A stretch of 63,534 nt of DNA, counting the filler. It is 5 parts of 5 records of this genome, joined end to end, with 100 filler letters (N's around TTAATTAATTAA, not from the genome) between each part and the next. Parts side by side here need not be neighbours in the genome. Positions count along the whole stretch, not along the records: positions 1 to 23,191 come from SRR22947725_358; 4 more parts are not named here. One strand, given 5' to 3'. Each line of letters begins with the position of its first letter. Position 1 is the stretch's first letter. The position numbers and the translations under genes are program-made. Below are positions 1-63,534 of this stretch, one piece after another. The notes under the pieces were generated by a model. That model was given only the letters and a program-made list of their open reading frames with translations, did not search any database and was not told the origin of the DNA.

Positions 1-1667
1 TAAAACAGCCCGTCAATCTCGCCATTTTCATTTATAAAAATAGTCTCGGCGGCCGGATGTCTTGGCAGGCCAGGCATTGTCATGATTTCACCACAAACGG
101 CGACAATAAAGCCAGCGCCTGCGCTAATTCGCACTTCGCGAACTGGAATTACATGTCCAGTTGGCGCGCCACGTAAGTTGGGATCAGTAGAAAAGCTATA
201 CTGCGTCTTTGCCATACAAACTGGAAGATGGCCGTATCCCTGGGCTTCCCATTCTTTCAGCTGAGCTATGATTTTTTGATCTATCAAGGCTTCATCAGCT
301 CGATAAATGTTTTTACAAATAGTCTGGATTTTATCTTCCAATGACATATCGTCAGGATAGATAGTGGCGAAATTTGCGGTATCAGAGTCAGCAATCTCAG
401 CAACGCGTTTAGCTAAGCTTTCTGAACCAGCTGAACCATCTGCCCAATGCTTGGATACTATAGCTTCAGTGCCCATCTCAGCACAATAATCCTGCACTGC
501 CTGAACCTCAGCGTCAGTATCTTTAACAAAATGATTAACAGCGACGACAACAGGCACTCCAAATGATTTCAAATTTTCAATGTGCCTGCCAAGGTTTGGA
601 CACCCTGACTTAACAGCATCCACATTTTCGTTGTTGAGGTCATTCTTGGCGACCCCACCATTCATTTTCATAGCCCTGACTGTGGCAACTAGAACAATAG
701 CTGATGGAGCCAAACCTGCCTTGCGGCATTTAATGTTGAGAAACTTTTCAGCCCCAAGGTCAGCTCCAAAGCCAGCTTCCGTTACGACATAATCAGCAAG
801 CTTCAGCGCCGTTTTTGTTGCAATCACTGAGTTACAACCATGCGCAATGTTAGCAAAAGGCCCCCCGTGCACAAACGCGGGGTTGTTTTCAAGGGTTTGC
901 AAGAGATTGGGCTGTATTGCGTCTTTTAACAACACCGTCATCGCCCCATCAGCTTTTATGTCACGGCAAAATACAGGGGACCGATCACGACGATAAGCAA
1001 CGATCATATCGCCAAGTCGCTTTTGCAAATCCGTTAAATCATTAGCCAAACACAAAATAGCCATAACTTCAGACGCTACGGTGATATCAAACCCAGCTTC
1101 ACGTGGAAACCCGTTGGCAACACCCCCTAGTGACGCAGTTATTTGTCTCAAGGCGCGATCATTCATGTCGACCACCCGCCGCCAAACAACTCGGCGCGTA
1201 TCGATTTCCAGTTCGTTGCCCCAATAGATATGATTATCAATCATGGCTGACAGTAATGAATGCGCCGATGTGATCGCATGGAAATCACCTGTGAAATGCA
1301 AATTCATGTCTTCCATCGGAACGATTTGCGCATAGCCGCCGCCAGCTGCACCACCTTTCATACCAAAGTTTGGCCCCAAAGAAGCCTCACGGATACAAAT
1401 CATCGCCTTCTTGCCAATACGGTTTAACCCATCGCCAAGGCCAACTGTTGTCGTTGTCTTGCCCTCACCCGCTGGCGTGGGATTGATGGCTGTGACCAAA
1501 ATCAGCTTGCCATCCTTGCGGTCCTGAACCGAATTAATGAAATTCTGGCTTACCTTCGCTTTATCATGACCAAATGGAACCAGCTCAGCAGACGGTATGC
1601 CCAAAACATCACCAATTTCAAAAATGGGCTTCTTCTCCGCCGCACGTGCGATCTCTATATCACTCAT
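1..1667 (-). CDS. fhs: formate--tetrahydrofolate ligase (last base of stop codon lies off the window edge)
   Basis: Not in the ORF track. Manual translation from ATG 1667 (AGGAG upstream) gives [19 protein letters not shown]..., [37 protein letters not shown], and ends ...EIDGLF. Confidence 0.96.
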
Positions 1668-1844
1668 GAAATTCTCCTAAAAATTATGCCGCAAGTCCCA
1701 CGCCCTCGGCAGGGCTAGGCTACTACAATGCCAATAAAAAAGTGGGCTATGTTGAAGTTATGTGCAGATAAGATTGGTATGCTATCAAACACAAAGCCTC
1801 TTTAAAAAGCAGTATTACTTGATCTTTACCTTTAACTGAAGCTC

Positions 1845-1895
1845 GGACGGAGGCGCTATTTTAACCCTCCTATGAGGTTAATGACGCCGCCATCC
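1845..1895 (-). terminator. long imperfect stem-loop between the panB-like gene and fhs (terminator or mRNA-stabilising hairpin)
   Basis: Minus strand GGATGGCGGCG...TTAACC(TC)/(GAG)GGTTAA...CGCCTCCGTCC forms nested pairing about 20 nt after the panB-like stop. There is no clear U-tract. Confidence 0.4.
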
Positions 1896-1917
1896 AAGTC
1901 ATGCTCGTTACCTCAGA

Positions 1918-2805
1918 TTACCCGAGCTCATCAAGCTTACGCTCCCACTTCATATCTTTCGCAAACTTACGCAGCTCATCTTCAGGCATTTTTATTGTGT
2001 TTTCTGGACCAGGGTAGTTTCTGGTTTTCACATCATCCATATATCGGGTTATAACATCTTCCATAATCGGAATTAGATCTGTGTATATCCGAGAGTGCTT
2101 AGGCACATGCTCTTCCCACAGGTGGAACAAGTCCGAAGAAATGATATGGACACCGTCAGCACAGTTACCGGCACCCAAACTAATTACTGGTACTGGCAGA
2201 ATTTCAGCCAAGTATTCCGCAACCTCTGATGTTGTGACTTCACAAAGTATTGAGAAGCAGCCAGCATCGTACATTGCTTTAGCGTCATCGATTAACTCTT
2301 TGGCACGGTCTGCAGTCTTGCCCTGCGCAATAAAACCGCCAAGTTGAGGCATCCGCATTGGGGTGATACCGATATGGCCCTGAACAGGTATGCCGGCACT
2401 AACAATCGCCTCTATCGCGGGCACGTGATGACGGTTGCCCTCACACTTCATTACCTCAGCGTTAGCTTCGTGGACAAAACGCCCTGCATTTTCAACGGCC
2501 TGCTCTTTCGAAACGTGAAAACTCCAGTACGGCATATCGACCATTCTTAACCCATACTTGGACCCTCGATCAATCGCCTTTGACATCATCATCACTTCAT
2601 CAAAGCTAACAGCAGTTGTGCTCTGGTGACCAAATAAGATCATCCCACCCGTGTCTGAAACACACAATATATCCATGCCCAAGCGATCAGCGACAACTGC
2701 GGTTCTGTAATCATACGCCGCTAATTGGGTTATCGGCTCACCAGCTGCCATTTTCTTCTGCAATGTCTTAAACGTAACTTTCCTTCTTGGCTTGGCGTCA
2801 CTCAT
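1918..2805 (-). CDS. panB: PanB-family (ketopantoate hydroxymethyltransferase-like) protein, divergent
   Basis: Family motifs are present in variant form: AAYD, CVSDTGGM, VDMPYWSF, KCEGN, GHIGITPM, GAG..ADG. ATG 2805 has a GGAGG RBS. Confidence 0.8.
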   Translation of the reverse strand: MSDAKPRRKVTFKTLQKKMAAGEPITQLAAYDYRTAVVADRLGMDILCVSDTGGMILFGHQSTTAVSFDEVMMMSKAIDRGSKYGLRMVDMPYWSFHVSKEQAVENAGRFVHEANAEVMKCEGNRHHVPAIEAIVSAGIPVQGHIGITPMRMPQLGGFIAQGKTADRAKELIDDAKAMYDAGCFSILCEVTTSEVAEYLAEILPVPVISLGAGNCADGVHIISSDLFHLWEEHVPKHSRIYTDLIPIMEDVITRYMDDVKTRNYPGPENTIKMPEDELRKFAKDMKWERKLDELG

Positions 2806-2918
2806 TTTTTCCTCCACTTGATTTAATCAGCTAAATACAAGCTGTTTACTGCGTTCGCAGCTTATTTTTCAAAATATTAACTATTAGGTATCATAACGGC
2901 TTTGAAATAAAATCTCTC

Positions 2919-2930
2919 TTGGCTATTAGC
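2919..2930. promoter_or_regulatory. candidate operator TTGGCTATTAGC upstream of the panB-like gene
   Basis: 12/12 match to the palindrome at 6154-6168 read on the opposite strand, at a similar distance from the start codon. Confidence 0.35.
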
Positions 2931-2975
2931 TCTATTGTGATGTCTATTTTCTAAGGGCCGCGAGAGCTTTTTTGA

Positions 2976-3725
2976 TTAAACAAAAATTACGTTGGTCAGC
3001 ATATAAATGCCAGACCCAAGTAATAAAAAGGCAACTAAATTCTTTATCTTGTCGACTGGTAAATGCTCAGACACTTTTGCACCAAGAAATGCACCCAAAG
3101 CTAAACCAGGTGACAAAAGCGCAACAATCTCCCAACGTATCATTCCTGACAATTCATTCCCAATAGTGGCAAATGCAGCGATAGGAATCTGGATCGCCTG
3201 CGACAAACCAATAACAGGGAGCAATGGCATCGATAAAAAGGTTAATATCGGCACTAAAACTAGCGGTCCACCAGTTCCACTGAGCACAGACAAACACGCA
3301 GTTACAAAGCCAACTAGTAGAAGGCTGACGTTTGATGGAGTAGTTTGATTGCGGGGGCGCGTCAACTTTATATTAGCAATCTGTTTGTATGACGCAAAAA
3401 TCAGAACGGCAGCAATAAAAAGTTTAAGTGATTCAGCATTAATTCTAGGGAGGGTATACGTGCCGACCAACGTCCCTGGGATTGCGCCTACCGTCAAGTA
3501 AACTAGCTGGAGCCAATTGATCTCACGCCTCTTTGCATAGGCAAGACTGCCGATTAAACCGGAAAAAATAAAAGAGGAAACCGCAGCAGCTATGCTAGAA
3601 TGGATGCTAAAGCCGGCGCCATAGACAAGCAACGGTACCAAAACTACGCCACCAATACCGGCAGCCCCTATCAAGGTTCCCGCAAATAAACCAAACAGAA
3701 AAACAAGACTGAACGACACCATCAC
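2976..3725 (-). CDS. TauE/SafE family sulfite exporter
   Basis: Hydrophobic 249-aa protein with the repeated GIGGVVLVP / GTGGPLVLVP motifs typical of TauE/SafE, located in a sulfonate catabolic context. Confidence 0.85.
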   Translation of the reverse strand: MMVSFSLVFLFGLFAGTLIGAAGIGGVVLVPLLVYGAGFSIHSSIAAAVSSFIFSGLIGSLAYAKRREINWLQLVYLTVGAIPGTLVGTYTLPRINAESLKLFIAAVLIFASYKQIANIKLTRPRNQTTPSNVSLLLVGFVTACLSVLSGTGGPLVLVPILTFLSMPLLPVIGLSQAIQIPIAAFATIGNELSGMIRWEIVALLSPGLALGAFLGAKVSEHLPVDKIKNLVAFLLLGSGIYMLTNVIFV

Positions 3726-3895
3726 TCCAATCGGTCAACTATAACGCAACATAATTCACTCGGAAAACTCAAACATAAATGATAACGTGATTGTCAGCAA
3801 AGGTTTTGACGGGCGTAATCCCTATTTTACAGGCAACTGCATTCAAACTATTTTCGTATTGGGTGAAAACAAAGTTTAGCTTAAAAGGCAACAGG

Positions 3896-4840
3896 ATGTT
3901 TCTGAAACAACTTGAATATCTTATCGCCGTTATCGAGGAAGATCACTTTGGACGGGCAGCAGCCCGGTGCAACGTTAAACAGCCCAGCTTATCAAACGGC
4001 ATAAAGCAATTAGAGTTTGAACTGGGTGTTACTCTATTCAAGAGAGGGCGCGGCCAACGCCTTTACGGCACTACGGAAGAAGGGGAACGCGTAGCTTACT
4101 GGGCCCGCCTAATCTTAGCTAATTGCACTGCCATGCGTGACAATATAGCTGAAATGCAGGACAGCTTAAATGGGACCATTCGCCTCGGCGCAATACCCTC
4201 AATGTCTCCTGTATTGCCAATTATTTTACAACGCATAAGAAAAGCATACCCCCTAGTCTCGGTCGATGTAAGATTTGTTGGAAATAATGAGTTAAAAACG
4301 AGTTTAGACAATTATTCGATTGACTGCGCCATAACCTACATAGACCAATCCGATGAAATGCCATGGTGTGAAGCCCTGCCAATTTTTGAGGAAACTTGGA
4401 GCTTATTGGTCCCCGACTCCTTTAAATTTGAGAACATGACTGAAATAACATGGGCAGAGGCTGCAGACCTACCACTGGCATTGCTACGACAATCAATGTA
4501 CGAGCGTTCAGTAATTGATCAAACATTTACCGTCGCTGGGAAAAGTGTTGTTCCAAAGATTGAGTCGGAGTCAATACTGCATTTAATGTTTCAAACCCAA
4601 TTTACAGAACTTTGCACGGTTATCCCGTCACACTACACCAGAATGCCTGGCCTTTATACTGGGACCAAAGCACTATTGTTAAAGGACCCAATTATACGAA
4701 AAGGAATAGGACTGTTTTGGGTAAAAACTGAGACAACCATTCCCGTCACAAAAATAACTGAAGAAGTTGGTCGTTCTCTTGCAAAAAACAATGAGCTACA
4801 GAATTTCCTTTATCATAAAGCAACTGCATTGGAGAGCTAA
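3896..4840 (+). CDS. LysR-family transcriptional regulator
   Basis: N-terminal HTH MFLKQLEYLIAVIEEDHFGRAAARCNVKQPSLSNGIKQLEFELG. ATG 3896 preferred over the TTG at 3791. Confidence 0.93.
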   Translation: MFLKQLEYLIAVIEEDHFGRAAARCNVKQPSLSNGIKQLEFELGVTLFKRGRGQRLYGTTEEGERVAYWARLILANCTAMRDNIAEMQDSLNGTIRLGAIPSMSPVLPIILQRIRKAYPLVSVDVRFVGNNELKTSLDNYSIDCAITYIDQSDEMPWCEALPIFEETWSLLVPDSFKFENMTEITWAEAADLPLALLRQSMYERSVIDQTFTVAGKSVVPKIESESILHLMFQTQFTELCTVIPSHYTRMPGLYTGTKALLLKDPIIRKGIGLFWVKTETTIPVTKITEEVGRSLAKNNELQNFLYHKATALES

Positions 4841-4880
4841 TACCCAGTTAGAGCTACTTTAAGATTTTTGATACAAAATA

Positions 4881-4911
4881 AGGAGCAGATATAAAATACC
4901 TGCTCCTTTTC
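4881..4911. terminator. probable bidirectional intrinsic terminator between lysR and msmA-like gene
   Basis: AGGAGCAG...CTGCTCCT inverted repeat followed by a T-run, between convergent genes. Confidence 0.65.
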
Positions 4912-4933
4912 TGTTCGACATCTTTTAGTTGGA

Positions 4934-6022
4934 TTATTCAGCAGCAATCACGTCCTCTGCGGTTAAGCCAAGAGGGTTGCTGGTAGATACTCCGAGGAAT
5001 TTTCCCCAGGCCTCGTAATAGTGGCGCATACCAACTTCATCATGAATCGTTGAGTTTTCGTGGCGACCATGCAAGATATTGCGGGCTTCGGTACCCTCTC
5101 TCATTGTTGTGCCTTGTCCTGAAACACCTATTAAATCCTCATGCAGATTACGGCCAAATGGGCCCCATATAGAGTTGTGGTGCTTTATACGGGTCTGACG
5201 CTCTTGTGGAGTATCTTTTTTAAGACCATAGCCCCTGAATTCGATGAGCACCTTGTTTGGACCAAGCGGCGTAACAGTGTCGCTTCTGTAAGCGCTCCCA
5301 CGGAGATTGAAATTGAAACCTGGGAACAAGTCTACCATGTACCATTGATTTGGCGGCAAGTTTGGAAAAGACAACTCCCCACGATCTTCAAACCCATCGT
5401 ACTCTTCATAGTTAACTGTGAAGCTGCTTACATTAACGTGGCCATTGTCAAACGGAATGTTTTTCCTAGCAAAATATTCATCATTGAACCCAGATACCCG
5501 GTTAAAATAATGCATGAAATCGTGGTAGAACTCACTGTTTGTATCGTGCCAGAGTTTGTAGTTAGTGTCGATAACTGCTTTGTGATAATGGAAAACTTCC
5601 ATTTCTTCAGTATCGATAGCGTCAGCAATGCAATCAAACGCGCCACAAGTCCATTCTTCAACGCTCTGTGTTGGATTAGGGTCGAGAGTTGTCCATACCA
5701 TGCCACCGTGCTTCACCTCGCTGTGAAGTTCCTTCAGTCCATCAGTATCCAATCCGTTACCGGCAGGGCGATCGATTGAAGGGCACAGAAAAACTTTTAT
5801 AGCGCCCTTACTATTTACCGCGACCACATTTTGGTGCGCTATCTGCGTTGACCGAAAATCACCGTCGTTAGCCATTTCGCTGAAGTGGCACATCGGAACC
5901 CAAACCTTCGCAAAAATATGCTCGATTTCCTGCTCATAAATGCTGTGATTATTGTAGCATTCGCTCGAAATGTGTTCGATATGTGGGGCTTTTAACCAAT
6001 TTTTATGATTTCTTGGCGGCAT
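4934..6022 (-). CDS. msmA: methanesulfonate monooxygenase alpha subunit-like protein: catalytic domain intact, Rieske ligands deleted
   Basis: Mononuclear-Fe region NYKLWHDTNSEFYHDFMH and C-terminal NLHEDL are present. There is no CxH...CxxH motif. ATG 6022 has a GGAG RBS. Confidence 0.85.
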   Translation of the reverse strand: MPPRNHKNWLKAPHIEHISSECYNNHSIYEQEIEHIFAKVWVPMCHFSEMANDGDFRSTQIAHQNVVAVNSKGAIKVFLCPSIDRPAGNGLDTDGLKELHSEVKHGGMVWTTLDPNPTQSVEEWTCGAFDCIADAIDTEEMEVFHYHKAVIDTNYKLWHDTNSEFYHDFMHYFNRVSGFNDEYFARKNIPFDNGHVNVSSFTVNYEEYDGFEDRGELSFPNLPPNQWYMVDLFPGFNFNLRGSAYRSDTVTPLGPNKVLIEFRGYGLKKDTPQERQTRIKHHNSIWGPFGRNLHEDLIGVSGQGTTMREGTEARNILHGRHENSTIHDEVGMRHYYEAWGKFLGVSTSNPLGLTAEDVIAAE

Positions 6023-6153
6023 TTCGCACTCCCATATAAATTTGTACATTGTCAGTTGAAGCAATCACTTATTGCTTGTAGAGCCAACATATACGGATTA
6101 TGATCCCTTTAGACACCATAAATGTCAACGAAGATCTGCAAAAATCATGCTAA

Positions 6154-6168
6154 TTGGCTAATAGCCAA
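6154..6168. promoter_or_regulatory. perfect 15-bp palindrome TTGGCTA-A-TAGCCAA upstream of msmA-like gene, candidate regulator site
   Basis: Seen directly in the sequence. A related site lies at 2919-2930. Confidence 0.45.
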
Positions 6169-6226
6169 AATCTAATATTGGTAAGAACACTCGCCTGAAA
6201 GTATTACCTCTTCAAGATATTGAGTA

Positions 6227-7072
6227 TTATTTCGCGTTATTAACCTCGGTGAACTTGTTAACAAGCTTTTTGACAAGCGCTACATCAGACGTGGGCTCAT
6301 TAACGATTGATTTTAATGGCAGCAAAGTTTGGGGGTCGTAGTCAAGTAGGTGAGTTTTTGAACTTCCATTTGCTTCACTATCTTTAACAAAGAAAAATGG
6401 TGTGGGGCGCAAATGATCACCGAGACTTATTCCAATTGAAGGTAATTTGACTAGCTCGTTGTCTGCGCTAACGTTGAGAGTCAAAGAAAACGATTCCGGT
6501 TCTAACGTTATCCATTGCCGACATTTTGCAAATTCAGGCTGTTGGGCAAGTGTGTGCGACGCACTTTGGAGTATTTCGTTTCCTTTAAACACGCAACAAT
6601 TCAAAGCATCGAGCTCTAATTTATAAGCTGAAGCTTTGTGGTCTTCAGTATCACCCATCAACATATTTGGCGACGAGAAAGGAAGATCAGTGGAAAATTT
6701 TGATTGATCGCGGTCTCTATGAAGCAATTCAACTAAGTACCATGCCTCTGCAAATGCGGGCGTTCTGTCGTCCAACCAAAAGCTGTGAGGAACCTTCTGG
6801 CCCCCTTCACAAAAATACAATTCTAAGTCAGGGAAATTCAGACCAATTTGAAGGTCGCCGTCAAAAGATCTAGTTCGAAAATTATTTGAATCTCTATGCC
6901 AGAATAAACTCAAGTGCCCATTATTTGGAGTCGCGTCTAGAAAACTATTGGCTCCTCGAGCCATCCAAAACAAAGCGTTGTGCGCTTCGATTCTTGCTTG
7001 CCCAAACTGTTTCGTGTCGAAAATGCTTACAGATGGCCATTGACTTGAATTGTTCAACAAATTCTCTCTCAA
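6227..7072 (-). CDS. hypothetical protein in the msm cluster
   Basis: 281-aa ORF co-oriented with the msm genes. No motif recognised and the start is uncertain. Confidence 0.65.
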   Translation of the reverse strand: MRENLLNNSSQWPSVSIFDTKQFGQARIEAHNALFWMARGANSFLDATPNNGHLSLFWHRDSNNFRTRSFDGDLQIGLNFPDLELYFCEGGQKVPHSFWLDDRTPAFAEAWYLVELLHRDRDQSKFSTDLPFSSPNMLMGDTEDHKASAYKLELDALNCCVFKGNEILQSASHTLAQQPEFAKCRQWITLEPESFSLTLNVSADNELVKLPSIGISLGDHLRPTPFFFVKDSEANGSSKTHLLDYDPQTLLPLKSIVNEPTSDVALVKKLVNKFTEVNNAK

Positions 7073-7225
7073 TCAGTACCATCTGATTTTAACTTGATTT
7101 TTCAGCAAGTTATCAAATGTTGGTATCGTTTTAGTCAAGCAAATCGATCTATCGTTTTGGTAACCTCGCAGCACGGTTCCAATCGATGTGAAATTTGGTC
7201 AGAATATTTTTATGAACGAGTTTGC

Positions 7226-7627
7226 TTACCACTCATCATCGTCGTCATCATCATCAAAAAAAGTATTTTCATCGATATCTTCATCTTCGTCGAAATTATA
7301 TTCAAGTTGCTCAGTAACATAAACCATTACGTTACTGCCTTCGACTTTGACATCGTATGTTTTAAGAGGCAACTCCGCCTCGTCCTGCAACTCCAAAGTT
7401 TCAAGGTCCCATGACCACAAATGCTTTGTACAAGTAAGCTTACAACCCATTACAAGGCCAGACTCTTCCAACGGTTCCTCAAGGTGAGGGCAAACTGGGG
7501 GTATGGCAACAAAGCCTTTCTTGTGATGAGCAACAGCAATAGGGATCCCTCCGCCAATACGAGCCCAAACTTTTTTAATTGAGCCTTCTGGTATCTCACT
7601 CTTGTCACAGACTTTTGTCCAAGTCAT
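7226..7627 (-). CDS. msmC: Rieske [2Fe-2S] ferredoxin (MSA monooxygenase ferredoxin-like) with acidic tail
   Basis: CPH-x17-CTKH motif and typical MTWTKVC start (ATG 7627). Follows the msmB-like gene. Confidence 0.88.
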   Translation of the reverse strand: MTWTKVCDKSEIPEGSIKKVWARIGGGIPIAVAHHKKGFVAIPPVCPHLEEPLEESGLVMGCKLTCTKHLWSWDLETLELQDEAELPLKTYDVKVEGSNVMVYVTEQLEYNFDEDEDIDENTFFDDDDDDDEW

Positions 7628-7697
7628 GTATTTTGCTCTCTTTATAAACTCAATTTCACTAAAGGCGTGGAATGCGTACAGCCGCCAAGACTCCAAT

Positions 7698-8198
7698 CTA
7701 GAGAGGCCAATGCGAGCCTTTATCGAGGCGCCTGTTATCTATTTTTGTTTCTCGATTAACAAATTTTGGCAAACTATCATTGATCAAAAATTTGTCATGA
7801 TACTTTCCAATCACAAAAAGTCTGCTTTCTCCAGAATCAAGGTGAGAATTAATCCCATCAAGCATATTTTGATAAATTACCACTGAACTTACAGCCTCTG
7901 CGGTTTTGCCATCCTCCGAAATATCTATGGTGTAAACAGATGTGTGCCTGTGAAGTGGTGAGTGATCAGTGTTATGTTTAGGCAGCATGTCCATGAGGCC
8001 AGTTAGCTCTTTTTTATCACCGCTGAAATAGGTCATATCCTTACCAATTTCGGGGCTATAAGACGTTATCGAGTAGAAAAAAGAGTCATCACAGAGATTG
8101 AACCAGTCAGCCCAGTTATTTTCATCCAGTGCCAGCGCGGCCTGATAAATTATTTTCTCAATCTTTCTCTCAATATTAACTAGTGAGTTGTTTTCCAT
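7698..8198 (-). CDS. msmB: ring-hydroxylating oxygenase beta subunit (MSA monooxygenase small subunit-like)
   Basis: About 165 aa, NTF2/SnoaL-like: ALALDENNWADW, YSITSYSPEI, LPKHNTDHSPLHRH, IDNRRLDKGSHWPL. Lies between the alpha-like gene and the ferredoxin. Confidence 0.85.
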   Translation of the reverse strand: MENNSLVNIERKIEKIIYQAALALDENNWADWFNLCDDSFFYSITSYSPEIGKDMTYFSGDKKELTGLMDMLPKHNTDHSPLHRHTSVYTIDISEDGKTAEAVSSVVIYQNMLDGINSHLDSGESRLFVIGKYHDKFLINDSLPKFVNRETKIDNRRLDKGSHWPL

Positions 8199-8305
8199 CT
8201 TTTTACTTTCCAAGTCCGCGTTTGATAATTTAAGTTAAAAATCTGCGTTAACGGTAGTGTTATTTCTTTGCCCTTAAAGGCCCAAGAAAACTGCGTAAAT
8301 TCTCT

Positions 8306-10696
8306 CTAGGATCTCGCCCCACCACTATCTATGGGAGAGAACGACAAGTCAGATATCTGCTCTGGATCTGGCGATTGCCCTGTATCTAAGCATTGCCGCG
8401 CTTCCATGTAAGTTGCAGGGTCGTTCACAACCTCAACCGCCACTAATTCTTTGCCTCGATAGCTCCAAAAAGATACTGCTCCATCACGTCTACCCTCACG
8501 GGCAACCTGATAGACATCGTCATCACTAATCGGGACAACACCTACTATTTGGAGTTTTACATCATACTGGTCGGACCAAAACCATGGGGTTTGCAACGTT
8601 GGCGCAACTGACCCGGTAACTGCTGCTGCTGCTACAGCTGCCGTCTCCTGAGCGTTGTGGACCGACTCAATTGCCAACAACTGATCACGGCGCAACGCGA
8701 CGTCACCCACGGCAAATACGTCCTTTTCACTAGTTTGCATAGTCTCGTCAACGAGAATGGCTCCACCACCTTTTCTCTGCGTCTCTATTCCAGCTTCTGC
8801 AGCCAACTTGCTATCGGGAAAAACACCAATACCGGTGATGAGCATGTCTCCAACAATTTTTTGACCGCTAGTGAGTGTGACACTATCAAAAATACCATCT
8901 TCTGCATTAATACTATCAACGCCAACGCCTGTGAGCACTTGCACCCCATTATCCTCGTGCAATTTCGTCAAGCGATCCGCTAGTGGTCCACTGGCAACCC
9001 TTGCTAAAATTCTCTCGGCAGCCTCTATAACGGTTACTGTCATTCCTTTTTTCCGAAGAGAGGCTGCAACCTCAAGCCCAATGTAGCCGCCGCCAATAAT
9101 CACAACCGTATCAGAATTATTTGCAGCCTGGCGAATGGCATTTGCATCAGACGGTTGACGCAAGGTAAAAGCATTACCCATCCCATGGGTATCAGGCAGT
9201 TCACGAGGAATCGCACCGCTGGCAATCACTAGGTTGTCGTAATTTATAATCGCTCCGCTACTAACTGTTATTGTCTTGTTCTTTGTGTCAATGGCCTCAA
9301 CGTTGGACTGCGTTTTGAGTTTAATTTTGTTAGCCTTGTACCACTTCTTTTGTCTCAACAGTGACTTTGACTCAACCGTCTCACCTCCCCCCAGCAGGAA
9401 CGCTTTTGAGAGGGGTGGTCGCTCCATTGGCCCACCAACCTGACGGTCAAAGACAGTCAAACGACCACCAAAACCATTTTTTCGGACCTTATCCACAAAA
9501 GCCACGCCAGCGTGACTTGCTCCAATGACCACAATATGAGGCCCAGAAAGCTCGCCATTCTCACTGAGTCCCTGAGCTTTGGAACTTGAGTTGGGTAACT
9601 CTGAAATACGTGTTTCACCATTTGGATGCTTATCCATCCAGCGCAACCATTCATTGTTATAATGGATGAACAAACCATTCTCTTCAACGTGGCCCGATTT
9701 GCTCTCGTTAGGTTCCGGCATCTTTTGCAAACGGAAGGGCCCAAACTTGGCATTATAGTGTTTTGACCGAAGCCTTCTCTCTTCTTCACTGTCTGCTTTG
9801 GGCGCCAAGCCCCGATTCTCAATCATTACTTGACTATCGTTCAAGGGAGTAATGGTCGCTACATTTAAGGTAGGTCCATCAAGGTGAAATGCAAAGCCAG
9901 GAAAAAGCCTGACGCTTGCGGATTGTAAGGACTCTGGAGGCGGGAAAGTGCTTGTCTGACTTGCATCGCTATTTTCAACTTCACCGTGTCTTGTCACGAT
10001 GTGTCCATAATCAAACATATTAGCGTTTGCATCGCCAGCAATCGACTCAAAATCTTGAGACATTAATTGTTGATAACCTGTGTCCACGACTTCCTTGTGA
10101 TAATGGACGACTTCAAGCGGTTCAGCGCAAATTTCCGCTTCAATTGCCGAAAATGCCGCCCCAGCCCATTCCTCAAGGAAAACGGCTGGCTGATCGTTCA
10201 TATTCACCCAAACGAATCCGCCATAATTGACTTCGCACCGCAACCTTCGCAGGCCCGCATCATCCTTACAAAACCTATCTTGATAACCTTCTTTCTCACG
10301 AGCTACGTATACGCAGTTGCCTCTCATATCAAATTGCCAAGCGTGAAACATGCAGGTGATCCTTTTTGGATTACCGGATGCTTGCCCTTCAAGGAAACTC
10401 CCTTGCGGTCGCCGCTCAATGAGCATTCCTCTGTGAGGACAAACGTTTAAAAGCGCGTTTACCTTTCCGTCCGGCGCCCGGCAAATGATTACATTCTCAT
10501 TGCCAATGCTCGATGTGCGAAAGTCATAAGGATCAGGCAGTTCAGACTCGTGGCATACTGGAACCCAAGCATTCTTGAAGATCCTTGATTGCTCTTCAAT
10601 AAAACCTTGGTCTAGCGCCCTGACCGCGACTTTAGCAGAAGTAGTTGACTGATCATTGTTGGTTAGAGCGTCGGGGTTGTTTTCTACGAAATCCAT
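8306..10696 (-). CDS. fusion of MsmA-type Rieske domain, degenerate catalytic domain and GR-type FAD/NADH ferredoxin reductase
   Basis: CPH (10433-10441)-x26-CMFH (10343-10354). Fe ligands are missing from the middle domain. The C-terminal ~410 aa carry VVIGASHAG, IGGGYIGLE, VFAVGDVA and PWFWSDQY. Confidence 0.9.
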   Translation of the reverse strand: MDFVENNPDALTNNDQSTTSAKVAVRALDQGFIEEQSRIFKNAWVPVCHESELPDPYDFRTSSIGNENVIICRAPDGKVNALLNVCPHRGMLIERRPQGSFLEGQASGNPKRITCMFHAWQFDMRGNCVYVAREKEGYQDRFCKDDAGLRRLRCEVNYGGFVWVNMNDQPAVFLEEWAGAAFSAIEAEICAEPLEVVHYHKEVVDTGYQQLMSQDFESIAGDANANMFDYGHIVTRHGEVENSDASQTSTFPPPESLQSASVRLFPGFAFHLDGPTLNVATITPLNDSQVMIENRGLAPKADSEEERRLRSKHYNAKFGPFRLQKMPEPNESKSGHVEENGLFIHYNNEWLRWMDKHPNGETRISELPNSSSKAQGLSENGELSGPHIVVIGASHAGVAFVDKVRKNGFGGRLTVFDRQVGGPMERPPLSKAFLLGGGETVESKSLLRQKKWYKANKIKLKTQSNVEAIDTKNKTITVSSGAIINYDNLVIASGAIPRELPDTHGMGNAFTLRQPSDANAIRQAANNSDTVVIIGGGYIGLEVAASLRKKGMTVTVIEAAERILARVASGPLADRLTKLHEDNGVQVLTGVGVDSINAEDGIFDSVTLTSGQKIVGDMLITGIGVFPDSKLAAEAGIETQRKGGGAILVDETMQTSEKDVFAVGDVALRRDQLLAIESVHNAQETAAVAAAAVTGSVAPTLQTPWFWSDQYDVKLQIVGVVPISDDDVYQVAREGRRDGAVSFWSYRGKELVAVEVVNDPATYMEARQCLDTGQSPDPEQISDLSFSPIDSGGARS

Positions 10697-11009
10697 CTGA
10701 GCACCTTTCGAGAGAATATTATATATTTTTATCTCAGGCGTCGCTTATGACAACCGCTGATACGATTATGCTACACTATCACTTGATCGTTTTTATGAAT
10801 AATCAAATGACTTGATAGTTCCAGAAAATCATTCTTAGATTTATCCTAGGATTATTAAAGTTACCGTTCAGAGTTGGCAATATAATCCGACCATTCACTA
10901 TTAAAACTGTGTGAGTTTAGAGCTCAGTTTTACGGCAATAGTGATAATTTACTTGTGTTGAAGCAAAATTTAGCAGCAACATGGAAGTTAAACCAATTGG
11001 GAGGGAAGA

Positions 11010-12116
11010 ATGATTAATATTTTAAAAACATCCGTTAAAATGGCGGCTCTCGGTGCTGTCGTGATGGGAGCATCGGCCGCCAATGCTGGCGTTGATTTTG
11101 GAAAAAGAGGTGAAGCCGTTAACTTGGTAATCGGTTATCAGCCTTATTATACCGAGTCTTGGACAGGTGTGGTGAATAACGGGAAAAGCTTTTGGAAAAA
11201 ACATCTTCCAGCTGGTTCTACCGCTGAATTTCAGGTTGGGCTTCAGGGCTCAGTTATTGTGAATGCAATGGCTGGAGAAAAGCAGCACATTGGTTACATG
11301 GGTGACATGCCTGCTATCGCGTCCACCTTTAAGTACTTGCCCGAGCGTGGTGGCACTGACATTCGCATCGTTGCCGCTCTTGGCACTTCAAAGCAGCAAT
11401 GTAATATTTTCCTTGTGAAAAATGATGCGCCTAAATTTGCTGATGGTGTCGCAGCTGTTAAGTGGATGGACGGGAAAATTACATCCGCCCCTCACGGTGC
11501 TTGTACCGACAGATTTGCTCAGGCAGCTTTTAAATCAGCAGGCGTAAAGCCAGCAAAATATCTCAATCAAAACATTGAGGTTATCACCACCAATTTTCGG
11601 GCTGGCAAACTAGATGCAGCAGCCATTTGGGAGCCAACAGCAACCAAGATGGTTAAATCTGGTATTGCACGTCGCGCGGCATCGGGTGAAGATTTTGGTC
11701 TTCAGGATGGTGCGTTCATGGTGATGCTGAATGACCTGATTTCACAGCGTCCTGATGCTGTCATGGGCTGGCTAGAAGCCGAGCTTGACGCTCAAGAGTT
11801 TGTTGCCAACCCAGGCAATGCTGATGCAATCGCAGCAATGGCTGAGGCTCAGACCGAAAAAATTGACCAGTCAGTTCTGAAGGCCAGTCTTTATGATTCG
11901 CCAATGGCAGGAACAACCAAATTGCAGCTTGATTTCACAATCAGTGACGATGCGAAATCACTGCTTCGCGATGCAACGGCATTCTTATACAGCTTGAAGA
12001 AGAAGCCAGCTGCGGCCCCACAAATTCGTCCAGAGGGCGTTATGGGTCAGTTTGCAGAGCGCGTGCTTGAAAAGCGTGGCTTAAAGACTCCAGTCGGACG
12101 CATTGTAGCGAAATAA
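11010..12116 (+). CDS. msmE: sulfonate/nitrate-type ABC transporter substrate-binding protein (MsmE-like)
   Basis: Signal peptide, IGYQPYYTESW, IGYMGDMPAI, AAIWEPTA. Divergent from the msm oxygenase genes. Confidence 0.85.
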   Translation: MINILKTSVKMAALGAVVMGASAANAGVDFGKRGEAVNLVIGYQPYYTESWTGVVNNGKSFWKKHLPAGSTAEFQVGLQGSVIVNAMAGEKQHIGYMGDMPAIASTFKYLPERGGTDIRIVAALGTSKQQCNIFLVKNDAPKFADGVAAVKWMDGKITSAPHGACTDRFAQAAFKSAGVKPAKYLNQNIEVITTNFRAGKLDAAAIWEPTATKMVKSGIARRAASGEDFGLQDGAFMVMLNDLISQRPDAVMGWLEAELDAQEFVANPGNADAIAAMAEAQTEKIDQSVLKASLYDSPMAGTTKLQLDFTISDDAKSLLRDATAFLYSLKKKPAAAPQIRPEGVMGQFAERVLEKRGLKTPVGRIVAK

Positions 12117-12131
12117 TTTATCCAAACTTAG

Positions 12132-12165
12132 AACCAAGGCCCACCCAGAGTTGGGCCTTGGTTTT
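12132..12165 (+). terminator. stem-loop after the binding-protein gene (partial terminator or stabiliser)
   Basis: AACCAAGGCCCA...TGGGCCTTGGTT 12-bp stem followed by TT. Confidence 0.7.
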
Positions 12166-12282
12166 CTAAATTGATTAATTATTTATTTAGTTATTTCGTA
12201 TTTCCACATTCAACGAATGAAATGTCGCCTTTGGATAGACATGTTGAGTAAAACGCAAAGTATTTAGTACCGGAGCGAAGAA

Positions 12283-13155
12283 ATGAACACTTCAGCAGAT
12301 TCAAACAAGGTTGCACCCGAGGGTTTTAACCTCTTCCTTTACCGGACAAAGAAGAAATTTAGTGGGCCTGACCCATACTTGACAATTGCAGGGGTATTCT
12401 TGTGGCTTTTTGTTTATTGGGTCTTGTGTGAAGGGCTTCAGGTCTGGCGCTTTACCAAATTACCTGGACCGGTAGCAATTTCCAAGGACTGGTTTTCCAT
12501 GACACCATTCCAAGGTATTTCAATTTTTACACAAGAGTATTACGATCATATTTATGTCAGCTGCCAACGAATTCTCATTGCGTTTGGCATTGCTACCGGT
12601 CTCGGGGTGCCCCTCGGACTATTCATGGGTTGGTCCAGATCCATCAGGGATTATATCTTTCCAATCATTGAGTTGCTCCGCCCAATCCCAATCCTCGCAT
12701 GGGTCCCGCTATCCATTTTGTTGCTACCCGGTTTTGAGGGACCAGTGATTTTCCTTGCGACTTTAGCATCATTTTTTGTCACGACACTTAATGCCATGCT
12801 TGGGGTCGACTCAATCGATGAAGAGTATTTCAGAGCCGCAGGCTGTTTAGGTTCATCCCGTTGGGACGTATTTAAAAACGTGGTTGTTCCTGGAGCCTTG
12901 CCATTCATTTTTACTGGCTTGCAAATATCTATCGGAGTTGCATGGTTCTCTCTGGTGGCTGCTGAAATGGTTTCTGGAGATCTGGGCTTGGGTTACCTAA
13001 TCGTTGATGCCTACATGAACAATGTAACCGTTCCGATGGTTATCGCCATGATCACTCTTGGTTTTATTGGCTATTTTAGTTCTGCCTGTGTGCGCGCTCT
13101 TGGGGACAGGTTGATGGCTTGGCACGTTAAGGAGCTTGCCCAACAAGGACGGTAA
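12283..13155 (+). CDS. msmF: ABC transporter permease (SsuC/TauC type, MsmF-like)
   Basis: LRPIPILAWVP, EAA-like loop RAAGCLGSS, LVAAEM. Confidence 0.82.
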   Translation: MNTSADSNKVAPEGFNLFLYRTKKKFSGPDPYLTIAGVFLWLFVYWVLCEGLQVWRFTKLPGPVAISKDWFSMTPFQGISIFTQEYYDHIYVSCQRILIAFGIATGLGVPLGLFMGWSRSIRDYIFPIIELLRPIPILAWVPLSILLLPGFEGPVIFLATLASFFVTTLNAMLGVDSIDEEYFRAAGCLGSSRWDVFKNVVVPGALPFIFTGLQISIGVAWFSLVAAEMVSGDLGLGYLIVDAYMNNVTVPMVIAMITLGFIGYFSSACVRALGDRLMAWHVKELAQQGR

Positions 13156-13187
13156 TCAATTTTTTGCGATCAAATCTTTAAAACAAA

Positions 13188-14057
13188 TTGGACATGAAAG
13201 TTAAATCAATGGCTAAAAACACCTCAAAAGCAGAAAAAAAAGGTGCGCTAAGCATTAAGAACGTCACAAAAATTTATGATCCTACTGGCGTAAATGTGAT
13301 GGCTGTTGATGACTGCTCCATGGAAATAGCGGGTGGTGAAGTATGTATGATTGTTGGGCCCTCAGGATGCGGTAAAACTACTTTGTTAAATGGTATTGCA
13401 GGATTTCATTCAATAACAGAGGGAAGTATCCATCTGGACGGCGAACTACTTTGTGGACCAGGAAAGCCAAAGGCTGATCAGAGCGCTGAACGTATGGTCG
13501 TATTCCAGCATGGCGCACTTTTTCCATGGAAGACATTACAAGAGAATGTCGCTTATGGCCCGTCCGTTCAAAAAGCTTTGTCGCCAGCACAAGCCCTGGA
13601 CAAAGCAGGACAAATGCTTGCAGAAGCAGGGTTGGGAAACTTTCTTAAAAAATACCCTGGTGAAGTATCCTCTGGCATGGCTAGGCGCGCCGAAATTGTG
13701 AGAGCCTTGATTAACAACCCAAAAGTTCTTTTATTGGACGAGCCCTACCGTGCGATGGACGCGCTAACAAAACAGATTATGCATGAATCACTTCTCGAAA
13801 CCTACGATCGTACCGGAGTAACAATCTTTTTTATTACCCACGATTTGGAGGAGGCAATATTCCTTGGTGACAAAGTCCACATTGTCACGACTCGACCCTG
13901 TCAGCTTAAAAAGACTGTGGAGGTGAAAATACCTCGCCCGCGTTCCTACGAAACACAGTCATCTGAAAAGTTTAGAAAGCTGCTCGCAGAAGTTAATGAC
14001 GCTGTTCACGAGGAAGCAGTCAAAGCCTTTAAAGCGGGCGAGAGAGAACTGGCTTAA
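13188..14057 (+). CDS. msmG: ABC transporter ATP-binding protein (MsmG-like) with variant signature
   Basis: Walker A GPSGCGKT, signature VSSGM, Walker B LLLDE, H-loop ITH. The start may be ATG 13194 or 13209. Confidence 0.85.
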   Translation: MDMKVKSMAKNTSKAEKKGALSIKNVTKIYDPTGVNVMAVDDCSMEIAGGEVCMIVGPSGCGKTTLLNGIAGFHSITEGSIHLDGELLCGPGKPKADQSAERMVVFQHGALFPWKTLQENVAYGPSVQKALSPAQALDKAGQMLAEAGLGNFLKKYPGEVSSGMARRAEIVRALINNPKVLLLDEPYRAMDALTKQIMHESLLETYDRTGVTIFFITHDLEEAIFLGDKVHIVTTRPCQLKKTVEVKIPRPRSYETQSSEKFRKLLAEVNDAVHEEAVKAFKAGERELA

Positions 14058-14119
14058 AACCCTAGAAATAACGAGACGCCCCGCAATGGGGACCGATTAG
14101 AAATACGACAGAGGCAACA

Positions 14120-14932
14120 ATGACTAATTTTCTGCAGAAGCTTTTCAAAAACACGACTACACGGCGCGGTATCGGAGCGGTCATTATTTTTGTGATCATA
14201 TGGCACATCGGATCGCAGCTTGATGAGTGGACTGGTTACGATTTGCTTGGTATTGGCCTTGTGCCACCGCCCGCGCATGTTTTTACTGCCTTTCTTGAAG
14301 TAATACCACTGCATGGTTACTGGATGAGTTGGGTGGCAAGCTTCAGCCGGGTAATTACTGGCTTCTTGGTTGCGATGCTGATCGGGATACCATTTGGGCT
14401 TTTGTTAGCAGTAAACCGATATTTTCGGGGCGTCTTTTTCCCTCCGTTTGAAATTCTAAGGCCCATACCGCCGCTTGCATGGGTGCCGGCGTCGCTGATT
14501 TTCTGGCCTACTAATGAAATGTCAATCGCATTTGTCACGTTCCTAGGCGCATTCTTTACTATTGTTATTAACGTCTTGGGTGGCGCCCGTAGCATAGACA
14601 TCAGTTATTTAAGGGCAGCTCAGTCTATGGGTGCAAGCCAGTTCGATCTCTTCTGGAAAATAGTTCTACCAGGAACACTACCATCCATTTTCACAGGCGC
14701 CGCTGTTGGCATGGGGATTACTTGGGAGGTTGTCTTGGCGGCAGAAATGATTTCTGGCGGCGGAACACAAGGTGGTGGTGGCCTCGGCTTCTTTATCTGG
14801 AACTCTTATATGGGCGGGTCTTTAGAACAAATCGTTGTTGGAATGATTTCCATCGGCATCGCCGGGTACCTTTCGTCAAGCGCGATAAGAAAAATTGGCT
14901 TTCACTTCATGCCGTGGCGCCGCCTTTTCTAG
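14120..14932 (+). CDS. msmH: ABC transporter permease (MsmH-like)
   Basis: LRPIPPLAWVP, RAAQSMGAS, VLAAEM. Confidence 0.82.
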   Translation: MTNFLQKLFKNTTTRRGIGAVIIFVIIWHIGSQLDEWTGYDLLGIGLVPPPAHVFTAFLEVIPLHGYWMSWVASFSRVITGFLVAMLIGIPFGLLLAVNRYFRGVFFPPFEILRPIPPLAWVPASLIFWPTNEMSIAFVTFLGAFFTIVINVLGGARSIDISYLRAAQSMGASQFDLFWKIVLPGTLPSIFTGAAVGMGITWEVVLAAEMISGGGTQGGGGLGFFIWNSYMGGSLEQIVVGMISIGIAGYLSSSAIRKIGFHFMPWRRLF

Positions 14933-14989
14933 ATCTAACTCAAATCAAAAACCATTAACAAACTGACTTTGAATTATCGGAGAAATTTT

Positions 14990-15835
14990 ATGGCAACAAC
15001 AAAATCAAAAAAGAAGGAGCCAAAAGCTACTCGTTCAAGAAAATTGGATAGTTCTTCAGTGTCCTTGAAAGGTGTAAGCAAATCTTACGGTGAAGAATGG
15101 CAGTCGGATGATGTTCTTAAAAATATTTCTGTCGATTTTCCCGCCGGCGAGTTGACAGTAATTGTTGGCCCTTCAGGCTGCGGCAAGTCAACACTTGTTA
15201 ATTTGTTGGCTGGATTTGAGACTCCCGATACAGGAGAAGTTCTTGTTGATGGAAAGCCAGTAACGGGGCCCGCAAAAGATAGGATGGTGGTTTTCCAAGA
15301 AACGGCTCTCATACCTTGGCAAACAACTCTTGAAAATGTCACTTTTGGTCCAAAGATGCGGGGAGAAAAGAAAGGGGCATCTTTACAAAGAGAGGCAGAA
15401 GACCTGTTGATCAAGGTTGGGCTTGGAGAGTTTATGAATAAATTCCCGATCCAGCTTTCAGGCGGCATGCAAAGGCGGGCTGAGTTAGCAAGAGCTCTAA
15501 TAAATGAGCCAACTGTTATGCTTATGGATGAACCTTTTCGTGGCCTTGATGCAATGTCTCGAAGCTTGATGCAAGAATTCTTCCTTGAGCTTTTTGAGGA
15601 GAACCAAAAAACCAACATTTTTGTGACTTCGGAGATTGATGAAGCTATTTTCTTGGCAGATAACTTAGTTATTCTCTCTAATAAGCCCACTACTGTTCAG
15701 ACAGTGATCAAAATTGATCTGCCGCGGCCCCGTAATTATAAAATGCTAACTACAGCCAAGGCCTTTAAATACAAGCGACAGGCCATGGATCTATTGCATG
15801 GTGAAGCAATGAAGAGTTTTGCGGTTCTTAAATAA
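14990..15835 (+). CDS. second ABC ATP-binding protein, H-loop His replaced by Ser
   Basis: GPSGCGKS, LSGGM, LMDE, and VTSE in place of VTHD. Confidence 0.88.
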   Translation: MATTKSKKKEPKATRSRKLDSSSVSLKGVSKSYGEEWQSDDVLKNISVDFPAGELTVIVGPSGCGKSTLVNLLAGFETPDTGEVLVDGKPVTGPAKDRMVVFQETALIPWQTTLENVTFGPKMRGEKKGASLQREAEDLLIKVGLGEFMNKFPIQLSGGMQRRAELARALINEPTVMLMDEPFRGLDAMSRSLMQEFFLELFEENQKTNIFVTSEIDEAIFLADNLVILSNKPTTVQTVIKIDLPRPRNYKMLTTAKAFKYKRQAMDLLHGEAMKSFAVLK

Positions 15836-15902
15836 GCAATCTTAAATCGGTCAATTTGACGAGCGACATTAATTCAAAGCGGTGCTATTGGAGTAGGTCC
15901 AA

Positions 15903-16154
15903 ATGCTAGAAATCCTATTCTGGATCTCGGCAAAAAAAATTGTAGTGGCCTTTGCGCTGCTGGGAGCCACTGTTGTCACTATCGCTCCAAAGATTAGCGA
16001 ATGGGCAGAGCCGAAGGAAAATTCGGCCGGCAACTATAAGCGAAAATTATTACCTCAAAATTTAGAAAAGTTTCTTGTAAGAGTTGGCTATACCTTTGTC
16101 GGGTTAAGCATTAGTCTGTTCATAGTTGCAGGCTTTATTGTTGATCTAAAATAA
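15903..16154 (+). CDS. small two-helix membrane protein, hypothetical
   Basis: 83 aa with two hydrophobic stretches. GGAG/AGG upstream; within the operon. Confidence 0.6.
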   Translation: MLEILFWISAKKIVVAFALLGATVVTIAPKISEWAEPKENSAGNYKRKLLPQNLEKFLVRVGYTFVGLSISLFIVAGFIVDLK

Positions 16155-16176
16155 TATCAACACCGGATATCATTTA

Positions 16177-16887
16177 ATGCCACACTTACAAGCGATTAAT
16201 CTCTCTAAATCTTACTCCAACAAAAGGGCGTTGATGGATTGCTCTTTTTCTGCAACTGGTGGTGAGGTAATTGGCATCCTAGGTGCAAACGGTGCTGGCA
16301 AGTCAACTTTAATAAAGCTACTTGCAGGCGTAATAAAACCGGATAAGGGTGATGCCATTCTGAATGGGCGTTCAATTCGAAAAGAAAGAAGGGAAGCTCA
16401 GGGCAAAATTGGATACTTGCCTGAAGTAACTGGTGGCTTTGACGACATAACTGTTTACGAATTTTTATCATTTTCAGCCAATGCACACGGGATTTTTGGG
16501 AGAGCCATGCGTGGGGCTGTTTCTAGGATTTGTGAAGAACTAGAGCTGGGTGAGGTAAAGTATCAAAAACTTTCAGACTTATCAAAAGGCTGGCGCCAAA
16601 GAGCTTGGCTTGGCCAATCTTTAATTCACAACCCTGACATATTATTTCTTGATGAGCCCACTGACGGATTTGATCCAATCCAGAAGATTGCTATCCGGAA
16701 TCATATTAAAACACTGTCAAAAGGTAAAATAATTTTGATGTCGACCCACATCTTAGAGGAGGCAGAGGCAATTTGTGACCGTGTCTTGATTATAAACAGT
16801 GGAAGGTTAGTTGAAGATGGCCCAACTTCATCATTGGTTGATAAAAAAGGCCGTTTAGAAGAAACTATTAGAGTTTTTGCGAGCTAA
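16177..16887 (+). CDS. ABC-2 type ATP-binding protein (GldA-like)
   Basis: GANGAGKS, LSKGWRQR, LDEPTDG, STHIL. Confidence 0.88.
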   Translation: MPHLQAINLSKSYSNKRALMDCSFSATGGEVIGILGANGAGKSTLIKLLAGVIKPDKGDAILNGRSIRKERREAQGKIGYLPEVTGGFDDITVYEFLSFSANAHGIFGRAMRGAVSRICEELELGEVKYQKLSDLSKGWRQRAWLGQSLIHNPDILFLDEPTDGFDPIQKIAIRNHIKTLSKGKIILMSTHILEEAEAICDRVLIINSGRLVEDGPTSSLVDKKGRLEETIRVFAS

Positions 16888-16908
16888 ACAGTTAATTGGA
16901 AAATTAAC

Positions 16909-19491
16909 ATGAAATCAGAATCTCCAAAAGCCACCAGCTCAGAAATGTGGTCACCATTGGCTGGGATAAGAACTGTTTTTCATCATGAATTAAGGCAGCG
17001 TGTTTTTAATTTTTCAACAGCAATTTTTTTATCTGGAATACTATTTTTTCTATCGGTATGTATCTTTCTTGTCGGAGATTTCTTAGACACAAATTTGGCA
17101 ACGTTAACGTTGCAATGGCAGTTCTTACCGTGGATTTCGGTAATTTTTTTACCCGCTTTGGCAATGCGAAGTTTTCAGGGCAAAAACCTAGGAGATGTCG
17201 GCTTGATACTCTCCTACCCAATTCCAGCATATTCCACCATTATTGGAAAATGGCTCGCTGGAATAGTGTTGATAGCTTGCGCCTTGGCCCTGACCTTTCC
17301 ATTCGTAATAACGGTAACGTCAATTGGCACACCTGATCTGGGTATATTAGTTTCAGGCTACCTAGGTGCTTTTCTTGCACTATCGTTACTTTACTCAGTA
17401 GCGTTACTAGCGTCGGCGATATGTAAAGAAGAAATAAGTTCGTTTTTACTTGGCTCAAGTTTGATTTTTATCCTTCTTTTTACAGACGTAAATGCTGTGC
17501 AAACTTCATTAGTCCCTGATTGGTTTAAGTATGTAGGCCATTATCTTTTTGTGATTAGCCCAAAACATTGGATGGATGAATTAACAACCGGTCAAATCAG
17601 TTTGTCAGCAGTGCTATACTTTATTCTCCTGACATCTCTAGCGTTATTATTAGCCTGTCAACAAATGCGTGGGTACTATTCGGCACCAAAACATCCGTTT
17701 GCCCCTTTTATATCCGGCATTGTTGGCTTGTTTCTCTGTGCTGCATTCGTTGGCAGCGCGGCGCGCGGTATTGAAAATTTTGATCTGAAATTCGACGTCA
17801 CTGAGCACAAAGAATATACGTTTAGGCAAGGGACTTTAGAAATTGCAAAAAATAGTTCAAGCGACACCCAAGTAACTCTCTACGTTAGTGAAGACAAAAG
17901 TTTAATACCACCTCAAATCGTTCAGCATATTGATCGAGTTTCTCGGGCACTTTCAAACCTAACAAAACAGAGCGATGGCCGTATCAACTCTAAGTCTGTT
18001 CTCTTAAAGCCAGATACTGATTTGGCAGAGGCCGCAGAGTTGGCAGGCATTAGAAAAATACCAATGAGTTCTGGCGACAGTTTATATTTTGGTGCTGTTT
18101 TCACATCAGGTGGTAAACAACTAGTAACAAGCTATTTTGATGTTAACCGAGCAACTTCTCTTGAATATGACCTAGCTCTCCAATTGAGTAATTTATCTAG
18201 AAGCAAAACCCCACACATTGGTGTTTTGTCGTCGGTATTGAAACCAGCGAATATAGACACACCGCACGCCGGCTTGTCAGTTTTGGAAGAATTAAAAAGC
18301 CAATATGATGTGTCTATAATACCTTATTTTTCTGATGGCTTAACAGAAACGTATGATGTTTTGATCGTATTCGATGCGCCAGTCGTCAGAAAAGAAACCC
18401 TCAAGGACATTGACCTACACATACAAAGTGGGAAGGGAGCAATTTTGATGCTGGACCCTTTCCAGCGTATGAACAGCGCGAATGCTAAACTGTCGATCAA
18501 GCCATCAACAGATGGGCAAATCAATTCAATTGATGATTTATTACAATCCTACGGCTTAGATTTTTCAAATAGCAAAATCATTGGAGATTTTAAGAACGCC
18601 GCGACAGTGGAGTCCGCTACAGGGCGAAACTTTTCATACCCCTACTGGCTTCAAATCAAAGGCAATAATATTTCTAAAAAACACATTGTCTCTGACAATT
18701 TAAAAGAACTTTTGTTTGCTGAAGCTGGTTTTTTTGAGACAAACAAAAAAGATATTGACGTTCAACCAATCATTCTAACCAGTACCGAGACAAATTTTCT
18801 TAGCAAACGAGAATTGCGTGAAAAGTCTACTGAAACTCTGGCTACAGAGTTTAAAGCCACAAGTGAGGTACGTAAGATAATTGCTCTGCATTTATCCGGA
18901 CAAGTGGACTCACCATATGGGCAAACAAAAAATGAAACAAACAAGCCCGCCTCCTCAATATTCGCAATAGCCGATGTTGATTGGATTTATAACGGCTTTA
19001 GCCTAGCCGACGCACGGATGGGTGATCGAGCCTTCTCACGTCCAATAAATGATAACCACAAGCTGTTTTTAAATATGGTTGAGCATATAGCTGGCGACCC
19101 TAACCTCATGAACATCCGTTCAAGGGAAAGCCCTGTCAGGACATTTACCGCAATAGAGGAAATGCTTTTCGAGAGTCGAAAAGCGTACTACAAGCGAGAG
19201 GCTGACTTCGTGTCACGCATAAGCAACACTGAGGCAAGCATCACCAAAGTTTTAGAGATGACTGGGGCAAAAAGTGTTGAAGAACTGCCATTAACATTGA
19301 GGACCCAAATAAAAGACTTACGCTCAGCAGCATATCCGATAAGACGCGAATTGCGTGAAATTCGTTTAAAAATGCGTGAGGGTATCAATAGAAAGTTCAA
19401 AAATATCACCCTAATTAACCTGTTATCAGGCCCAGTCTTAACTCTAGTCCTATTTCTGTTTGTTCGGCGCTTTCGCCGAACACAGGATTGA
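16909..19491 (+). CDS. fused ABC-2 permease (GldF-like) and ABC auxiliary domain (GldG-like)
   Basis: N-terminal ~6 TM domain (FLPALAMR, IIGKWLA), then DVTEHKEYT, YFGAV, LEYDL, ADVDW and a C-terminal TM helix. Confidence 0.8.
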   Translation: MKSESPKATSSEMWSPLAGIRTVFHHELRQRVFNFSTAIFLSGILFFLSVCIFLVGDFLDTNLATLTLQWQFLPWISVIFLPALAMRSFQGKNLGDVGLILSYPIPAYSTIIGKWLAGIVLIACALALTFPFVITVTSIGTPDLGILVSGYLGAFLALSLLYSVALLASAICKEEISSFLLGSSLIFILLFTDVNAVQTSLVPDWFKYVGHYLFVISPKHWMDELTTGQISLSAVLYFILLTSLALLLACQQMRGYYSAPKHPFAPFISGIVGLFLCAAFVGSAARGIENFDLKFDVTEHKEYTFRQGTLEIAKNSSSDTQVTLYVSEDKSLIPPQIVQHIDRVSRALSNLTKQSDGRINSKSVLLKPDTDLAEAAELAGIRKIPMSSGDSLYFGAVFTSGGKQLVTSYFDVNRATSLEYDLALQLSNLSRSKTPHIGVLSSVLKPANIDTPHAGLSVLEELKSQYDVSIIPYFSDGLTETYDVLIVFDAPVVRKETLKDIDLHIQSGKGAILMLDPFQRMNSANAKLSIKPSTDGQINSIDDLLQSYGLDFSNSKIIGDFKNAATVESATGRNFSYPYWLQIKGNNISKKHIVSDNLKELLFAEAGFFETNKKDIDVQPIILTSTETNFLSKRELREKSTETLATEFKATSEVRKIIALHLSGQVDSPYGQTKNETNKPASSIFAIADVDWIYNGFSLADARMGDRAFSRPINDNHKLFLNMVEHIAGDPNLMNIRSRESPVRTFTAIEEMLFESRKAYYKREADFVSRISNTEASITKVLEMTGAKSVEELPLTLRTQIKDLRSAAYPIRRELREIRLKMREGINRKFKNITLINLLSGPVLTLVLFLFVRRFRRTQD

Positions 19492-19504
19492 TTTTGTTAA
19501 GCGC

Positions 19505-20632
19505 ATGGAAGAAGCCGCCTTTCCCCAACCAGTTAGGACAAGCCCCCTAGCGCGCCTCCATAAAAGTATGGGTGCCGTATCACTACTCTGGAATAACATG
19601 TTCGTGCCAGCGCGTTACACCTCGGACATCAACTCTGAACACTTCGCTATTAGGACAAATGCTGGTTTAACTGACATGACTGGAATCCATAAGGTTTTTC
19701 TGTCAGGGATAGAAGCTTTTGAATTCTTAAACCACACAGTGACCAGGGATTTAACAACGGTTAAGCCTGGAAATGCAGTTTATACTGTTCTCTTGAACAA
19801 TGTCGGGAAAGTAATCGACGATGCCATCGTTTTTCATTTGGACGACCAGGCCAAGACCGTTTTTAAAGCAGAATGGTTAATTTGTCTGGGTGCTGGAAAT
19901 GGACTCGAATATATACAAAGAAAAGCTCAAAAACAGAACCTCGACATTCATCATGGCGACAACATAGTGTGTTTGCTTTTACAAGGGCCACGGGCAAACA
20001 CTATAATCTTACCACTCCTAACATTCCTCGACAGCGATGCGCCTCAAAGGTTTCAGCACAAGCTTGCAGAAATTGGCGGTTACTTCGCCCTGTTATCAAG
20101 AACAAGTTATTCTGGAGAAGATGGCTTTGAAATTTTTGTTGAAAAAGAGGCAGCAACAAAAATCTGGTTCCTGTTGATTTCTAAAGGGGCCATCCCAGTC
20201 GGTTTTGACGCGCTCAACATTGCCAGAATTGAGGCTGGGCTTTTATTTTTTGGGCAAGACATAACTGGCAATGAAACACCGACGGAACTCGGCTTAAATT
20301 TTGTTGTTGATTTTGATGATCACAACTTTAGAGGAAAAAAAGCGTGCTTAGAGGACTGGGAAAAGCCAAAAATAAAAGCTGTGGGTATCACATTTGGATC
20401 TGAAATTTTTGAACTTGAAGAAAAGGAACTTGTTATCAATGGGCAGGTAAGAGGCCTCATCCAAAGTTACGCTAGGTCTGAGTGGTTAAAAAAAACGATA
20501 GGCATCGCTCACATAGACACTAAATACGCTACTGATCGTCAGCAATTTCAAGTTTTTCAAGATGATGACGATGCTAAACCGCCGATTTACGTAACGGTAT
20601 GCTCTCGTAGGTTTTATAACCAACTTTTATAA
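19505..20632 (+). CDS. GcvT-family aminomethyltransferase (THF-dependent)
   Basis: RTSPL, AGLTDMT, LQGP, RTSYSGEDGFE, ARIEAGL. Confidence 0.85.
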   Translation: MEEAAFPQPVRTSPLARLHKSMGAVSLLWNNMFVPARYTSDINSEHFAIRTNAGLTDMTGIHKVFLSGIEAFEFLNHTVTRDLTTVKPGNAVYTVLLNNVGKVIDDAIVFHLDDQAKTVFKAEWLICLGAGNGLEYIQRKAQKQNLDIHHGDNIVCLLLQGPRANTIILPLLTFLDSDAPQRFQHKLAEIGGYFALLSRTSYSGEDGFEIFVEKEAATKIWFLLISKGAIPVGFDALNIARIEAGLLFFGQDITGNETPTELGLNFVVDFDDHNFRGKKACLEDWEKPKIKAVGITFGSEIFELEEKELVINGQVRGLIQSYARSEWLKKTIGIAHIDTKYATDRQQFQVFQDDDDAKPPIYVTVCSRRFYNQLL

Positions 20633-20694
20633 AAAGTTACTGAGTTAGATATTTTTTTGAATTGCTTTTCCAATAAAAGCCAAGGACAGATGTC

Positions 20695-21651
20695 TTACGC
20701 TTTAATATAAATAGCCGCCAATGCCAAGGATGCCAAGCGCGCAGCAGGTGGATCAGACCGGCTTGTTAAAATAATCGGGATTGCTCCGCCAAGAACTAGC
20801 CCAGCGGCGAGACCGCCTCCAAACCAGACGATTGATTTAAATAAGATATTGCCAGATACAATATCTGGCACAACAAGGCCGTCTGCAACGCCTGCAACTG
20901 GCCCCTCAACGCATTTCATGGCAACCGCCTTCGGCGATACCGCTAAATCAAATGATAACGGACCAGCAAAATCAGCCTTTGTATCAATGGCACCTGCCCG
21001 CAGCGCAATCTCAGCCGCTTCAACGCTGGATGGAATCCCCGGCAAAATTGACTCAGTGGCTGACAAAACGGCAATGCGAGGCCGCGGCTGGTCAAGACGG
21101 CGGCTCATTTCAGCCATATACAATGCCGCTTCAACGCGTGTCTCTATATCAGGGGCAACATTGACCGCAGCATCACTGATAATCAAAGGGCGGCCACCTG
21201 CTGGCGGCAGCATCACAAATAAATGTACGAGCCTTTTGCCACTGCGTATGCCTGCGGCTCGTTTTACTAATCCACCCATAAACACATCTGTGTGAAGCTG
21301 GCCCTTTGCGATACCGGCAACACGCCCTTCGCCAAATAGTGCAATCGCCGCAGCAATCGCCCCATCTTCGCCTTCGGCCGGTATGATTTCAATACCATCA
21401 AGATTCCAGCCAATGGCAGCCGCATCTCTCTCGATGACATCAGCTTCACCAATAAGGATTGGTACTGCTAATTTTGCCATCGCGGCGGCGCGTGCCGTTT
21501 CCAATGTTGCTTCGCCAATGGCACGGACAAATCCAAATGGTTTTGGTGCAGATGACGAGGCCAGTTCCAGCAGTTCTGGTGGGCAAGCCATATCACCTGT
21601 AGCCAGAAAACGGCTGGCTGTTGAGCTGGAAGTTTCGGTGCGGTTCGGCAT
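20695..21651 (-). CDS. pta: phosphate acetyl/butyryltransferase
   Basis: KGQLHT, ISDAAVNVAP, GPLSFDLAVS, PDIVSGNILFK, LTSRSD. ATG 21651 has an AGGA RBS. Confidence 0.85.
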   Translation of the reverse strand: MPNRTETSSSTASRFLATGDMACPPELLELASSSAPKPFGFVRAIGEATLETARAAAMAKLAVPILIGEADVIERDAAAIGWNLDGIEIIPAEGEDGAIAAAIALFGEGRVAGIAKGQLHTDVFMGGLVKRAAGIRSGKRLVHLFVMLPPAGGRPLIISDAAVNVAPDIETRVEAALYMAEMSRRLDQPRPRIAVLSATESILPGIPSSVEAAEIALRAGAIDTKADFAGPLSFDLAVSPKAVAMKCVEGPVAGVADGLVVPDIVSGNILFKSIVWFGGGLAAGLVLGGAIPIILTSRSDPPAARLASLALAAIYIKA

Positions 21652-21888
21652 TTTATTCCTATTGCGGGACCCTGCAAAGCAAGCATAAATTTTTATCCAG
21701 CGACATCGCCTTTTGGATTTTACAAGATCAAGGCTCGATAACCGGTGCTGGACGAACAGCACAAAGCTCGACAGTGGTAACATATGCCATAACCGCCGCC
21801 AATCTCAAAGCGCCGATTAGAACCAGATCACGCTATTTCCAGTATCAGTTGCGCCTATCCCAATTGCGGCTGTGCGGTTGCTTGCCAG

Positions 21889-23191
21889 TCAGAGTTTTAA
21901 TTTTCGCATGTTTGCCGCAAGCCGCGCAATGCCCTCGGGAATACGGTCTGCCGAAATTGCCGAATAGGAAAGGCGGAAATAATTAAGCGGCGATGTATCA
22001 CGATCAAAAAACACATCACCCGGCTCGATCAACACACCAACTTGCATCGCACGTTCTGCCAAAATACGTGAATCAAGCCATGGAGGCCCGCTGACCCAAA
22101 AGCTGGTTCCTCCAAAATGCGCGGCGCTGTGGGAGAACAACCCTTCAGCATCAATTGCGGTTTGCAACACCCGCCGACGTTCGGCGAGATGGCGGCGAAG
22201 GCGACGAATTTGCGCATCATAATGGCCAAGCGCCATAAAATAGGCCAGCGTACGCTGCGCATGACCAGGCGGATGCCGTAAAATCAAATGGCGAAGGGCC
22301 CGCGCTTGCTGGATCAAACCTTCTGGCGCCACCATATAGCCAAGACGCAGTCCGGGAAAAACTGATTTTGACAAGCTGCCAACATAGATCACACGGCCAT
22401 CAGTATCTTGGGCCTTTAACGCTGCTGTTGGCGCCTCCAAAAAATTCATTTCAAACTCATAATCATCTTCAATGATCAGCAAATCATGCTGCGCCGCCAT
22501 ATCGAGCAATTGCCGCCGACGTGATGATGACATGGTATGTGTTGTCGGACATTGATGTGACGGCGTGATAAAAACTGAATCTGCATGCCGAAGCACATCC
22601 TCATCAAGAATTAATCCACCTGAGTCGACTGGCAAGGCCGCGATTGATTTTGTTCGTTGTAATAAAATATCACGCAAATCAGGATAAAACGGACTTTCAA
22701 TCACAACATGTTTGGATGCGTCGACAAGCAGCTGGGCAACAAGATAAAGTGCATTTTGCGCGCCCAACGTCACCAAAATCTGTTCTGGTCGTGCCCTAAT
22801 CCCCCGCCGTAGAAGACTTCGCGAACAAATATAATTGACCAGCATCGGATCATCATGCTGGCCAAAATCGCCAACCATCGTGCTGAAATTACGCATGCCT
22901 AGCGCCTGACGCGCGCAATCACGCCACTCAGAATGCGGAAATAATTCATCATCCACCTGACCATAGACAAAGGGATAGGGATATTCTCGCCAATTGACTG
23001 GCTTTTGGACAGGCCGGATGTAGCTGCAAGATTGCACCAGCTTGGTATCCCAATCAATTTTGCCATTCGCAGCATCATTATTTTCTACAGGATTGGGTTG
23101 ATCACGCAGTTGTTGGGCACCCGGTGTATCAACAAGCCGTGTCGTTGGCGCATCCTCATTTACAACATAACCAGACCGTTCGCGCGGCTGT
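21889..23191 (-). CDS. tauR: MocR/GntR PLP-dependent regulator (TauR-like), 5' truncated
   Basis: The frame is open to the contig edge (RERSGY, end of the wHTH). Also TPSHQCPT, EDDYE, GSLSKSVFPGLRLGY. Lies upstream of pta. Confidence 0.78.
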
Positions 23192-23291
23192 NNNNNNNNN
23201 NNNNNNNNNNNNNNNNNNNNNNNNNNNNNNNNNNNTTAATTAATTAANNNNNNNNNNNNNNNNNNNNNNNNNNNNNNNNNNNNNNNNNNNN
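23192..23291. other. synthetic contig linker N44-TTAATTAATTAA-N44
   Basis: Six-frame stop spacer. Genes are truncated on both sides. Confidence 0.97.
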
Positions 23292-24190
23292 ATAACAACA
23301 TCAATTTCATCCCTAGGCCATTGAGATTTAATTTTTTCTGCAAGTTTTTCACCCATTCTTAGGCGTGATTTATAAACTGAAATATTATCAATAATAGAGT
23401 CAGGCCTTGCAAAATAAACAAATTCAAAAATACAAGGAGAGAGCCTCGAGTTAGCTGAGCACTGATGGGAGTGGACTTGGCCTTTGCGATCAATCACTAC
23501 TGTCTCGCCAGGGTCAACATCGCGTGTAATCTTATAACCAAGAGCAGTCAAAGCAACGCTCTCTGAAGTTAGCATATATTTAGTACCCTCTGTAGTAGTT
23601 CTTTCACCAAGTATCAATGGTCTGATTCCGTTAGGATCTCTAAATCCAAAAATTCCATAGCCTGGGATCATTCCAATAGCTGCATACGCCCCCTTTACTC
23701 TTTGATGGAGCTTAGTTACTGCTTTAAAAATATCTCTTTCATTGATTCTATGTTTTTGCTCTTCAGCAATTTCACTCGCCAAGATATTAAGTAGAATTTC
23801 GGAATCTGAATTGGTATTAATATGACGAAGATCTTGCTCAAAAATTTCTTGAGCCAGAGTTTCTGCATTGGTTAGGTTGCCATTGTGTGCAAATGCAATT
23901 CCATAGGGTGAGTTGACATAAAAAGGTTGCGCCTCAGCCTCTGAAGAGCTTCCTGCAGTTGGATAGCGTATGTGTCCAATACCCATATCACCTATCAGTT
24001 TTTCCATATGCTTTGTTCTAAATACATTTCGAACAAGGCCATTACCCTTTCTCATATAAAAACGACCTTTATTGGCTGTTGTTATTCCTGCGGCATCTTG
24101 ACCGCGATGTTGAATAATTGTTAATGCATCATAGATGTATAAACCAACATCTTTTTTAGTTGTGGAGAGAATACCAATAATTCCGCACAT
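23292..24190 (-). CDS. purF: amidophosphoribosyltransferase, 3' truncated
   Basis: MCGIIG, QHRGQDAAG, GHIRYPTAG, HNGNL, CIFEFVYFARPDS. Confidence 0.96.
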
Positions 24191-24193
24191 ATA

Positions 24194-25090
24194 TTAATCC
24201 TTCAAAATTTCACTTTCTATAAATTCAACAACAACATCACCCGGGTCAAGCTCTACAAAAAGAAGATACTTGGATAAGACGGGCTTAACGTCAACAGACC
24301 AGTCCTGAAATGTTCTTAATGCACCACTCGTTTCAACCCACGCATGGTTTTGTGTAACCCAACTCATGTTTTGTAAAATAAGAACAACGATAAGAACAAA
24401 AGTACCACCTATAAACAAACCTAGAATGGCTCCAAAAAATTTATTCTTTAGGCCATCAACATTTCTAGCATTAATAAGAGTATCTAAGGAACTTAATGCG
24501 CTTAATATACCCTCATATACTGGCGCCATAATGGAAGGATTTTCTGTATCAACTTTAATATTAAGAAGTTTTGATAGGGCAAATAATCCAGCCATTAAGA
24601 TTGCGAAAATTAGGACAAAAGACACAAAACTTCTGAGTGACTCGTTAGTGATTATTGCTTCAATAGTTTTAATGTCTGAAACTGTTCCTAAAAAGTTAAA
24701 GCTAAATATTCCAACTATCACAAAGATCACTGAATTGGCAAAGGGTCTATTTAGATCATTAGAATTTTGGTTACTTGCCGATGCACTTGCAATTCTGTAT
24801 AAGCCTTTTTTAATGAACCAAGCGCTCAGAAATAGTCCTCCAAAGGAGAGTGCATAAGTAGATTGATTATCTGAGTTAATCCAGCTACTTAGAAAGGTCT
24901 TAGCAAATGGCTCATAGTAGAGCCAAGCTAATATGATTGCAATAATAACAAATATAAAGCTTATGACTTCTTTGGCAAGGCCTTGAATAAAACCTCGAAC
25001 AACAAATATGATAAGAATTAAGAGGGTGAGCCAATCTGACCAAGCCAATATGCTTATTGCACTCCAAACATTGTCAAAAAAATTGCCCAT
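24194..25090 (-). CDS. cvpA: CvpA-family membrane protein, unusually long
   Basis: RGFIQGLAKEVIS and NKFFGAILG motifs. Canonical position immediately upstream of purF. Confidence 0.8.
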   Translation of the reverse strand: MGNFFDNVWSAISILAWSDWLTLLILIIFVVRGFIQGLAKEVISFIFVIIAIILAWLYYEPFAKTFLSSWINSDNQSTYALSFGGLFLSAWFIKKGLYRIASASASNQNSNDLNRPFANSVIFVIVGIFSFNFLGTVSDIKTIEAIITNESLRSFVSFVLIFAILMAGLFALSKLLNIKVDTENPSIMAPVYEGILSALSSLDTLINARNVDGLKNKFFGAILGLFIGGTFVLIVVLILQNMSWVTQNHAWVETSGALRTFQDWSVDVKPVLSKYLLFVELDPGDVVVEFIESEILKD

Positions 25091-25161
25091 GAGCTCCTTG
25101 ATAGATAAAATTGATTTTACAATAGTTTATGATGCTTTGTCGTTCTCTCCAACGACTAATA

Positions 25162-26361
25162 CTATCTGAGTTTATTAATAATTATTGAAGCATCTGCGAT
25201 TGTATAAAAAGAGCCAAAAATAACAATTCTTTCTACCTCTCTAAGAGCTAATGACCCATGAATTGCGCTTTCCATATCTTGGCAGATTGTTGTTGAGTCG
25301 GAGCTTGAAAATTTTTTATTCAATACTTCTGATTCAATTGCTCTCTCTGAGGAAAGGGGGACCAGATACCAATGCTTTATTGCTTTTGAGGCAAGTTCAA
25401 TCATCTCAATAATATCTTTATCTTCGAGCGCTGAAAAAATAGCGACTGTTTGCATCGACGATTTAGATAGAGTTTCTACAAGCGTTTTTACAGCTGCTGG
25501 ATTGTGAGCAACATCCAGAATAATTGTTTTATCTCCAATCTCAACCTTCTCAAATCTTGCTCTAATAGATGCATTTTTGATGCCTTCGCTAATCATACTT
25601 TTAGAAATTGGGTTTTGTACTGCAAGGCTTTCAACTGCTTTGATTGCAACAGCAGCATTGAGTCTCTGATGATCTCCCTCGAGTCCAATTTCATCTTCAT
25701 AGGCCTTGATAACAAGAGTCATATCAGTACCAATTTCTTTTGCATACGACATTAAGCTTTGAGGAGGGTCCTGATCTCCGCAAATGCAAGGCCTAGAGCC
25801 TCTCATCACACCTGCTTTTTCTCTGCCTATAGCCTCCCTAGTGTCTCCTAGGTAATCGGTATGATCGATTGCAATATTTGTGATGACGCTGACATCACTA
25901 TCCACTACATTGACAGAGTCAAGTCGGCCGCCCAGCCCAACTTCGAGTATTGCGATGTCTACCTCAGCCTTTTCAAAAATAATGAAGGCTGCAAGAGTTG
26001 AAAATTCGAAATAGGTTAACTTGATATCTTCTCTTTTGCCTTCAATGATCTCAAAAGCTTCGATTATGACGTCATCAGATGCATCTTCACCATCTACTGC
26101 ATAGCGCTCATTGTATTTCAATAAGTGGGGAGAAGTAGAACGCCCGACTTTATATTTTGATTGCTGGTAAATACTATCAATAAAGGAAACCGTGGAGCCT
26201 TTTCCATTAGTTCCTGCAACTGTAATAACTTTGAAGGGAACGCCATTTGGAAAAAGTTTTTCATAGACTAATTGAACTCTATCAAGTCCTAATACAATCG
26301 TCTCTTCCATAAGGGTTTCTTGCCAGACCAACCATTCATCTAGCGTTTTTTTGCTTGTCAT
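25162..26361 (-). CDS. folC: folylpolyglutamate synthase/dihydrofolate synthase
   Basis: VAGTNGKGS, TSPHL, LEVGLGGRLD, LDVAHNP. Confidence 0.95.
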   Translation of the reverse strand: MTSKKTLDEWLVWQETLMEETIVLGLDRVQLVYEKLFPNGVPFKVITVAGTNGKGSTVSFIDSIYQQSKYKVGRSTSPHLLKYNERYAVDGEDASDDVIIEAFEIIEGKREDIKLTYFEFSTLAAFIIFEKAEVDIAILEVGLGGRLDSVNVVDSDVSVITNIAIDHTDYLGDTREAIGREKAGVMRGSRPCICGDQDPPQSLMSYAKEIGTDMTLVIKAYEDEIGLEGDHQRLNAAVAIKAVESLAVQNPISKSMISEGIKNASIRARFEKVEIGDKTIILDVAHNPAAVKTLVETLSKSSMQTVAIFSALEDKDIIEMIELASKAIKHWYLVPLSSERAIESEVLNKKFSSSDSTTICQDMESAIHGSLALREVERIVIFGSFYTIADASIIINKLR

Positions 26362-26400
26362 TATGAGATATTTATTGCTGATTTTTTTTGAAATAGAGGA

Positions 26401-26853
26401 TTATTTATCTTCCCAAAATTCACCCTCAATAGTGTCATCTTTATTTGATTTTTTTTCACTGCTGTTTGTTCTGTTAATAAAGACTGAGTTTCTTTGCTTA
26501 AAAACGCGCTCAGCATTTTTCTCAAGAAAATGATTAATAAAGTAACTTCTGCTCCAAGGCATTAGACCTAGAAGTCCAAGTGCATCTGTCAGAAAACCAG
26601 GAGTTAGTAAAAGGATTCCAGAAACTAAAATAACGACACCTTCCATCATCTCCATTGCTGGTGTTCTTCCCTCTGACATGCTTTGTTGAGCCTTGGCCAT
26701 AGTTGACCAGCCCTGCTGTCTAAGAAGGCTTGATCCAATAAATGCAGTAATTACAACGAGTAGAACTGTTGAGAGACCGCCAATGGCCTGTCCCACAGAA
26801 ACAAGCACGTATATTTCAGCTAGCGTTACAACAACAAATATAGGAAATAACAT
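26401..26853 (-). CDS. fxsA: FxsA family membrane protein
   Basis: LLLTPGFLTDALG and TIEGEF C-terminus. Confidence 0.9.
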   Translation of the reverse strand: MLFPIFVVVTLAEIYVLVSVGQAIGGLSTVLLVVITAFIGSSLLRQQGWSTMAKAQQSMSEGRTPAMEMMEGVVILVSGILLLTPGFLTDALGLLGLMPWSRSYFINHFLEKNAERVFKQRNSVFINRTNSSEKKSNKDDTIEGEFWEDK

Positions 26854-27552
26854 TTAACCCCCCTTTGTGTTTTTAAAAAGTAAGTCCCAAACACCATGAC
26901 CTAATTTATGACCACGATTTTCGAATTTAGTAAGCGGCCTATCTTTTGGCCTTTCAGAATATATATGGCCTCCTGCAATGTTTTTAAAGTGAGGATGCGC
27001 CTCTAGAGTTTCCATGATATGTTCCGCATAGTTTTCCCAGTCAGTTGCTATATGGACAGTTCCATTGGTTTTTAGTTTTCTCGAAAGGAGATCTAAAAAG
27101 CTTGTTTGGACAATTCTACGCTTATGATGCTTCTTTTTGTGCCAAGGATCAGGAAAAAATAATTGGAAATGCGAAATACTTTCATTAGCGATGTTATTAG
27201 CGATTACCTCTACAGCATCATCTTTGATAATCTTTAGATTGCTGACGTTTTGTTTACTCGCCTCATTAATAATTCTTCCAATTCCAGCCTCATAGACCTC
27301 AATACCAATAAAATTTTGATGAGGCTGATTAATGGCCATCTCAAGAAGGCTGTCACCATTCCCAAAGCCAACTTCAAGCGTAATATCATTTTGCTTTACA
27401 AATATCCTATCAAAGTTGATGAGTTCCTTGTCATTAGTCTCAATCCCAAAATCACTCCATAGATCATTCAGTCCAAGGGATTGGGCTTTTGAAAGTCTGC
27501 CCGACCTTTTAACAAAGCTCTGAATTTTGCGATGGCCTTTTACTTCACTCAT
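26854..27552 (-). CDS. trmB: tRNA (guanine-N7)-methyltransferase
   Basis: LEVGFGNG, FFPDPWHKKKHHKRR, ATDWENY, TKFE. Confidence 0.95.
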   Translation of the reverse strand: MSEVKGHRKIQSFVKRSGRLSKAQSLGLNDLWSDFGIETNDKELINFDRIFVKQNDITLEVGFGNGDSLLEMAINQPHQNFIGIEVYEAGIGRIINEASKQNVSNLKIIKDDAVEVIANNIANESISHFQLFFPDPWHKKKHHKRRIVQTSFLDLLSRKLKTNGTVHIATDWENYAEHIMETLEAHPHFKNIAGGHIYSERPKDRPLTKFENRGHKLGHGVWDLLFKNTKGG

Positions 27553-28313
27553 AACTGATAATCAATGATTAAAGGAGAGTGATCTGAAAAGCGCTCCTCT
27601 TTGTATATTTCACATGAGGTTGCAGTGCCAGCCATATTTGAACTGACGACATGATAATCAAGGCGCCAGCCAGTATTATTCAGCCAGGCTTGGCCACGGT
27701 TAGACCACCAAGTATATTGGAACTCTTCTTGGTTGATTTCTCGGAAAGAGTCGATATAGCCTAAGTCATCATAAAGTATATCAAGCCATGCCCTCTCTTC
27801 TGGAAGGAAGCCTGAGTTTTTTTGATTAGATCGCCAATTTTTTAGGTCAATTTTTTTATGTGCAATGTTCCAATCACCACAAATTACGTATCTTCTATTA
27901 TCTTTTTTGAGCTCACATAAGTGCGGCAAAAAGCGGTCATAAATAAATTCCATTTTCAGAGCTTGCCTCTCCTCCTTTGATGATCCAGAGGGGAGATAGA
28001 TTGATAGTACGCTGAGGTCACCGAAATCTGCTTGAATAATCCTTCCTTCAGAGTTCATGTCTTCCCATGGACTATAAGATATCTTGTCAGGCTTAGACTT
28101 ACAATAGAGACCAGTCCCGCTATATCCTTTTCGCTCTGCAGGATGATAATACGTATGCATATCGTCAGGATAGAAACGCTCATCAAGCTGATCTTCCTGC
28201 GCTTTAATCTCTTGCAGACAGACAACATCAGCATTCTGTTTTTTAAGCCAATTAAAGAAACCTTTTCTCTCAGCAGCCCTTATTCCATTAACATTAATTG
28301 TTATAATTCTCAT
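27549..28313 (-). CDS. xth: exodeoxyribonuclease III / AP endonuclease
   Basis: NVNGIRA, LQEIK, GDWNIAH, GWRLDY, SDH. Confidence 0.9.
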   Translation of the reverse strand: MRIITINVNGIRAAERKGFFNWLKKQNADVVCLQEIKAQEDQLDERFYPDDMHTYYHPAERKGYSGTGLYCKSKPDKISYSPWEDMNSEGRIIQADFGDLSVLSIYLPSGSSKEERQALKMEFIYDRFLPHLCELKKDNRRYVICGDWNIAHKKIDLKNWRSNQKNSGFLPEERAWLDILYDDLGYIDSFREINQEEFQYTWWSNRGQAWLNNTGWRLDYHVVSSNMAGTATSCEIYKEERFSDHSPLIIDYQL

Positions 28314-28344
28314 ATCGCTTATTTTAATTGTTTAGGAATATTGG

Positions 28345-28986
28345 ATGGAACAGTATCAAAAGGATTTTGTTGATTTTACGTTAGAGACTGGCGTTCTTAA
28401 ATTTGGAGAATTTACACTTAAATCAGGCAGGATTAGTCCCTATTTCTTTAATGCAGGTCTATTCAACAAGGGCAGTCACTTATCTGAATTAGGAAAGTTC
28501 TACGCGCAAGCCATTGAAGCGAGTACGCTAAAGTTTGATGTGTTGTTTGGCCCTGCATACAAGGGCATACCTCTTGCAGCTGCTGCCTCTATTGCACTTA
28601 ATGACAGTTTTAATCATAATGTTCCGTACAGCTTTAATCGAAAAGAGGCAAAAGATCATGGTGAGGGCGGAAGCATAGTTGGCCACCCCCTGGAAGGAGA
28701 TATTTTGATTATTGATGACGTTATAACAGCAGGAACTGCGATTAGAGAGGCTCAAGATATTATCCAAAATTATGGGGCAAATGCGAAAGGTGTTATTGTG
28801 GCTCTTGACAGACAAGAGAAAGGGAAGGGTGAGCTTTCAGCCATACAAGAAGTAGAGCAGATATTTGGCATTACGGTTTTAAGCATCATCAATTTGTCTC
28901 ATATCATTGACTATTTGAAGACAAGCGATGATTCAAAAATCCTAGCTAAAATTCAGAGCTACAGATCGCAGTACGGGATCAGTTAA
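28345..28986 (+). CDS. pyrE: orotate phosphoribosyltransferase
   Basis: [36 protein letters not shown]. Confidence 0.96.
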
Positions 28987-28994
28987 ACTTCCAA

Positions 28995-29435
28995 TTAGGT
29001 CTTAACAGGCTCGACAATAAAAGTAGACGCCTCAACGCCAACAATTTTAACGCTCTGACCCACACTGAGATCAGTGCCCTCAGCGAACCAAAGTGACTTA
29101 CCTATTTGAACTTTAATGACCCCATCCTTCATTGAGTTGACTTTACATTCTTTTCCGATATAAGTCTTGGCCTTCTCGTTTAATTCATCGTCAACTGTTT
29201 TAACAGGATAATATTTTTTAGAAAGGTATGTTGCGGCAACTGAAATGGCTAGGAAAGTTAATAATTGTATGAGCCCATCATCACCTGGAATGAGATAAAA
29301 AACAATACTCACGGTGATTGCTGAGGCGCCAACCCAGAGAAGAAATGTTGTCCATAAGAACAGCTCTAGAATGATGAGTGCAAGGCCCAAAACTAACCAA
29401 TGCATGAAGTTTAAATTATCAAATAATATTTCCAT
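28995..29435 (-). CDS. NfeD-like (YbbJ-type) membrane protein
   Basis: N-terminal TM helices followed by an OB-fold (IKVQIGKSLWFAE...VKIVGVE). Confidence 0.82.
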   Translation of the reverse strand: MEILFDNLNFMHWLVLGLALIILELFLWTTFLLWVGASAITVSIVFYLIPGDDGLIQLLTFLAISVAATYLSKKYYPVKTVDDELNEKAKTYIGKECKVNSMKDGVIKVQIGKSLWFAEGTDLSVGQSVKIVGVEASTFIVEPVKT

Positions 29436-29525
29436 GTAGATAATTTTATATTCTTTCTAATAGGCCATTAAATTTTTCTTTATTTTTTCTTAATTTTGGT
29501 TCATAATGCCCTTAGGAGGCTATGT

Positions 29526-30416
29526 ATGCAAGTAAAAAATGAGTCTGACAACAAAGAACTGATTGATCAATTTCATCGAGATGGCTATATTTTCTTTGAA
29601 AATGCAATTACCAGTGAGCAATTAGCATCACTTAATGCTGAGCTTGCCAGCTGGGTTGATGAAAGTAAAAGCCACAAAAAGCCTTTTGGAAAGATAAAGG
29701 ATGGAAGGCCTCGATTTGATATTGAGCCTAAAACTCATTCTGAAAGCACACCAGCAGTGAGAAGGATCACATCACCAGCAGAAATTTCAGAGATATGCCT
29801 TGACGTGGTAAAAGATAACAATGCATTGGATCTGGTGACTGAGATATTTGGTCCAAATATCACACACCTTGGCAATAAAATAAATCTCAAGTTGCCTGGC
29901 TCAGGCACTGAGGTGAAGTTCCATCAGGACTTTCCTTTCGAGCCTCATTCCAATGAAGATATTATGACTGTTCTTTATTTTTTAGATGATGTGACCCTTG
30001 AAAACGGGCCGCTTGAGGTTGTTCCTGGAACCCATAATGGACCACTACACTCTCATTGGCATAAGGGCATTTTTACTGGAGCTGTTGCTGAAAATGTTGC
30101 ATCTGAAAATCAAAAAAATGCGCTAAGTTGTATTGGTAAAGCAGGGTCAGCTTGCCTTATGCATTCAAAATTGCTGCATGGTTCAGCACCAAACCGATCT
30201 TCACTGCCAAGGTCATTATTCATCATTACCTATAAAGCTGAGGATGCAGTTGCACTCTCTCCAAACCACCTCCCAAGTGATCTAGTTGGCTTGGTTGTCA
30301 GGGGCAAAGAGACTGGTACTGTGAGGTGTACTAGCTATAGTATCGAGTTGCCAGAATACCCAAAAGAGGTTTCCTTTTTTGGACAGCAATCCAAAAGTAA
30401 AAATATTGCAATGTAA
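29526..30416 (+). CDS. PhyH-family Fe(II)/2-oxoglutarate dioxygenase
   Basis: FHRDGY, KINLKLP, HQD, NGPLEVVPGTH, HGSAPN..R. ATG 29526 has an AGGAGG RBS. Confidence 0.88.
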   Translation: MQVKNESDNKELIDQFHRDGYIFFENAITSEQLASLNAELASWVDESKSHKKPFGKIKDGRPRFDIEPKTHSESTPAVRRITSPAEISEICLDVVKDNNALDLVTEIFGPNITHLGNKINLKLPGSGTEVKFHQDFPFEPHSNEDIMTVLYFLDDVTLENGPLEVVPGTHNGPLHSHWHKGIFTGAVAENVASENQKNALSCIGKAGSACLMHSKLLHGSAPNRSSLPRSLFIITYKAEDAVALSPNHLPSDLVGLVVRGKETGTVRCTSYSIELPEYPKEVSFFGQQSKSKNIAM

Positions 30417-30490
30417 AAAAACTTAAAGCTAGAATATCAAAGGGGACACAAATCGATTTAATCAAAATAATTTCTATAGTCGGTGATGAG

Positions 30491-31588
30491 TTGGTCATAG
30501 ATTGGAGTGATGGAAACAAAAGCTCTCTTTATAGTCTTTGGCTAAGAGACCACTGTCAGATGCCTGAATCAAGAAACTTAGATAATGGGCAAAGATTGTT
30601 TAGCGTTAAAGATCTGCCCTCTAATATTACTATTGAAAAGGCTTATAAGGATGCTGAGGGAAGTGTTTGCGTGATGTTTCAACCTGAAAATCACTTGTCA
30701 GTCTTTTGTCAGAAGTGGCTCAGGGAAAACTGCTATGAACTCAACAGTCATTTCGAGGATAGGAGCGAAAAGTCCAAAAAATTATGGCAAAAAGACAGCT
30801 TTGAGAATGGACTACCGTTTATCAGCTATGACTTGATGCGTTCTGATGATACCTCCAAGGTCTTAGCGCTTAGGTCGCTTAGAGAGTCTGGTTTCTTTAT
30901 TTTAAATGACGTTCCAACCCAAGACGGCCAAGTATTGAAAGTGATTAGTGAGTTGGGGTTTACTAGAGAGACAAACTATGGGGCTTTGTTTGAGGTAAGA
31001 ACAGAGGTCAACCCGAATAACCTTGCCTTTACCAATCTCGGGCTTGGCTCTCACACAGATAATCCTTACAGGGATCCTGTTCCAACAGTCCAATTACTGC
31101 ATTGCCTTGAGAGCTCTACTGAGGGTGGAGAGTCAATTTTGGTTGATGGTTTTAAAGCCGCATCTATTCTTCGAGAAGAGAGTGAAGAGAGCTTTCTATC
31201 CTTAGCAAATACCTGGGTTAATTATCGCTTTTCAGACAGTAAAACTGAGCTTCGCTCAAGGGTACCGATGATTGAGTTAAATGATAAAAAAGAAGTTATC
31301 AAGGTTCGATACAACAACCGTTCAATCGATACGATCAATGTGCCTCAAGATAAAATGAGGTCTTTTTATAAGGCATACCGTCATTGGAGTGAGGTCATTG
31401 AGAGGGATGAATTAAAGATTCAATTCAAGCTATCTGAGGGCGATTTAATGCTTTTTGATAATACTCGAGTGATGCACGCTAGAACAGAATTCTCTAAATC
31501 TGGAAAACGCCATCTGCAGGGGGCATATTCTGATTTAGATGGCCTTTACAGTCTCCTAAATACATTAGAAGATAAAAAAAATGACTGA
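30491..31588 (+). CDS. tmpA: gamma-butyrobetaine hydroxylase-like dioxygenase; probable 2-(trimethylammonio)ethylphosphonate hydroxylase
   Basis: WLRDHC, HTDNPY, DNTRVMHAR. Overlaps the downstream HD oxygenase gene as in tmpAB. The start may be ATC 30452. Confidence 0.75.
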   Translation: MVIDWSDGNKSSLYSLWLRDHCQMPESRNLDNGQRLFSVKDLPSNITIEKAYKDAEGSVCVMFQPENHLSVFCQKWLRENCYELNSHFEDRSEKSKKLWQKDSFENGLPFISYDLMRSDDTSKVLALRSLRESGFFILNDVPTQDGQVLKVISELGFTRETNYGALFEVRTEVNPNNLAFTNLGLGSHTDNPYRDPVPTVQLLHCLESSTEGGESILVDGFKAASILREESEESFLSLANTWVNYRFSDSKTELRSRVPMIELNDKKEVIKVRYNNRSIDTINVPQDKMRSFYKAYRHWSEVIERDELKIQFKLSEGDLMLFDNTRVMHARTEFSKSGKRHLQGAYSDLDGLYSLLNTLEDKKND

Positions 31589-32144
31589 GATTACTCCGCA
31601 AAATATTGTAGACCTTATTGAAGATATTTTTCTTCGGCGCGGCGCCGAATCGTACCTTGGTGAGGAGGTCACGATGGCACAGCACATGCTTCAAACAGCT
31701 CAATGTGCTGAAGAGGCTGGTGCTGATAGTGCTCAAATAGTGTCAGCCCTTCTTCATGACATAGGTCATTACAAAAATGAAATCCCTGAGTCATTTTTGG
31801 CAAAGGGAGTGAACAACTTTCATGAGGAGGCGGGCGCTAATTTTCTTGAGGAGTATTTCCCAGCATCCGTTGTCGAACCGATTCGTCAGCATGTTGCAGC
31901 AAAACGTTATTTGTGTGCAGTGAGGTTAGATTATTTTGAGCGCTTGTCACCAGCATCGGTCCACACTCTAAACCTACAGGGAGGCCCAATGAATGAGAAG
32001 GAAATACAGGAATTTGAAAAAAATCAGTATTTAGATCAGTGTATAAATTTAAGATATTGGGATGAAGAGGGAAAAGATCCAGATAGAGAGCATCCACCAT
32101 TTTCATACTATCGTCCATTAATTGACTCCCTAGTAAAAAATTAA
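31581..32144 (+). CDS. tmpB: HD-domain diiron phosphonate oxygenase (TmpB/PhnZ family)
   Basis: YLGEEVT..HMLQ, LLHDIGH, HEEAGA, HVAAKRYL, LQGGPM, WDEEGK. Confidence 0.8.
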   Translation: MTEITPQNIVDLIEDIFLRRGAESYLGEEVTMAQHMLQTAQCAEEAGADSAQIVSALLHDIGHYKNEIPESFLAKGVNNFHEEAGANFLEEYFPASVVEPIRQHVAAKRYLCAVRLDYFERLSPASVHTLNLQGGPMNEKEIQEFEKNQYLDQCINLRYWDEEGKDPDREHPPFSYYRPLIDSLVKN

Positions 32145-32301
32145 CTTTTTTAATTTAGATCTTAACTTGACTCTTTCAAAAGAGTAAGATTAAGCCCGTA
32201 TACAATAAACCCTCAGGTATATATAATATCTCAGAGTGTTATATAGCGCCTATCGAGCTATATATTTGTTAAATTTATAAAACGATGAATTAAATCAATA
32301 A

Positions 32302-32766
32302 ATGAGTAACAGTAAATTATTAATAATTAATGGACCTGGATTATCGGATTTAAGCAGTGATAATGTGACAGCTAATGAAGACTTATCTTTGTCTGGTATT
32401 GAGCAAAAATGTATTGAGACCTCTGGAGAATTTGGTCTTGAAGTGGATTTTCGTCAAAATGATGATGAATCTGAGCTTTTGAGTGGCTTGATTAATGATA
32501 TTAATAATTTTGATGCTTTCATAATTAATCCAGCTGCACTCTCAAAATCATCAGTGATAAATTACGATGCTTTTAGTTCAGCAATTAGTGAAATTAGCAA
32601 TCAAAGTAAGCCAGTTATTGAAGTCCGTATAGAAAATATCTTCAAGCGGAATGTCAGTAAGCCTTTGCAAGTCCCTGAGAGTGGATTAGGCTTTATTGGC
32701 GGACTTGGTAAGCATGGTTACGTGCTGGCTATTCGGTCAATTAACAAAAAACTAAGCAATCAATAA
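32302..32766 (+). CDS. type II dehydroquinase-like protein with degenerate active site
   Basis: IINGP, INPAA, IEV..N and GLGKHGY are retained. The lid R/Y and catalytic His are replaced. Confidence 0.72.
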   Translation: MSNSKLLIINGPGLSDLSSDNVTANEDLSLSGIEQKCIETSGEFGLEVDFRQNDDESELLSGLINDINNFDAFIINPAALSKSSVINYDAFSSAISEISNQSKPVIEVRIENIFKRNVSKPLQVPESGLGFIGGLGKHGYVLAIRSINKKLSNQ

Positions 32767-33210
32767 ATGAATATATACGTCATAAATGGTCCAAACATAA
32801 ATCTTTTAGGTACGCGTGAGCCTGAAATTTATGGCAGGGAGACTCTAGAAGGTATTGCTATAGATTGCAAAGAAAAAGCATCAAAAGATGGCCATATTGT
32901 TAAATTTATGCAGTCTAATTATGAGGGTGAGATTGTAGAATGGATCCAAGAAGCAATCATGCAGAAAGTAGATGCGATTGTAATCAATGCTGCTGCATAT
33001 ACTCATACATCAATCGCCATTCATGATGCATTAAAGTCATATTCAGGTTACAAGGTTGAGTTACACATTTCCAATCCACATCTGCGTGAATCATTTCGCC
33101 ACGTTTCTTTTATTTCTCCCGCAGTTGATGCAGTTATTGCTGGGTTGGGGGCTGAAGGTTACGGCCATGTTGTTGATCTATTATCAGAGTTACCCATTAA
33201 GGTTAATTAA
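32767..33210 (+). CDS. aroQ: type II 3-dehydroquinate dehydratase
   Basis: NGPNINLLGTREPEIYG, QSNYEG, AYTHTS, ELHISNPHLRESFRH. Confidence 0.94.
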   Translation: MNIYVINGPNINLLGTREPEIYGRETLEGIAIDCKEKASKDGHIVKFMQSNYEGEIVEWIQEAIMQKVDAIVINAAAYTHTSIAIHDALKSYSGYKVELHISNPHLRESFRHVSFISPAVDAVIAGLGAEGYGHVVDLLSELPIKVN

Positions 33211-34715
33211 AGAAGAATAGGGTAATGCTTTCTAATGGAAGCCTCAATCTCATCCGATAAATAATTTGGATGGTGATTCAGTAATTCTTTGGCTTTAGTT
33301 TTGGCTCTGCTAAGATGATCTAGGGCTCCTTGCTCTTGCCATACAGTCGGCTCCTCTCGGTCAGCAATCGATGGATAAAAATAATCCCTTTCCATAGATA
33401 GCATGGTTTCTGGTTGACCTAAAAAATGACCCGTATCACTGACGACAGATTGAATCGAATCAAACTCTAAACTTTGGTCATTGACCTCTATCCCTCTTAT
33501 CATTCTATACACAAGCGATAGCATCTCATCATCCATAACGAAGGCCTCAAATGATGCACCCAATAAACTTGCCATCATTCCAGAGGATTCATAGACCATG
33601 TTTCCACCTGCTAAACCGCATGCCAAGGCAGTGAGAGCTTTCTCCATTCCCATTTGAGCATCAGGCGCTTTGGCGTCGCTCATACTTGAAGCGCATCCCG
33701 AGGGTAAACCTAGAGAGTTTGACAACTGCGCCGATGCAGCATTGAGTAATGCCATCTCGCCGCTTCCTCCTCTGAAAGCGCCAGTTCTTAAATCGATAGC
33801 AAGAGGCCAATTACCAAAAATCATTGGGTATCCAGGTTCAAAAACATTCGTCATTATGAGGGTTGAGAGGGTTTCAGCTAAGGTCAGTGAGAGTGACCCT
33901 GCGATTGGTCCAGGTGAGGTGGCTCCTGGCATGGCAGCAATAATATTATTAATTGGAACGCCTCTTTTCATGCAGGATATGGCAACCATGACCGCATCTT
34001 CGCCAAATTTAAGAGGCGATATGACAGGACTGATATGAGCTTTGCAAAAAGGCTTTTCAGAAAACTTACCTTTCCCACCAAGAGCCATATCAAACATGTC
34101 AATTATGGGATCAACATGTTCGTCAATATGAAAGCTCATTCCTACCGGCTTGGTTGTTCCTTTGAGAAGGGCGTAGGCGGTATTGACGTCAAGTTCATAG
34201 TTATCATGAACATCGGTTGCAATGCAGCAGCGTGTAAACCAACTTACATTTGGTAACTGGTCTATCAGACGAGTAAAGTCATATAAGTCTGCTAAGGTCG
34301 AAGGACGATACTCTTCAGTGTCAATATCTAAAGTCTGAACTGCTGCGCCTCCTGTACCGAAATATACTTTATCACCCCCAACGACTATGTCATGCTTTGA
34401 TTCTCGACCGTAGAATGTAAATTCTTTGCAGGCAGATGAGATGATGCTTTCAACCATTGATGCTGGGAAACATAATCTATTCTGAGAGTTAATTTTTGCT
34501 CCATGCGCTAAGGCCTGCTTTTCAAGAACTTTTGGAACGTCGGTCATTCCAATTTGCTCTAGTATCCGTAATGACTCGTTATAAATTGTTTTGACTTGAG
34601 AGTCTGAGAGTGGCTTGTATTGACCTCCAGACTGACCAGGGGGGCATGGGTTGATTTCAGGAGCCTTGGCTCTCTGGGCTTGTTTGGCTGCTCGTGCTGA
34701 TTGTCTTCTTGCCAT
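33207..34715 (-). CDS. mttB: MttB-family (non-pyrrolysine) methyltransferase, glycine betaine type
   Basis: GTGGAA, ISPL, GATSP, DLRTGA, DAKAPDAQMGME, GHFL. No in-frame amber codon. Confidence 0.88.
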   Translation of the reverse strand: MARRQSARAAKQAQRAKAPEINPCPPGQSGGQYKPLSDSQVKTIYNESLRILEQIGMTDVPKVLEKQALAHGAKINSQNRLCFPASMVESIISSACKEFTFYGRESKHDIVVGGDKVYFGTGGAAVQTLDIDTEEYRPSTLADLYDFTRLIDQLPNVSWFTRCCIATDVHDNYELDVNTAYALLKGTTKPVGMSFHIDEHVDPIIDMFDMALGGKGKFSEKPFCKAHISPVISPLKFGEDAVMVAISCMKRGVPINNIIAAMPGATSPGPIAGSLSLTLAETLSTLIMTNVFEPGYPMIFGNWPLAIDLRTGAFRGGSGEMALLNAASAQLSNSLGLPSGCASSMSDAKAPDAQMGMEKALTALACGLAGGNMVYESSGMMASLLGASFEAFVMDDEMLSLVYRMIRGIEVNDQSLEFDSIQSVVSDTGHFLGQPETMLSMERDYFYPSIADREEPTVWQEQGALDHLSRAKTKAKELLNHHPNYLSDEIEASIRKHYPILL

Positions 34716-34729
34716 CAATTATTCCTAGG

Positions 34730-37165
34730 TTACGCTAGTATCCTACTATAGCTTTCATCGTAGGGTCCAAATGGAATGACCTCAACAGAGACCAATTCTC
34801 CTAATAAATCTAAATGCATTTGTGTCCCCTCTTTTGATTTGTCAATGTTTACAAATGCATAGGCAAGGTTGAGATTAACTCTGTGACCCCACTCGCCAGA
34901 TGTAATTGTTCCAACTACTTTTCCATCCTCCATAAGCGATGCTCCACCATATGCTGGGGCATGTTTGCAAGCTACCTTTAGACAGACAAGTTTTTGATTT
35001 GGGCTTTGTTTAATTCGATTTTTTAATCCCTCTTTGCCAATAAAGTTATCTTTCTTTAGATTCACGAAGCGGTCAAGGCCAGTTTCAAAAGGATCAAACT
35101 CAGTGATTAAATCAGACTTCCAACCCAAAAACCCTTTTTCCATTCTCATGGACTCTACGGCTCTAGATCCGAAGAGCTTCATTCCAAACTCTTCTCCTGC
35201 TTTAGTAAGTGCTAGGTATGCGGCATATAGAGATTCATTGGGTACATGTACCTCATATGCAAGCTCACCTGAGAAGCTAACTGACATGACGGTGGCCGCA
35301 GAAAAGCCAATGAAACATTCTCTAACACTGAGCCAAGGAAAAGCCTCTTTACTCCAGTCTTCTCGACTACACTTAGACAAAACATCTCTAGATTTAGGTC
35401 CAGCCAAAAGAAGGATTGTTTGGTCGTTTGTTAAGCTTTTAATTCCAACGTCTTCATCATCTCTTAAGTGCTGATTAAGCCAGTCCATATCATGAAACTC
35501 AGAGGCCGCAGCTGAGCCATACCACATTCTTTTTGGGCCACGATCTGAAGCCGGAATGTTGGATATAGTGGCTTCACTTTTTATCATTCCGAAGTCATTG
35601 AGAAGGTAACCTAAACCAACTCGACCTAACTTCTGGGTAATGTTGCCGCAAAACATTCGGTCAAGAAAACTGTTGGCAGCTGAGCCAGTAATTTCAAATC
35701 GATTAAAGCCATTCACTTCGGTAAGTCCTACATTATTTTGGACATTTTTTACTTCGTTTGCGACAACATCAAATGCTTCATCAAAGTGAAACGAGAGAGA
35801 AGGGTGGAAGTCTTTTGAGGGCTTAATATATTCAACACGCTCCCATCCATTAATCACTGTAAATTCTGCATTTGCATTTGCCATGACTGGAGTTAGAGGA
35901 GTAGTTTTCGCATGGCGAGCTGCGGGGCGGTGCTCGTGTGGAAAGTGAAAACGAAATTCGTTTTGATAGTCTTCGATAGCCTTTAAGGAAGTCATTTCAA
36001 CATTTGTGTGTGAGGTAAATCTGCGTGGATCCAGGCACCATGTGTCATAACATGCTTCACCATGAACAATTTGTTGAGCAAGGAGCCAGCCATGCCCGCC
36101 ACCTTCACCAAGGCCTGCCCTTAAGCCAATGATGCAGAAGGCATTTTCTTTTCCAGGAATTTTTCCAACCAGTGGGGCTCCATCAATTGTATAAGTAATT
36201 GGGCCATTAATGACACTTCTTATTCCAGCATTCATTAACGAAGGCATTCGATCAAATGCTCCCTCTAATACATCTGTAACTCTCTCTAAATCATCTGGAC
36301 AAAGAGCATTGACAAAGTTTGGATCAATCCCATCCATTCCCCACGTTTTACAATTTTGTTCGTAAAACCCAATAAGAAGGCCATTCTTATCTTGTCGACA
36401 ATAATAGTCAGATATTGGGCACCTTAAAAGAGGCATTCGGCGACCTGAATCTATAATCTCTTGAATATCTTCGGTCAGAAAATACTGATGCTCCATTGAG
36501 GCTACTGGATGATGAACACCCATCATTGCGCCAACCTCGTTAACCCTATATCCACAGGCATTTACAACAACATCACAATCAACCCCACCATTTTTGGTGG
36601 TTACTTTCCAGGTCCCATCCTCGTATTGCTCTAGAGCAGTTACTGGATTATTTGTATAGACCTCAGCGCCAGCCTGTCGAGCTTTTCGCGTCAAAGAGTG
36701 ACATAACTGATATGGATCTATATCACCATCTAATGGATCCCACAACCCACCAATTAAGTTTTTTGTTGAAATTAATGGGTGACGTCGATGACATTCTTTG
36801 GCATCTATTACTTCAAAATTAACATCCATGCCCCGAGCCATTGAGGCGAAGTGATGATAACCTTGCATTTGCTCTTTGGTATTGGCAAGCCTTATTCCAC
36901 CATCACCATGATTATAGTTAATTGGATAATCAGGGTCGTCAGCCAATTCTTTGTAAAGATTAATGGAATGTGTTTTTAAACCAACCATTGTTTGATTCAT
37001 TCCAAAATTAGTAACCTGAGCTGCTGAGTGCCAAGTCGTACCACTAGTCAAATCATTTCGCTCAAGAAGAACAACATCTGTCCAACCCTCTTGGGTCAGA
37101 TGATAAAGGGTCGAGCAGCCTGCAATACCACCACCAATGACAACAACCTTTGTTCTAGTTTTCAT
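34730..37165 (-). CDS. dimethylglycine/sarcosine dehydrogenase-like FAD oxidoreductase with GcvT domain
   Basis: IGGGIAG, SGTTWHSA, NGPITYT, SFSGELAYE, RMEKG; 811 aa. Confidence 0.9.
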   Translation of the reverse strand: MKTRTKVVVIGGGIAGCSTLYHLTQEGWTDVVLLERNDLTSGTTWHSAAQVTNFGMNQTMVGLKTHSINLYKELADDPDYPINYNHGDGGIRLANTKEQMQGYHHFASMARGMDVNFEVIDAKECHRRHPLISTKNLIGGLWDPLDGDIDPYQLCHSLTRKARQAGAEVYTNNPVTALEQYEDGTWKVTTKNGGVDCDVVVNACGYRVNEVGAMMGVHHPVASMEHQYFLTEDIQEIIDSGRRMPLLRCPISDYYCRQDKNGLLIGFYEQNCKTWGMDGIDPNFVNALCPDDLERVTDVLEGAFDRMPSLMNAGIRSVINGPITYTIDGAPLVGKIPGKENAFCIIGLRAGLGEGGGHGWLLAQQIVHGEACYDTWCLDPRRFTSHTNVEMTSLKAIEDYQNEFRFHFPHEHRPAARHAKTTPLTPVMANANAEFTVINGWERVEYIKPSKDFHPSLSFHFDEAFDVVANEVKNVQNNVGLTEVNGFNRFEITGSAANSFLDRMFCGNITQKLGRVGLGYLLNDFGMIKSEATISNIPASDRGPKRMWYGSAAASEFHDMDWLNQHLRDDEDVGIKSLTNDQTILLLAGPKSRDVLSKCSREDWSKEAFPWLSVRECFIGFSAATVMSVSFSGELAYEVHVPNESLYAAYLALTKAGEEFGMKLFGSRAVESMRMEKGFLGWKSDLITEFDPFETGLDRFVNLKKDNFIGKEGLKNRIKQSPNQKLVCLKVACKHAPAYGGASLMEDGKVVGTITSGEWGHRVNLNLAYAFVNIDKSKEGTQMHLDLLGELVSVEVIPFGPYDESYSRILA

Positions 37166-37285
37166 AAGAACTCCTATTTATTTTTATATTTTTAACCTTT
37201 TTTTTTCGAAAAAGTTGTTAAAAAACTAAACATACTGTTCGAATATGTTTGACAGGAATATCATAGGATGGGTTAAACTTGCAAA

Positions 37286-38182
37286 ATGAAATTCAGATCT
37301 TTTGACTCATTTAGAGTATTTGAAAAAGTTGCTCAACTCGAGAGTATTACTCTAGCAGCAGAAGCATTAAATTTATCAAAAAGTGCCATTAGTTATCAGA
37401 TTACTAAGCTTGAGAACGAGCTTGAATTTTTACTTTTTGATCGTGTTAATTCAAGATTGGTATTAACAACTAAAGGTCGAAGATTATGGTACGTTGCTGA
37501 ATCATCATTGAATCAAATTGAGAGAGAGATTAACCTGATGCGTGGTGAGAATTCAGGGACAGTCAAAGTAGGAATTGTCTCTTCATTTGCTTCAAGATGG
37601 CTATCACCAAGATTAACTAATTTTTTTGAGCAATGTCCCGATTTAGGTCTAAAAATTGAGTCTATTAATTCAATAGATGAGTTTAGTAATGCTGATTTTT
37701 CATTAGCCATATTATGGGGAGATTCCTGGAGTGATTTTGAGTATGAATTATTAATGCCCACTTCATCATTCGTTCTTGGTAACAGGAAAATCTATGAACA
37801 AACTAGATCCATTACGTTAGAGGAAGCAATGAAAAAAATTCCTTTGCTTAATGACGGTTTTTATGGAGGTAATGGAGGAATGCAGGCTTGGCATAGGCAA
37901 GCTAATCTTGAATATAATCCATCAAAGAGTAGCCTCAAAATTACCGATGCCTCTACAAGACTTCAGGCAGTTGTTGATGGACAAGGTATTGCCTTGTGGG
38001 ATGAGTTAGTAAATGAAGAGATTGAGTCTGGAAAATTATTTTATATTTCTGATATTATGCTTCCAGGTTTTGGTTATCACCTGGTATATAAAAATAAAAA
38101 TTCATTATCTATTGAAGAAAAAAATTTTTGTAAATGGATAAAGAGTGAGCTTCCGAAACAAACTAATAGTAAAACTCTATAG
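37286..38182 (+). CDS. LysR-family regulator (GcvA-like)
   Basis: HTH SITLAAEALNLSKSAISYQITKLE and FASRWLSPRL. Divergent from the dehydrogenase gene. Confidence 0.9.
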   Translation: MKFRSFDSFRVFEKVAQLESITLAAEALNLSKSAISYQITKLENELEFLLFDRVNSRLVLTTKGRRLWYVAESSLNQIEREINLMRGENSGTVKVGIVSSFASRWLSPRLTNFFEQCPDLGLKIESINSIDEFSNADFSLAILWGDSWSDFEYELLMPTSSFVLGNRKIYEQTRSITLEEAMKKIPLLNDGFYGGNGGMQAWHRQANLEYNPSKSSLKITDASTRLQAVVDGQGIALWDELVNEEIESGKLFYISDIMLPGFGYHLVYKNKNSLSIEEKNFCKWIKSELPKQTNSKTL

Positions 38183-38765
38183 TTGAGACTGAAACATCGG
38201 AAATATGATCTCTGCCATAGGCAACAATACCAAAACTCCTAATTTTTTTAGGATCTAGTCTCGAATCTTTTGACCATCTGCGTTCGAATTTATTGAAAGG
38301 GAGGTCAATCATTTTCCAATCTTCATCAGCTTTGAAAGTTGTAGCATAATAGTCAGAGGGAGACCAGCTTTCATTGGTTCTAATATGTATGTAGTAGGTT
38401 TCTCCATTTCCTCTTACATTAAGACGAACGCCTTGGAGGTTTTTTCCCTCTTTTTCTGAGTTTGCAAAAGAGACACTGGCGCGTAACTGTATGAAGCCAC
38501 CATTATTTGCGGTGCTAACGTTCCCTGTAAGTCTTGCATAATACATTTCTCCGTCTTGCTCAAGTGAGACTTGACCATCTGAGACTCCACCCATGACGCG
38601 GTCACTTACATACTGCCAGTACCTTCCGCTATCAGCATTAAATGGGTAAGCGAGGGTATCCTCATCTGCAACTGCTTTTGAATTGAATGATAGCATCAAT
38701 ACTGCCATAAGAAATAGAGTTAAAAAATGGTTAAATTTGATTTGAACAATTGATTTAAAGCACAT
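38163..38765 (-). CDS. CIA30-family protein
   Basis: VSDRVMGGVS, VSTANNGGF, VRGNG. Confidence 0.88.
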   Translation of the reverse strand: MCFKSIVQIKFNHFLTLFLMAVLMLSFNSKAVADEDTLAYPFNADSGRYWQYVSDRVMGGVSDGQVSLEQDGEMYYARLTGNVSTANNGGFIQLRASVSFANSEKEGKNLQGVRLNVRGNGETYYIHIRTNESWSPSDYYATTFKADEDWKMIDLPFNKFERRWSKDSRLDPKKIRSFGIVAYGRDHISDVSVSTIEFYY

Positions 38766-38834
38766 AAAAAATATTGAATTCTTAAAGAATTTTATTATAG
38801 GTTTTTTTTAGATTCCTTTATGTTTTTTCATCAT

Positions 38835-38861
38835 AAAAAAAGCCGGCTCTAGCCGGCTTTT
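38835..38861 (-). terminator. intrinsic terminator of glnK-amtB
   Basis: AAAAAAAGCCGGC-TCTA-GCCGGCTTTT. Confidence 0.8.
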
Positions 38862-38886
38862 AATTATTGCATTTAATAATCTCGGT

Positions 38887-40158
38887 TTATATGTCGTATC
38901 CCTTTTCACCATGACTCTCGAGGTCAAGACCCTGAGTTTCGGTTTGTGAATCTACCCTTAGCCCAGTTACTAGATCAACTAATTTTAGAATTATGAATGT
39001 CGATATGGCAGTGTAGGCAGCAGTTGCGACTACAGCCGTAAATTGAATCTGCAATTGATCACTGATAACAATAGCTTCATGACTCCAGCCACCTTGTCCT
39101 GAAAAAATTCCAAGTTCTTTGGATGCAAAAACACCAACTAAAATGGTGCCACATATGCCTCCAACTCCATGCACTGGAAATACATCTAAAGAGTCGTCAA
39201 TCTTAAATTTTTGTTTAATAATAATGACTGCATTAAAGCAAACATAGCCAGCAATAATTCCAATAACAAGCGCACCAGCAGGACCAACAAATCCAGAGGC
39301 TGGTGTAATGGTTCCAAGACCTGCTACCATTCCTGTTACTGAACCTAGAGCAGTTGGCTTACCAAACTTGATCCATTCATAGAACATCCAGGTCATTGCT
39401 CCTGCAGCTGCTGAGATATGGGTTGCTAAAATTGCCATTGCTGCATCACCCCCGGCAGAGAGTGCAGAGCCACCATTAAAGCCAAACCATCCTACCCAAA
39501 GCATCGCGGCACCAGTAATAGTCATTGTCATATTGTGAGGTGGTATTGGTCTTTTAAGGAATTCTTGTCTGGGTCCAAGAACAATTGCTGCCACTAAAGC
39601 TGCAACACCAGCTGTAATATGAACGACTGTTCCGCCAGCATAATCAAGGGTATCACTAAGCCATCCTCCACCCCATACCCAGTGAGTAATTGGTGCATAA
39701 ACGATTAATAGCCAAATGCTACTAAATAATAGTACTGCAGAAAATTTCATTCTTTCTGCATAACCACCAACGATCAATGCAGGAGTAATAATGGCAAAAG
39801 TCATCTGAAACATTGCAAATAATGACTCAGGAATTGAACCACTCACGCTATCAATACTTATTTTTGCTAGCATGAAGTTGGATAAATCACCTATAAATGG
39901 ATGATCACCTGAGAATGCAAGACTATATCCAGCTATAAACCAAAGAATGCTAACAATCCCTGCAATTGCAAAACATTGCATAAGAATTGATAGGATATTA
40001 TTTGATCGAACTAGTCCTCCATAGAATAGTGCTAAGCCTGGAAGTGTCATGAATAGTACTAGCGCTGTTGAAGTCATAATCCATGCAGTATCAGCGCCAT
40101 TAATGACATCCGCAAAGGCGGTCATTGGCAATAAAGCCAATAGAATAAAATATTTCAT
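38887..40158 (-). CDS. amtB: ammonium transporter
   Basis: FQMTFAIIT, DYAGGTVVH, WFGFNGGS, DDSLDVFPVHG. Confidence 0.96.
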   Translation of the reverse strand: MKYFILLALLPMTAFADVINGADTAWIMTSTALVLFMTLPGLALFYGGLVRSNNILSILMQCFAIAGIVSILWFIAGYSLAFSGDHPFIGDLSNFMLAKISIDSVSGSIPESLFAMFQMTFAIITPALIVGGYAERMKFSAVLLFSSIWLLIVYAPITHWVWGGGWLSDTLDYAGGTVVHITAGVAALVAAIVLGPRQEFLKRPIPPHNMTMTITGAAMLWVGWFGFNGGSALSAGGDAAMAILATHISAAAGAMTWMFYEWIKFGKPTALGSVTGMVAGLGTITPASGFVGPAGALVIGIIAGYVCFNAVIIIKQKFKIDDSLDVFPVHGVGGICGTILVGVFASKELGIFSGQGGWSHEAIVISDQLQIQFTAVVATAAYTAISTFIILKLVDLVTGLRVDSQTETQGLDLESHGEKGYDI

Positions 40159-40167
40159 TGAGCTCTC

Positions 40168-40506
40168 CTAGAGTGCGTCGTGGTCCGTTTCGCCAGTGCG
40201 AACACGAACTACTTTTTCGATGTCGGTGACAAAAATTTTGCCATCACCTTTTTTCCCGGAACGAGCGATATCACTAATTGTTTTAATGACTAAATCTAGA
40301 TTTTTGTTTGAAATAGCAATTTCAAGTTTAACTTTGTGAACAAACTCTACTGTAAACTCAGTACCACGATAAAGTTCTGTATGACCTTTTTGCTTGCCAA
40401 AACCCTTCACTTCAGTGACCGTCATACCAGGTATGTCAACATCACAAAGTGCTTCTCTAACCTTATCTAAATTTTCAGGTCTTAATATTGCAGTAACTAA
40501 TTTCAA
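40168..40506 (-). CDS. glnK: PII nitrogen regulatory protein
   Basis: GFGKQKGHTELYRG (Tyr51), GDGKIFV, RTGE. TTG start; upstream of amtB. Confidence 0.93.
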   Translation of the reverse strand: MKLVTAILRPENLDKVREALCDVDIPGMTVTEVKGFGKQKGHTELYRGTEFTVEFVHKVKLEIAISNKNLDLVIKTISDIARSGKKGDGKIFVTDIEKVVRVRTGETDHDAL

Positions 40507-40670
40507 AACTTTCTCTCAAACTTAAAAAATATCTTCCGTAGACATCTTGGAAATAATATCCGACATTGGCTCCTTGGAAGCTGCATTGCTAGAACGACAG
40601 TTGCGACTTTGCAACCATAAAATGATTATAGATTATTTGAGTAATCTTTGAGATTTATTTAGAAATGATA

Positions 40671-40740
40671 TGGTGGAGGGACAGGGATTCGAACCCTGGA
40701 AGGGTATTAGCCCTTGCTGGTTTTCAAGACCAGTGCATTC
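40671..40740 (-). tRNA. tRNA-Ser(UGA), 5' end truncated by contig edge
   Basis: Reverse complement shows the anticodon arm CTGGT-CTTGAAA-ACCAG, a long variable arm, GGTTCGAATCC and a 3' CCA. Confidence 0.92.
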
Positions 40741-40840
40741 NNNNNNNNNNNNNNNNNNNNNNNNNNNNNNNNNNNNNNNNNNNNTTAATTAATTAANNNN
40801 NNNNNNNNNNNNNNNNNNNNNNNNNNNNNNNNNNNNNNNN
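40741..40840. other. synthetic contig linker
   Basis: N44-TTAATTAATTAA-N44. Confidence 0.97.
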
Positions 40841-42259
40841 TCTTAAAACATTAGCTAAATCAATTGCTTCTTCTAATGTGAATGTCCCCGATATTTCAGA
40901 ATTACCGCCTGAGATTGCACCAGTAGTAACCCCTGGAGCAGAATAAACAGTCTCATCTAAAACAATTGCAATTTGACTTCCCTGAGTAAAAGCGTTACCT
41001 GTCATTTTTTCCCAAACCTTAGCTCCCTTAGCATTCATTTGCATACTTACAGTAGGCTGACCAGATGGAGAGTAAGATTGTCTTGCATCTGTAATTACTG
41101 AACCGCTTAATTCAGGTTTATTATCTCTATTACCCTGTAAAACATATAAATCAATTAACTCATTTCCTTCAAGATCTAGTGTTGGGATTCCCCATACAAA
41201 CTTAGCATCTCTTTGTTCTGAAGTAAGTAAAGACTTAACCTCAGACATTTTTAGGTATTCAGAAATCTTTTCTTTTGCTTTAGAATCAAATGTTGCAATA
41301 ATAGGACCCCCAGGATAACCTTGTCCTTTAATAGCATCTAAAATTGGGTTAACTTCAACAAAAGTTGAATCTGAAGCTGTACCTAATAAATCGTCAATTT
41401 CACTATTAGTATCATCAGATGTTACTGAAACTTCTTCAGAGTCTTCCATAGATTTAACTACTTCATTTGCTTGTACAATAAAATTTAAAAAATCTTGACC
41501 TCTGAAAGCATCCCAAAATTCTAATTGAGCCGTACTTTGTAATAAATTCTTAACTCTTTCGATGTCCTTAGCTCCTGGTAATTCAACTAAAATTCTTCCT
41601 GAATTACCTAATCTTTGAATGTTTGGTTGAGTAACACCAAACTTATCTATTCTTTTTCTTAAAACTTCAAAAGCAGAAACAATAGATTCATCAATCTTTT
41701 CTTTTATTATTGGTTGTACATCTTGATCATCCATATCGAAAGTAATTTCCTCACTCAAGCTTCTGTTTGCAAATATATCTGGAGAAGCAAGTTTGGTATC
41801 TCCTTTAATTGCATCAAAAGCAACGAAAAAATCTTCTAGGTATGTGTTTTGACTATTTTTTTGAATTTCTTCAGCATCAACAAGTGCTTGATTAAATATT
41901 GGATCTCTACTATTATTAGAAAGACCTTTTAAAATATCTTTAACAGAAATTTGAAGAATTACATTTATTCCACCTTTTAAATCTAGACCTAAATTCATAG
42001 CTCTGTCCTTAACTTCATTAAAAGTATAATCTGATATTCCTATATCAAAAACGGATGTATTAGATAAAGAATCCAAATAATTAGCTTCTATTATATTCCT
42101 TTGCTTATCAAAATCAGGTTGTGATTCTGATACTTTACTTATTGCATACTTTGCTGCATTTTCTTCAACACGATTGGCTTTAAAAGTAAACGATAGTTGG
42201 TATATACTAACCAAACCAAACATTAAAGCAAATAATTTTATTAATCCTTTATTCTGCAT
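40841..42259 (-). CDS. secDF: protein translocase SecDF (Bacteroidetes type), 3' truncated
   Basis: MQNKG, NLGLDLKGG, RIDKFGVTQPNIQ, AIVLD..VYSAP. Confidence 0.93.
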
Positions 42260-42390
42260 TGTGATGTATTTTATTCAATTTAAAAACGAGCAAATATATG
42301 ATTTAACTAATAAATTGACAACAGAAACGACTCATTTCTAAATTGATCAATTTACAGCAAACAAAAATAATTCAGAATTATAATAGTAAT

Positions 42391-43317
42391 TTATAAAGCT
42401 AAAAGATTATTTGTTTTCTTAACTCCTTCAGCACTTTCATGTAAATGCTTCATATCAGCCTCACTTAATTCTATCTTAACTATTTCTTCGATACCATTTT
42501 TTCCGAGGATAACAGGAACACCTATAGAAAGATCATCAAGTCCATATTCCCCCTCTAATAAGACAGAACATGGATACATTTTCTTTTGGTCACAAGCAAT
42601 TGCTTGAACTAATCCACTTACAGCAGCACCAGGAGCATACCATGCAGATGTTCCGAGTAATTTTGTTAGTGTTGCTCCTCCTACTTTGGTTTCTTGTTTT
42701 ACTTTTTCAAGTCTTTCTTTAGAAATAAATTCAGAAATATTAATGCTATTTCTAGTGGCATTAGAGATTAATGGAACCATTCCCACATCGCTATGACCTC
42801 CTATAACCATACCGTCAATATCGCTGATTGGAGCATTTAGTGCTTCCGCTAGTCTGTATTTAAATCTCGCTGAATCAAGAGCGCCACCCATTCCAATGAT
42901 TTTGTTTTTTGGAAGATCTGTAGTTTTATGTACCAAATAAGTCATTGAATCCATAGGATTACTAACAATGATTAGGATTGTATCGGGAGAATACTTTATT
43001 AGATTCGAGGTAACTGTTTTCACGATTCCTGCATTAATACCAATTAATTCTTCACGGGTCATACCTGGTTTACGAGGAATTCCGGATGTAACAACACAAA
43101 TAGAACTATTTGCTGTTTTACTGTAATCATTAGTAGTACCTGTTATTTTTGTATCAAAATTATTTAGAGATGCAGTTTGCATTAAATCCATCGCTTTGCC
43201 TTCAGCAAAACCTTCTTTTATATCTAATAAAACAACTTCAGAAGCGAAATCTTTTATTGCTATATATTCAGCACAACTAGCACCTACTGCGCCGGCACCA
43301 ACAACAGTTATTTTCAT
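42391..43317 (-). CDS. mdh: malate dehydrogenase (LDH-like)
   Basis: VGAGAVG, PRKPGMTRE, LDSARF, GGH. Confidence 0.95.
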   Translation of the reverse strand: MKITVVGAGAVGASCAEYIAIKDFASEVVLLDIKEGFAEGKAMDLMQTASLNNFDTKITGTTNDYSKTANSSICVVTSGIPRKPGMTREELIGINAGIVKTVTSNLIKYSPDTILIIVSNPMDSMTYLVHKTTDLPKNKIIGMGGALDSARFKYRLAEALNAPISDIDGMVIGGHSDVGMVPLISNATRNSINISEFISKERLEKVKQETKVGGATLTKLLGTSAWYAPGAAVSGLVQAIACDQKKMYPCSVLLEGEYGLDDLSIGVPVILGKNGIEEIVKIELSEADMKHLHESAEGVKKTNNLLAL

Positions 43318-43334
43318 AATTATATTTTTATTAA

Positions 43335-45272
<1,938 letters not shown>

Positions 45273-45434
45273 TTATATTTTTAATTGGTTTTTTTTTATT
45301 AAAAAAAACCTTATGAAAAAGTTACATTTTAATTATTAATGTAAATATAAAAAAAAGTGAAAATTTTTATGCTATTTTATTCTTAAATAACCCTATAAGT
45401 TATTAACAATTAAAGTAGTAAAAATTGACTAAAA

Positions 45435-47105
45435 TTAAGCTTCATAAGCATCGTCATGAACCTCAATAATTGCTCTACCTGACGGCTCATTCATATTTTT
45501 AAATGCTTCATCCCATTCTAGAGCTATTTTAGTGCTACAAGCCACTGAAGGTTCTTGAGGAACACTTAATGCAGCAGCTTTACTTGGAAAATGAGACTGA
45601 AATATTGATCGGTAAAAATACTCCTCTTTTGATGTAGGTGGTTGATTAGGGAAATCGATTTCTACAGTTTTCATTTGATCATCAGAAACAGAACTATTGA
45701 CAAGCTCCTTTAATTTATCTATCCAACTGTAGCCAACACCATCACTAAACTGTTCTTTTTGTCTCCACGCAATACTTTCAGGTAAATAATCTTCAAAAGC
45801 CTTTCTTAATACCCATTTCTCCATTCTTTCAGAATTAATCATTTTATCATTAGGATTAATACTCATTGCCACGTCAATAAATTCTTTATCTAAAAAAGGA
45901 ACCCTACCTTCAATCCCCCAAGCAGCCAAACTTTTATTCGCCCTTAAACAATCATACATGTGTAGCTTATTAATCTTTCGAACTGTTTCCTTATGAAATT
46001 CTTTAGAATTTGGTGCTTTGTGAAAATACAAGTAACCTCCAAACAGTTCATCGGCACCTTCACCTGATAATACCATCTTAATACCCATTGATTTAATAAC
46101 TCTTGCCATTAAATACATTGGAGTTGAAGCTCTTATAGTAGTAATATCATAAGTCTCTAAATTATAAATAACATCTTTAATTGCATCAAACCCTTCTTGA
46201 ATTGTAAATACTATCTCATGATGAATTGTTCCAATATGGTCTGCAACTTTTTTAGCAGCTGATAGATCTGGAGACCCCTCTAAACCTACTGAAAAAGAAT
46301 GTAACTGAGGCCACCAAGCATCTGACTTATCTCCACTTTCTATTCTCTTTTGTGAATATTTTTTAGCAATTGCAGATGTAATCGACGAATCTAATCCACC
46401 AGAAAGTAAAACTCCATAAGGGACATCACTCATAAGCTGTCTATGCACAGCAGACTCTAAAGCCTCTTTGACTATTTTTATGCTTGTTGTATTTTCTTTT
46501 ACAGCTTCATAGTCACTCCAATCTCTAGAGTACCACTTAATAAATTCTTTATCTTTGCTGTGGTAATAATGACCTGGTGGAAAAAGTTCAATTTTTTTAC
46601 ACTTCCCCTCTAATGCCTTAAGCTCGGAAGCGACATAAAAAGTACCTTTTTCATCCCAACCAATGTAAAGTGGAATTATTCCAATATGATCTCTTGCTAC
46701 AAAATACTGATCATTTTCTGAATCATATATTGCAAAACCAAAAATACCATTCATCTTATCTAAAAAAGATGGTCCATATTTTTGATATAAAGCAATAATA
46801 ACCTCACAATCACTATTGGTCGAAAAGTCATAAGAACCAATAAACTCTTTTCTTAAATCAAAATGATTATATATCTCTCCGTTGGCTGCTAATACTAACT
46901 TATTGTCAGAACTAAAAAGAGGTTGTCTACCAGATTTTGGATCTACAATAGCCAACCTTTCATGAGACATAATAGCATTATCAGAACTATAAATTCCACT
47001 CCAATCAGGACCCCGGTGTCTGATTTTTTTAGACATTTCTAAAATTTCTGGTCTTAAAGAATCCGGGGATTGCTTTAAATCAAAAGCACAAACTATTCCA
47101 CACAT
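45435..47105 (-). CDS. asnB: asparagine synthetase B
   Basis: MCGI, HRGPD, LSGGLDSS, SGEGADE. ATG 47105. Confidence 0.95.
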   Translation of the reverse strand: MCGIVCAFDLKQSPDSLRPEILEMSKKIRHRGPDWSGIYSSDNAIMSHERLAIVDPKSGRQPLFSSDNKLVLAANGEIYNHFDLRKEFIGSYDFSTNSDCEVIIALYQKYGPSFLDKMNGIFGFAIYDSENDQYFVARDHIGIIPLYIGWDEKGTFYVASELKALEGKCKKIELFPPGHYYHSKDKEFIKWYSRDWSDYEAVKENTTSIKIVKEALESAVHRQLMSDVPYGVLLSGGLDSSITSAIAKKYSQKRIESGDKSDAWWPQLHSFSVGLEGSPDLSAAKKVADHIGTIHHEIVFTIQEGFDAIKDVIYNLETYDITTIRASTPMYLMARVIKSMGIKMVLSGEGADELFGGYLYFHKAPNSKEFHKETVRKINKLHMYDCLRANKSLAAWGIEGRVPFLDKEFIDVAMSINPNDKMINSERMEKWVLRKAFEDYLPESIAWRQKEQFSDGVGYSWIDKLKELVNSSVSDDQMKTVEIDFPNQPPTSKEEYFYRSIFQSHFPSKAAALSVPQEPSVACSTKIALEWDEAFKNMNEPSGRAIIEVHDDAYEA

Positions 47106-47252
47106 ATTATATATTTTAGTCAAATATGCGTTAAATATTAATATTATAAATTAAAAATATACTTTTAATTACATATATAAATATATAATTATAAATTAAT
47201 TACAAATATTAATTTTTATTTAAACAATAACAAGTAAGGTTAAAATAATTAA

Positions 47253-47524
47253 CTATGGAATATTAAGATATTTGTGTGTCTGAAGAGAAACCTTCCATTT
47301 AGGATTTTGCATCACATAATCAACAATAAGTGGCATAACCAGGTCTCTTTTACTCCATTCAGGTTGCAAAAATAGCACGCATTTCTGATTAACTTTTGCA
47401 GCCTCTCTCTCGGCAAACTCAAAATCACTCTTATTATAAATTATCATTTTAAGCTCATCTGCAACTTGATATATTTCGTTCTTTGGAAGTTTTCTTTTTT
47501 TAGGAGACAAACATATCCAATCCC
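47253..47524 (-). CDS. queE: 7-carboxy-7-deazaguanine synthase QueE, C-terminal fragment
   Basis: DWICLSPK, ELK, LQPEWS, SLQTHKYL. Confidence 0.85.
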
Positions 47525-47624
47525 NNNNNNNNNNNNNNNNNNNNNNNNNNNNNNNNNNNNNNNNNNNNTTAATTAATTAANNNNNNNNNNNNNNNNNNNN
47601 NNNNNNNNNNNNNNNNNNNNNNNN
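47525..47624. other. synthetic contig linker
   Basis: N44-TTAATTAATTAA-N44. Confidence 0.97.
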
Positions 47625-49281
47625 TAAAATTAATCAAAATGATGAAAAAGTTTTTTCACTTCTTTCAACTGGTGAAACAACAGGTTTATTTCAATTGGAA
47701 AGTGCAGGGATGAGAGATGCGATTAAACAAATGAAACCAAATAAATTTGATGATATTATTGCTCTTGTAGCTTTATATAGACCAGGACCAATGAGCAATA
47801 TTCCGATATATAATGACTGTAAAAATGGAATAAAAGATCCTGATTACATACATCCTATTTTAAAAGACATATTAAAACCTACCTATGGAATTATTATTTA
47901 CCAAGAGCAAGTAATGCAAATTGCTCAAACACTGGCAGGCTTCACAGCTGGAGAAGCTGATATTTTAAGACGAGCAATGGGTAAAAAAAAGAAAGCTGAA
48001 CTAGATAGGCAGAAAGAAAGATTTATAAATGGAGCTTTAAAAAATGGTATAGAAAAAGATGTAGCTAATTTTGTATTTACAAAAATCGAGCCTTTTGCTC
48101 AGTACGGATTCAACAAAAGTCATGCTGCTGCATACGCTTTAATTGCTTACCAAACTGCTTATCTAAAAACCTACCATAAAGAAGATTTTATAGCTGCAAC
48201 TATGTCAACTGAATTAACTAATACTTCTAAACTTAGAGAATTTGTTGAAGAATTAAAAAGATTAAATATTGAAATAATCAGACCATCTATAAATAAATCT
48301 TTTGCAGAATTCAAAGCTATAGACGGTAAACTTTTTTACGGTCTTGGTGCAATTAAAAGTGTTGGTTTTGAAGCTATTTCAAATATTTTAAACGAAAGAG
48401 AAAAAAATGGAAAATATAAAACTTTTGCTGACTTTATAAATAGAGTTGATGCAAAAGATGTAAATAAATTACAATTAGAAGGCTTAGTAAAGAGTGGTGT
48501 TTTTGATGAGTTTGATAAAGATAGGAATAAAATTTTAAATTCAATACCAAAAATAATACAACAAATTAAAAATATAAATGACGATAAAGAAAATAATCAA
48601 TCGAGTCTTTTTGAAGGCCAAGATAACACACATAAGGAATTTGATTTTTTGCCCCATACGCCTTGGAAGCAAAAAGAACTTTTAACGGAAGAGTTTAAAT
48701 CTTTAGGTTTTTATTTGTCAGACCACCCACTCAATGAATATAGCGAGATATTCAATCAATTGAAAATAATGTCTTATAATCAATTTTATAAAAATAATGA
48801 TAGCGAGGGTTTAGTAGCAGGAACTATTATGTCAATAGTTGAAAAAAAAAGTGCAAAAGGAACTCCATATGGAATAGTTAAATTTAGTGATATTGAGGGT
48901 GAATTTGAACTTTTTTTATTTTCTGAAATACTTGTTTTAAATAGAGAGAAACTTAAGGAGTCAGAGTCTTTCGTATTGACCTTGCAAAAAGACAGGACCA
49001 CAAATGACTCTTCAAAGAAAAGAATTAATGTAAAAAATATATTAAGTGTAGATAATGTTATCAATAAACCTTACAAGAAAGTAACAATAGAATTAAAAAA
49101 TAATTGTAATTTAGGCGAAATTAGTCAACTATTGTCAGCTGATGGAGAAACTGAAATTAATTTAGTTCTTAAAAATCAGAATAAAAAAGCCCATTTCTCT
49201 CTTAAAAATAATAGAAAATTTGATTTAAAACAGCTAAAAGTCCTTAAAGATAAGGAATACGTAGAAAAAATAACTTTTTAG
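47625..49281 (+). CDS. dnaE: DNA polymerase III alpha subunit, 5' truncated
   Basis: GLFQLES, ALYRPGPM, YQEQVMQIA, YGFNKSHA. Confidence 0.96.
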
Positions 49282-49325
49282 ATAGTTGATTTTTTAGCCT
49301 GTTTGTATATATCAGTGAGTAATTT

Positions 49326-49395
49326 CGCACACAGTTACAAGGGCATAGCCCTACCGGTCCATAATATTGGAATCACTGTGGTGGATTAACCGGAA
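49326..49395 (+). promoter_or_regulatory. rpsB 5' leader structure (S2 autoregulation-type)
   Basis: GC-enriched island in AT-rich DNA. The outer stem CACAGT/ACTGTG encloses hairpins AGGGC/GCCCT and TCCA/TGGA. Confidence 0.6.
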
Positions 49396-49401
49396 AAAAA
49401 T

Positions 49402-50151
49402 ATGAACGTACCAAAAGTAGACATAAAACAATTATTAGAGGCAGGAGTTCACCTAGGTCATAAAACGTTAAGGTGGAACCCAAAAATGAAGAAGTATATT
49501 TTTGGTGAGAAAAATTCAATTCATATTATAGATTTAACTCAGACAGTAGAATTTCTAAAAAATGCATTAGTTCAAGTACACAAAGTGGTAGCTAGTGGAG
49601 GAAAACTATTGATTGTTTCAACAAAAAAACAAGCTTCTGAACAAGTAAGCGAATTAGCAAAAGAAACAGATCAATATTTTGTAAATTATAGATGGCTAGG
49701 TGGAATGCTAACTAATTGGAATACAATACAAAATTCAATCAAAAGATTAAAAAAATTAAATGAACAATTATCTAAGGAAAACTTAGGTTTTACTAAAAAA
49801 GAAATTTTAAAATTTAGCAAAGAAAAAGAAAAACTTCAAAGATCTCTAGGTGGTATTGCAGAAATGAAAAAAACTCCAGATTTAATTTTTATTATAGATA
49901 CAAATATTGAGTCTCTGGCAGTTGCAGAAGCAAAAAAATTAGGTATACCAATTATAGCGATACTAGATAGTAATTCGGACCCAACAGGGATAAATTTCCC
50001 AATTCCAGGTAATGATGATGCTAGGCGGTCAATAAATCTTTATTGTGAGTTATTAAAAAACACAATTAAAGATGCAGAAAAATTTATCAAAGGTACTGAT
50101 GATAAAGTAGAAACAGTCAATAAAGCTGTAGATAAAAAAAATAATTCTTAA
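49402..50151 (+). CDS. rpsB: 30S ribosomal protein S2
   Basis: [30 protein letters not shown]. Confidence 0.97.
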
Positions 50152-50160
50152 ATTTACCTA

Positions 50161-51027
50161 ATGTCAAACAAAGATTTATTAGATAGCATCAAAAAACTCA
50201 GAGAAATGACAGGTGTGGGCTTTAATGATTGTAAAATAGCCTTAGATGAATCTAAAGGCGATATAGAAAAATCTGTTGAATTTTTAAGAAAAAAAGGGAT
50301 TGCTAAAGCTTCTAAAAAAATGAGTAGAACCGCTTCAGAAGGTTTAGCTTTAGTAAAGGAATATGATGGACAAATTTCAATAATCGAAATTAATAGTGAA
50401 ACAGATTTTGTCGCAAAAAATCAAGATTTTATAAATTTTTGTAAAGAACTATCTGATATTAATTTTTCATCAAAAGGTAATTTAGAAATACTTCAAGAAA
50501 CTAAAATGGCTAATGATATTTCTGTAAAAGATAACTTAGTAAATTTAATAGCAAAGATAGGTGAAAAGATTACAATTAGACGAACTAACTTTTTTAACAA
50601 TTCGTCTGGAACAAATTATTTTTATGTACATTCGGCTATAGAAAAAAATATTGGTAAAATAATTTCTGTTGTAAAACTAGATGGAATTATAAAAGGTAAA
50701 AATGATGAAATTGGCTTAAAAATAGCTATGCATATTGCTGCATCAAATCCTTTGGCAATAGATAAAGATGGAATTGATAAATCTATAGTTAATAAAGAAT
50801 TAGAAATTATAAAAGCAGAAATAACAAATTCTGGAAAACCAGCTGAAATGGCAGAAAAAATTTCTAAAGGTAAAATATCTAAATTTTTAAATGATAATTC
50901 ACTTTTAAACCAGTTGTGGATAATGGATCCCAAAAAGAAAGTCTCAGATATTTTAAAGGAAAACTCATCAGACAAAGAAATTAAAGTTCTTCAATTTATT
51001 AAATATAAAGTTGGTGAAGGAGTTTAA
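50161..51027 (+). CDS. tsf: elongation factor Ts
   Basis: KLREMTG, EINSETDFVAKN, MHIAA. Confidence 0.96.
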   Translation: MSNKDLLDSIKKLREMTGVGFNDCKIALDESKGDIEKSVEFLRKKGIAKASKKMSRTASEGLALVKEYDGQISIIEINSETDFVAKNQDFINFCKELSDINFSSKGNLEILQETKMANDISVKDNLVNLIAKIGEKITIRRTNFFNNSSGTNYFYVHSAIEKNIGKIISVVKLDGIIKGKNDEIGLKIAMHIAASNPLAIDKDGIDKSIVNKELEIIKAEITNSGKPAEMAEKISKGKISKFLNDNSLLNQLWIMDPKKKVSDILKENSSDKEIKVLQFIKYKVGEGV

Positions 51028-51030
51028 AAA

Positions 51031-51591
51031 GTGAGTAGTGAATTTAATGAAAATAATTATTCATCTAAGATGGATAAAACCATACTTTCTCTTAGAAAAG
51101 ATATTTCAACTTTAAGAACTGGTAGAGCTAACACAAGTATGCTTGATACAATTAAGGTTGATGTTTACGGACAATTGATGCCGATAGAACAACTCGGGAC
51201 AATAAGTGTTCCAGAGGCCAGATTAATTTCTATACAAGTTTGGGATAAAACTAATGCACCATTAATAGATAGCGCTATTCAAAAATCAGAATTAGGAATT
51301 AACCCTCAAATAGATGGGCAAACAATAAGATTAAGAATTCCAGATTTAACAGAAGAAAGAAGAAAAGATTTAATCAAAGTTTTAAAAAATATGGGCGAAA
51401 AAGGAAAAATAGCAATAAGAAGTATTAGAAGAGAAGCTAACGAGGATTTAAAAAAAAAATTAAAAGACAAAACCATTACTGAAGATGATAATAAAAACTT
51501 CGAAAAAAGTATTCAAAAACTTACAGACGTAAATATAGAAAATATAGATAAAATATTAACTGAAAAAGAAAAAGAGATCAGTCAGATATGA
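51031..51591 (+). CDS. frr: ribosome recycling factor
   Basis: LRTGRA, IPDLTEERRK, IRSIRR. Confidence 0.96.
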   Translation: MSSEFNENNYSSKMDKTILSLRKDISTLRTGRANTSMLDTIKVDVYGQLMPIEQLGTISVPEARLISIQVWDKTNAPLIDSAIQKSELGINPQIDGQTIRLRIPDLTEERRKDLIKVLKNMGEKGKIAIRSIRREANEDLKKKLKDKTITEDDNKNFEKSIQKLTDVNIENIDKILTEKEKEISQI

Positions 51592-52256
51592 ACGAGCTTA
51601 ACCATGTTGCTTTTATCATGGATGGCAATGGTAGGTGGGGAAAAAAAAATGGTCAAGGTAGAAATTTTGGACATTTTAAGGGTGTAGAAACTGTAAAAAA
51701 AATTGTCAACGGCTCGATAAAATCTAAAATTAAAATTGTATCATTTTACGTTTTTTCTTCTGAAAATTGGAAACGTCCAAAAGCTGAAATAAACTTTCTA
51801 TTTAAACTCATAACTAATTATTTTGCGAAAGAAATAGAAAGTATTATCAAACAGGGTATTAAAATAAATATTCTTGGTGAAGTAGACAAACTCTCTTCAA
51901 ACGTAAAATCAATTTTAAAAAAAACAATTTTATTAACTAAAAAAAATGAAAAAATTATTGTAAATTTAGCCATTAATTATGGTTCAAAAAATGAAATATT
52001 AAATGCAGTAAAAAAAAATAAAAAAAAAATTAATATTAAAAATTTTGAAAAAAATCTTTACACCAAAGGTATTCCAGATCCAGATATTTTAATAAGGACA
52101 GGTGGGCACCAAAGACTAAGTAATTTTATGTTATGGCAGTTAGCTTATACAGAGTTATTTTTTATAAAGAAATTATGGCCAGATTTCAATACAAATGATT
52201 TAACATCAATTATTAAAAGATATAAAAAAAGTAAGAGAAATTTTGGAAATATATGA
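51588..52256 (+). CDS. uppS: undecaprenyl diphosphate synthase
   Basis: HVAFIMDGNGRW, FSSENWKR, IRTGG..RLSNF. Confidence 0.95.
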   Translation: MNELNHVAFIMDGNGRWGKKNGQGRNFGHFKGVETVKKIVNGSIKSKIKIVSFYVFSSENWKRPKAEINFLFKLITNYFAKEIESIIKQGIKINILGEVDKLSSNVKSILKKTILLTKKNEKIIVNLAINYGSKNEILNAVKKNKKKINIKNFEKNLYTKGIPDPDILIRTGGHQRLSNFMLWQLAYTELFFIKKLWPDFNTNDLTSIIKRYKKSKRNFGNI

Positions 52257-52903
52257 TCAACAAAAACCTTAAAAAAAGATTTTATACATCAATAACTTTA
52301 TTAATTTTAACTTTATTAATAATTAAATATAATGCAGCCCTAGTTTTTGTCCTACTAGTTTTTGGAGTTGTTTCATTATTAGAATTCATGAGTTTAATTA
52401 ATAAAATTAAATTTAATAAATTTTATTCACTAATATCAAATATTTTTTTTACAATTTATTTATTTTTATTTTGTTCAATATTTTTTTTACTTTCAAATTT
52501 TTTACAACTTAAAATAATAATTTTTATTATATTACTTGGATGTATTGCTTCAGACATAGGTGGATTTATTTTTGGAAAGATATTTAAAGGTCCAAAGTTA
52601 ACTAGAATTAGTCCAAATAAAACATACGCAGGAGCATTAGGTTCAATTATTTTAACAATTGCTGTTCTATCTTGTGCAATATATTTTTTCACAAATAGTT
52701 TAAGCTATGTTGTTATAATAATTGCTATTATAACATCTATCGCATGCCAGATAGGTGATTTATTTTTTTCATTTTTAAAAAGAAAAGCAAAAGTAAAAGA
52801 TACTGGGGATTTTTTACCTGGTCACGGAGGTATTCTAGATAGATTAGATGGAATACTTCTTGGAGTTCCTATTGGTATGTTTTTTCTTTCAATATTTTAT
52901 TAA
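52253..52903 (+). CDS. cdsA: phosphatidate cytidylyltransferase
   Basis: ISPNKT, KRKAKVKDTG, PGHGGILDRLD. Confidence 0.93.
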   Translation: MINKNLKKRFYTSITLLILTLLIIKYNAALVFVLLVFGVVSLLEFMSLINKIKFNKFYSLISNIFFTIYLFLFCSIFFLLSNFLQLKIIIFIILLGCIASDIGGFIFGKIFKGPKLTRISPNKTYAGALGSIILTIAVLSCAIYFFTNSLSYVVIIIAIITSIACQIGDLFFSFLKRKAKVKDTGDFLPGHGGILDRLDGILLGVPIGMFFLSIFY

Positions 52904-54064
52904 ATGAGAAAGTCTATTTCAATTCTTGGCTCCACAGGCTCTGTAGGTGTTTCGACATTATCTATAATAGATAAAAAAAAAAATTATTTTAAAGTTCATT
53001 TGTTAGCAGCAAATAAAAACTTTTATTTAATAGAAAAACAAATTAAAAAATACAAACCTAAAATTTTTGTTATTACTAATAAAGTTATATACGATAAAAT
53101 TAAAAAAAAATTTTCAAAAAAAAAAATAATTATCTCAAACACTTTTAATGAATTAATTTTATCAAAAAAAATCGACATAACTATTTCTGCTATTCCAGGT
53201 GTTGTTGGTCTGGAACCAACTATTCAGATGGTTAAATCAAGTAAAAAAATTTTAATTGCAAATAAAGAATCTATTATTTGTGGTTGGTATTTAATAAAAA
53301 AAACAGCTTTAAAATATAATACAAAAATTATTCCAATCGACTCAGAACATTTTTCTATTTTAAAGTTACTAGAAAATCACTCACTAAAAGAAATTAAAAA
53401 AATTTATATAACTGCATCTGGAGGGCCTTTTTTGAATTATAACAAAAATCAACTAAAAAATATAAAAATAAAAGATGCTTTAAATCATCCAAAATGGAAA
53501 ATGGGAAAAAAAATTACAATTGATTCTTCAACATTAATGAATAAAATTTTAGAATTAATAGAGGCTCAAAAATTATTTAATATTCCGAATAAAAAATTAG
53601 ATATATTAATCCACCCAAATTCCTTAGTTCATGCAATAATTGAAATGAAAAATGGTTTAATTAAATTTTTATATCATGATACAACTATGATAATTCCACT
53701 AGCTAATGCGATTTTTGATGGAAAGATAAATATCACTGATTTTTTTAAAAAAAAGAAAAAAATTAAAGTTATTGAAGATTTACATTTTAAAAAAGTTGAC
53801 TCAAATATATTTCCTGTAATAAAACTTAAAGATAGGCTAGATGAATATCCATCTACTCCAATTATCATTAACGCTACAAATGAGGTGCTTGTTGATCAAT
53901 TTCTTAAGAAAAAAATACCATTTTTAAGCATTTATAAAATCATTATGAACATCTTAAATGATAGAAATTATAAAAAATATGCTATAAAAATACCTATTAA
54001 TATTAATCAAATCTTAAAAATCGACAATTGGGCTAAAACCACAACTAAAAAATATGTTAAATAA
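52904..54064 (+). CDS. dxr: 1-deoxy-D-xylulose-5-phosphate reductoisomerase
   Basis: LGSTGSVG, ANKES, PIDSEH, TASGGPF, HPKWKMG. Confidence 0.95.
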   Translation: MRKSISILGSTGSVGVSTLSIIDKKKNYFKVHLLAANKNFYLIEKQIKKYKPKIFVITNKVIYDKIKKKFSKKKIIISNTFNELILSKKIDITISAIPGVVGLEPTIQMVKSSKKILIANKESIICGWYLIKKTALKYNTKIIPIDSEHFSILKLLENHSLKEIKKIYITASGGPFLNYNKNQLKNIKIKDALNHPKWKMGKKITIDSSTLMNKILELIEAQKLFNIPNKKLDILIHPNSLVHAIIEMKNGLIKFLYHDTTMIIPLANAIFDGKINITDFFKKKKKIKVIEDLHFKKVDSNIFPVIKLKDRLDEYPSTPIIINATNEVLVDQFLKKKIPFLSIYKIIMNILNDRNYKKYAIKIPININQILKIDNWAKTTTKKYVK

Positions 54065-56300
54065 AAAAAAATTTATAAATTTATTAATTATTATTAATAT
54101 AATTTTTTTTAGCCTTTCATTAAAAGCTGAAATTATAAACAGTGTAACCATAAATGGAAATAACAGAGTTAGTGATGAAACAATTTTAATTTATGGTAAA
54201 ATTAAAAATAATACTGATATTACAGATAAGGAATTAAACAAGATTATAACAAATTTAAATTCAACAAATTTTTTTAAAGAAATAGATGTGGAGGTTAAAA
54301 ATAATAAGTTAATCGTTAATTTAATTGAGTATCCTTTAGTAAATCAAATAATAATTAATGGAGAAAAAAGTAATAAAATAAAAAAAGAGTTATTAAAAAA
54401 TCTACAACTAAAAGAAAAACAATCTTTTATAAAATCTTACCTTTCTAGTGATATTGAAATTCTTAAAAACCTTTATTCATCGCTAGGTTATAATTTTGTT
54501 AAAATTGATACAAAAGTAAATCAATTAGATGCATCTAATTATGATTTACTTATAAATATTCAAAGAGGTGAAAAAACAAAAATTTCATCAATAAAATTTA
54601 CGGGCGATAAAAAAATTCGAGATAAAAGATTAAAGGATATAACAGCTAGTGAAGAGAATAAATTTTGGAAATTTATTTCAAGAAATACAAACTTTAGTCA
54701 AAATTTAGTTAATCTAGATATAAGATTAATGACGAATTATTATAAATCTATCGGTTACTATGATGTAGACATAGTCTCAAACTCAGCTGAACTAAATGAT
54801 AAAAATAATGTAGACCTTGTCTACACAATCAACGCCGGAACAAGATATACTATAGACAAAATAACAACAACTGTAGACCCTACCTTCGATAATAAATTAT
54901 TTTTTCCTCTTAAGAAATCTTACGATAAATTAATTGGTAAATATTATTCACCTTTTGAAATAAAAAAAATCTTAGACGATATTGATGATTTAATTGATAA
55001 GAATAATTTACAATTTGTTGAACATAATGTTGAAGAAGCAATCGGATCAAATTCAATTTCAATTAACTTTAATATTTATGAAGGAGAAAAAAATTTAGTT
55101 GAGAGAATTAATATTTTAGGAAATAATATCACGAATGAGGATGTCATTAGAGCGGAAATTCTATTGGACGAAGGTGACCCTTTTACAAATATCAATTTAG
55201 ATAGATCACTAGCTAATTTGAAATCTAGAAACATTTTTAAATCAGTAAAATCAGATGTATCTAAAGGTTCAGCAAATAATTTAAAAATTATAGGTATTAA
55301 TATAGAAGAAAAACCAACGGGAGAAATCGCTGCTGGCGCAGGAGTTGGTACTAATGGTGGAAGTTTTGAATTTACTGTTGCAGAAAATAATTGGTTAGGT
55401 GAAGGAAAAAAGCTAGATTTTAATCTAGCATCAGACAGTGAATCTCTTTCTGGAACAATTAGTTATAGCGATCCAAACTACAATTTTTTAGGCAACTCGA
55501 TAAATTATTATGTTACTAGTAAAGAAAATGATAAACCAGATAGTGGCTATGAAAATACTATTGTTGGCGCAGGTATAGGAACTTCTTTTGAACAGTACAA
55601 AAATATTTTTACTAATTTAGGTTTATCAGCAAGTTACGATGATCTTAGAACTTTAGATACAGCTTCTGCAAACTTAAAAAAACAAAGTGGTAATTTTTCA
55701 GATTTAACTGGAGAATATGGTATTAAATATGACACTAGAAATCGTTCATTTAGACCTACAGAAGGTTCAATCATTTATTTTAATCAATCACTTCCAATTT
55801 ATGCTGATAAACAATCTATAAGCAACTCTATAAGCGTATCAAAATATAATGCTTTTAGTGAAAATGCTATTTTGGGCACTAAATTTCTTATCTCAACTAT
55901 TACTGGAATAGGTGATGACGATGTTAGATTAAGTAAAAGAAAAAGTTTAAGCACTAGAAGACTTCGTGGATTTGAACAAAATAAAATAGGTCCAGTAGAC
56001 GGAACAGATCATATTGGAGGAAATTACACTGCAGCAGCAAATTTAGAATTGAGCTTGCCTAAATTACTTCCTAGCACCTCAAATGCTGATATAGGCCTTT
56101 TTTTAGATGCAGGAAATGTGTGGGGCGTAGACTACGATAGCACAATTGATGATAGTAATAAAATAAGATCATCTTTTGGTGCCGCACTTAACTGGTTATC
56201 ACCACTTGGACCATTATCTTTTATAATGTCACAAAACTTAACTAAAGCAAAAACAGATAAAACTGAAAGTTTCAATTTTAACTTAGGTACCACTTTTTAA
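54054..56300 (+). CDS. bamA: outer membrane protein assembly factor BamA
   Basis: POTRA repeats, NWLGEG, LRGF, SPLGPL, C-terminal F. Confidence 0.94.
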   Translation: MLNKKKFINLLIIINIIFFSLSLKAEIINSVTINGNNRVSDETILIYGKIKNNTDITDKELNKIITNLNSTNFFKEIDVEVKNNKLIVNLIEYPLVNQIIINGEKSNKIKKELLKNLQLKEKQSFIKSYLSSDIEILKNLYSSLGYNFVKIDTKVNQLDASNYDLLINIQRGEKTKISSIKFTGDKKIRDKRLKDITASEENKFWKFISRNTNFSQNLVNLDIRLMTNYYKSIGYYDVDIVSNSAELNDKNNVDLVYTINAGTRYTIDKITTTVDPTFDNKLFFPLKKSYDKLIGKYYSPFEIKKILDDIDDLIDKNNLQFVEHNVEEAIGSNSISINFNIYEGEKNLVERINILGNNITNEDVIRAEILLDEGDPFTNINLDRSLANLKSRNIFKSVKSDVSKGSANNLKIIGINIEEKPTGEIAAGAGVGTNGGSFEFTVAENNWLGEGKKLDFNLASDSESLSGTISYSDPNYNFLGNSINYYVTSKENDKPDSGYENTIVGAGIGTSFEQYKNIFTNLGLSASYDDLRTLDTASANLKKQSGNFSDLTGEYGIKYDTRNRSFRPTEGSIIYFNQSLPIYADKQSISNSISVSKYNAFSENAILGTKFLISTITGIGDDDVRLSKRKSLSTRRLRGFEQNKIGPVDGTDHIGGNYTAAANLELSLPKLLPSTSNADIGLFLDAGNVWGVDYDSTIDDSNKIRSSFGAALNWLSPLGPLSFIMSQNLTKAKTDKTESFNFNLGTTF

Positions 56301-56825
56301 ATGAATTACTTTAAAAATTTTCTTTTCATTTCATTCATTTTTTTTGCTTTATCAAAGCCAGTATTTGCAGAATTACCAGTATATTTAGATTTTAAATTTA
56401 TATTGAATAATTCTACAGCAGGTAAAAAAGCTCAAGATTTATTAAAGAAAAGATTAGATAATGGAATAAAATCATTAAATTCAAAAGAAAAATCAATTCA
56501 AGAAGAAGAAAGAAAAATAATTCAACAAAAAAAAGTAATCAATCAAGAAGAATATGTGAAAAAAGTAAATGAATTAAGAAAAAAAGTTTCAAGCTTGCAA
56601 AAAGAAAGAAACAAATTATTGGAAAACGTAGCTAAAGATCGAAGAAAAGCTAAAAATGAACTTTTAAAAAACTTAAACCCTATAATAGAGGCATATATGC
56701 AAGAAAAAAAAATTAGACTTGTCATTGATAAAAAAAATATAATCTTAGCTGATGAAAAACTTGATATTACAAAAGAAATTATAAAAAGACTAAATAGTAA
56801 ATTACAATCAATAAAATTGAATTAG
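56301..56825 (+). CDS. skp: Skp/OmpH periplasmic chaperone
   Basis: Signal peptide, coiled coil and DITKEII C-terminus. Lies between bamA and lpxD. Confidence 0.85.
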   Translation: MNYFKNFLFISFIFFALSKPVFAELPVYLDFKFILNNSTAGKKAQDLLKKRLDNGIKSLNSKEKSIQEEERKIIQQKKVINQEEYVKKVNELRKKVSSLQKERNKLLENVAKDRRKAKNELLKNLNPIIEAYMQEKKIRLVIDKKNIILADEKLDITKEIIKRLNSKLQSIKLN

Positions 56826-56834
56826 TAATATTTA

Positions 56835-57704
56835 ATGAGTTCTAAAAACTTTTTCTTAAAAAAAGAACTTTCTATATCTAAATTATTTCCTAAAGAAAAA
56901 TTTAAAAATAACTCTATCATCAAAGCTGTTAAACCTCTTGATAAAGCTCACGTAGGTGATTTATCATTTTATGATTTAAAAAAATACAAAGATAGAGCTG
57001 TTAGTACCAAAGCATCTTTTTGTATAACTACAAAAAAATTGATCACTGATCTTCCAAAAAAAACAATAAAAATTATTGTAAATAATGTTTTATTAGAATT
57101 ATGTAGAGTTACTAAATTGATTTACCCACATGCTGATATGGATTATCCAGATATGTCGCTTAAACCTTTTATTAAAACTAAATTTAAAACTGTAAAATTT
57201 GGAAATAATGTTTTAGTAGGAAAAAATGTTAAAATCGGTAAAAATTCAATAATAGGTTCAAATACTATTATAGAACAAAATGTTGAAATCGGAGAAGGGT
57301 GTGTAATTGGTTCTGGTGTAATTATTAAGAATTCAATAATAGATAAAAAAGTTGTGATACAGGATAATTGTAAAATAGGTCAAAAAGGATTTGGTTTTAT
57401 ACCAATTAAAAACAAAAATATTAAATTTCCACATATTGGTAAAGTTATTATTAAAAGTTTTGTCGAGGTTGCTTCTGGATGTACAATTGATAGAGGATCA
57501 GTAGATGATACAATTATAGGAAATAATACTTATTTAGATAATCAAGTTCATGTAGCTCACAATGTTCAAATTGGTGATAATTGTATGATTGCCGGTCAAG
57601 TTGGCTTTGCAGGAAGTTCTAGCATTGGCAACAATGTTTCTATCGGGGGTCAAGCAGGCATCTCCGGCCATTTAAAAATTGGCAATAATGTTAAAATTGG
57701 TGGT
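56835..57704 (+). CDS. lpxD: UDP-3-O-acyl-glucosamine N-acyltransferase, 3' truncated
   Basis: Hexapeptide repeats, GFGF, TIDRG, DNQVHVAHNV. Confidence 0.93.
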
Positions 57705-57804
57705 NNNNNNNNNNNNNNNNNNNNNNNNNNNNNNNNNNNNNNNNNNNNTTAATTAATTAANNNNNNNNNNNNNNNNNNNNNNNNNNNNNNNNNNNNNNNN
57801 NNNN
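57705..57804. other. synthetic contig linker
   Basis: N44-TTAATTAATTAA-N44. Confidence 0.97.
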
Positions 57805-58137
57805 TCTCACATGGAATTAATTGGAAATGTAGAAGGAAAAAATGTTGTACTCGTAGATGATATGGTCGACACTGCTGGAACTTTAACTACTGCTGCTGAT
57901 CTTATGATGGAAAGAGGAGCTAAATCTGTTAGAGCCATTTGTACTCATCCATTACTTTCAGGAAAAGCTTATGACAGAATTGAGAATTCAAAACTGAAAG
58001 AATTAATAATTTCAGATAGCATTCCAGTGAAAAATAAATCAAAGAAAATAAAAGTTTTATCTACAGCTAACTTATTTGCTGAGGTAATGAAAAATGTTCA
58101 TAATAATAAATCAATAAACCCTTTTTTTATAAAATAA
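57805..58137 (+). CDS. prs: ribose-phosphate pyrophosphokinase, C-terminal fragment
   Basis: [17 protein letters not shown]; upstream of rplY. Confidence 0.92.
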
Positions 58138-58141
58138 AATC

Positions 58142-58804
58142 ATGAAATCAATTACAATCAACGGATCTAAAAGAGAACACGTGGGCAAGGTAGCAACCAA
58201 AGCCTTACGTAATGCTGGAAAGGTGCCTTGCGTTATATACGGAGGAGAAAACCCTATACATTTTTCAGCAGAAGAATTAGCTTTTTCAAAACTAGTATAT
58301 ACAGCAGATGCACACACTGTTGTAATTGCTTTGGAAGATGGAAATAAAATAGATGCAGTTATGCAAGACATTCAGTTCCATCCAGTTTCTGATAAAATTT
58401 TACATGTAGATTTTTTCCAGTTACACCCTGGAAAAGAAATTAGTATGATAATTCCTGTAAAAGTAGAAGGAACTGCGCCAGGCGTTAGAGATGCAGGTGG
58501 TTTACTTTCTAGAAATAAAAGAAAACTTACTGTTAGAGCTCTACCTAAGAATTTACCTGACTTTTTATTAGCAGATGTTTCAACTTTAAAACTAAACGAC
58601 AGTATTACTGTAGCAGATCTTTCCGAAGACACGTTTAGTATTTTACATCCTGACAATCAAGTTGTTTGTCAAGTTAAAATGTCTAGAGCTTCAATGTCAA
58701 TTGAGAAAACAGATGAAGAGCTTGAAGAAGGAGCAGAAGGAGCAGAAGGAGCAGCTCCTAGTGAAAATGCTGAATCTGGGAAAGAAGAAGCTAAATCAGA
58801 ATAA
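58142..58804 (+). CDS. rplY: 50S ribosomal protein L25/Ctc
   Basis: VPCVIYG, QFHPV, HVDF, acidic tail. Confidence 0.95.
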
Positions 58805-58824
58805 ATTTTAATTTAAAAAATCTT

Positions 58825-58860
58825 AAAGCATCTCTTTTATTATTAATTGAGATGCTTTTT
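58825..58860 (+). terminator. intrinsic terminator after rplY
   Basis: AAAGCATCTC...GAGATGCTTTTT. Confidence 0.72.
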
Positions 58861-58928
58861 CTATTTTTATCTAAAATTATTCATTGAATTTACTTAATTT
58901 ATTTAACTGCAAAAAAAAGAATTCTGAA

Positions 58929-59492
58929 ATGAAAAAGTTTCTTATTGTAGGAATTGGAAATATTGGAAATGAATACGAAAACACTAGACATAATATTGGT
59001 TTTCAGTTTCTAGATTGTATTTCTCAAGAATTTAAGCAAAGTTTTATAACAGAAAAATATGGTCAGACATGTAAATTTAATTTCAAGGGAAAACCCATAG
59101 TTCTTTTAAAACCATCCACCTATGTGAATTTGAGTGGAAAAGCTGTTAGATACTGGCTTAAAAAAGAAAAGATTGATTTAAAAAATTTACTTATCATTTC
59201 AGACGATTTAAATTTAGAATTTGGCAGAATACGTTTAAAACCCAAAGGTTCTGATGGAGGACATAATGGACTGAGAGACATTACAAATACTTTAGGAACT
59301 TCAAATTACAGTAGACTAAGGTTTGGAATTGGAGGAAATTTTCCAAGAGGCAAACAATCAGACTATGTTTTGTCCAAATGGAATAAAGAAGAGCTTTCTA
59401 AATTCATTGAAATTGAACCGATTTTTACTAAACTAGTTAAATCATATGTTAGTCAAGGAGTTGATGAAACAATGAATAAATTTAATTGTTAA
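58929..59492 (+). CDS. pth: peptidyl-tRNA hydrolase
   Basis: GIGN, TRHNIGF, KPSTYVNLSG, GGHNGL. Confidence 0.95.
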   Translation: MKKFLIVGIGNIGNEYENTRHNIGFQFLDCISQEFKQSFITEKYGQTCKFNFKGKPIVLLKPSTYVNLSGKAVRYWLKKEKIDLKNLLIISDDLNLEFGRIRLKPKGSDGGHNGLRDITNTLGTSNYSRLRFGIGGNFPRGKQSDYVLSKWNKEELSKFIEIEPIFTKLVKSYVSQGVDETMNKFNC

Positions 59493-60424
59493 TGACTATT
59501 TACAATAACATTAATGAATTTAACTCAAGAGACAATACGATTCTAACAATCGGAACGTTTGACGGAGTTCATTTAGGACATCAAAAAGTTTTAGAAAGAC
59601 TCACTAACACAGCAATAGAAAATAATTTAGAATCTACTGTACTTACATTTTTTCCACATCCAAGAACGATATTAAACCCAGATAAACCATTAAAACTCAT
59701 AAATTCTGTTAAAGAAAGAACTGATCATTTAAAAAATTCTAAAGTTGATAACTTAATTATTCATCCTTTTGATAAAAGTTTTTCAGAGCTCGATCCTGAA
59801 AAATACGTAGTGGAAATTCTTGTAAAGAAACTAAAAGCCAAAATAATTTTAATAGGCTACGATCACAAGTTTGGGAAAAATAGAACTGCAGATATTTCTG
59901 ATTTAAAAGAATACGGACAAAAATACGGATTTAAAGTAATTGAAATAAAAGCAGAAGAAATAAGTAATATAGCTATAAGTTCTACAAAAATTAGAAAAGC
60001 AATATATGAAGGAAACATTTCTACAGCTAAAAAATACCTTGGATATAATTTTTCTTTATCAGGTAGAATAGTTCGTGGAAATAGCATTGGTAGAACTTTA
60101 GGGTTTCCAACAGCAAATGTTGAGGTAAAAGAAGAATATAAACTTCTTCCAAAAAATGGAGTTTACCTTATCCAATCTATTATAGATCATAATGAATATT
60201 TTGGAATGATGAATATTGGAATAAAACCGACCCTAAATAAAAGTTCTAAAACTATTGAGGTAAACTTATTTGAATTTGAAGGTGATTTATACAATAAAAA
60301 AATTACTGTTAGTATTAAACAGTTCATAAGGGACGAAATTAAATTTGAATCATTAGACCTATTAAAATCTCAAATTCAGAAAGACAAAGTCAATTGTAAT
60401 TCAATTATTGATATTATTGATTAA
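59492..60424 (+). CDS. ribF: bifunctional riboflavin kinase/FAD synthetase
   Basis: GTFDGVHLGH, ISSTKIR, GFPTAN. Confidence 0.95.
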   Translation: MTIYNNINEFNSRDNTILTIGTFDGVHLGHQKVLERLTNTAIENNLESTVLTFFPHPRTILNPDKPLKLINSVKERTDHLKNSKVDNLIIHPFDKSFSELDPEKYVVEILVKKLKAKIILIGYDHKFGKNRTADISDLKEYGQKYGFKVIEIKAEEISNIAISSTKIRKAIYEGNISTAKKYLGYNFSLSGRIVRGNSIGRTLGFPTANVEVKEEYKLLPKNGVYLIQSIIDHNEYFGMMNIGIKPTLNKSSKTIEVNLFEFEGDLYNKKITVSIKQFIRDEIKFESLDLLKSQIQKDKVNCNSIIDIID

Positions 60425-60442
60425 TTTTATAAAAAATAAAAA

Positions 60443-61708
60443 ATGTTATTAGTTTCTGAAATAATAAAAAATACAGATAAAATATGCTCTTTGATGTCTA
60501 AAAGAAATATAGACGTTAAATCTAAACTTGCTTCAATTATTGAAACTGATAAACTTAGAAGATCTACTCAGTCAAATCTTGATAATATTCTGTCAGAATC
60601 AAATAAATTAGCAAAAGATATTGGTAGTTTATTCAAGTCTGGTGAGATTGAAAAAGCAACCCTTCTAAAAGAAAAAGCTGTAAATTTAAAAACGGAGAGT
60701 AAAGATTTATCTCTTAAACTTTCAACTATTTCAAATGAATTAAATTCATTGTTATTAGAAATTCCAAACACTCCAAACGAACTCGTGCCTAGCGGATCTA
60801 ACGAAGAAGATAATCTAGAAGTTTTTATACATGGAGAAATTCCAGTTCTACACCAAAAAGCACTTTCACACTGGGACTTAGCAACAAAAAAAGATATAAT
60901 AGATTTTGAATTAGGCAACAAAATAACAGGTGCAGGTTTTCCTGTATATAAAGATAAAGGAGCAAAATTACAAAGAGCCTTAATCAATTATTTTATAGAT
61001 AAAAATACTGAAGCAGGATATAAAGAAATTCAGGTTCCTATTTTAGTAAATGAAGACTCAGGTATGGGTACGGGTCAGCTTCCTGACAAAGAAGGTCAGA
61101 TGTATCATGTCAATGAAGACAACTTGTATCTTATTCCTACTGCTGAAGTTCCTGTTACAAACATATTTAGAAATACAATTGTTAAGTCATCAGAACTTCC
61201 AATATGCTTAACTAGCTACACTCCATGTTTTAGAAGAGAAGCGGGTAGTTATGGTGCTCACGTTAGGGGTTTAAACAGATTACATCAATTTGATAAAGTT
61301 GAGATAGTTAGAATTGAAAATCCTGAAACATCTTACAAGGCTTTAACCCTTATGGTTGAACATGTGAAAAATATTTTAATTGAACTTGAATTACCTTTTA
61401 GAATTTTAAGACTTTGTGGAGGTGACCTTGGCTTTACCTCTAGCTTAACTTACGATTTTGAAGTTTACTCAGCTGCACAAAAAAAATGGCTTGAAGTTAG
61501 TTCGGTTTCAAATTTTGAAACTTTTCAATCAAATAGACTAAAATTAAGAATTGATAATAATGGAACTAAAAACCTGGCACACACATTAAATGGAAGTTCG
61601 TTAGCTCTTCCAAGAATAGTTGCTTGTATATTGGAAAATTTTCAAGATGAAAGTTCTATTAAAATCCCTAAAGCATTAATAAATTACACAGGTTTTGAAG
61701 AAATTTAA
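60443..61708 (+). CDS. serS: serine--tRNA ligase
   Basis: LIPTAEVP, CFRREAGS, HQFDKVE, HTLNGS. Confidence 0.96.
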   Translation: MLLVSEIIKNTDKICSLMSKRNIDVKSKLASIIETDKLRRSTQSNLDNILSESNKLAKDIGSLFKSGEIEKATLLKEKAVNLKTESKDLSLKLSTISNELNSLLLEIPNTPNELVPSGSNEEDNLEVFIHGEIPVLHQKALSHWDLATKKDIIDFELGNKITGAGFPVYKDKGAKLQRALINYFIDKNTEAGYKEIQVPILVNEDSGMGTGQLPDKEGQMYHVNEDNLYLIPTAEVPVTNIFRNTIVKSSELPICLTSYTPCFRREAGSYGAHVRGLNRLHQFDKVEIVRIENPETSYKALTLMVEHVKNILIELELPFRILRLCGGDLGFTSSLTYDFEVYSAAQKKWLEVSSVSNFETFQSNRLKLRIDNNGTKNLAHTLNGSSLALPRIVACILENFQDESSIKIPKALINYTGFEEI

Positions 61709-62495
61709 ACCGAATAATAATTTAGTAAAACCAAAAAAAAAACTAGGTCAACATTTTTTAAATAGTTCAGATATTGCTAAACAAATTGTCGACTGCATTG
61801 ACTCCGAAAACATAGATTCTATAATTGAAGTTGGTCCTGGAATGGGGATACTAACACAGCATATTATCGGCTTAAATAAAAAGTCGTATTTCGTAGAAAT
61901 TGATAGTGAATCTGTAACATATTTAAAAGAAAACTATGCCTTAATAAAAGATTCTATAATTGAGGAAGATTTTTTAAAATTAGAATTAAATGATTTCAAT
62001 AACCCAATTGGAATAATTGGGAATTTTCCTTACAATATTTCTTCGCAAATAATATTTAAAGCAATTGAAAATAGAAGTATTGTCCATACGTTGGTTGGAA
62101 TGTTTCAATTAGAAGTAGCTAAAAGAATCTGTGAAGGACCTGGGTCTAAAACTTATGGAATAATTTCTGTTTTAGTTCAAGCATACTTTAAAACAGAATT
62201 TATGTTTTCATTAGATCCCTTTGAATTTACTCCTCCTCCAAAAGTGAATTCTGGAGTAATTAAACTAACTAGAAAAACTCAACTAAAGTTGAATTGTGAT
62301 GAAAATTTATTTTTTAAAATTGTAAAAACTTCATTTCAACAAAGAAGAAAAACAATAAGAAATAGTCTAAAAGTTTTTAATTTAAGTAATAATATAAAAG
62401 AAGATGTTATCTTTGGAAGGCGTCCTGAAACCTTAGGTGTTGATGATTTTGTGCATCTAACTAATATTATTGCAAATGGAAACATTTCAACTTAG
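61695..62495 (+). CDS. rsmA: 16S rRNA m6,2A dimethyltransferase
   Basis: KKKLGQHFL, EVGPGMG, GNFPYNISS, PPPKVNS. Confidence 0.95.
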   Translation: MKKFKPNNNLVKPKKKLGQHFLNSSDIAKQIVDCIDSENIDSIIEVGPGMGILTQHIIGLNKKSYFVEIDSESVTYLKENYALIKDSIIEEDFLKLELNDFNNPIGIIGNFPYNISSQIIFKAIENRSIVHTLVGMFQLEVAKRICEGPGSKTYGIISVLVQAYFKTEFMFSLDPFEFTPPPKVNSGVIKLTRKTQLKLNCDENLFFKIVKTSFQQRRKTIRNSLKVFNLSNNIKEDVIFGRRPETLGVDDFVHLTNIIANGNIST

Positions 62496-63534
62496 CGAAA
62501 AACTTTTAAAAAAAATTGCTGATCTTATTTCAGCAAAAAAAAACACCCCTCTTAAAAAGATTGTAAAGGACATCCATTTTGCCGATATGGCAGAGATCAT
62601 TAATGAACTAAATGAACAGCAAGGAATTTATTTAATAAAATTATTTGATAGCGAAAAGACTTCAGAAATTCTTACTGAACTTGATGAGGATGTTAGAGAA
62701 AAAATACTGAAAGCTCTTTCGGTTAAAGAAATAGCTGATGAAATAGAAGAGTTAGATAGTGATGATGCTGCTGATATTTTAGGAGAACTTTCGGATGAAA
62801 GAAAAGAAGAGGTTATTTCTGAAATAAGTGACGATAATTTAGCGGATGATTTAAAAGAACTGTTGTCATATGAGGAGGATTCTGCCGGTGGGTTAATGGC
62901 TAAAGAATTAGTTCAAGCTAATGAAAATTGGTCTGTAACGAAATGTTTTAAAGAAATAAAAAAACAAGGCGAAAATGTTACTAGAGTTCATTCAATCTAC
63001 GTTGTTGATGACAAACAAAAATTAATTGGAAGATTATCATTAAAAGATTTAATAACCTCTCCAGCTAAAAATTTAATTAAAGACATTTATATTCCAAAAG
63101 TTGATTCAGTTAATGTTTATGATGATGGAGAAGAGGTGGCAAAAATAATGTCTAAATACGATCTTGAAGCTATTCCTGTTATCGATAATAAAAAACAATT
63201 AGTGGGAAGAATAACAATTGATGATATTGTCGACTTTATAAAAGAAGAAGCGGAAGAAGATTATTTACTTGCAGCTGGTGTCCAAGGTGATGTTGAAGCA
63301 GACGATTCAATCATTGAGCTTACTAAAGCAAGATTACCCTGGCTATTTCTAGGTTTAGTTGGTGGACTTGGCAGTGTTTTTATATTAGAAGGTTTTGAAG
63401 AAGTAATGAGCCACCCTAGCTATAAAACTCTATTTTTCTTTACTCCACTTATTGCCGCAATGGCGGGAAATGTAGGAGTACAATCTTCAGCTATTATAGT
63501 TCAAGGTTTAGCAAATGACATTGTAAAAGGCAGT
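62476..63534 (+). CDS. mgtE: magnesium transporter MgtE, 3' truncated
   Basis: Not in the ORF track. Manual translation from ATG 62476 gives METFQL..., DSDDAAD, DSAGGLM, CBS pair, ARLPWL, AMAGNVGVQ. Confidence 0.93.
   Translation, partial: METFQLSEKLLKKIADLISAKKNTPLKKIVKDIHFADMAEIINELNEQQGIYLIKLFDSEKTSEILTELDEDVREKILKALSVKEIADEIEELDSDDAADILGELSDERKEEVISEISDDNLADDLKELLSYEEDSAGGLMAKELVQANENWSVTKCFKEIKKQGENVTRVHSIYVVDDKQKLIGRLSLKDLITSPAKNLIKDIYIPKVDSVNVYDDGEEVAKIMSKYDLEAIPVIDNKKQLVGRITIDDIVDFIKEEAEEDYLLAAGVQGDVEADDSIIELTKARLPWLFLGLVGGLGSVFILEGFEEVMSHPSYKTLFFFTPLIAAMAGNVGVQSSAIIVQGLANDIVKGS

Follow-up and report, generated by a model that had tools for sequence, protein, structure and literature searches.

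A probable split methanesulfonate monooxygenase in SAR116 bacteria, with its two metal sites on complementary MsmA descendants

SAR116 are abundant marine bacteria. Two described systems served for comparison with the SAR116 locus reported here: the MsmABCD and MsmEFGH proteins of Methylosulfonomonas methylovora M2 and of Filomicrobium strains, represented by the Filomicrobium insigne locus L026, and NdmCDE, which was reportedly described by Summers et al. in 2013. According to the accessible part of a review, NdmCDE, the caffeine N7-demethylase of Pseudomonas putida CBB5, has a catalytic non-heme-iron subunit devoid of a Rieske domain, the latter having moved to the reductase, and was the first reported case (PMC4408171); it provides a precedent for the principle of a split Rieske oxygenase. 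The available text of a 2015 paper notes Rieske-less MsmA in SAR116, in GOS data and in phage HMO-2011, and attributes a complete MsmA to all strains with demonstrated growth on methanesulfonate (PMC4433239). A split methanesulfonate monooxygenase is therefore not wholly new, since both the Rieske-less MsmA and the NdmCDE principle are already published, and the suggestion of the first-pass annotation of this DNA that the architecture was undescribed has to be withdrawn.

The window, i.e. the whole stretch of DNA analysed (63,534 nucleotides, filler included), contains two ORFs exactly where that annotation had placed them, at 4934-6022 and 8306-10696 on the minus strand, and every motif quoted for them was found as written. 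The first encodes alpha', an MsmA copy of 362 amino acids in which the Rieske ligands are absent and all iron-site residues are present. The second encodes F (796 amino acids), which combines a Rieske domain of the MsmA type (CxH-x26-CxxH) with an alpha catalytic scaffold without any iron ligand and with a glutathione-reductase (GR)-type ferredoxin reductase. The two proteins share 30% identity (BLASTP, E 1e-37), with a single large gap that corresponds to the Rieske cluster-binding part. When canonical MsmA was searched against the whole window by tblastn, only the alpha' and F genes were matched and no complete msmA was found. We propose, with a probability of about two in three, that alpha' and F constitute a split oxygenase made of two complementary MsmA descendants, with F as the electron donor and alpha' as the catalytic partner. 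Two half-dead copies, each with one metal site, would thus probably work together in SAR116, a reading that explains how marine phages can manage with the active-site half alone.

Table 1. Features of the alpha'/F locus (positions in the window)
Feature	Coordinates	Strand	Basis
TauE/SafE sulfite exporter	2976..3725	-	PF01925, E 2e-39
LysR-type regulator, divergent	3791..4840	+	PF00126, PF03466
alpha', Rieske-less MsmA catalytic subunit, 362 aa	4934..6022	-	PF00848, alignment, fold
281-aa protein, between ferredoxin and alpha'	6227..7072	-	kept in putative split and in canonical msm clusters
MsmC-like Rieske-type ferredoxin, acidic tail	7226..7696	-	PF00355, E 1.6e-10
MsmB-like oxygenase beta subunit, 171 aa	7698..8213	-	SnoaL_4 and Ring_hydroxyl_B, both under Pfam cut-offs
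F, linker and GR-type ferredoxin-NAD(+) reductase, residues ~373-796, stop	8306..9580	-	Pfam
F, degenerate alpha catalytic scaffold, residues ~191-372	9581..10126	-	alignment
F, Rieske domain, residues ~32-190	10127..10603	-	PF00355, E 5.9e-17
msmEFGH-like sulfonate ABC importer, divergent	11010..15835	+	SsuA_fam, NMT1_2, BPD_transp_1, ABC_tran

The ORF call of alpha' opens at a TTG (6064). Since all homologues begin with MP(P/A)RNH, the start at 6022 chosen in the first-pass annotation is likely the true one. PF00848 (Ring_hydroxyl_A) was the only Pfam match. In an alignment with canonical MsmA (F. insigne L026 and others), the Rieske segment was reduced to ~14 residues vs ~62, none of the four Rieske Cys/His was left, and residues ~40-112 represented a remnant of the Rieske beta-sandwich; NYKLWHDTNSEFYHDFMHY and GPFGRNLHEDL were unchanged. 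The catalytic domain is intact (E164, H167, H171, D296), and by sequence His167, His171 and Asp296 would form the mononuclear iron site, with Glu164 as the bridging residue. Identity to canonical MsmA reached 80-82% in the catalytic domain, 19-47% in the Rieske parts and 55% over the whole protein. To our knowledge, each alpha subunit in the NdmA/NdmB, TPADO and NagGH structures carries both metal sites. The AF2 model of alpha' (pLDDT 89.1, pTM 0.88) had the Rieske oxygenase alpha subunits NagG, TPADO and IadD as top fold matches (Foldseek, E 3e-21 to 1e-19, TM 0.72-0.76), a fold like that of the alpha3alpha'3 and alpha3beta3 oxygenases NdmA/NdmB, TPADO and NagGH, which a second review lists (PMC12445004). 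More than 1,000 alpha' clusters were counted in public data. A second Rieske-less lineage, P0121, was also observed, at 56% identity.

F matched PF00355 (residues 44-132), PF07992 (387-686, E 6.4e-62) and PF14759 (705-786, E 1e-21). No match to PF00848 was found in F, here or in about 40 related clusters, which are also those known from public data, and an HcaD-like NCBIfam match of the reductase part (E 4.6e-86) lay under the cut-off of the model. Alignment to canonical MsmA showed that the Rieske ligands are kept (C86-P-H88-x26-C115-M-F-H118), with the hallmark 26-residue spacer of MsmABCD, and that the iron-ligand segments are deleted or replaced, so that none of the iron-site residues (two His, the Asp and the bridging Glu) is left. 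In its cluster-binding part F shares 84-92% identity with canonical MsmA, vs 38-39% in the catalytic part and 49% over the whole protein. The losses of the two proteins are thus reciprocal and, unlike in canonical MsmA, both metal sites never occur on one polypeptide in the window. Furthermore, whereas MsmD is an FNR-type reductase (Fer2 + FAD_binding_6 + NAD_binding_1), a GR-type reductase is fused here to the Rieske-bearing copy. The locus differs from NdmCDE, as described in the accessible part of the first review (PMC4408171), in several respects: in NdmD the extra Rieske domain stands bare on an FNR-type reductase, in contrast to the whole dead alpha scaffold and GR-type reductase of F, and the present system has retained both a free Rieske ferredoxin and a beta subunit. 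A Pfam search of the five operon proteins detected no GST domain such as that of NdmE. With both halves derived from MsmA, their origin would be independent of NdmCDE.

An iron site only in alpha' and a Rieske centre only in F had been claimed at the outset, and this partition was exceptionless across 174 aligned sequences. Rieske ligands occurred in 0/104 alpha' sequences and the iron-site residues, including the bridging Glu, in 104/104; the 14 F sequences held the former in 14/14 cases and the iron ligands in 0/14; both sets were complete in 56/56 canonical MsmA. One F row was gapped at the first two Rieske ligands through a clipped start, and its full ORF has CPH. The dN/dS ratio was far below 1 for each domain of both proteins (omega 0.007-0.037 for the alpha' catalytic domain; 0.012-0.034, 0.08-0.24 and 0.03-0.09 for the Rieske domain, dead scaffold and reductase of F). 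Both genes are therefore under purifying selection, and not under the relaxed selection that had been named as a sign against the idea. The dead scaffold evolves ~10x faster than the F Rieske domain and is still constrained; the Rieske domain, as the most constrained part of F, is not vestigial. As for a single duplication, also proposed initially, a tree with alpha' and F together had the better likelihood and was not rejected (AU p = 0.91), but the two were not sisters in domain-wise quick trees; the claim agrees with the former result and not with the latter.

It is hardly credible that either gene, or both, is a decaying pseudogene or a product of misassembly, even though each lacks a cofactor site normally needed in the family and F appears as two overlapping ORFs in one single-cell genome. 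Besides the low omega values and the abundance of clusters for both proteins, the architecture recurred across numerous independent MAGs and SAGs as well as on a 2.75-Mb contig. In addition, contigs from RNA libraries of three studies, which may hold DNA and give no expression level, covered 28-30 of 30 bins of the operon and spanned the alpha' deletion site and the fusion junction (9532-9580, bridged by 4 contigs among those listed) without any indel. The misassembly that had been feared was thus not seen, and as far as sequence evidence goes this explanation is refuted.

Among 192 Puniceispirillales species genomes, alpha' was present in 15, all of which hold F (15/15; in two as a contig-end fragment). 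F without alpha' was seen in one genome, at a contig end, and canonical MsmA without either half in one (Fisher p = 2e-21 for co-occurrence). F was found in 5/5 genomes checked individually. No complete msmA, which might have supplied the activity, was detected in the alpha'-bearing genomes searched, one 2.75-Mb contig included. The order F, msmB, msmC, 281-aa gene, alpha', vs A-B-C-D in canonical loci, was complete in 10 loci, nine of them with the same five-gene operon; in the tenth, L015, F has 857 amino acids. Five more loci (L003, L005, L010, L014, L018) showed a cut form of this order, with an inserted gene set in L014 and L018, and three SAR116 loci without F within 8 kb carried it 11-13 kb away on the same contig.

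On the phage side, at least 601 viral contigs carried alpha' alone, and none of 80 viral loci held F, msmB, msmC, the 281-aa gene, the LysR gene or the binding protein gene. The viral copies kept the iron-site residues (85/85) under purifying selection. One of them, gp61 of Puniceispirillum phage HMO-2011, annotated as 'methanesulfonate monooxygenase hydroxylase alpha subunit' (PF00848), has the same Rieske-less form, with 74% identity over 93% of alpha'; the window shows the bacterial side, with all partners. The supposed tie between the Rieske-less gene and the fusion thus holds for the bacterial genomes and breaks down in phage DNA. If phages with alpha' infect hosts without F, the split model fails for those phages.

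These copies raise the question of whether alpha' and F are partners in methanesulfonate oxidation at all, alpha' using another substrate or donor and F acting as a stand-alone Rieske-flavoprotein in another role. This view could draw on the spread of alpha' among phages whose hosts may be diverse, on the lineage P0121 (56% identity) and on five MAGs of other taxa in which alpha' lies on phage-like contigs and F was not found, although these contigs appear viral and could have been mis-binned. We consider it improbable. MsmA from a genus of proven methanesulfonate users shares 80-82% identity with the catalytic domain of alpha', which makes a change of substrate unlikely; co-occurrence is strict in bacteria, in one operon with msmB, msmC and an msmE-like importer; and the one cultured alpha' phage infects a SAR116 strain that has both forms, according to the available text of the 2015 paper (PMC4433239).

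In the split-oxygenase scheme that we infer, from alpha'-F binding and stoichiometry to electron path and substrate, alpha' and F together would make up the hydroxylase alpha subunit. Having lost its [2Fe-2S]-binding loops, alpha' would keep the substrate pocket and iron site, and F would present an MsmA Rieske domain that has hardly changed, carried on an alpha scaffold devoid of catalytic function, its GR-type NADH:ferredoxin reductase replacing the FNR-type MsmD of the classical system. NADH would reduce the FAD of F, from which electrons would move via MsmC, the Rieske ferredoxin, into F's own Rieske cluster and then across the subunit interface to the iron of the neighbouring alpha', where O2 would be activated and methanesulfonate converted into formaldehyde and sulfite. 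The dead scaffold most likely seats F at an alpha position of an MsmB-supported oligomer, thereby placing its Rieske domain where that of the neighbouring alpha would sit. Phages, which bring alpha' alone, would plug it into the F, MsmB and MsmC of their host.

The complex that alpha' would form with residues 1-372 of F was modelled in three runs, with 2Fe-2S and Fe carried along and with 3 controls. The ipSAE was 0.89 in each run (0.00 for the best of 3 controls), a mark reached by 116/157 solved complexes and 2/215 mismatched pairs, a pass that may reflect likeness to the alpha-alpha interfaces of the family already solved. The runs shared at least 64% of contacts, with a partner pLDDT of at least 80 (80-81 for F residues 1-372). 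In the model, the Rieske ligand His118 of F lies against the iron ligand His167 of alpha'. The lowest-error contacts paired alpha' 166-167 with F 117-118 and linked segments 302-306 and 316-321 of alpha' with 84-92 and 137-138 of F, including the two Rieske ligand loops. The predicted contact is the productive head-to-tail geometry, and the usual Rieske-to-iron neighbour interface, of Rieske oxygenases.

However, solved Rieske oxygenases are C3-symmetric according to the available text of the second review, which does not mention an oligomer whose members each miss one metal site (PMC12445004). Two subunit types cannot alternate around a ring of three, which leaves room for one productive F-to-alpha' pair at most. 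The idea of complementary halves withstood each of the tests applied that might have refuted it (co-occurrence in bacteria, the search for a complete msmA, selection, misassembly, the predicted interface and a single duplication, which was not rejected), while the 'obligate hetero-oligomer' first postulated is a hypothetical assembly.

The separate Rieske ferredoxin leaves room for direct transfer to alpha'. MsmC could dock in the space of the deleted loops, F then being essentially a reductase outside the oxygenase ring, with an N-terminal Rieske domain that either relays electrons internally between FAD and MsmC or is a redundant relic. This alternative would account for the presence of MsmC in every complete operon although F already has a Rieske centre, would retain C3 symmetry as alpha'3 + MsmB3 and so avoid the ring-parity problem, would require phages to bring alpha' only, and fits the ~tenfold relaxation of the F catalytic scaffold relative to its Rieske domain. 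It nevertheless appears rather unlikely. No part of F is more constrained than its Rieske domain (omega 0.012-0.034), which, at 84-92% identity to that of MsmA with the MsmA-specific 26-residue spacer, shows no drift towards ferredoxin-like forms; the purifying selection on the dead scaffold (omega 0.08-0.24) is unexpected for a useless spacer; Glu164, by homology the bridge from the neighbour's Rieske His to the iron His, is present in 104/104 alpha'; and the complex model puts the F Rieske ligands on alpha' His167.

The remaining genes resemble those of canonical msm loci, which likewise have msmB, msmC, a divergent SsuA-like ABC importer, a LysR regulator and a TauE exporter. The MsmB-like protein is 53-70% identical to MsmB of canonical loci, and the ferredoxin, HcaC/PRK09965-like by NCBIfam, 40-63% identical to their MsmC; its ORF opens at TTG 7696 and probably starts at ATG 7627 (MTWTKVC...). 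The importer consists of a substrate-binding protein (47-75% identity to those of canonical loci, 91% in L064) followed by two permease/ATPase pairs. The LysR gene, likely starting near 3896 (MFLKQLEYL), stays adjacent to alpha' in SAR116 loci. From its sequence, the exporter may serve to remove the sulfite product, and a formate-THF ligase gene also occurs in the window context; together with the importer, these genes favour the proposed role in methanesulfonate oxidation. The 281-aa protein had no Pfam, NCBIfam or Foldseek match, but tblastn found it in 34 other loci (28-93% identity over at least 200 residues), 20 of them canonical msm loci, where it often adjoins the LysR gene. Its AF2 model has a pLDDT of 88.3, a DUF5996 lead came from the Atlas on 29% of members, and its C-terminal half bears a weak frataxin/CyaY-like similarity (Z 6.1, rmsd 3.3, 90 residues).

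When aligned with canonical MsmA, the alpha subunit of methanesulfonate monooxygenase, from the Filomicrobium insigne locus L026 (operon msmA-B-C-D), the Rieske-less copy alpha' had about 14 residues replacing about 62; all four Rieske Cys/His were gone and the iron-site motifs were unchanged. The second copy, F, consists of an MsmA-type Rieske domain, a dead alpha scaffold (pseudo-alpha) and a ferredoxin reductase. It kept the MsmA Rieske motif CxH-x26-CxxH (C86, H88, C115, H118; spacer 26), which alpha' lacks; of its iron site, neither His nor the Asp nor the bridging Glu remained. A mononuclear iron site with its bridging carboxylate occurred in alpha' only (E164, H167, H171, D296), the ligand roles of these residues being presumed from homology to other Rieske oxygenases. 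In Pfam, alpha' matched PF00848 only, F matched PF00355, Pyr_redox_2 (PF07992) and Reductase_C (PF14759) and not PF00848, and neither chain combined PF00355 with PF00848 as a Rieske oxygenase alpha subunit does.

The two copies are paralogous (BLASTP E 1e-37, 30% identity), with a single long gap at the Rieske cluster-binding part. Identity to canonical MsmA was 84-92% in the cluster-binding part of F and 38-39% in its catalytic part; for alpha' it was 80-82% in the catalytic part and 19-47% in the Rieske parts. Overall, alpha' was 55% and the N-part of F 49% identical to the Filomicrobium insigne protein, which marks both as near kin to the MsmA of proven methanesulfonate users. Residues 387-786 of F form a GR-type (HcaD/BphA4-like) reductase (PF07992, E 6.4e-62; PF14759, E 1e-21), which scored 289 bits (E 4.6e-86) with the NCBIfam HcaD model, under its 450-bit equivalog cut-off. 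A complete MsmA is absent from the window, where canonical MsmA matched the alpha' and F genes only in a tblastn search.

A word-indexed protein search with alpha' returned 1,145 proteins at E <=0.001; the best 120 were 351-390 residues long and none of these carried PF00355. Eighty genome loci were kept, 23 with alpha' and 57 with canonical MsmA. An alignment of 174 sequences was then partitioned by ligand set: 104 alpha' (19 bacterial and 85 viral or phage-like), 14 F and 56 canonical MsmA. Rieske ligands were found in 0/104 alpha' sequences and E164, H167, H171 and D296 in 104/104; F had the Rieske ligands in 14/14 (one row was gapped at two of them through the chosen start, and its full ORF has both) and the iron ligands in 0/14; canonical MsmA had both sets in 56/56, and there was no exception over the 174 sequences. 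The complementary half-copies are real: alignment, Pfam and this partition all bear out the reciprocal site losses that the first-pass annotation had described in two MsmA paralogues. Relatives of F fell into about 40 clusters (784-876 residues) with the same Pfam set, none with PF00848; where named in public records, they are called 'FAD-dependent oxidoreductase' only. The dead domain of F was less decayed in one SAR116 genome, which has a contig of 2.75 Mb: there it kept its full length, Gln and Lys stood in place of the two His, and the Asp region was missing. From its sequence, this domain looks like an intermediate stage.

The two genes lie at the ends of one operon (see table). The nearest relative is a SAR116 MAG of Candidatus Puniceispirillum, with 96% identity at the protein level. 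By ORF calling, the alpha' frame could be extended to a TTG at 6064; every homologue begins with MP(P/A)RNH.

Genes of the split msm operon in the window
Gene product	Coordinates	Strand	Remarks
F	10696-8306	minus	796 aa
MsmB-like beta subunit	8213-7698	minus	
MsmC-like Rieske ferredoxin	7696-7226	minus	
281-aa protein, no known family	7072-6227	minus	
alpha'	6022-4934	minus	362 aa; start set by homologues

As in the canonical MsmABCD/EFGH cluster, msmB, msmC, a reductase and a divergent sulfonate ABC importer were grouped together; the reductase differs in type from MsmD, being PF07992/PF14759 and not Fer2+FNR, and is fused. The operon is flanked divergently by a LysR gene on one side and the SsuA-type ABC importer on the other. 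Past the LysR gene stand a TauE sulfite exporter, a PanB-like enzyme (ketopantoate hydroxymethyltransferase) and a formate-THF ligase (window 3-3725, minus strand), which together form a compact module disposing of formaldehyde-derived C1 units and sulfite. The same three genes also adjoin the operon in the SAR116 loci L009, L011 and L068.

The order F-msmB-msmC-281-aa gene-alpha' was complete in 10 loci (nine identical operons and L015, where F has 857 residues) and present in cut form in five further ones (L003, L005, L010, L014, L018). In one SAR116 subgroup, including L014 and L018, a molybdopterin-oxidoreductase gene set is inserted in the operon, between msmC and the 281-aa gene (L171 6412-11002; L014 2367-6937). 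It consists of a catalytic subunit of 962 residues and two further ORFs, one Cys-rich (249 residues; probably a 4Fe-4S protein) and one hydrophobic (312 residues; probably a membrane anchor). This set is possibly a sulfite dehydrogenase of the soeABC-like kind. In the accessible text of PMC8547437, the three genes are named dmsABC.

Co-occurrence of the two halves in genomes and MAGs, put forward in the first-pass annotation as a check, held in the Puniceispirillales genomes searched. Among 192 species genomes of that order, alpha' was present in 15 and F in all 15 of these (Fisher p = 2e-21); one genome had F only, at a contig end, and the sole genome with canonical MsmA had neither alpha' nor F. 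Eight loci with no F within 8 kb had at first been candidates for a bacterial alpha' without F. This was rejected: three were SAR116 loci whose contig carried F at a distance of 11-13 kb, and five were phage-like. Rhodobacteraceae were likewise discarded as a second host family, alpha' being present in 2 of 301 sampled genomes, in one case 96% identical to the window and on a short contig. Because just these two of the sampled genomes of the family hold alpha', the taxon labels of L007 and L008 (Rhodobacteraceae and Planktomarina) are doubtful and may be binning errors; our claim is for SAR116. In the single-cell SAR116 genome G002 (L087 1453-3839), F reads as two ORFs of 330 and 465 residues with a 4-base overlap. 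The break falls within the last helix of pseudo-alpha, and the locus was not counted as a natural unfused form; the break may reflect a frameshift, an error of sequencing or a genuine split.

The possibility that the deletion or the fusion is a misassembly was answered by contigs from RNA libraries (four libraries, three studies), which covered 28-30 of the 30 bins of 4800-10800 at 90-99% identity; such libraries may hold DNA, and the contigs give no expression ranking. The pseudo-alpha/reductase junction (9532-9580) was bridged by four of the listed contigs and the alpha' deletion site (~5702-5746) by one, indels being reported solely at 6098 and in the acidic tail of the ferredoxin. Pairwise Nei-Gojobori estimates of omega (dN/dS) were 0.012-0.034 for the Rieske domain of F, 0.08-0.24 for its dead scaffold and 0.03-0.09 for its reductase. 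For bacterial alpha', values were 0.007-0.037 in the catalytic domain and 0.03-0.10 in the Rieske remnant; for viral alpha', they were 0.02-0.07 and 0.19-0.26, respectively. No region looks pseudogene-like, and the dead scaffold of F is relaxed yet constrained. Relaxed selection on the Rieske-less gene, which would have spoken against the split, was not seen in its catalytic domain.

The AF2 model of alpha' (pLDDT 89.1, pTM 0.88) presented the Rieske remnant as a confident beta-sheet domain, and its best fold matches were alpha subunits of alpha3beta3 Rieske oxygenases (NagG 7c8z, TPADO 7q05 and 7vju, IadD 8h2t; E 3e-21 to 2e-19). A complex of alpha' with residues 1-372 of F was then modelled with the 2Fe-2S cluster and Fe included. 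The ipSAE was 0.89 in 3/3 runs and 0.00 for the best of three controls, with at least 64% of contacts in agreement and partner pLDDT of at least 80. In calibration, the ipSAE mark was reached by 116/157 solved complexes and 2/215 mismatched pairs, a rough guide for this pair, which was run with custom alignments and small molecules. The lowest-error contacts joined alpha' 166-167 to F 117-118, that is, the iron ligand His167 to the Rieske ligand His118; the same lowest-error set linked residues 302-306 and 316-321 of alpha' with 84-92 of F, where the CPH loop lies, and with 137-138 of F. The modelled interface is the productive neighbour geometry of Rieske oxygenases, and because interfaces of the same kind are already solved in relatives, this result shows likeness, not binding.

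Everything in the following mechanism beyond the sequence facts is what we infer. Electrons would pass from NADH to FAD in the C-terminal half of F, then to MsmC, to the Rieske cluster of F and, via Glu164, to the iron of alpha', where methanesulfonate would be converted to formaldehyde and sulfite. The formaldehyde would be taken up by the nearby THF-linked enzymes and the sulfite would leave via TauE, the dead scaffold of F filling an alpha position on the MsmB base. How the subunits would assemble is the main problem of this model. The Rieske oxygenases with solved structures have C3 symmetry (alpha3, alpha3beta3, alpha3alpha'3 or alpha3alpha3, as given in the accessible text of PMC12445004). 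Two kinds of subunit cannot take turns around a three-membered ring, so that each ring would hold no more than one productive pair, unless the assembly is new. In the main rival explanation, MsmC would feed alpha' directly and F would serve as reductase only. We consider that the interpretation of alpha' and F as partners is probably correct in essence.

The first-pass annotation knew of no description of such an architecture; the principle of the split does have a precedent in NdmCDE, the caffeine-pathway demethylase. A Rieske-less catalytic subunit and a Rieske-bearing reductase polypeptide, by which the accessible text of PMC4408171 defines that system, are both found here. In contrast, the five proteins of the window operon include no GST (NdmE-like), Fer2 or FNR domains. 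By analogy, the split msm enzyme would work like NdmCDE; by its domain content, it is not a member of the NdmCDE lineage. It is probably an independent, abundant marine variant of a rare known type of split Rieske oxygenase, and its distinctive features are the retained pseudo-subunit and the direct tie to a very common phage gene.

Parts of this picture had been noticed before. According to the accessible text of Henriques and De Marco (2015; PMC4433239), two MsmA are annotated in IMCC1322, with the Rieske motif in one only, and GOS and virome data commonly contain MsmA devoid of the four Cys/His, that of Puniceispirillum phage HMO-2011 included; such sequences were omitted from the tree there and given no functional reading. 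As far as their accessible texts go, PMC4928673, PMC8547437, PMC12262181 and the preprint 10.1101/2021.01.05.425418 deal with the msmA of viruses or SAR116 as with any ordinary gene, the preprint counting viral 'msmA' as functional AMGs, and PMC5068391 is silent on Rieske-less forms. The accessible parts of this literature contain no mention that the Rieske-bearing copy is without an iron site or forms a fusion with a reductase. In our literature searches we did not find alpha' and F proposed as partners (Kang et al. 2013, PNAS, on the HMO-2011 genome, was covered via PMC4433239 and PMC4928673 only), nor a report of activity for a split MsmA form, and a search for Rieske oxygenases lacking the Rieske domain, with a reductase, retrieved no paper.

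In HMO-2011, the alpha' homologue (74% identity) is annotated as a hydroxylase alpha subunit. At least 601 IMG/VR contigs carried alpha', and none of 80 viral loci (634 kb) contained F, msmB, msmC, the 281-aa gene, LysR or the binding protein; alpha' matched no family in PHROGs. The five phage-like loci probably stem from viral contigs wrongly binned with bacteria, in MAGs that bear the labels Verrucomicrobiales, (Candidatus) Endobugula, Rickettsiales, Hellea and Legionellales (L016, L017, L019, L021 and L022). F was absent from the whole MAGs of all five. The alpha' contig of L017 carried terminase, portal and endolysin genes, that of L016 DnaB and ThyX, and that of L019 RNR; phage signals were weaker in L021 and L022, the contig of the latter (27,770 bases) being equal in length to the IMG/VR viral contig L157.

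These copies enter into a wider joint reading, which we regard as rather doubtful: an adaptive split giving an asymmetric oxygenase of an unseen kind, for which phages supply the alpha' cartridge to the host scaffold. The oxidation-prone iron subunit would be small and separately replaceable, and the iron-sulfur and flavin electron-delivery module would be the permanent scaffold. The complex would be either an alpha-type ring of mixed subunits in which some positions are dead, or an assembly without C3 symmetry. During infection, the phage cartridge in the host scaffold would keep the supply of sulfite and C1 units going, and the viral 'msmA' counts of ocean surveys would be tallies of a half-enzyme that needs the F of the host to be active.

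The oxidation of dimethylsulfide in the atmosphere yields methanesulfonate as a major product, and SAR116 are among the most abundant bacteria of the surface ocean. If the pairing of alpha' and F is true, msmA survey markers and primers based on the x26 motif pick up F, which is without an active site, and the real catalytic gene, alpha', is missed or dismissed as defective (compare its exclusion in the accessible text of PMC4433239). Viral 'msmA' would be half-enzymes needing a host partner, with host range tied to F-bearing bacteria. The system would also add a second, independent case, and one abundant in nature, of a Rieske domain that acts in trans, and the retained pseudo-subunit would be useful for learning what specifies electron transfer between subunits and the assembly of the ring.

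In trees, alpha' and F were each monophyletic, and both joined the canonical MsmA radiation. On the proposal that a single duplication produced both halves, the AU test did not reject a single alpha'+F clade (p = 0.911), the joint tree being 31 log-likelihood units higher. Quick domain-wise trees placed the halves at different canonical subgroups, with weak support and long branches, and long branches may pull alpha' and F together. A single duplication with reciprocal losses afterwards would be compatible with the data. A second Rieske-less MsmA lineage was represented by the metagenome protein P0121 (358 residues, 56% identical to alpha'; a cluster of 5 unnamed members). It has a different deletion, with the ERRP motif kept and all iron-site motifs intact, and may have lost the Rieske loops independently.

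The 281-aa protein matched no Pfam or NCBIfam family, and Foldseek gave no match at E 0.001 or better. By tblastn, it had 28-93% identical matches in 34 other loci, 20 of them canonical msm loci. With its AF2 model (pLDDT 88), a wide structural search reached Z values of at most 6.8, inside the stated noise range of the tool; the weak frataxin/CyaY likeness of the C-terminal half (Z 6.1) is also within noise, and the atlas lead was DUF5996. The protein might deliver iron to the oxygenase or help to assemble it; that it acts like frataxin or NdmE is only a guess. Its homologue in the single-cell genome AG-447-A06 (L002 6965-7807) has one in-frame stop codon. The Rieske ferredoxin ends in a long acidic tail (DEDEDIDE...DDDDDDDEW; window 7226-7260, minus strand), whose length varies between strains, since 3-base (TCA) insertions and deletions were seen at 7232-7245 in RNA-library contigs.

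Follow-up and report, generated by a model that had tools for sequence, protein, structure and literature searches.

The fused gene and its neighbors

The window (the whole stretch of DNA analyzed, 63,534 nucleotides) carries on its minus strand, at positions 8306–10696, a single uninterrupted frame for a 796-residue protein that joins a Rieske-bearing MsmA paralogue with a dead iron site, here termed alpha-R, to a GR-type ferredoxin reductase. The initial annotation had described one open reading frame in which a short linker connects an alpha-like part to such a reductase, and both domain matches and motifs confirm this. Pfam places Rieske at residues 44–132 (E = 6e-17), Pyr_redox_2 at 387–686 (E = 6e-62), and Reductase_C at 705–786 (E = 1e-21), and the GASHAG, GGGYIGLE, GD, and PWFWSDQY motifs are all found. 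The remaining domain of the anticipated architecture, Ring_hydroxyl_A, has no Pfam match on the fused protein because the catalytic domain is degenerate. In the alpha-R part (residues 1–360; 9617–10696, minus strand) the Rieske domain is intact, with the motif C86-x-H88-X26-C115-x-x-H118 and its long MsmA-type spacer (10343–10441, minus strand). The catalytic sheet is retained, and the iron-ligand helix and iron-Asp segment are deleted or scrambled. A low-confidence linker (residues 366–381; 9554–9601, minus strand), with pLDDT below 50 at residues 364–382 of the AlphaFold model, leads to the GR-type FAD/NAD(H) reductase domain with its Reductase_C (residues 384–796; 8309–9547, minus strand).

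The chance that this frame is an assembly chimera or hides an overlooked stop codon is practically negligible. The window is pieced together, with four N-gap pairs, and its G+C content shifts after position 23192, but positions 1–23191 are gap-free, and the continuity proposed for checking holds, with contigs crossing the linker without gaps in all four runs (9491–9839, 9138–10821, 9015–9997, and 9333–9653). Moreover, complete fusions occur at 15 of 18 genome loci, and a cultured species has a 798-residue record. The region is also recovered as contigs in RNA runs, which speaks to contig presence and not to expression or its level.

Thirty-eight of 55 matches to the alpha part are full fusions of Rieske and GR domains, at 48–96% identity over the alpha part, and these 38 clusters hold ∼1,770 member sequences, fragments counted in. 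Homologues with a stop codon in the linker had been considered a possible objection; instead, the one natural break, in a nested subclade that encodes a 330-residue alpha and a 465-residue reductase, lies one helix before the linker and not inside it, so that the final alpha helix stays on the reductase chain. A sequencing frameshift was considered for the split at one locus (L013) and rejected, as six clusters (214 members) of the 465-residue form make one nested clade. No further split loci were found in a metagenome scan, which returned two fused loci. The proposal that fusion tethers the electron source to the complex is thus correct as to the fusion, but the covalent link is not obligatory, because one subclade has re-split.

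Downstream on the same strand lie an msmB-like beta subunit gene (171 residues; 7698–8213), with weak Ring_hydroxyl_B/SnoaL matches and 53–70% identity to the same-position gene of canonical loci, and an msmC-like Rieske ferredoxin gene (132 residues from its ATG, with an acidic tail; 7226–7624). These are followed by a gene for a conserved 281-residue protein (6227–7072, minus strand) that also adjoins msmD in many canonical clusters; it has no Pfam or NCBIfam match, and DUF5996, found in 29% of the members of its Atlas cluster, is a lead only. A second alpha gene, alpha-Fe (4934–6022, minus strand), comes next, and directly 3′ of it a 13-pair hairpin (4880–4908, minus strand) is terminator-like by consensus match. 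Promoter-like sites are no more frequent than chance, with 9 found and 11.3 expected. Beyond lie genes for a LysR regulator (3791–4840, plus strand), a TauE/SafE sulfite exporter (2976–3725, minus strand), and a PanB-like hydroxymethyltransferase of C1 transfer (1918–2817, minus strand), the last also listed for the Filomicrobium msm region in Table 1 of PMC4433239. On the other side, a divergent msmEFGH-type sulfonate ABC transporter with a second ATPase (11010–15835, plus strand) has the layout of canonical loci and of those described in PMC4433239, and a GcvT-like aminomethyltransferase gene (19460–20632, plus strand) belongs to the conserved msm neighborhood.

Complementary loss of metal sites

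The alpha-Fe protein (362 residues) is of the phage-MsmA type. It retains E164, H167, H171, and D296, and a 50-residue deletion takes out the Rieske cluster-binding subdomain, leaving no Pfam Rieske match. Ligands were compared among 62 canonical MsmA sequences (a set delimited by homology rather than by demonstrated activity), 18 alpha-R, 17 alpha-Fe, and 81 viral sequences, with alphas shorter than 320 residues (L015 and one piece of L060) and duplicate fusions (L009, L162, and L163) set aside. All four Rieske ligands are present in 18/18 alpha-R sequences, and the bridging Glu, either iron His, and the iron Asp in 0/18. The reverse is seen in alpha-Fe (17/17) and the viral copies (81/81), which have the iron ligands and have lost those of the Rieske cluster. 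The bridging acid and 2-His-1-carboxylate iron site are therefore found on none of the 18 Rieske-bearing chains and on every alpha-Fe.

Sequence conservation follows the same division. Within-group identity reaches 96% both in the cluster-binding segment of alpha-R and in the iron-His helix of alpha-Fe, and falls to 9% and 18% in the segments that match the lost sites. It is very improbable that alpha-R is a decaying relic and that MsmC feeds alpha-Fe directly. The catalytic half of alpha-R does diverge fast, its sheet (occupancy 0.95) being 37% identical to canonical MsmA and its branches long, but its cluster-binding segment is more conserved than that of canonical MsmA (91%), and alpha-R is maintained as a gene of its own in the re-split subclade.

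The two genes also travel together. An alpha-Fe of 83–97% identity is found in 16 of 17 fusion genomes, the exception having its fusion on a 2.8-kb contig. Among 192 genomes of the order, most of those compared being incomplete MAGs or SAGs, alpha-Fe is found in 15, all of which have the fused gene or a contig-end piece of it, and where alpha-Fe has been relocated (G006 and G012) it is still within ∼12 kb. In a sample of 401 Alphaproteobacteria, which is not proof of absence elsewhere, high-identity alpha-Fe occurs in one genome only (G001) and a canonical copy in one genome. The earlier reading of the fused alpha was right about the fusion and incomplete in that it missed this partner, which lies outside the coordinates it considered. 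Judged from sequence, the central fact is a predicted catalytically dead fused alpha complemented by a Rieske-less alpha, rather than the fusion itself; the initial observation is confirmed and its interpretation partly supported.

A GR-type reductase in place of MsmD

The reductase domain has all the features of its type: Pyr_redox_2 with Reductase_C, two dinucleotide motifs, and no cluster of its own. Its best solved matches are the P450-ferredoxin partners PuR (3fg2), ArR (3lxd), and PdR (1q1r), ahead of BphA4 and TodA (E = 5e-64 to 1e-47 over the five; 30–34% identity by Foldseek). All five share its fold and motifs, but all are stand-alone. The generalization that Rieske ferredoxins are the usual partners of GR-type reductases thus holds for BphA4 and TodA, whereas the closest matches serve P450 ferredoxins. 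The domain scores under every NCBIfam equivalog cut-off, and searches by fold recovered nothing besides the expected reductases and Rieske alphas.

The absence of a separate reductase gene from the cluster is borne out by tblastn, which finds no other FNR- or GR-type reductase across the whole window. Non-orthologous replacement of MsmD, as had been proposed, is well supported by comparison: msmD is present at 58 of 62 canonical loci (the four misses are on short contigs) versus 0/18 fusion-type loci. Nor does an FNR-type msmD orthologue lie elsewhere in the 17 fusion genomes, where the best match has E = 4e-10 (two canonical controls give 1e-240 and 8e-129), or in the single-contig genome G115; for the organism of the window itself, absence is judged from the window plus these relatives. 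Other electron donors are possible, because G005 and G010 contain distant FNR-type proteins (23–37% identity) and several fusion genomes (G014, G015, G016, G115, and others) have a second, free GR reductase elsewhere, which in G115 adjoins aldehyde dehydrogenase and GcvT-like genes.

The free ferredoxin bears on how electrons leave the fused flavin. MsmC is present at all 15 fusion-type loci that extend far enough, with an intact Rieske motif in 7/7 checked, and its median identity to the window (89%) exceeds that of the reductase (76%) and of the fused alpha part (64%). MsmC is therefore probably still needed, as far as conservation can tell, and the suggestion that it may be dispensable is not favored. 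The same data argue against direct tethered transfer from FAD to the alpha-R cluster, with MsmC optional or serving another acceptor, as does the fact that a GR reductase and a Rieske ferredoxin form a standard pair (BphA4/BphA3, 2yvj; TodA/TodB, 4emj). Direct transfer is unlikely on balance, although the fusion has a single origin and is retained in 38 clusters, the linker is flexible (∼20 residues), and the last alpha helix that the re-split form keeps on its reductase could hold the chains docked.

A proposed split oxygenase

These observations point, with a probability of about 0.78, to a methanesulfonate monooxygenase whose alpha subunit is split by function into alpha-R, with the Rieske cluster and fused reductase, and alpha-Fe, with the iron. 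In SAR116-type marine bacteria the large subunit appears to be divided into two complementary, half-dead copies. NADH would reduce the FAD of the fused GR domain, as its motifs and fold suggest, and electrons would reach the alpha-R Rieske cluster, most likely by way of MsmC given its conservation. The Rieske tip of alpha-R would dock on the catalytic face of alpha-Fe, in the manner of adjacent subunits in the rings of ordinary Rieske oxygenases, and electrons would cross E164 to the iron held by H167, H171, and D296. Dioxygen would be activated there and methanesulfonate converted to formaldehyde and sulfite. Transfer between subunits is the rule of the family, with ∼12 Å to cover compared with 45 Å inside a subunit (PMC12445004), and NdmCDE (PMC4408171) provides a precedent for a Rieske-less oxygenase that draws its electrons from a Rieske domain on the reductase chain.

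A complex model of alpha-R with alpha-Fe is consistent with this docking. It scores 0.88, against 0.00 for the best of three controls, and passes a mark reached by 116 of 157 solved pairs versus 2 of 215 mismatched pairs; the pass may reflect likeness to solved alpha3 rings, canonical MsmA rows stand in both alignments, and ligands fall outside the calibration. Runs share at least 80% of contacts, partner pLDDT is at least 82, and the productive one of two head-to-tail orientations is picked, with H118 of alpha-R in contact with H167 of alpha-Fe. Identity to canonical MsmA at the donor face is 67% for alpha-R and 14% for alpha-Fe (occupancy 0.55), and at the acceptor face 74% for alpha-Fe and 9% for alpha-R, a tally with some circularity, as the ligand segments form part of the interface. 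Of the two faces that meet head to tail, each paralogue retains only one. The functional assembly is therefore probably open, a pair of alpha-R and alpha-Fe stabilized by beta rather than a closed ring with three equivalent sites, although this is the least certain step.

An alternative arrangement is an alpha3-beta3 core of alpha-Fe in which the fusion, as an external donor, fills each Rieske gap either transiently or stably at 3:3, as in NdmCDE. This is possible, if somewhat doubtful. NdmCDE is reported as 3:3:3 (PMC10380055), alpha-Fe retains the Rieske-domain base (73–85% identical within the group), and the two-chain interface of the complex model fits this arrangement as well. On the other hand, alpha-Fe lacks about half of the ring-closing donor face, and the whole catalytic sheet of alpha-R would be superfluous for a pure donor.

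The assignment of methanesulfonate as substrate is suggested by the 26-residue spacer, by the iron-His helix of alpha-Fe, which is 91% identical to canonical MsmA, and by an msmEFGH/tauE/panB/gcvT/lysR context as in Filomicrobium. A different small sulfonate or C1-sulfur compound as substrate, instead of or besides methanesulfonate, seems quite improbable. A literature search found no growth or assay reports for these bacteria, and the alpha-Fe sheet differs from canonical MsmA at ∼27%, but the iron-site segments are 79–91% identical to it, and the msmEFGH, tauE, and C1 gene context is complete.

Viral copies and descent

The MsmA of phage HMO-2011 (ADW08429.1) and all viral copies examined are Rieske-less and of the alpha-Fe type, which is encoded on at least 600 viral-contig stretches. 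Seven exact short-pattern matches for a Rieske-bearing msmA on viral contigs yielded no relative, and diverged copies can escape such patterns. Purifying selection has been reported for viral msmA (bioRxiv 2021.01.05.425418).

Trees place alpha-Fe outside the alphaproteobacterial canonical group (AU p = 0.045), and a sister relation to alpha-R by simple duplication is therefore not established. Two trees nest cellular alpha-Fe among viral rows, from a viral sample biased toward the best matches of three queries. The second tree represents 168 viral rows by 19 at 84% identity and leaves out L143, and alignment A4 omits five viral references after stops in one. Trees constrained to one viral clade (AU p = 0.56) or one cellular clade (AU p = 0.68) beat the free quick tree, and a single clade of all Rieske-less forms is rejected (AU p = 0.011). 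By these trees, viral copies would have lost the cluster at least twice, and Rieske-less phage chains may thus also use intact host alphas.

Cyanophages supply D1. By analogy, the C3 ring may have been abandoned for a one-way donor chain (reductase plus Rieske alpha) and a replaceable catalytic chain that lacks the cluster and is the only part supplied by marine phages, a speculative and rather unlikely reading under which the SAR116 alpha-Fe may be a captured phage gene. If alpha-Fe is phage-derived, its arrival would have allowed the resident msmA to give up the iron site and to become joined to a neighboring GR reductase.

Relation to known systems

The locus shares with MsmABCD of Methylosulfonomonas methylovora M2, Marinosulfonomonas TR3, and Filomicrobium Y and W (PMC4433239) the CxH-X26-CxxH motif, the iron-site sequence, a beta subunit, a Rieske ferredoxin after msmA, a divergent msmEFGH, and tauE, panB, gcvT, and lysR neighbors. 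Unlike in those systems, the two metal sites lie on different alphas, the motif being on the fused protein and absent from alpha-Fe; the stand-alone FNR-type MsmD is missing and the Rieske-bearing alpha carries a fused GR-type reductase; and the catalytic alpha has its own gene further downstream.

In Ca. Puniceispirillum marinum, ADE40345.1 (798 residues) is the fused alpha-R and ADE40352.1 (364 residues) is alpha-Fe, both labeled MSA monooxygenase alpha. PMC4433239 reports two MsmA in this species, one lacking the Rieske motif, and sequences with the same lack in HMO-2011, GOS, and viromes; in the text consulted the Rieske-less copies are unexplained and kept out of trees, and nothing is said of a fusion, of the iron site lost from the copy with the motif, or of complementation. 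A split alpha would account for the presence in marine phages of the "incomplete" catalytic copy alone, and it offers a testable answer to this printed puzzle. Because the cultured host species has both halves and its phage one, a test is within reach. The 26-residue spacer, used as a marker of working MsmA, would label the catalytically dead half in SAR116, and the copy discarded as misannotated would be the iron-site half.

The closest functional parallel is the caffeine N7-demethylase NdmCDE of Pseudomonas putida CBB5 (PMC4408171, PMC10380055), which likewise has a Rieske-less catalytic subunit and a cluster on the reductase polypeptide. However, NdmD combines an FNR-type reductase (FMN and a plant-type cluster) with a Rieske domain only, whereas the present fusion joins an entire dead alpha paralogue to a GR-type FAD reductase. 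NdmD requires the GST-like NdmE; no protein of the present cluster matches the GST family, and beta and the free ferredoxin are retained. Compared by description, the likeness would be convergent, arising in a different oxygenase lineage. If correct, this adds a second natural instance, independently arisen, of a Rieske cluster transferred to the reductase chain and, in the literature found, the first with a GR-type reductase. No self-sufficient Rieske oxygenase, running from NADH to substrate on one chain, is known (PMC12445004), and the fused protein is not one either, having reductase and Rieske cluster on one chain and the catalytic iron site lost. It may nevertheless offer a naturally occurring template for the designed fusions urged in that 2025 review.

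Two Alpha Subunits with Complementary Ligand Sets

On the minus strand, the fused gene is followed by genes for a beta subunit, a Rieske ferredoxin (MsmC), a 281-aa protein, and a second alpha subunit (4934-6022). The alpha part of the fusion (alpha-R) and the second alpha (alpha-Fe) are 30% identical and have complementary ligand sets. Alpha-R retains C86, H88, C115, and H118 with a 26-residue spacer, described as a mark of MsmA in PMC4433239, and has lost the segments bearing iron ligands. Alpha-Fe retains E164, H167, H171, and D296 and carries a fixed 50-residue deletion across the Rieske ligands (56 versus 106 residues between two anchors). Family motifs suggest that these residues bind the metals. 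The complementary pattern holds without exception among the split types, in a comparison that took in 62 canonical single-alpha sequences, 18 of the fused and 17 of the cellular Rieske-less type, and 81 from viruses; retained segments are conserved equally to or above canonical MsmA, and lost segments are near random. We assign a probability of about 0.78 to complementation, in which alpha-R supplies the Rieske cluster and alpha-Fe the catalytic iron.

The 796-aa open frame (8306-10696, minus strand) contains, by family search, Rieske (residues 44-132), Pyr_redox_2 (387-686), and Reductase_C (705-786) domains, bearing out the initial annotation of an alpha-like part fused to a glutathione reductase (GR)-type reductase. 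Among solved structures, its second half best matches GR-type ferredoxin reductases, namely PuR, ArR, PdR, BphA4, and TodA. As a rule, an acidic side chain following the second strand of the dinucleotide fold goes with NADH preference; such a residue here suggests that the fused domain may prefer NADH. The linker (residues 366-381; 9554-9601) has low confidence in the AlphaFold model, and contigs from 4/4 public runs span it without gaps. The architecture recurs: 38 of the 55 proteins matching residues 20-360 are full Rieske plus GR fusions. Among the best 80 of 477 genome loci, 18 (L001-L018) are of fusion type (15 complete, two truncated at contig ends, one split), and the remaining 62 have an ordinary alpha. 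By record title, the 18 stem from SAR116 and from bins of Rhodobacteraceae/Planktomarina (two) and Magnetovibrio (one).

Joint Occurrence of the Two Alphas and Loss of msmD

Alpha-Fe is present in 16 of 17 fusion genomes at 83-97% identity. Within the order, 17/192 genomes have an msmA-like gene; 15 of these have alpha-Fe, always with the fused gene or a contig-end piece of it, and the other two comprise one with the fusion alone, on a 2.8-kb contig, and one canonical genome.

The gene for MsmD, the stand-alone FNR-type reductase, occurs in 58/62 canonical loci versus 0/18 fusion loci (best 80 of 477), and searches of all 17 fusion genomes and of the single-contig genome G115 found no orthologue. 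The initial interpretation is thus partly supported: the fusion stands in place of MsmD, and the annotation overlooked the partner alpha at 4934-6022. Two observations count against a clean picture: distant FNR-type proteins are present in genomes G005 and G010, and free GR reductases of the fused protein's family are common in the order (92/192 genomes at E <= 1e-90, fused copies counted).

Reductase domains of the fusions group in a single clade (support 100) whose sister group is free reductases ∼55% identical to them. Alpha-R falls inside the canonical MsmA of Alphaproteobacteria, close to a copy from Puniceispirillales with msmD still present, and the fused gene occupies the operon position of msmA. 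A possible pre-fusion state was seen once, in L274 (39% G+C contig, 2-3856), where a free-sister-group GR reductase with a cut 5' end lies two genes before an intact 416-aa msmA, with tauE on the contig. A nested subclade (six clusters with 214 members, proteins P0383-P0388, plus L013:9884-12270) has re-split into a 330-aa alpha and a 465-aa reductase whose frames overlap by ATGA. The final helix of the alpha stays on the reductase and may dock it back onto the alpha.

Proposed Assembly and Electron Path

Electron transfer in Rieske oxygenases runs between subunits, from the cluster on one alpha to the iron on the adjacent alpha (PMC12445004). The two-chain model places the Rieske side of alpha-R on the catalytic side of alpha-Fe, with His118 touching His167. 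It scores 0.88 (best control 0.00; 116/157 solved pairs and 2/215 mismatched pairs reach the mark), with contacts agreeing in at least 80% and partner pLDDT of at least 82, values that express likeness rather than binding because solved rings of the family exist and both alignments hold canonical rows. Each paralogue retains one face of the modeled interface and has lost the other, a partly circular tally that suggests an open alpha-R/alpha-Fe pair as the working unit; the main rival is a 3:3 assembly as in NdmCDE.

MsmC occurs in 15/15 loci reaching that far and is conserved above either fused domain, which makes a path through MsmC the likeliest and argues against the initial suggestion that it might be dispensable rather than a shuttle. 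NADH would reduce the FAD of the GR domain, MsmC would carry electrons to the alpha-R cluster, and the cluster would pass them via E164 to the alpha-Fe iron. The substrate is predicted to be methanesulfonate from iron-site identity and from a gene context in common with Filomicrobium (msmEFGH, tauE, panB, gcvT, and lysR). Of the defining features of MsmABCD the split system lacks two, and it likewise lacks two of those of NdmCDE; it appears to be a methanesulfonate monooxygenase variant, predicted to work as a blend of both. Nor is the fusion a self-sufficient Rieske oxygenase, none being known according to PMC12445004.

Phage Copies and Earlier Reports

Alpha-Fe groups with viral copies (support 98-100); by tree tests, either the host or the phage form may have come first. 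ADW08429.1 of phage HMO-2011, 73.8% identical to the window's alpha-Fe over 97% of its length, stands alone amid phage genes, and the host species carries both halves, the fused ADE40345.1 of 798 aa and the Rieske-less ADE40352.1 of 364 aa. The best 80 viral loci all encode Rieske-less forms that retain the complete set of iron ligands, and their flanks contain no other msm genes. Among 91 further viral loci (some repeating a contig), 86 are complete and have all iron motifs, five are cut at contig ends, and none has a Rieske motif. The cluster was lost separately in a second viral lineage (L254-L270; AU p 0.011), which is ∼56% identical to the window's alpha-Fe and groups with P0042, an intact MsmA of the low-G+C type; the hosts of this viral lineage may have intact alphas only.

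Rieske-less MsmA of IMCC1322, GOS, viromes, and HMO-2011 was recorded and left unexplained in PMC4433239, whose accessible text does not mention the fusion. Elsewhere, in the parts available, msmA is handled as a single marker, phage gene, or engineering matter (PMC5068391, PMC12262181, PMC8547437, PMC4928673, bioRxiv 2024.06.09.598105 and 2021.01.05.425418). The main texts searched, mostly of open-access papers, gave no description of the alpha split; an earlier mention may exist.

Related and Neighboring Genes

A distant family (∼30% identity; L168-L170, L174, L177, L178) has a tandem alpha-alpha'-beta-FNR reductase arrangement. The first alpha retains both sites and the second is graded: motif intact (G403:C12), one His ligand replaced (G225:C57), or cluster-binding subdomain deleted (G532:C8). 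It forms a parallel case, of independent origin, in which the Rieske cluster is lost next to an alpha that stays intact.

The G006 bin has two full split-cluster copies (C16, C45), in which alpha-Fe has been relocated beyond the transporter genes. The 281-aa conserved protein (6227-7072, minus strand) is tied to split and canonical msm clusters; family searches returned no match, with a DUF5996-like lead. An ABC ATPase and an 860-aa permease/ABC_transp_aux fusion (16177-19491, plus strand) lie beside msmEFGH in many clusters of both types. A three-gene molybdoenzyme complex, which we take to be soeABC-like, lies between msmC and the 281-aa gene in L016:13636-18226, L017, and L164:9912-14502 and follows msmD in canonical L019. 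Its NCBIfam matches are to the DMSO-reductase family alone; the soeABC-like label, which also draws on PMC12262181, would point to sulfite disposal within the msm operon.

The 3-1667 gene (minus strand) adjoins a panB-like gene. It is presumably formate-tetrahydrofolate ligase-like and could provide a route for formaldehyde carbon. The window is composite: over 23192-63534, N runs occur in four pairs and G+C drops from ∼45% to 24-30%, and the probable source of these stretches is other contigs or organisms.
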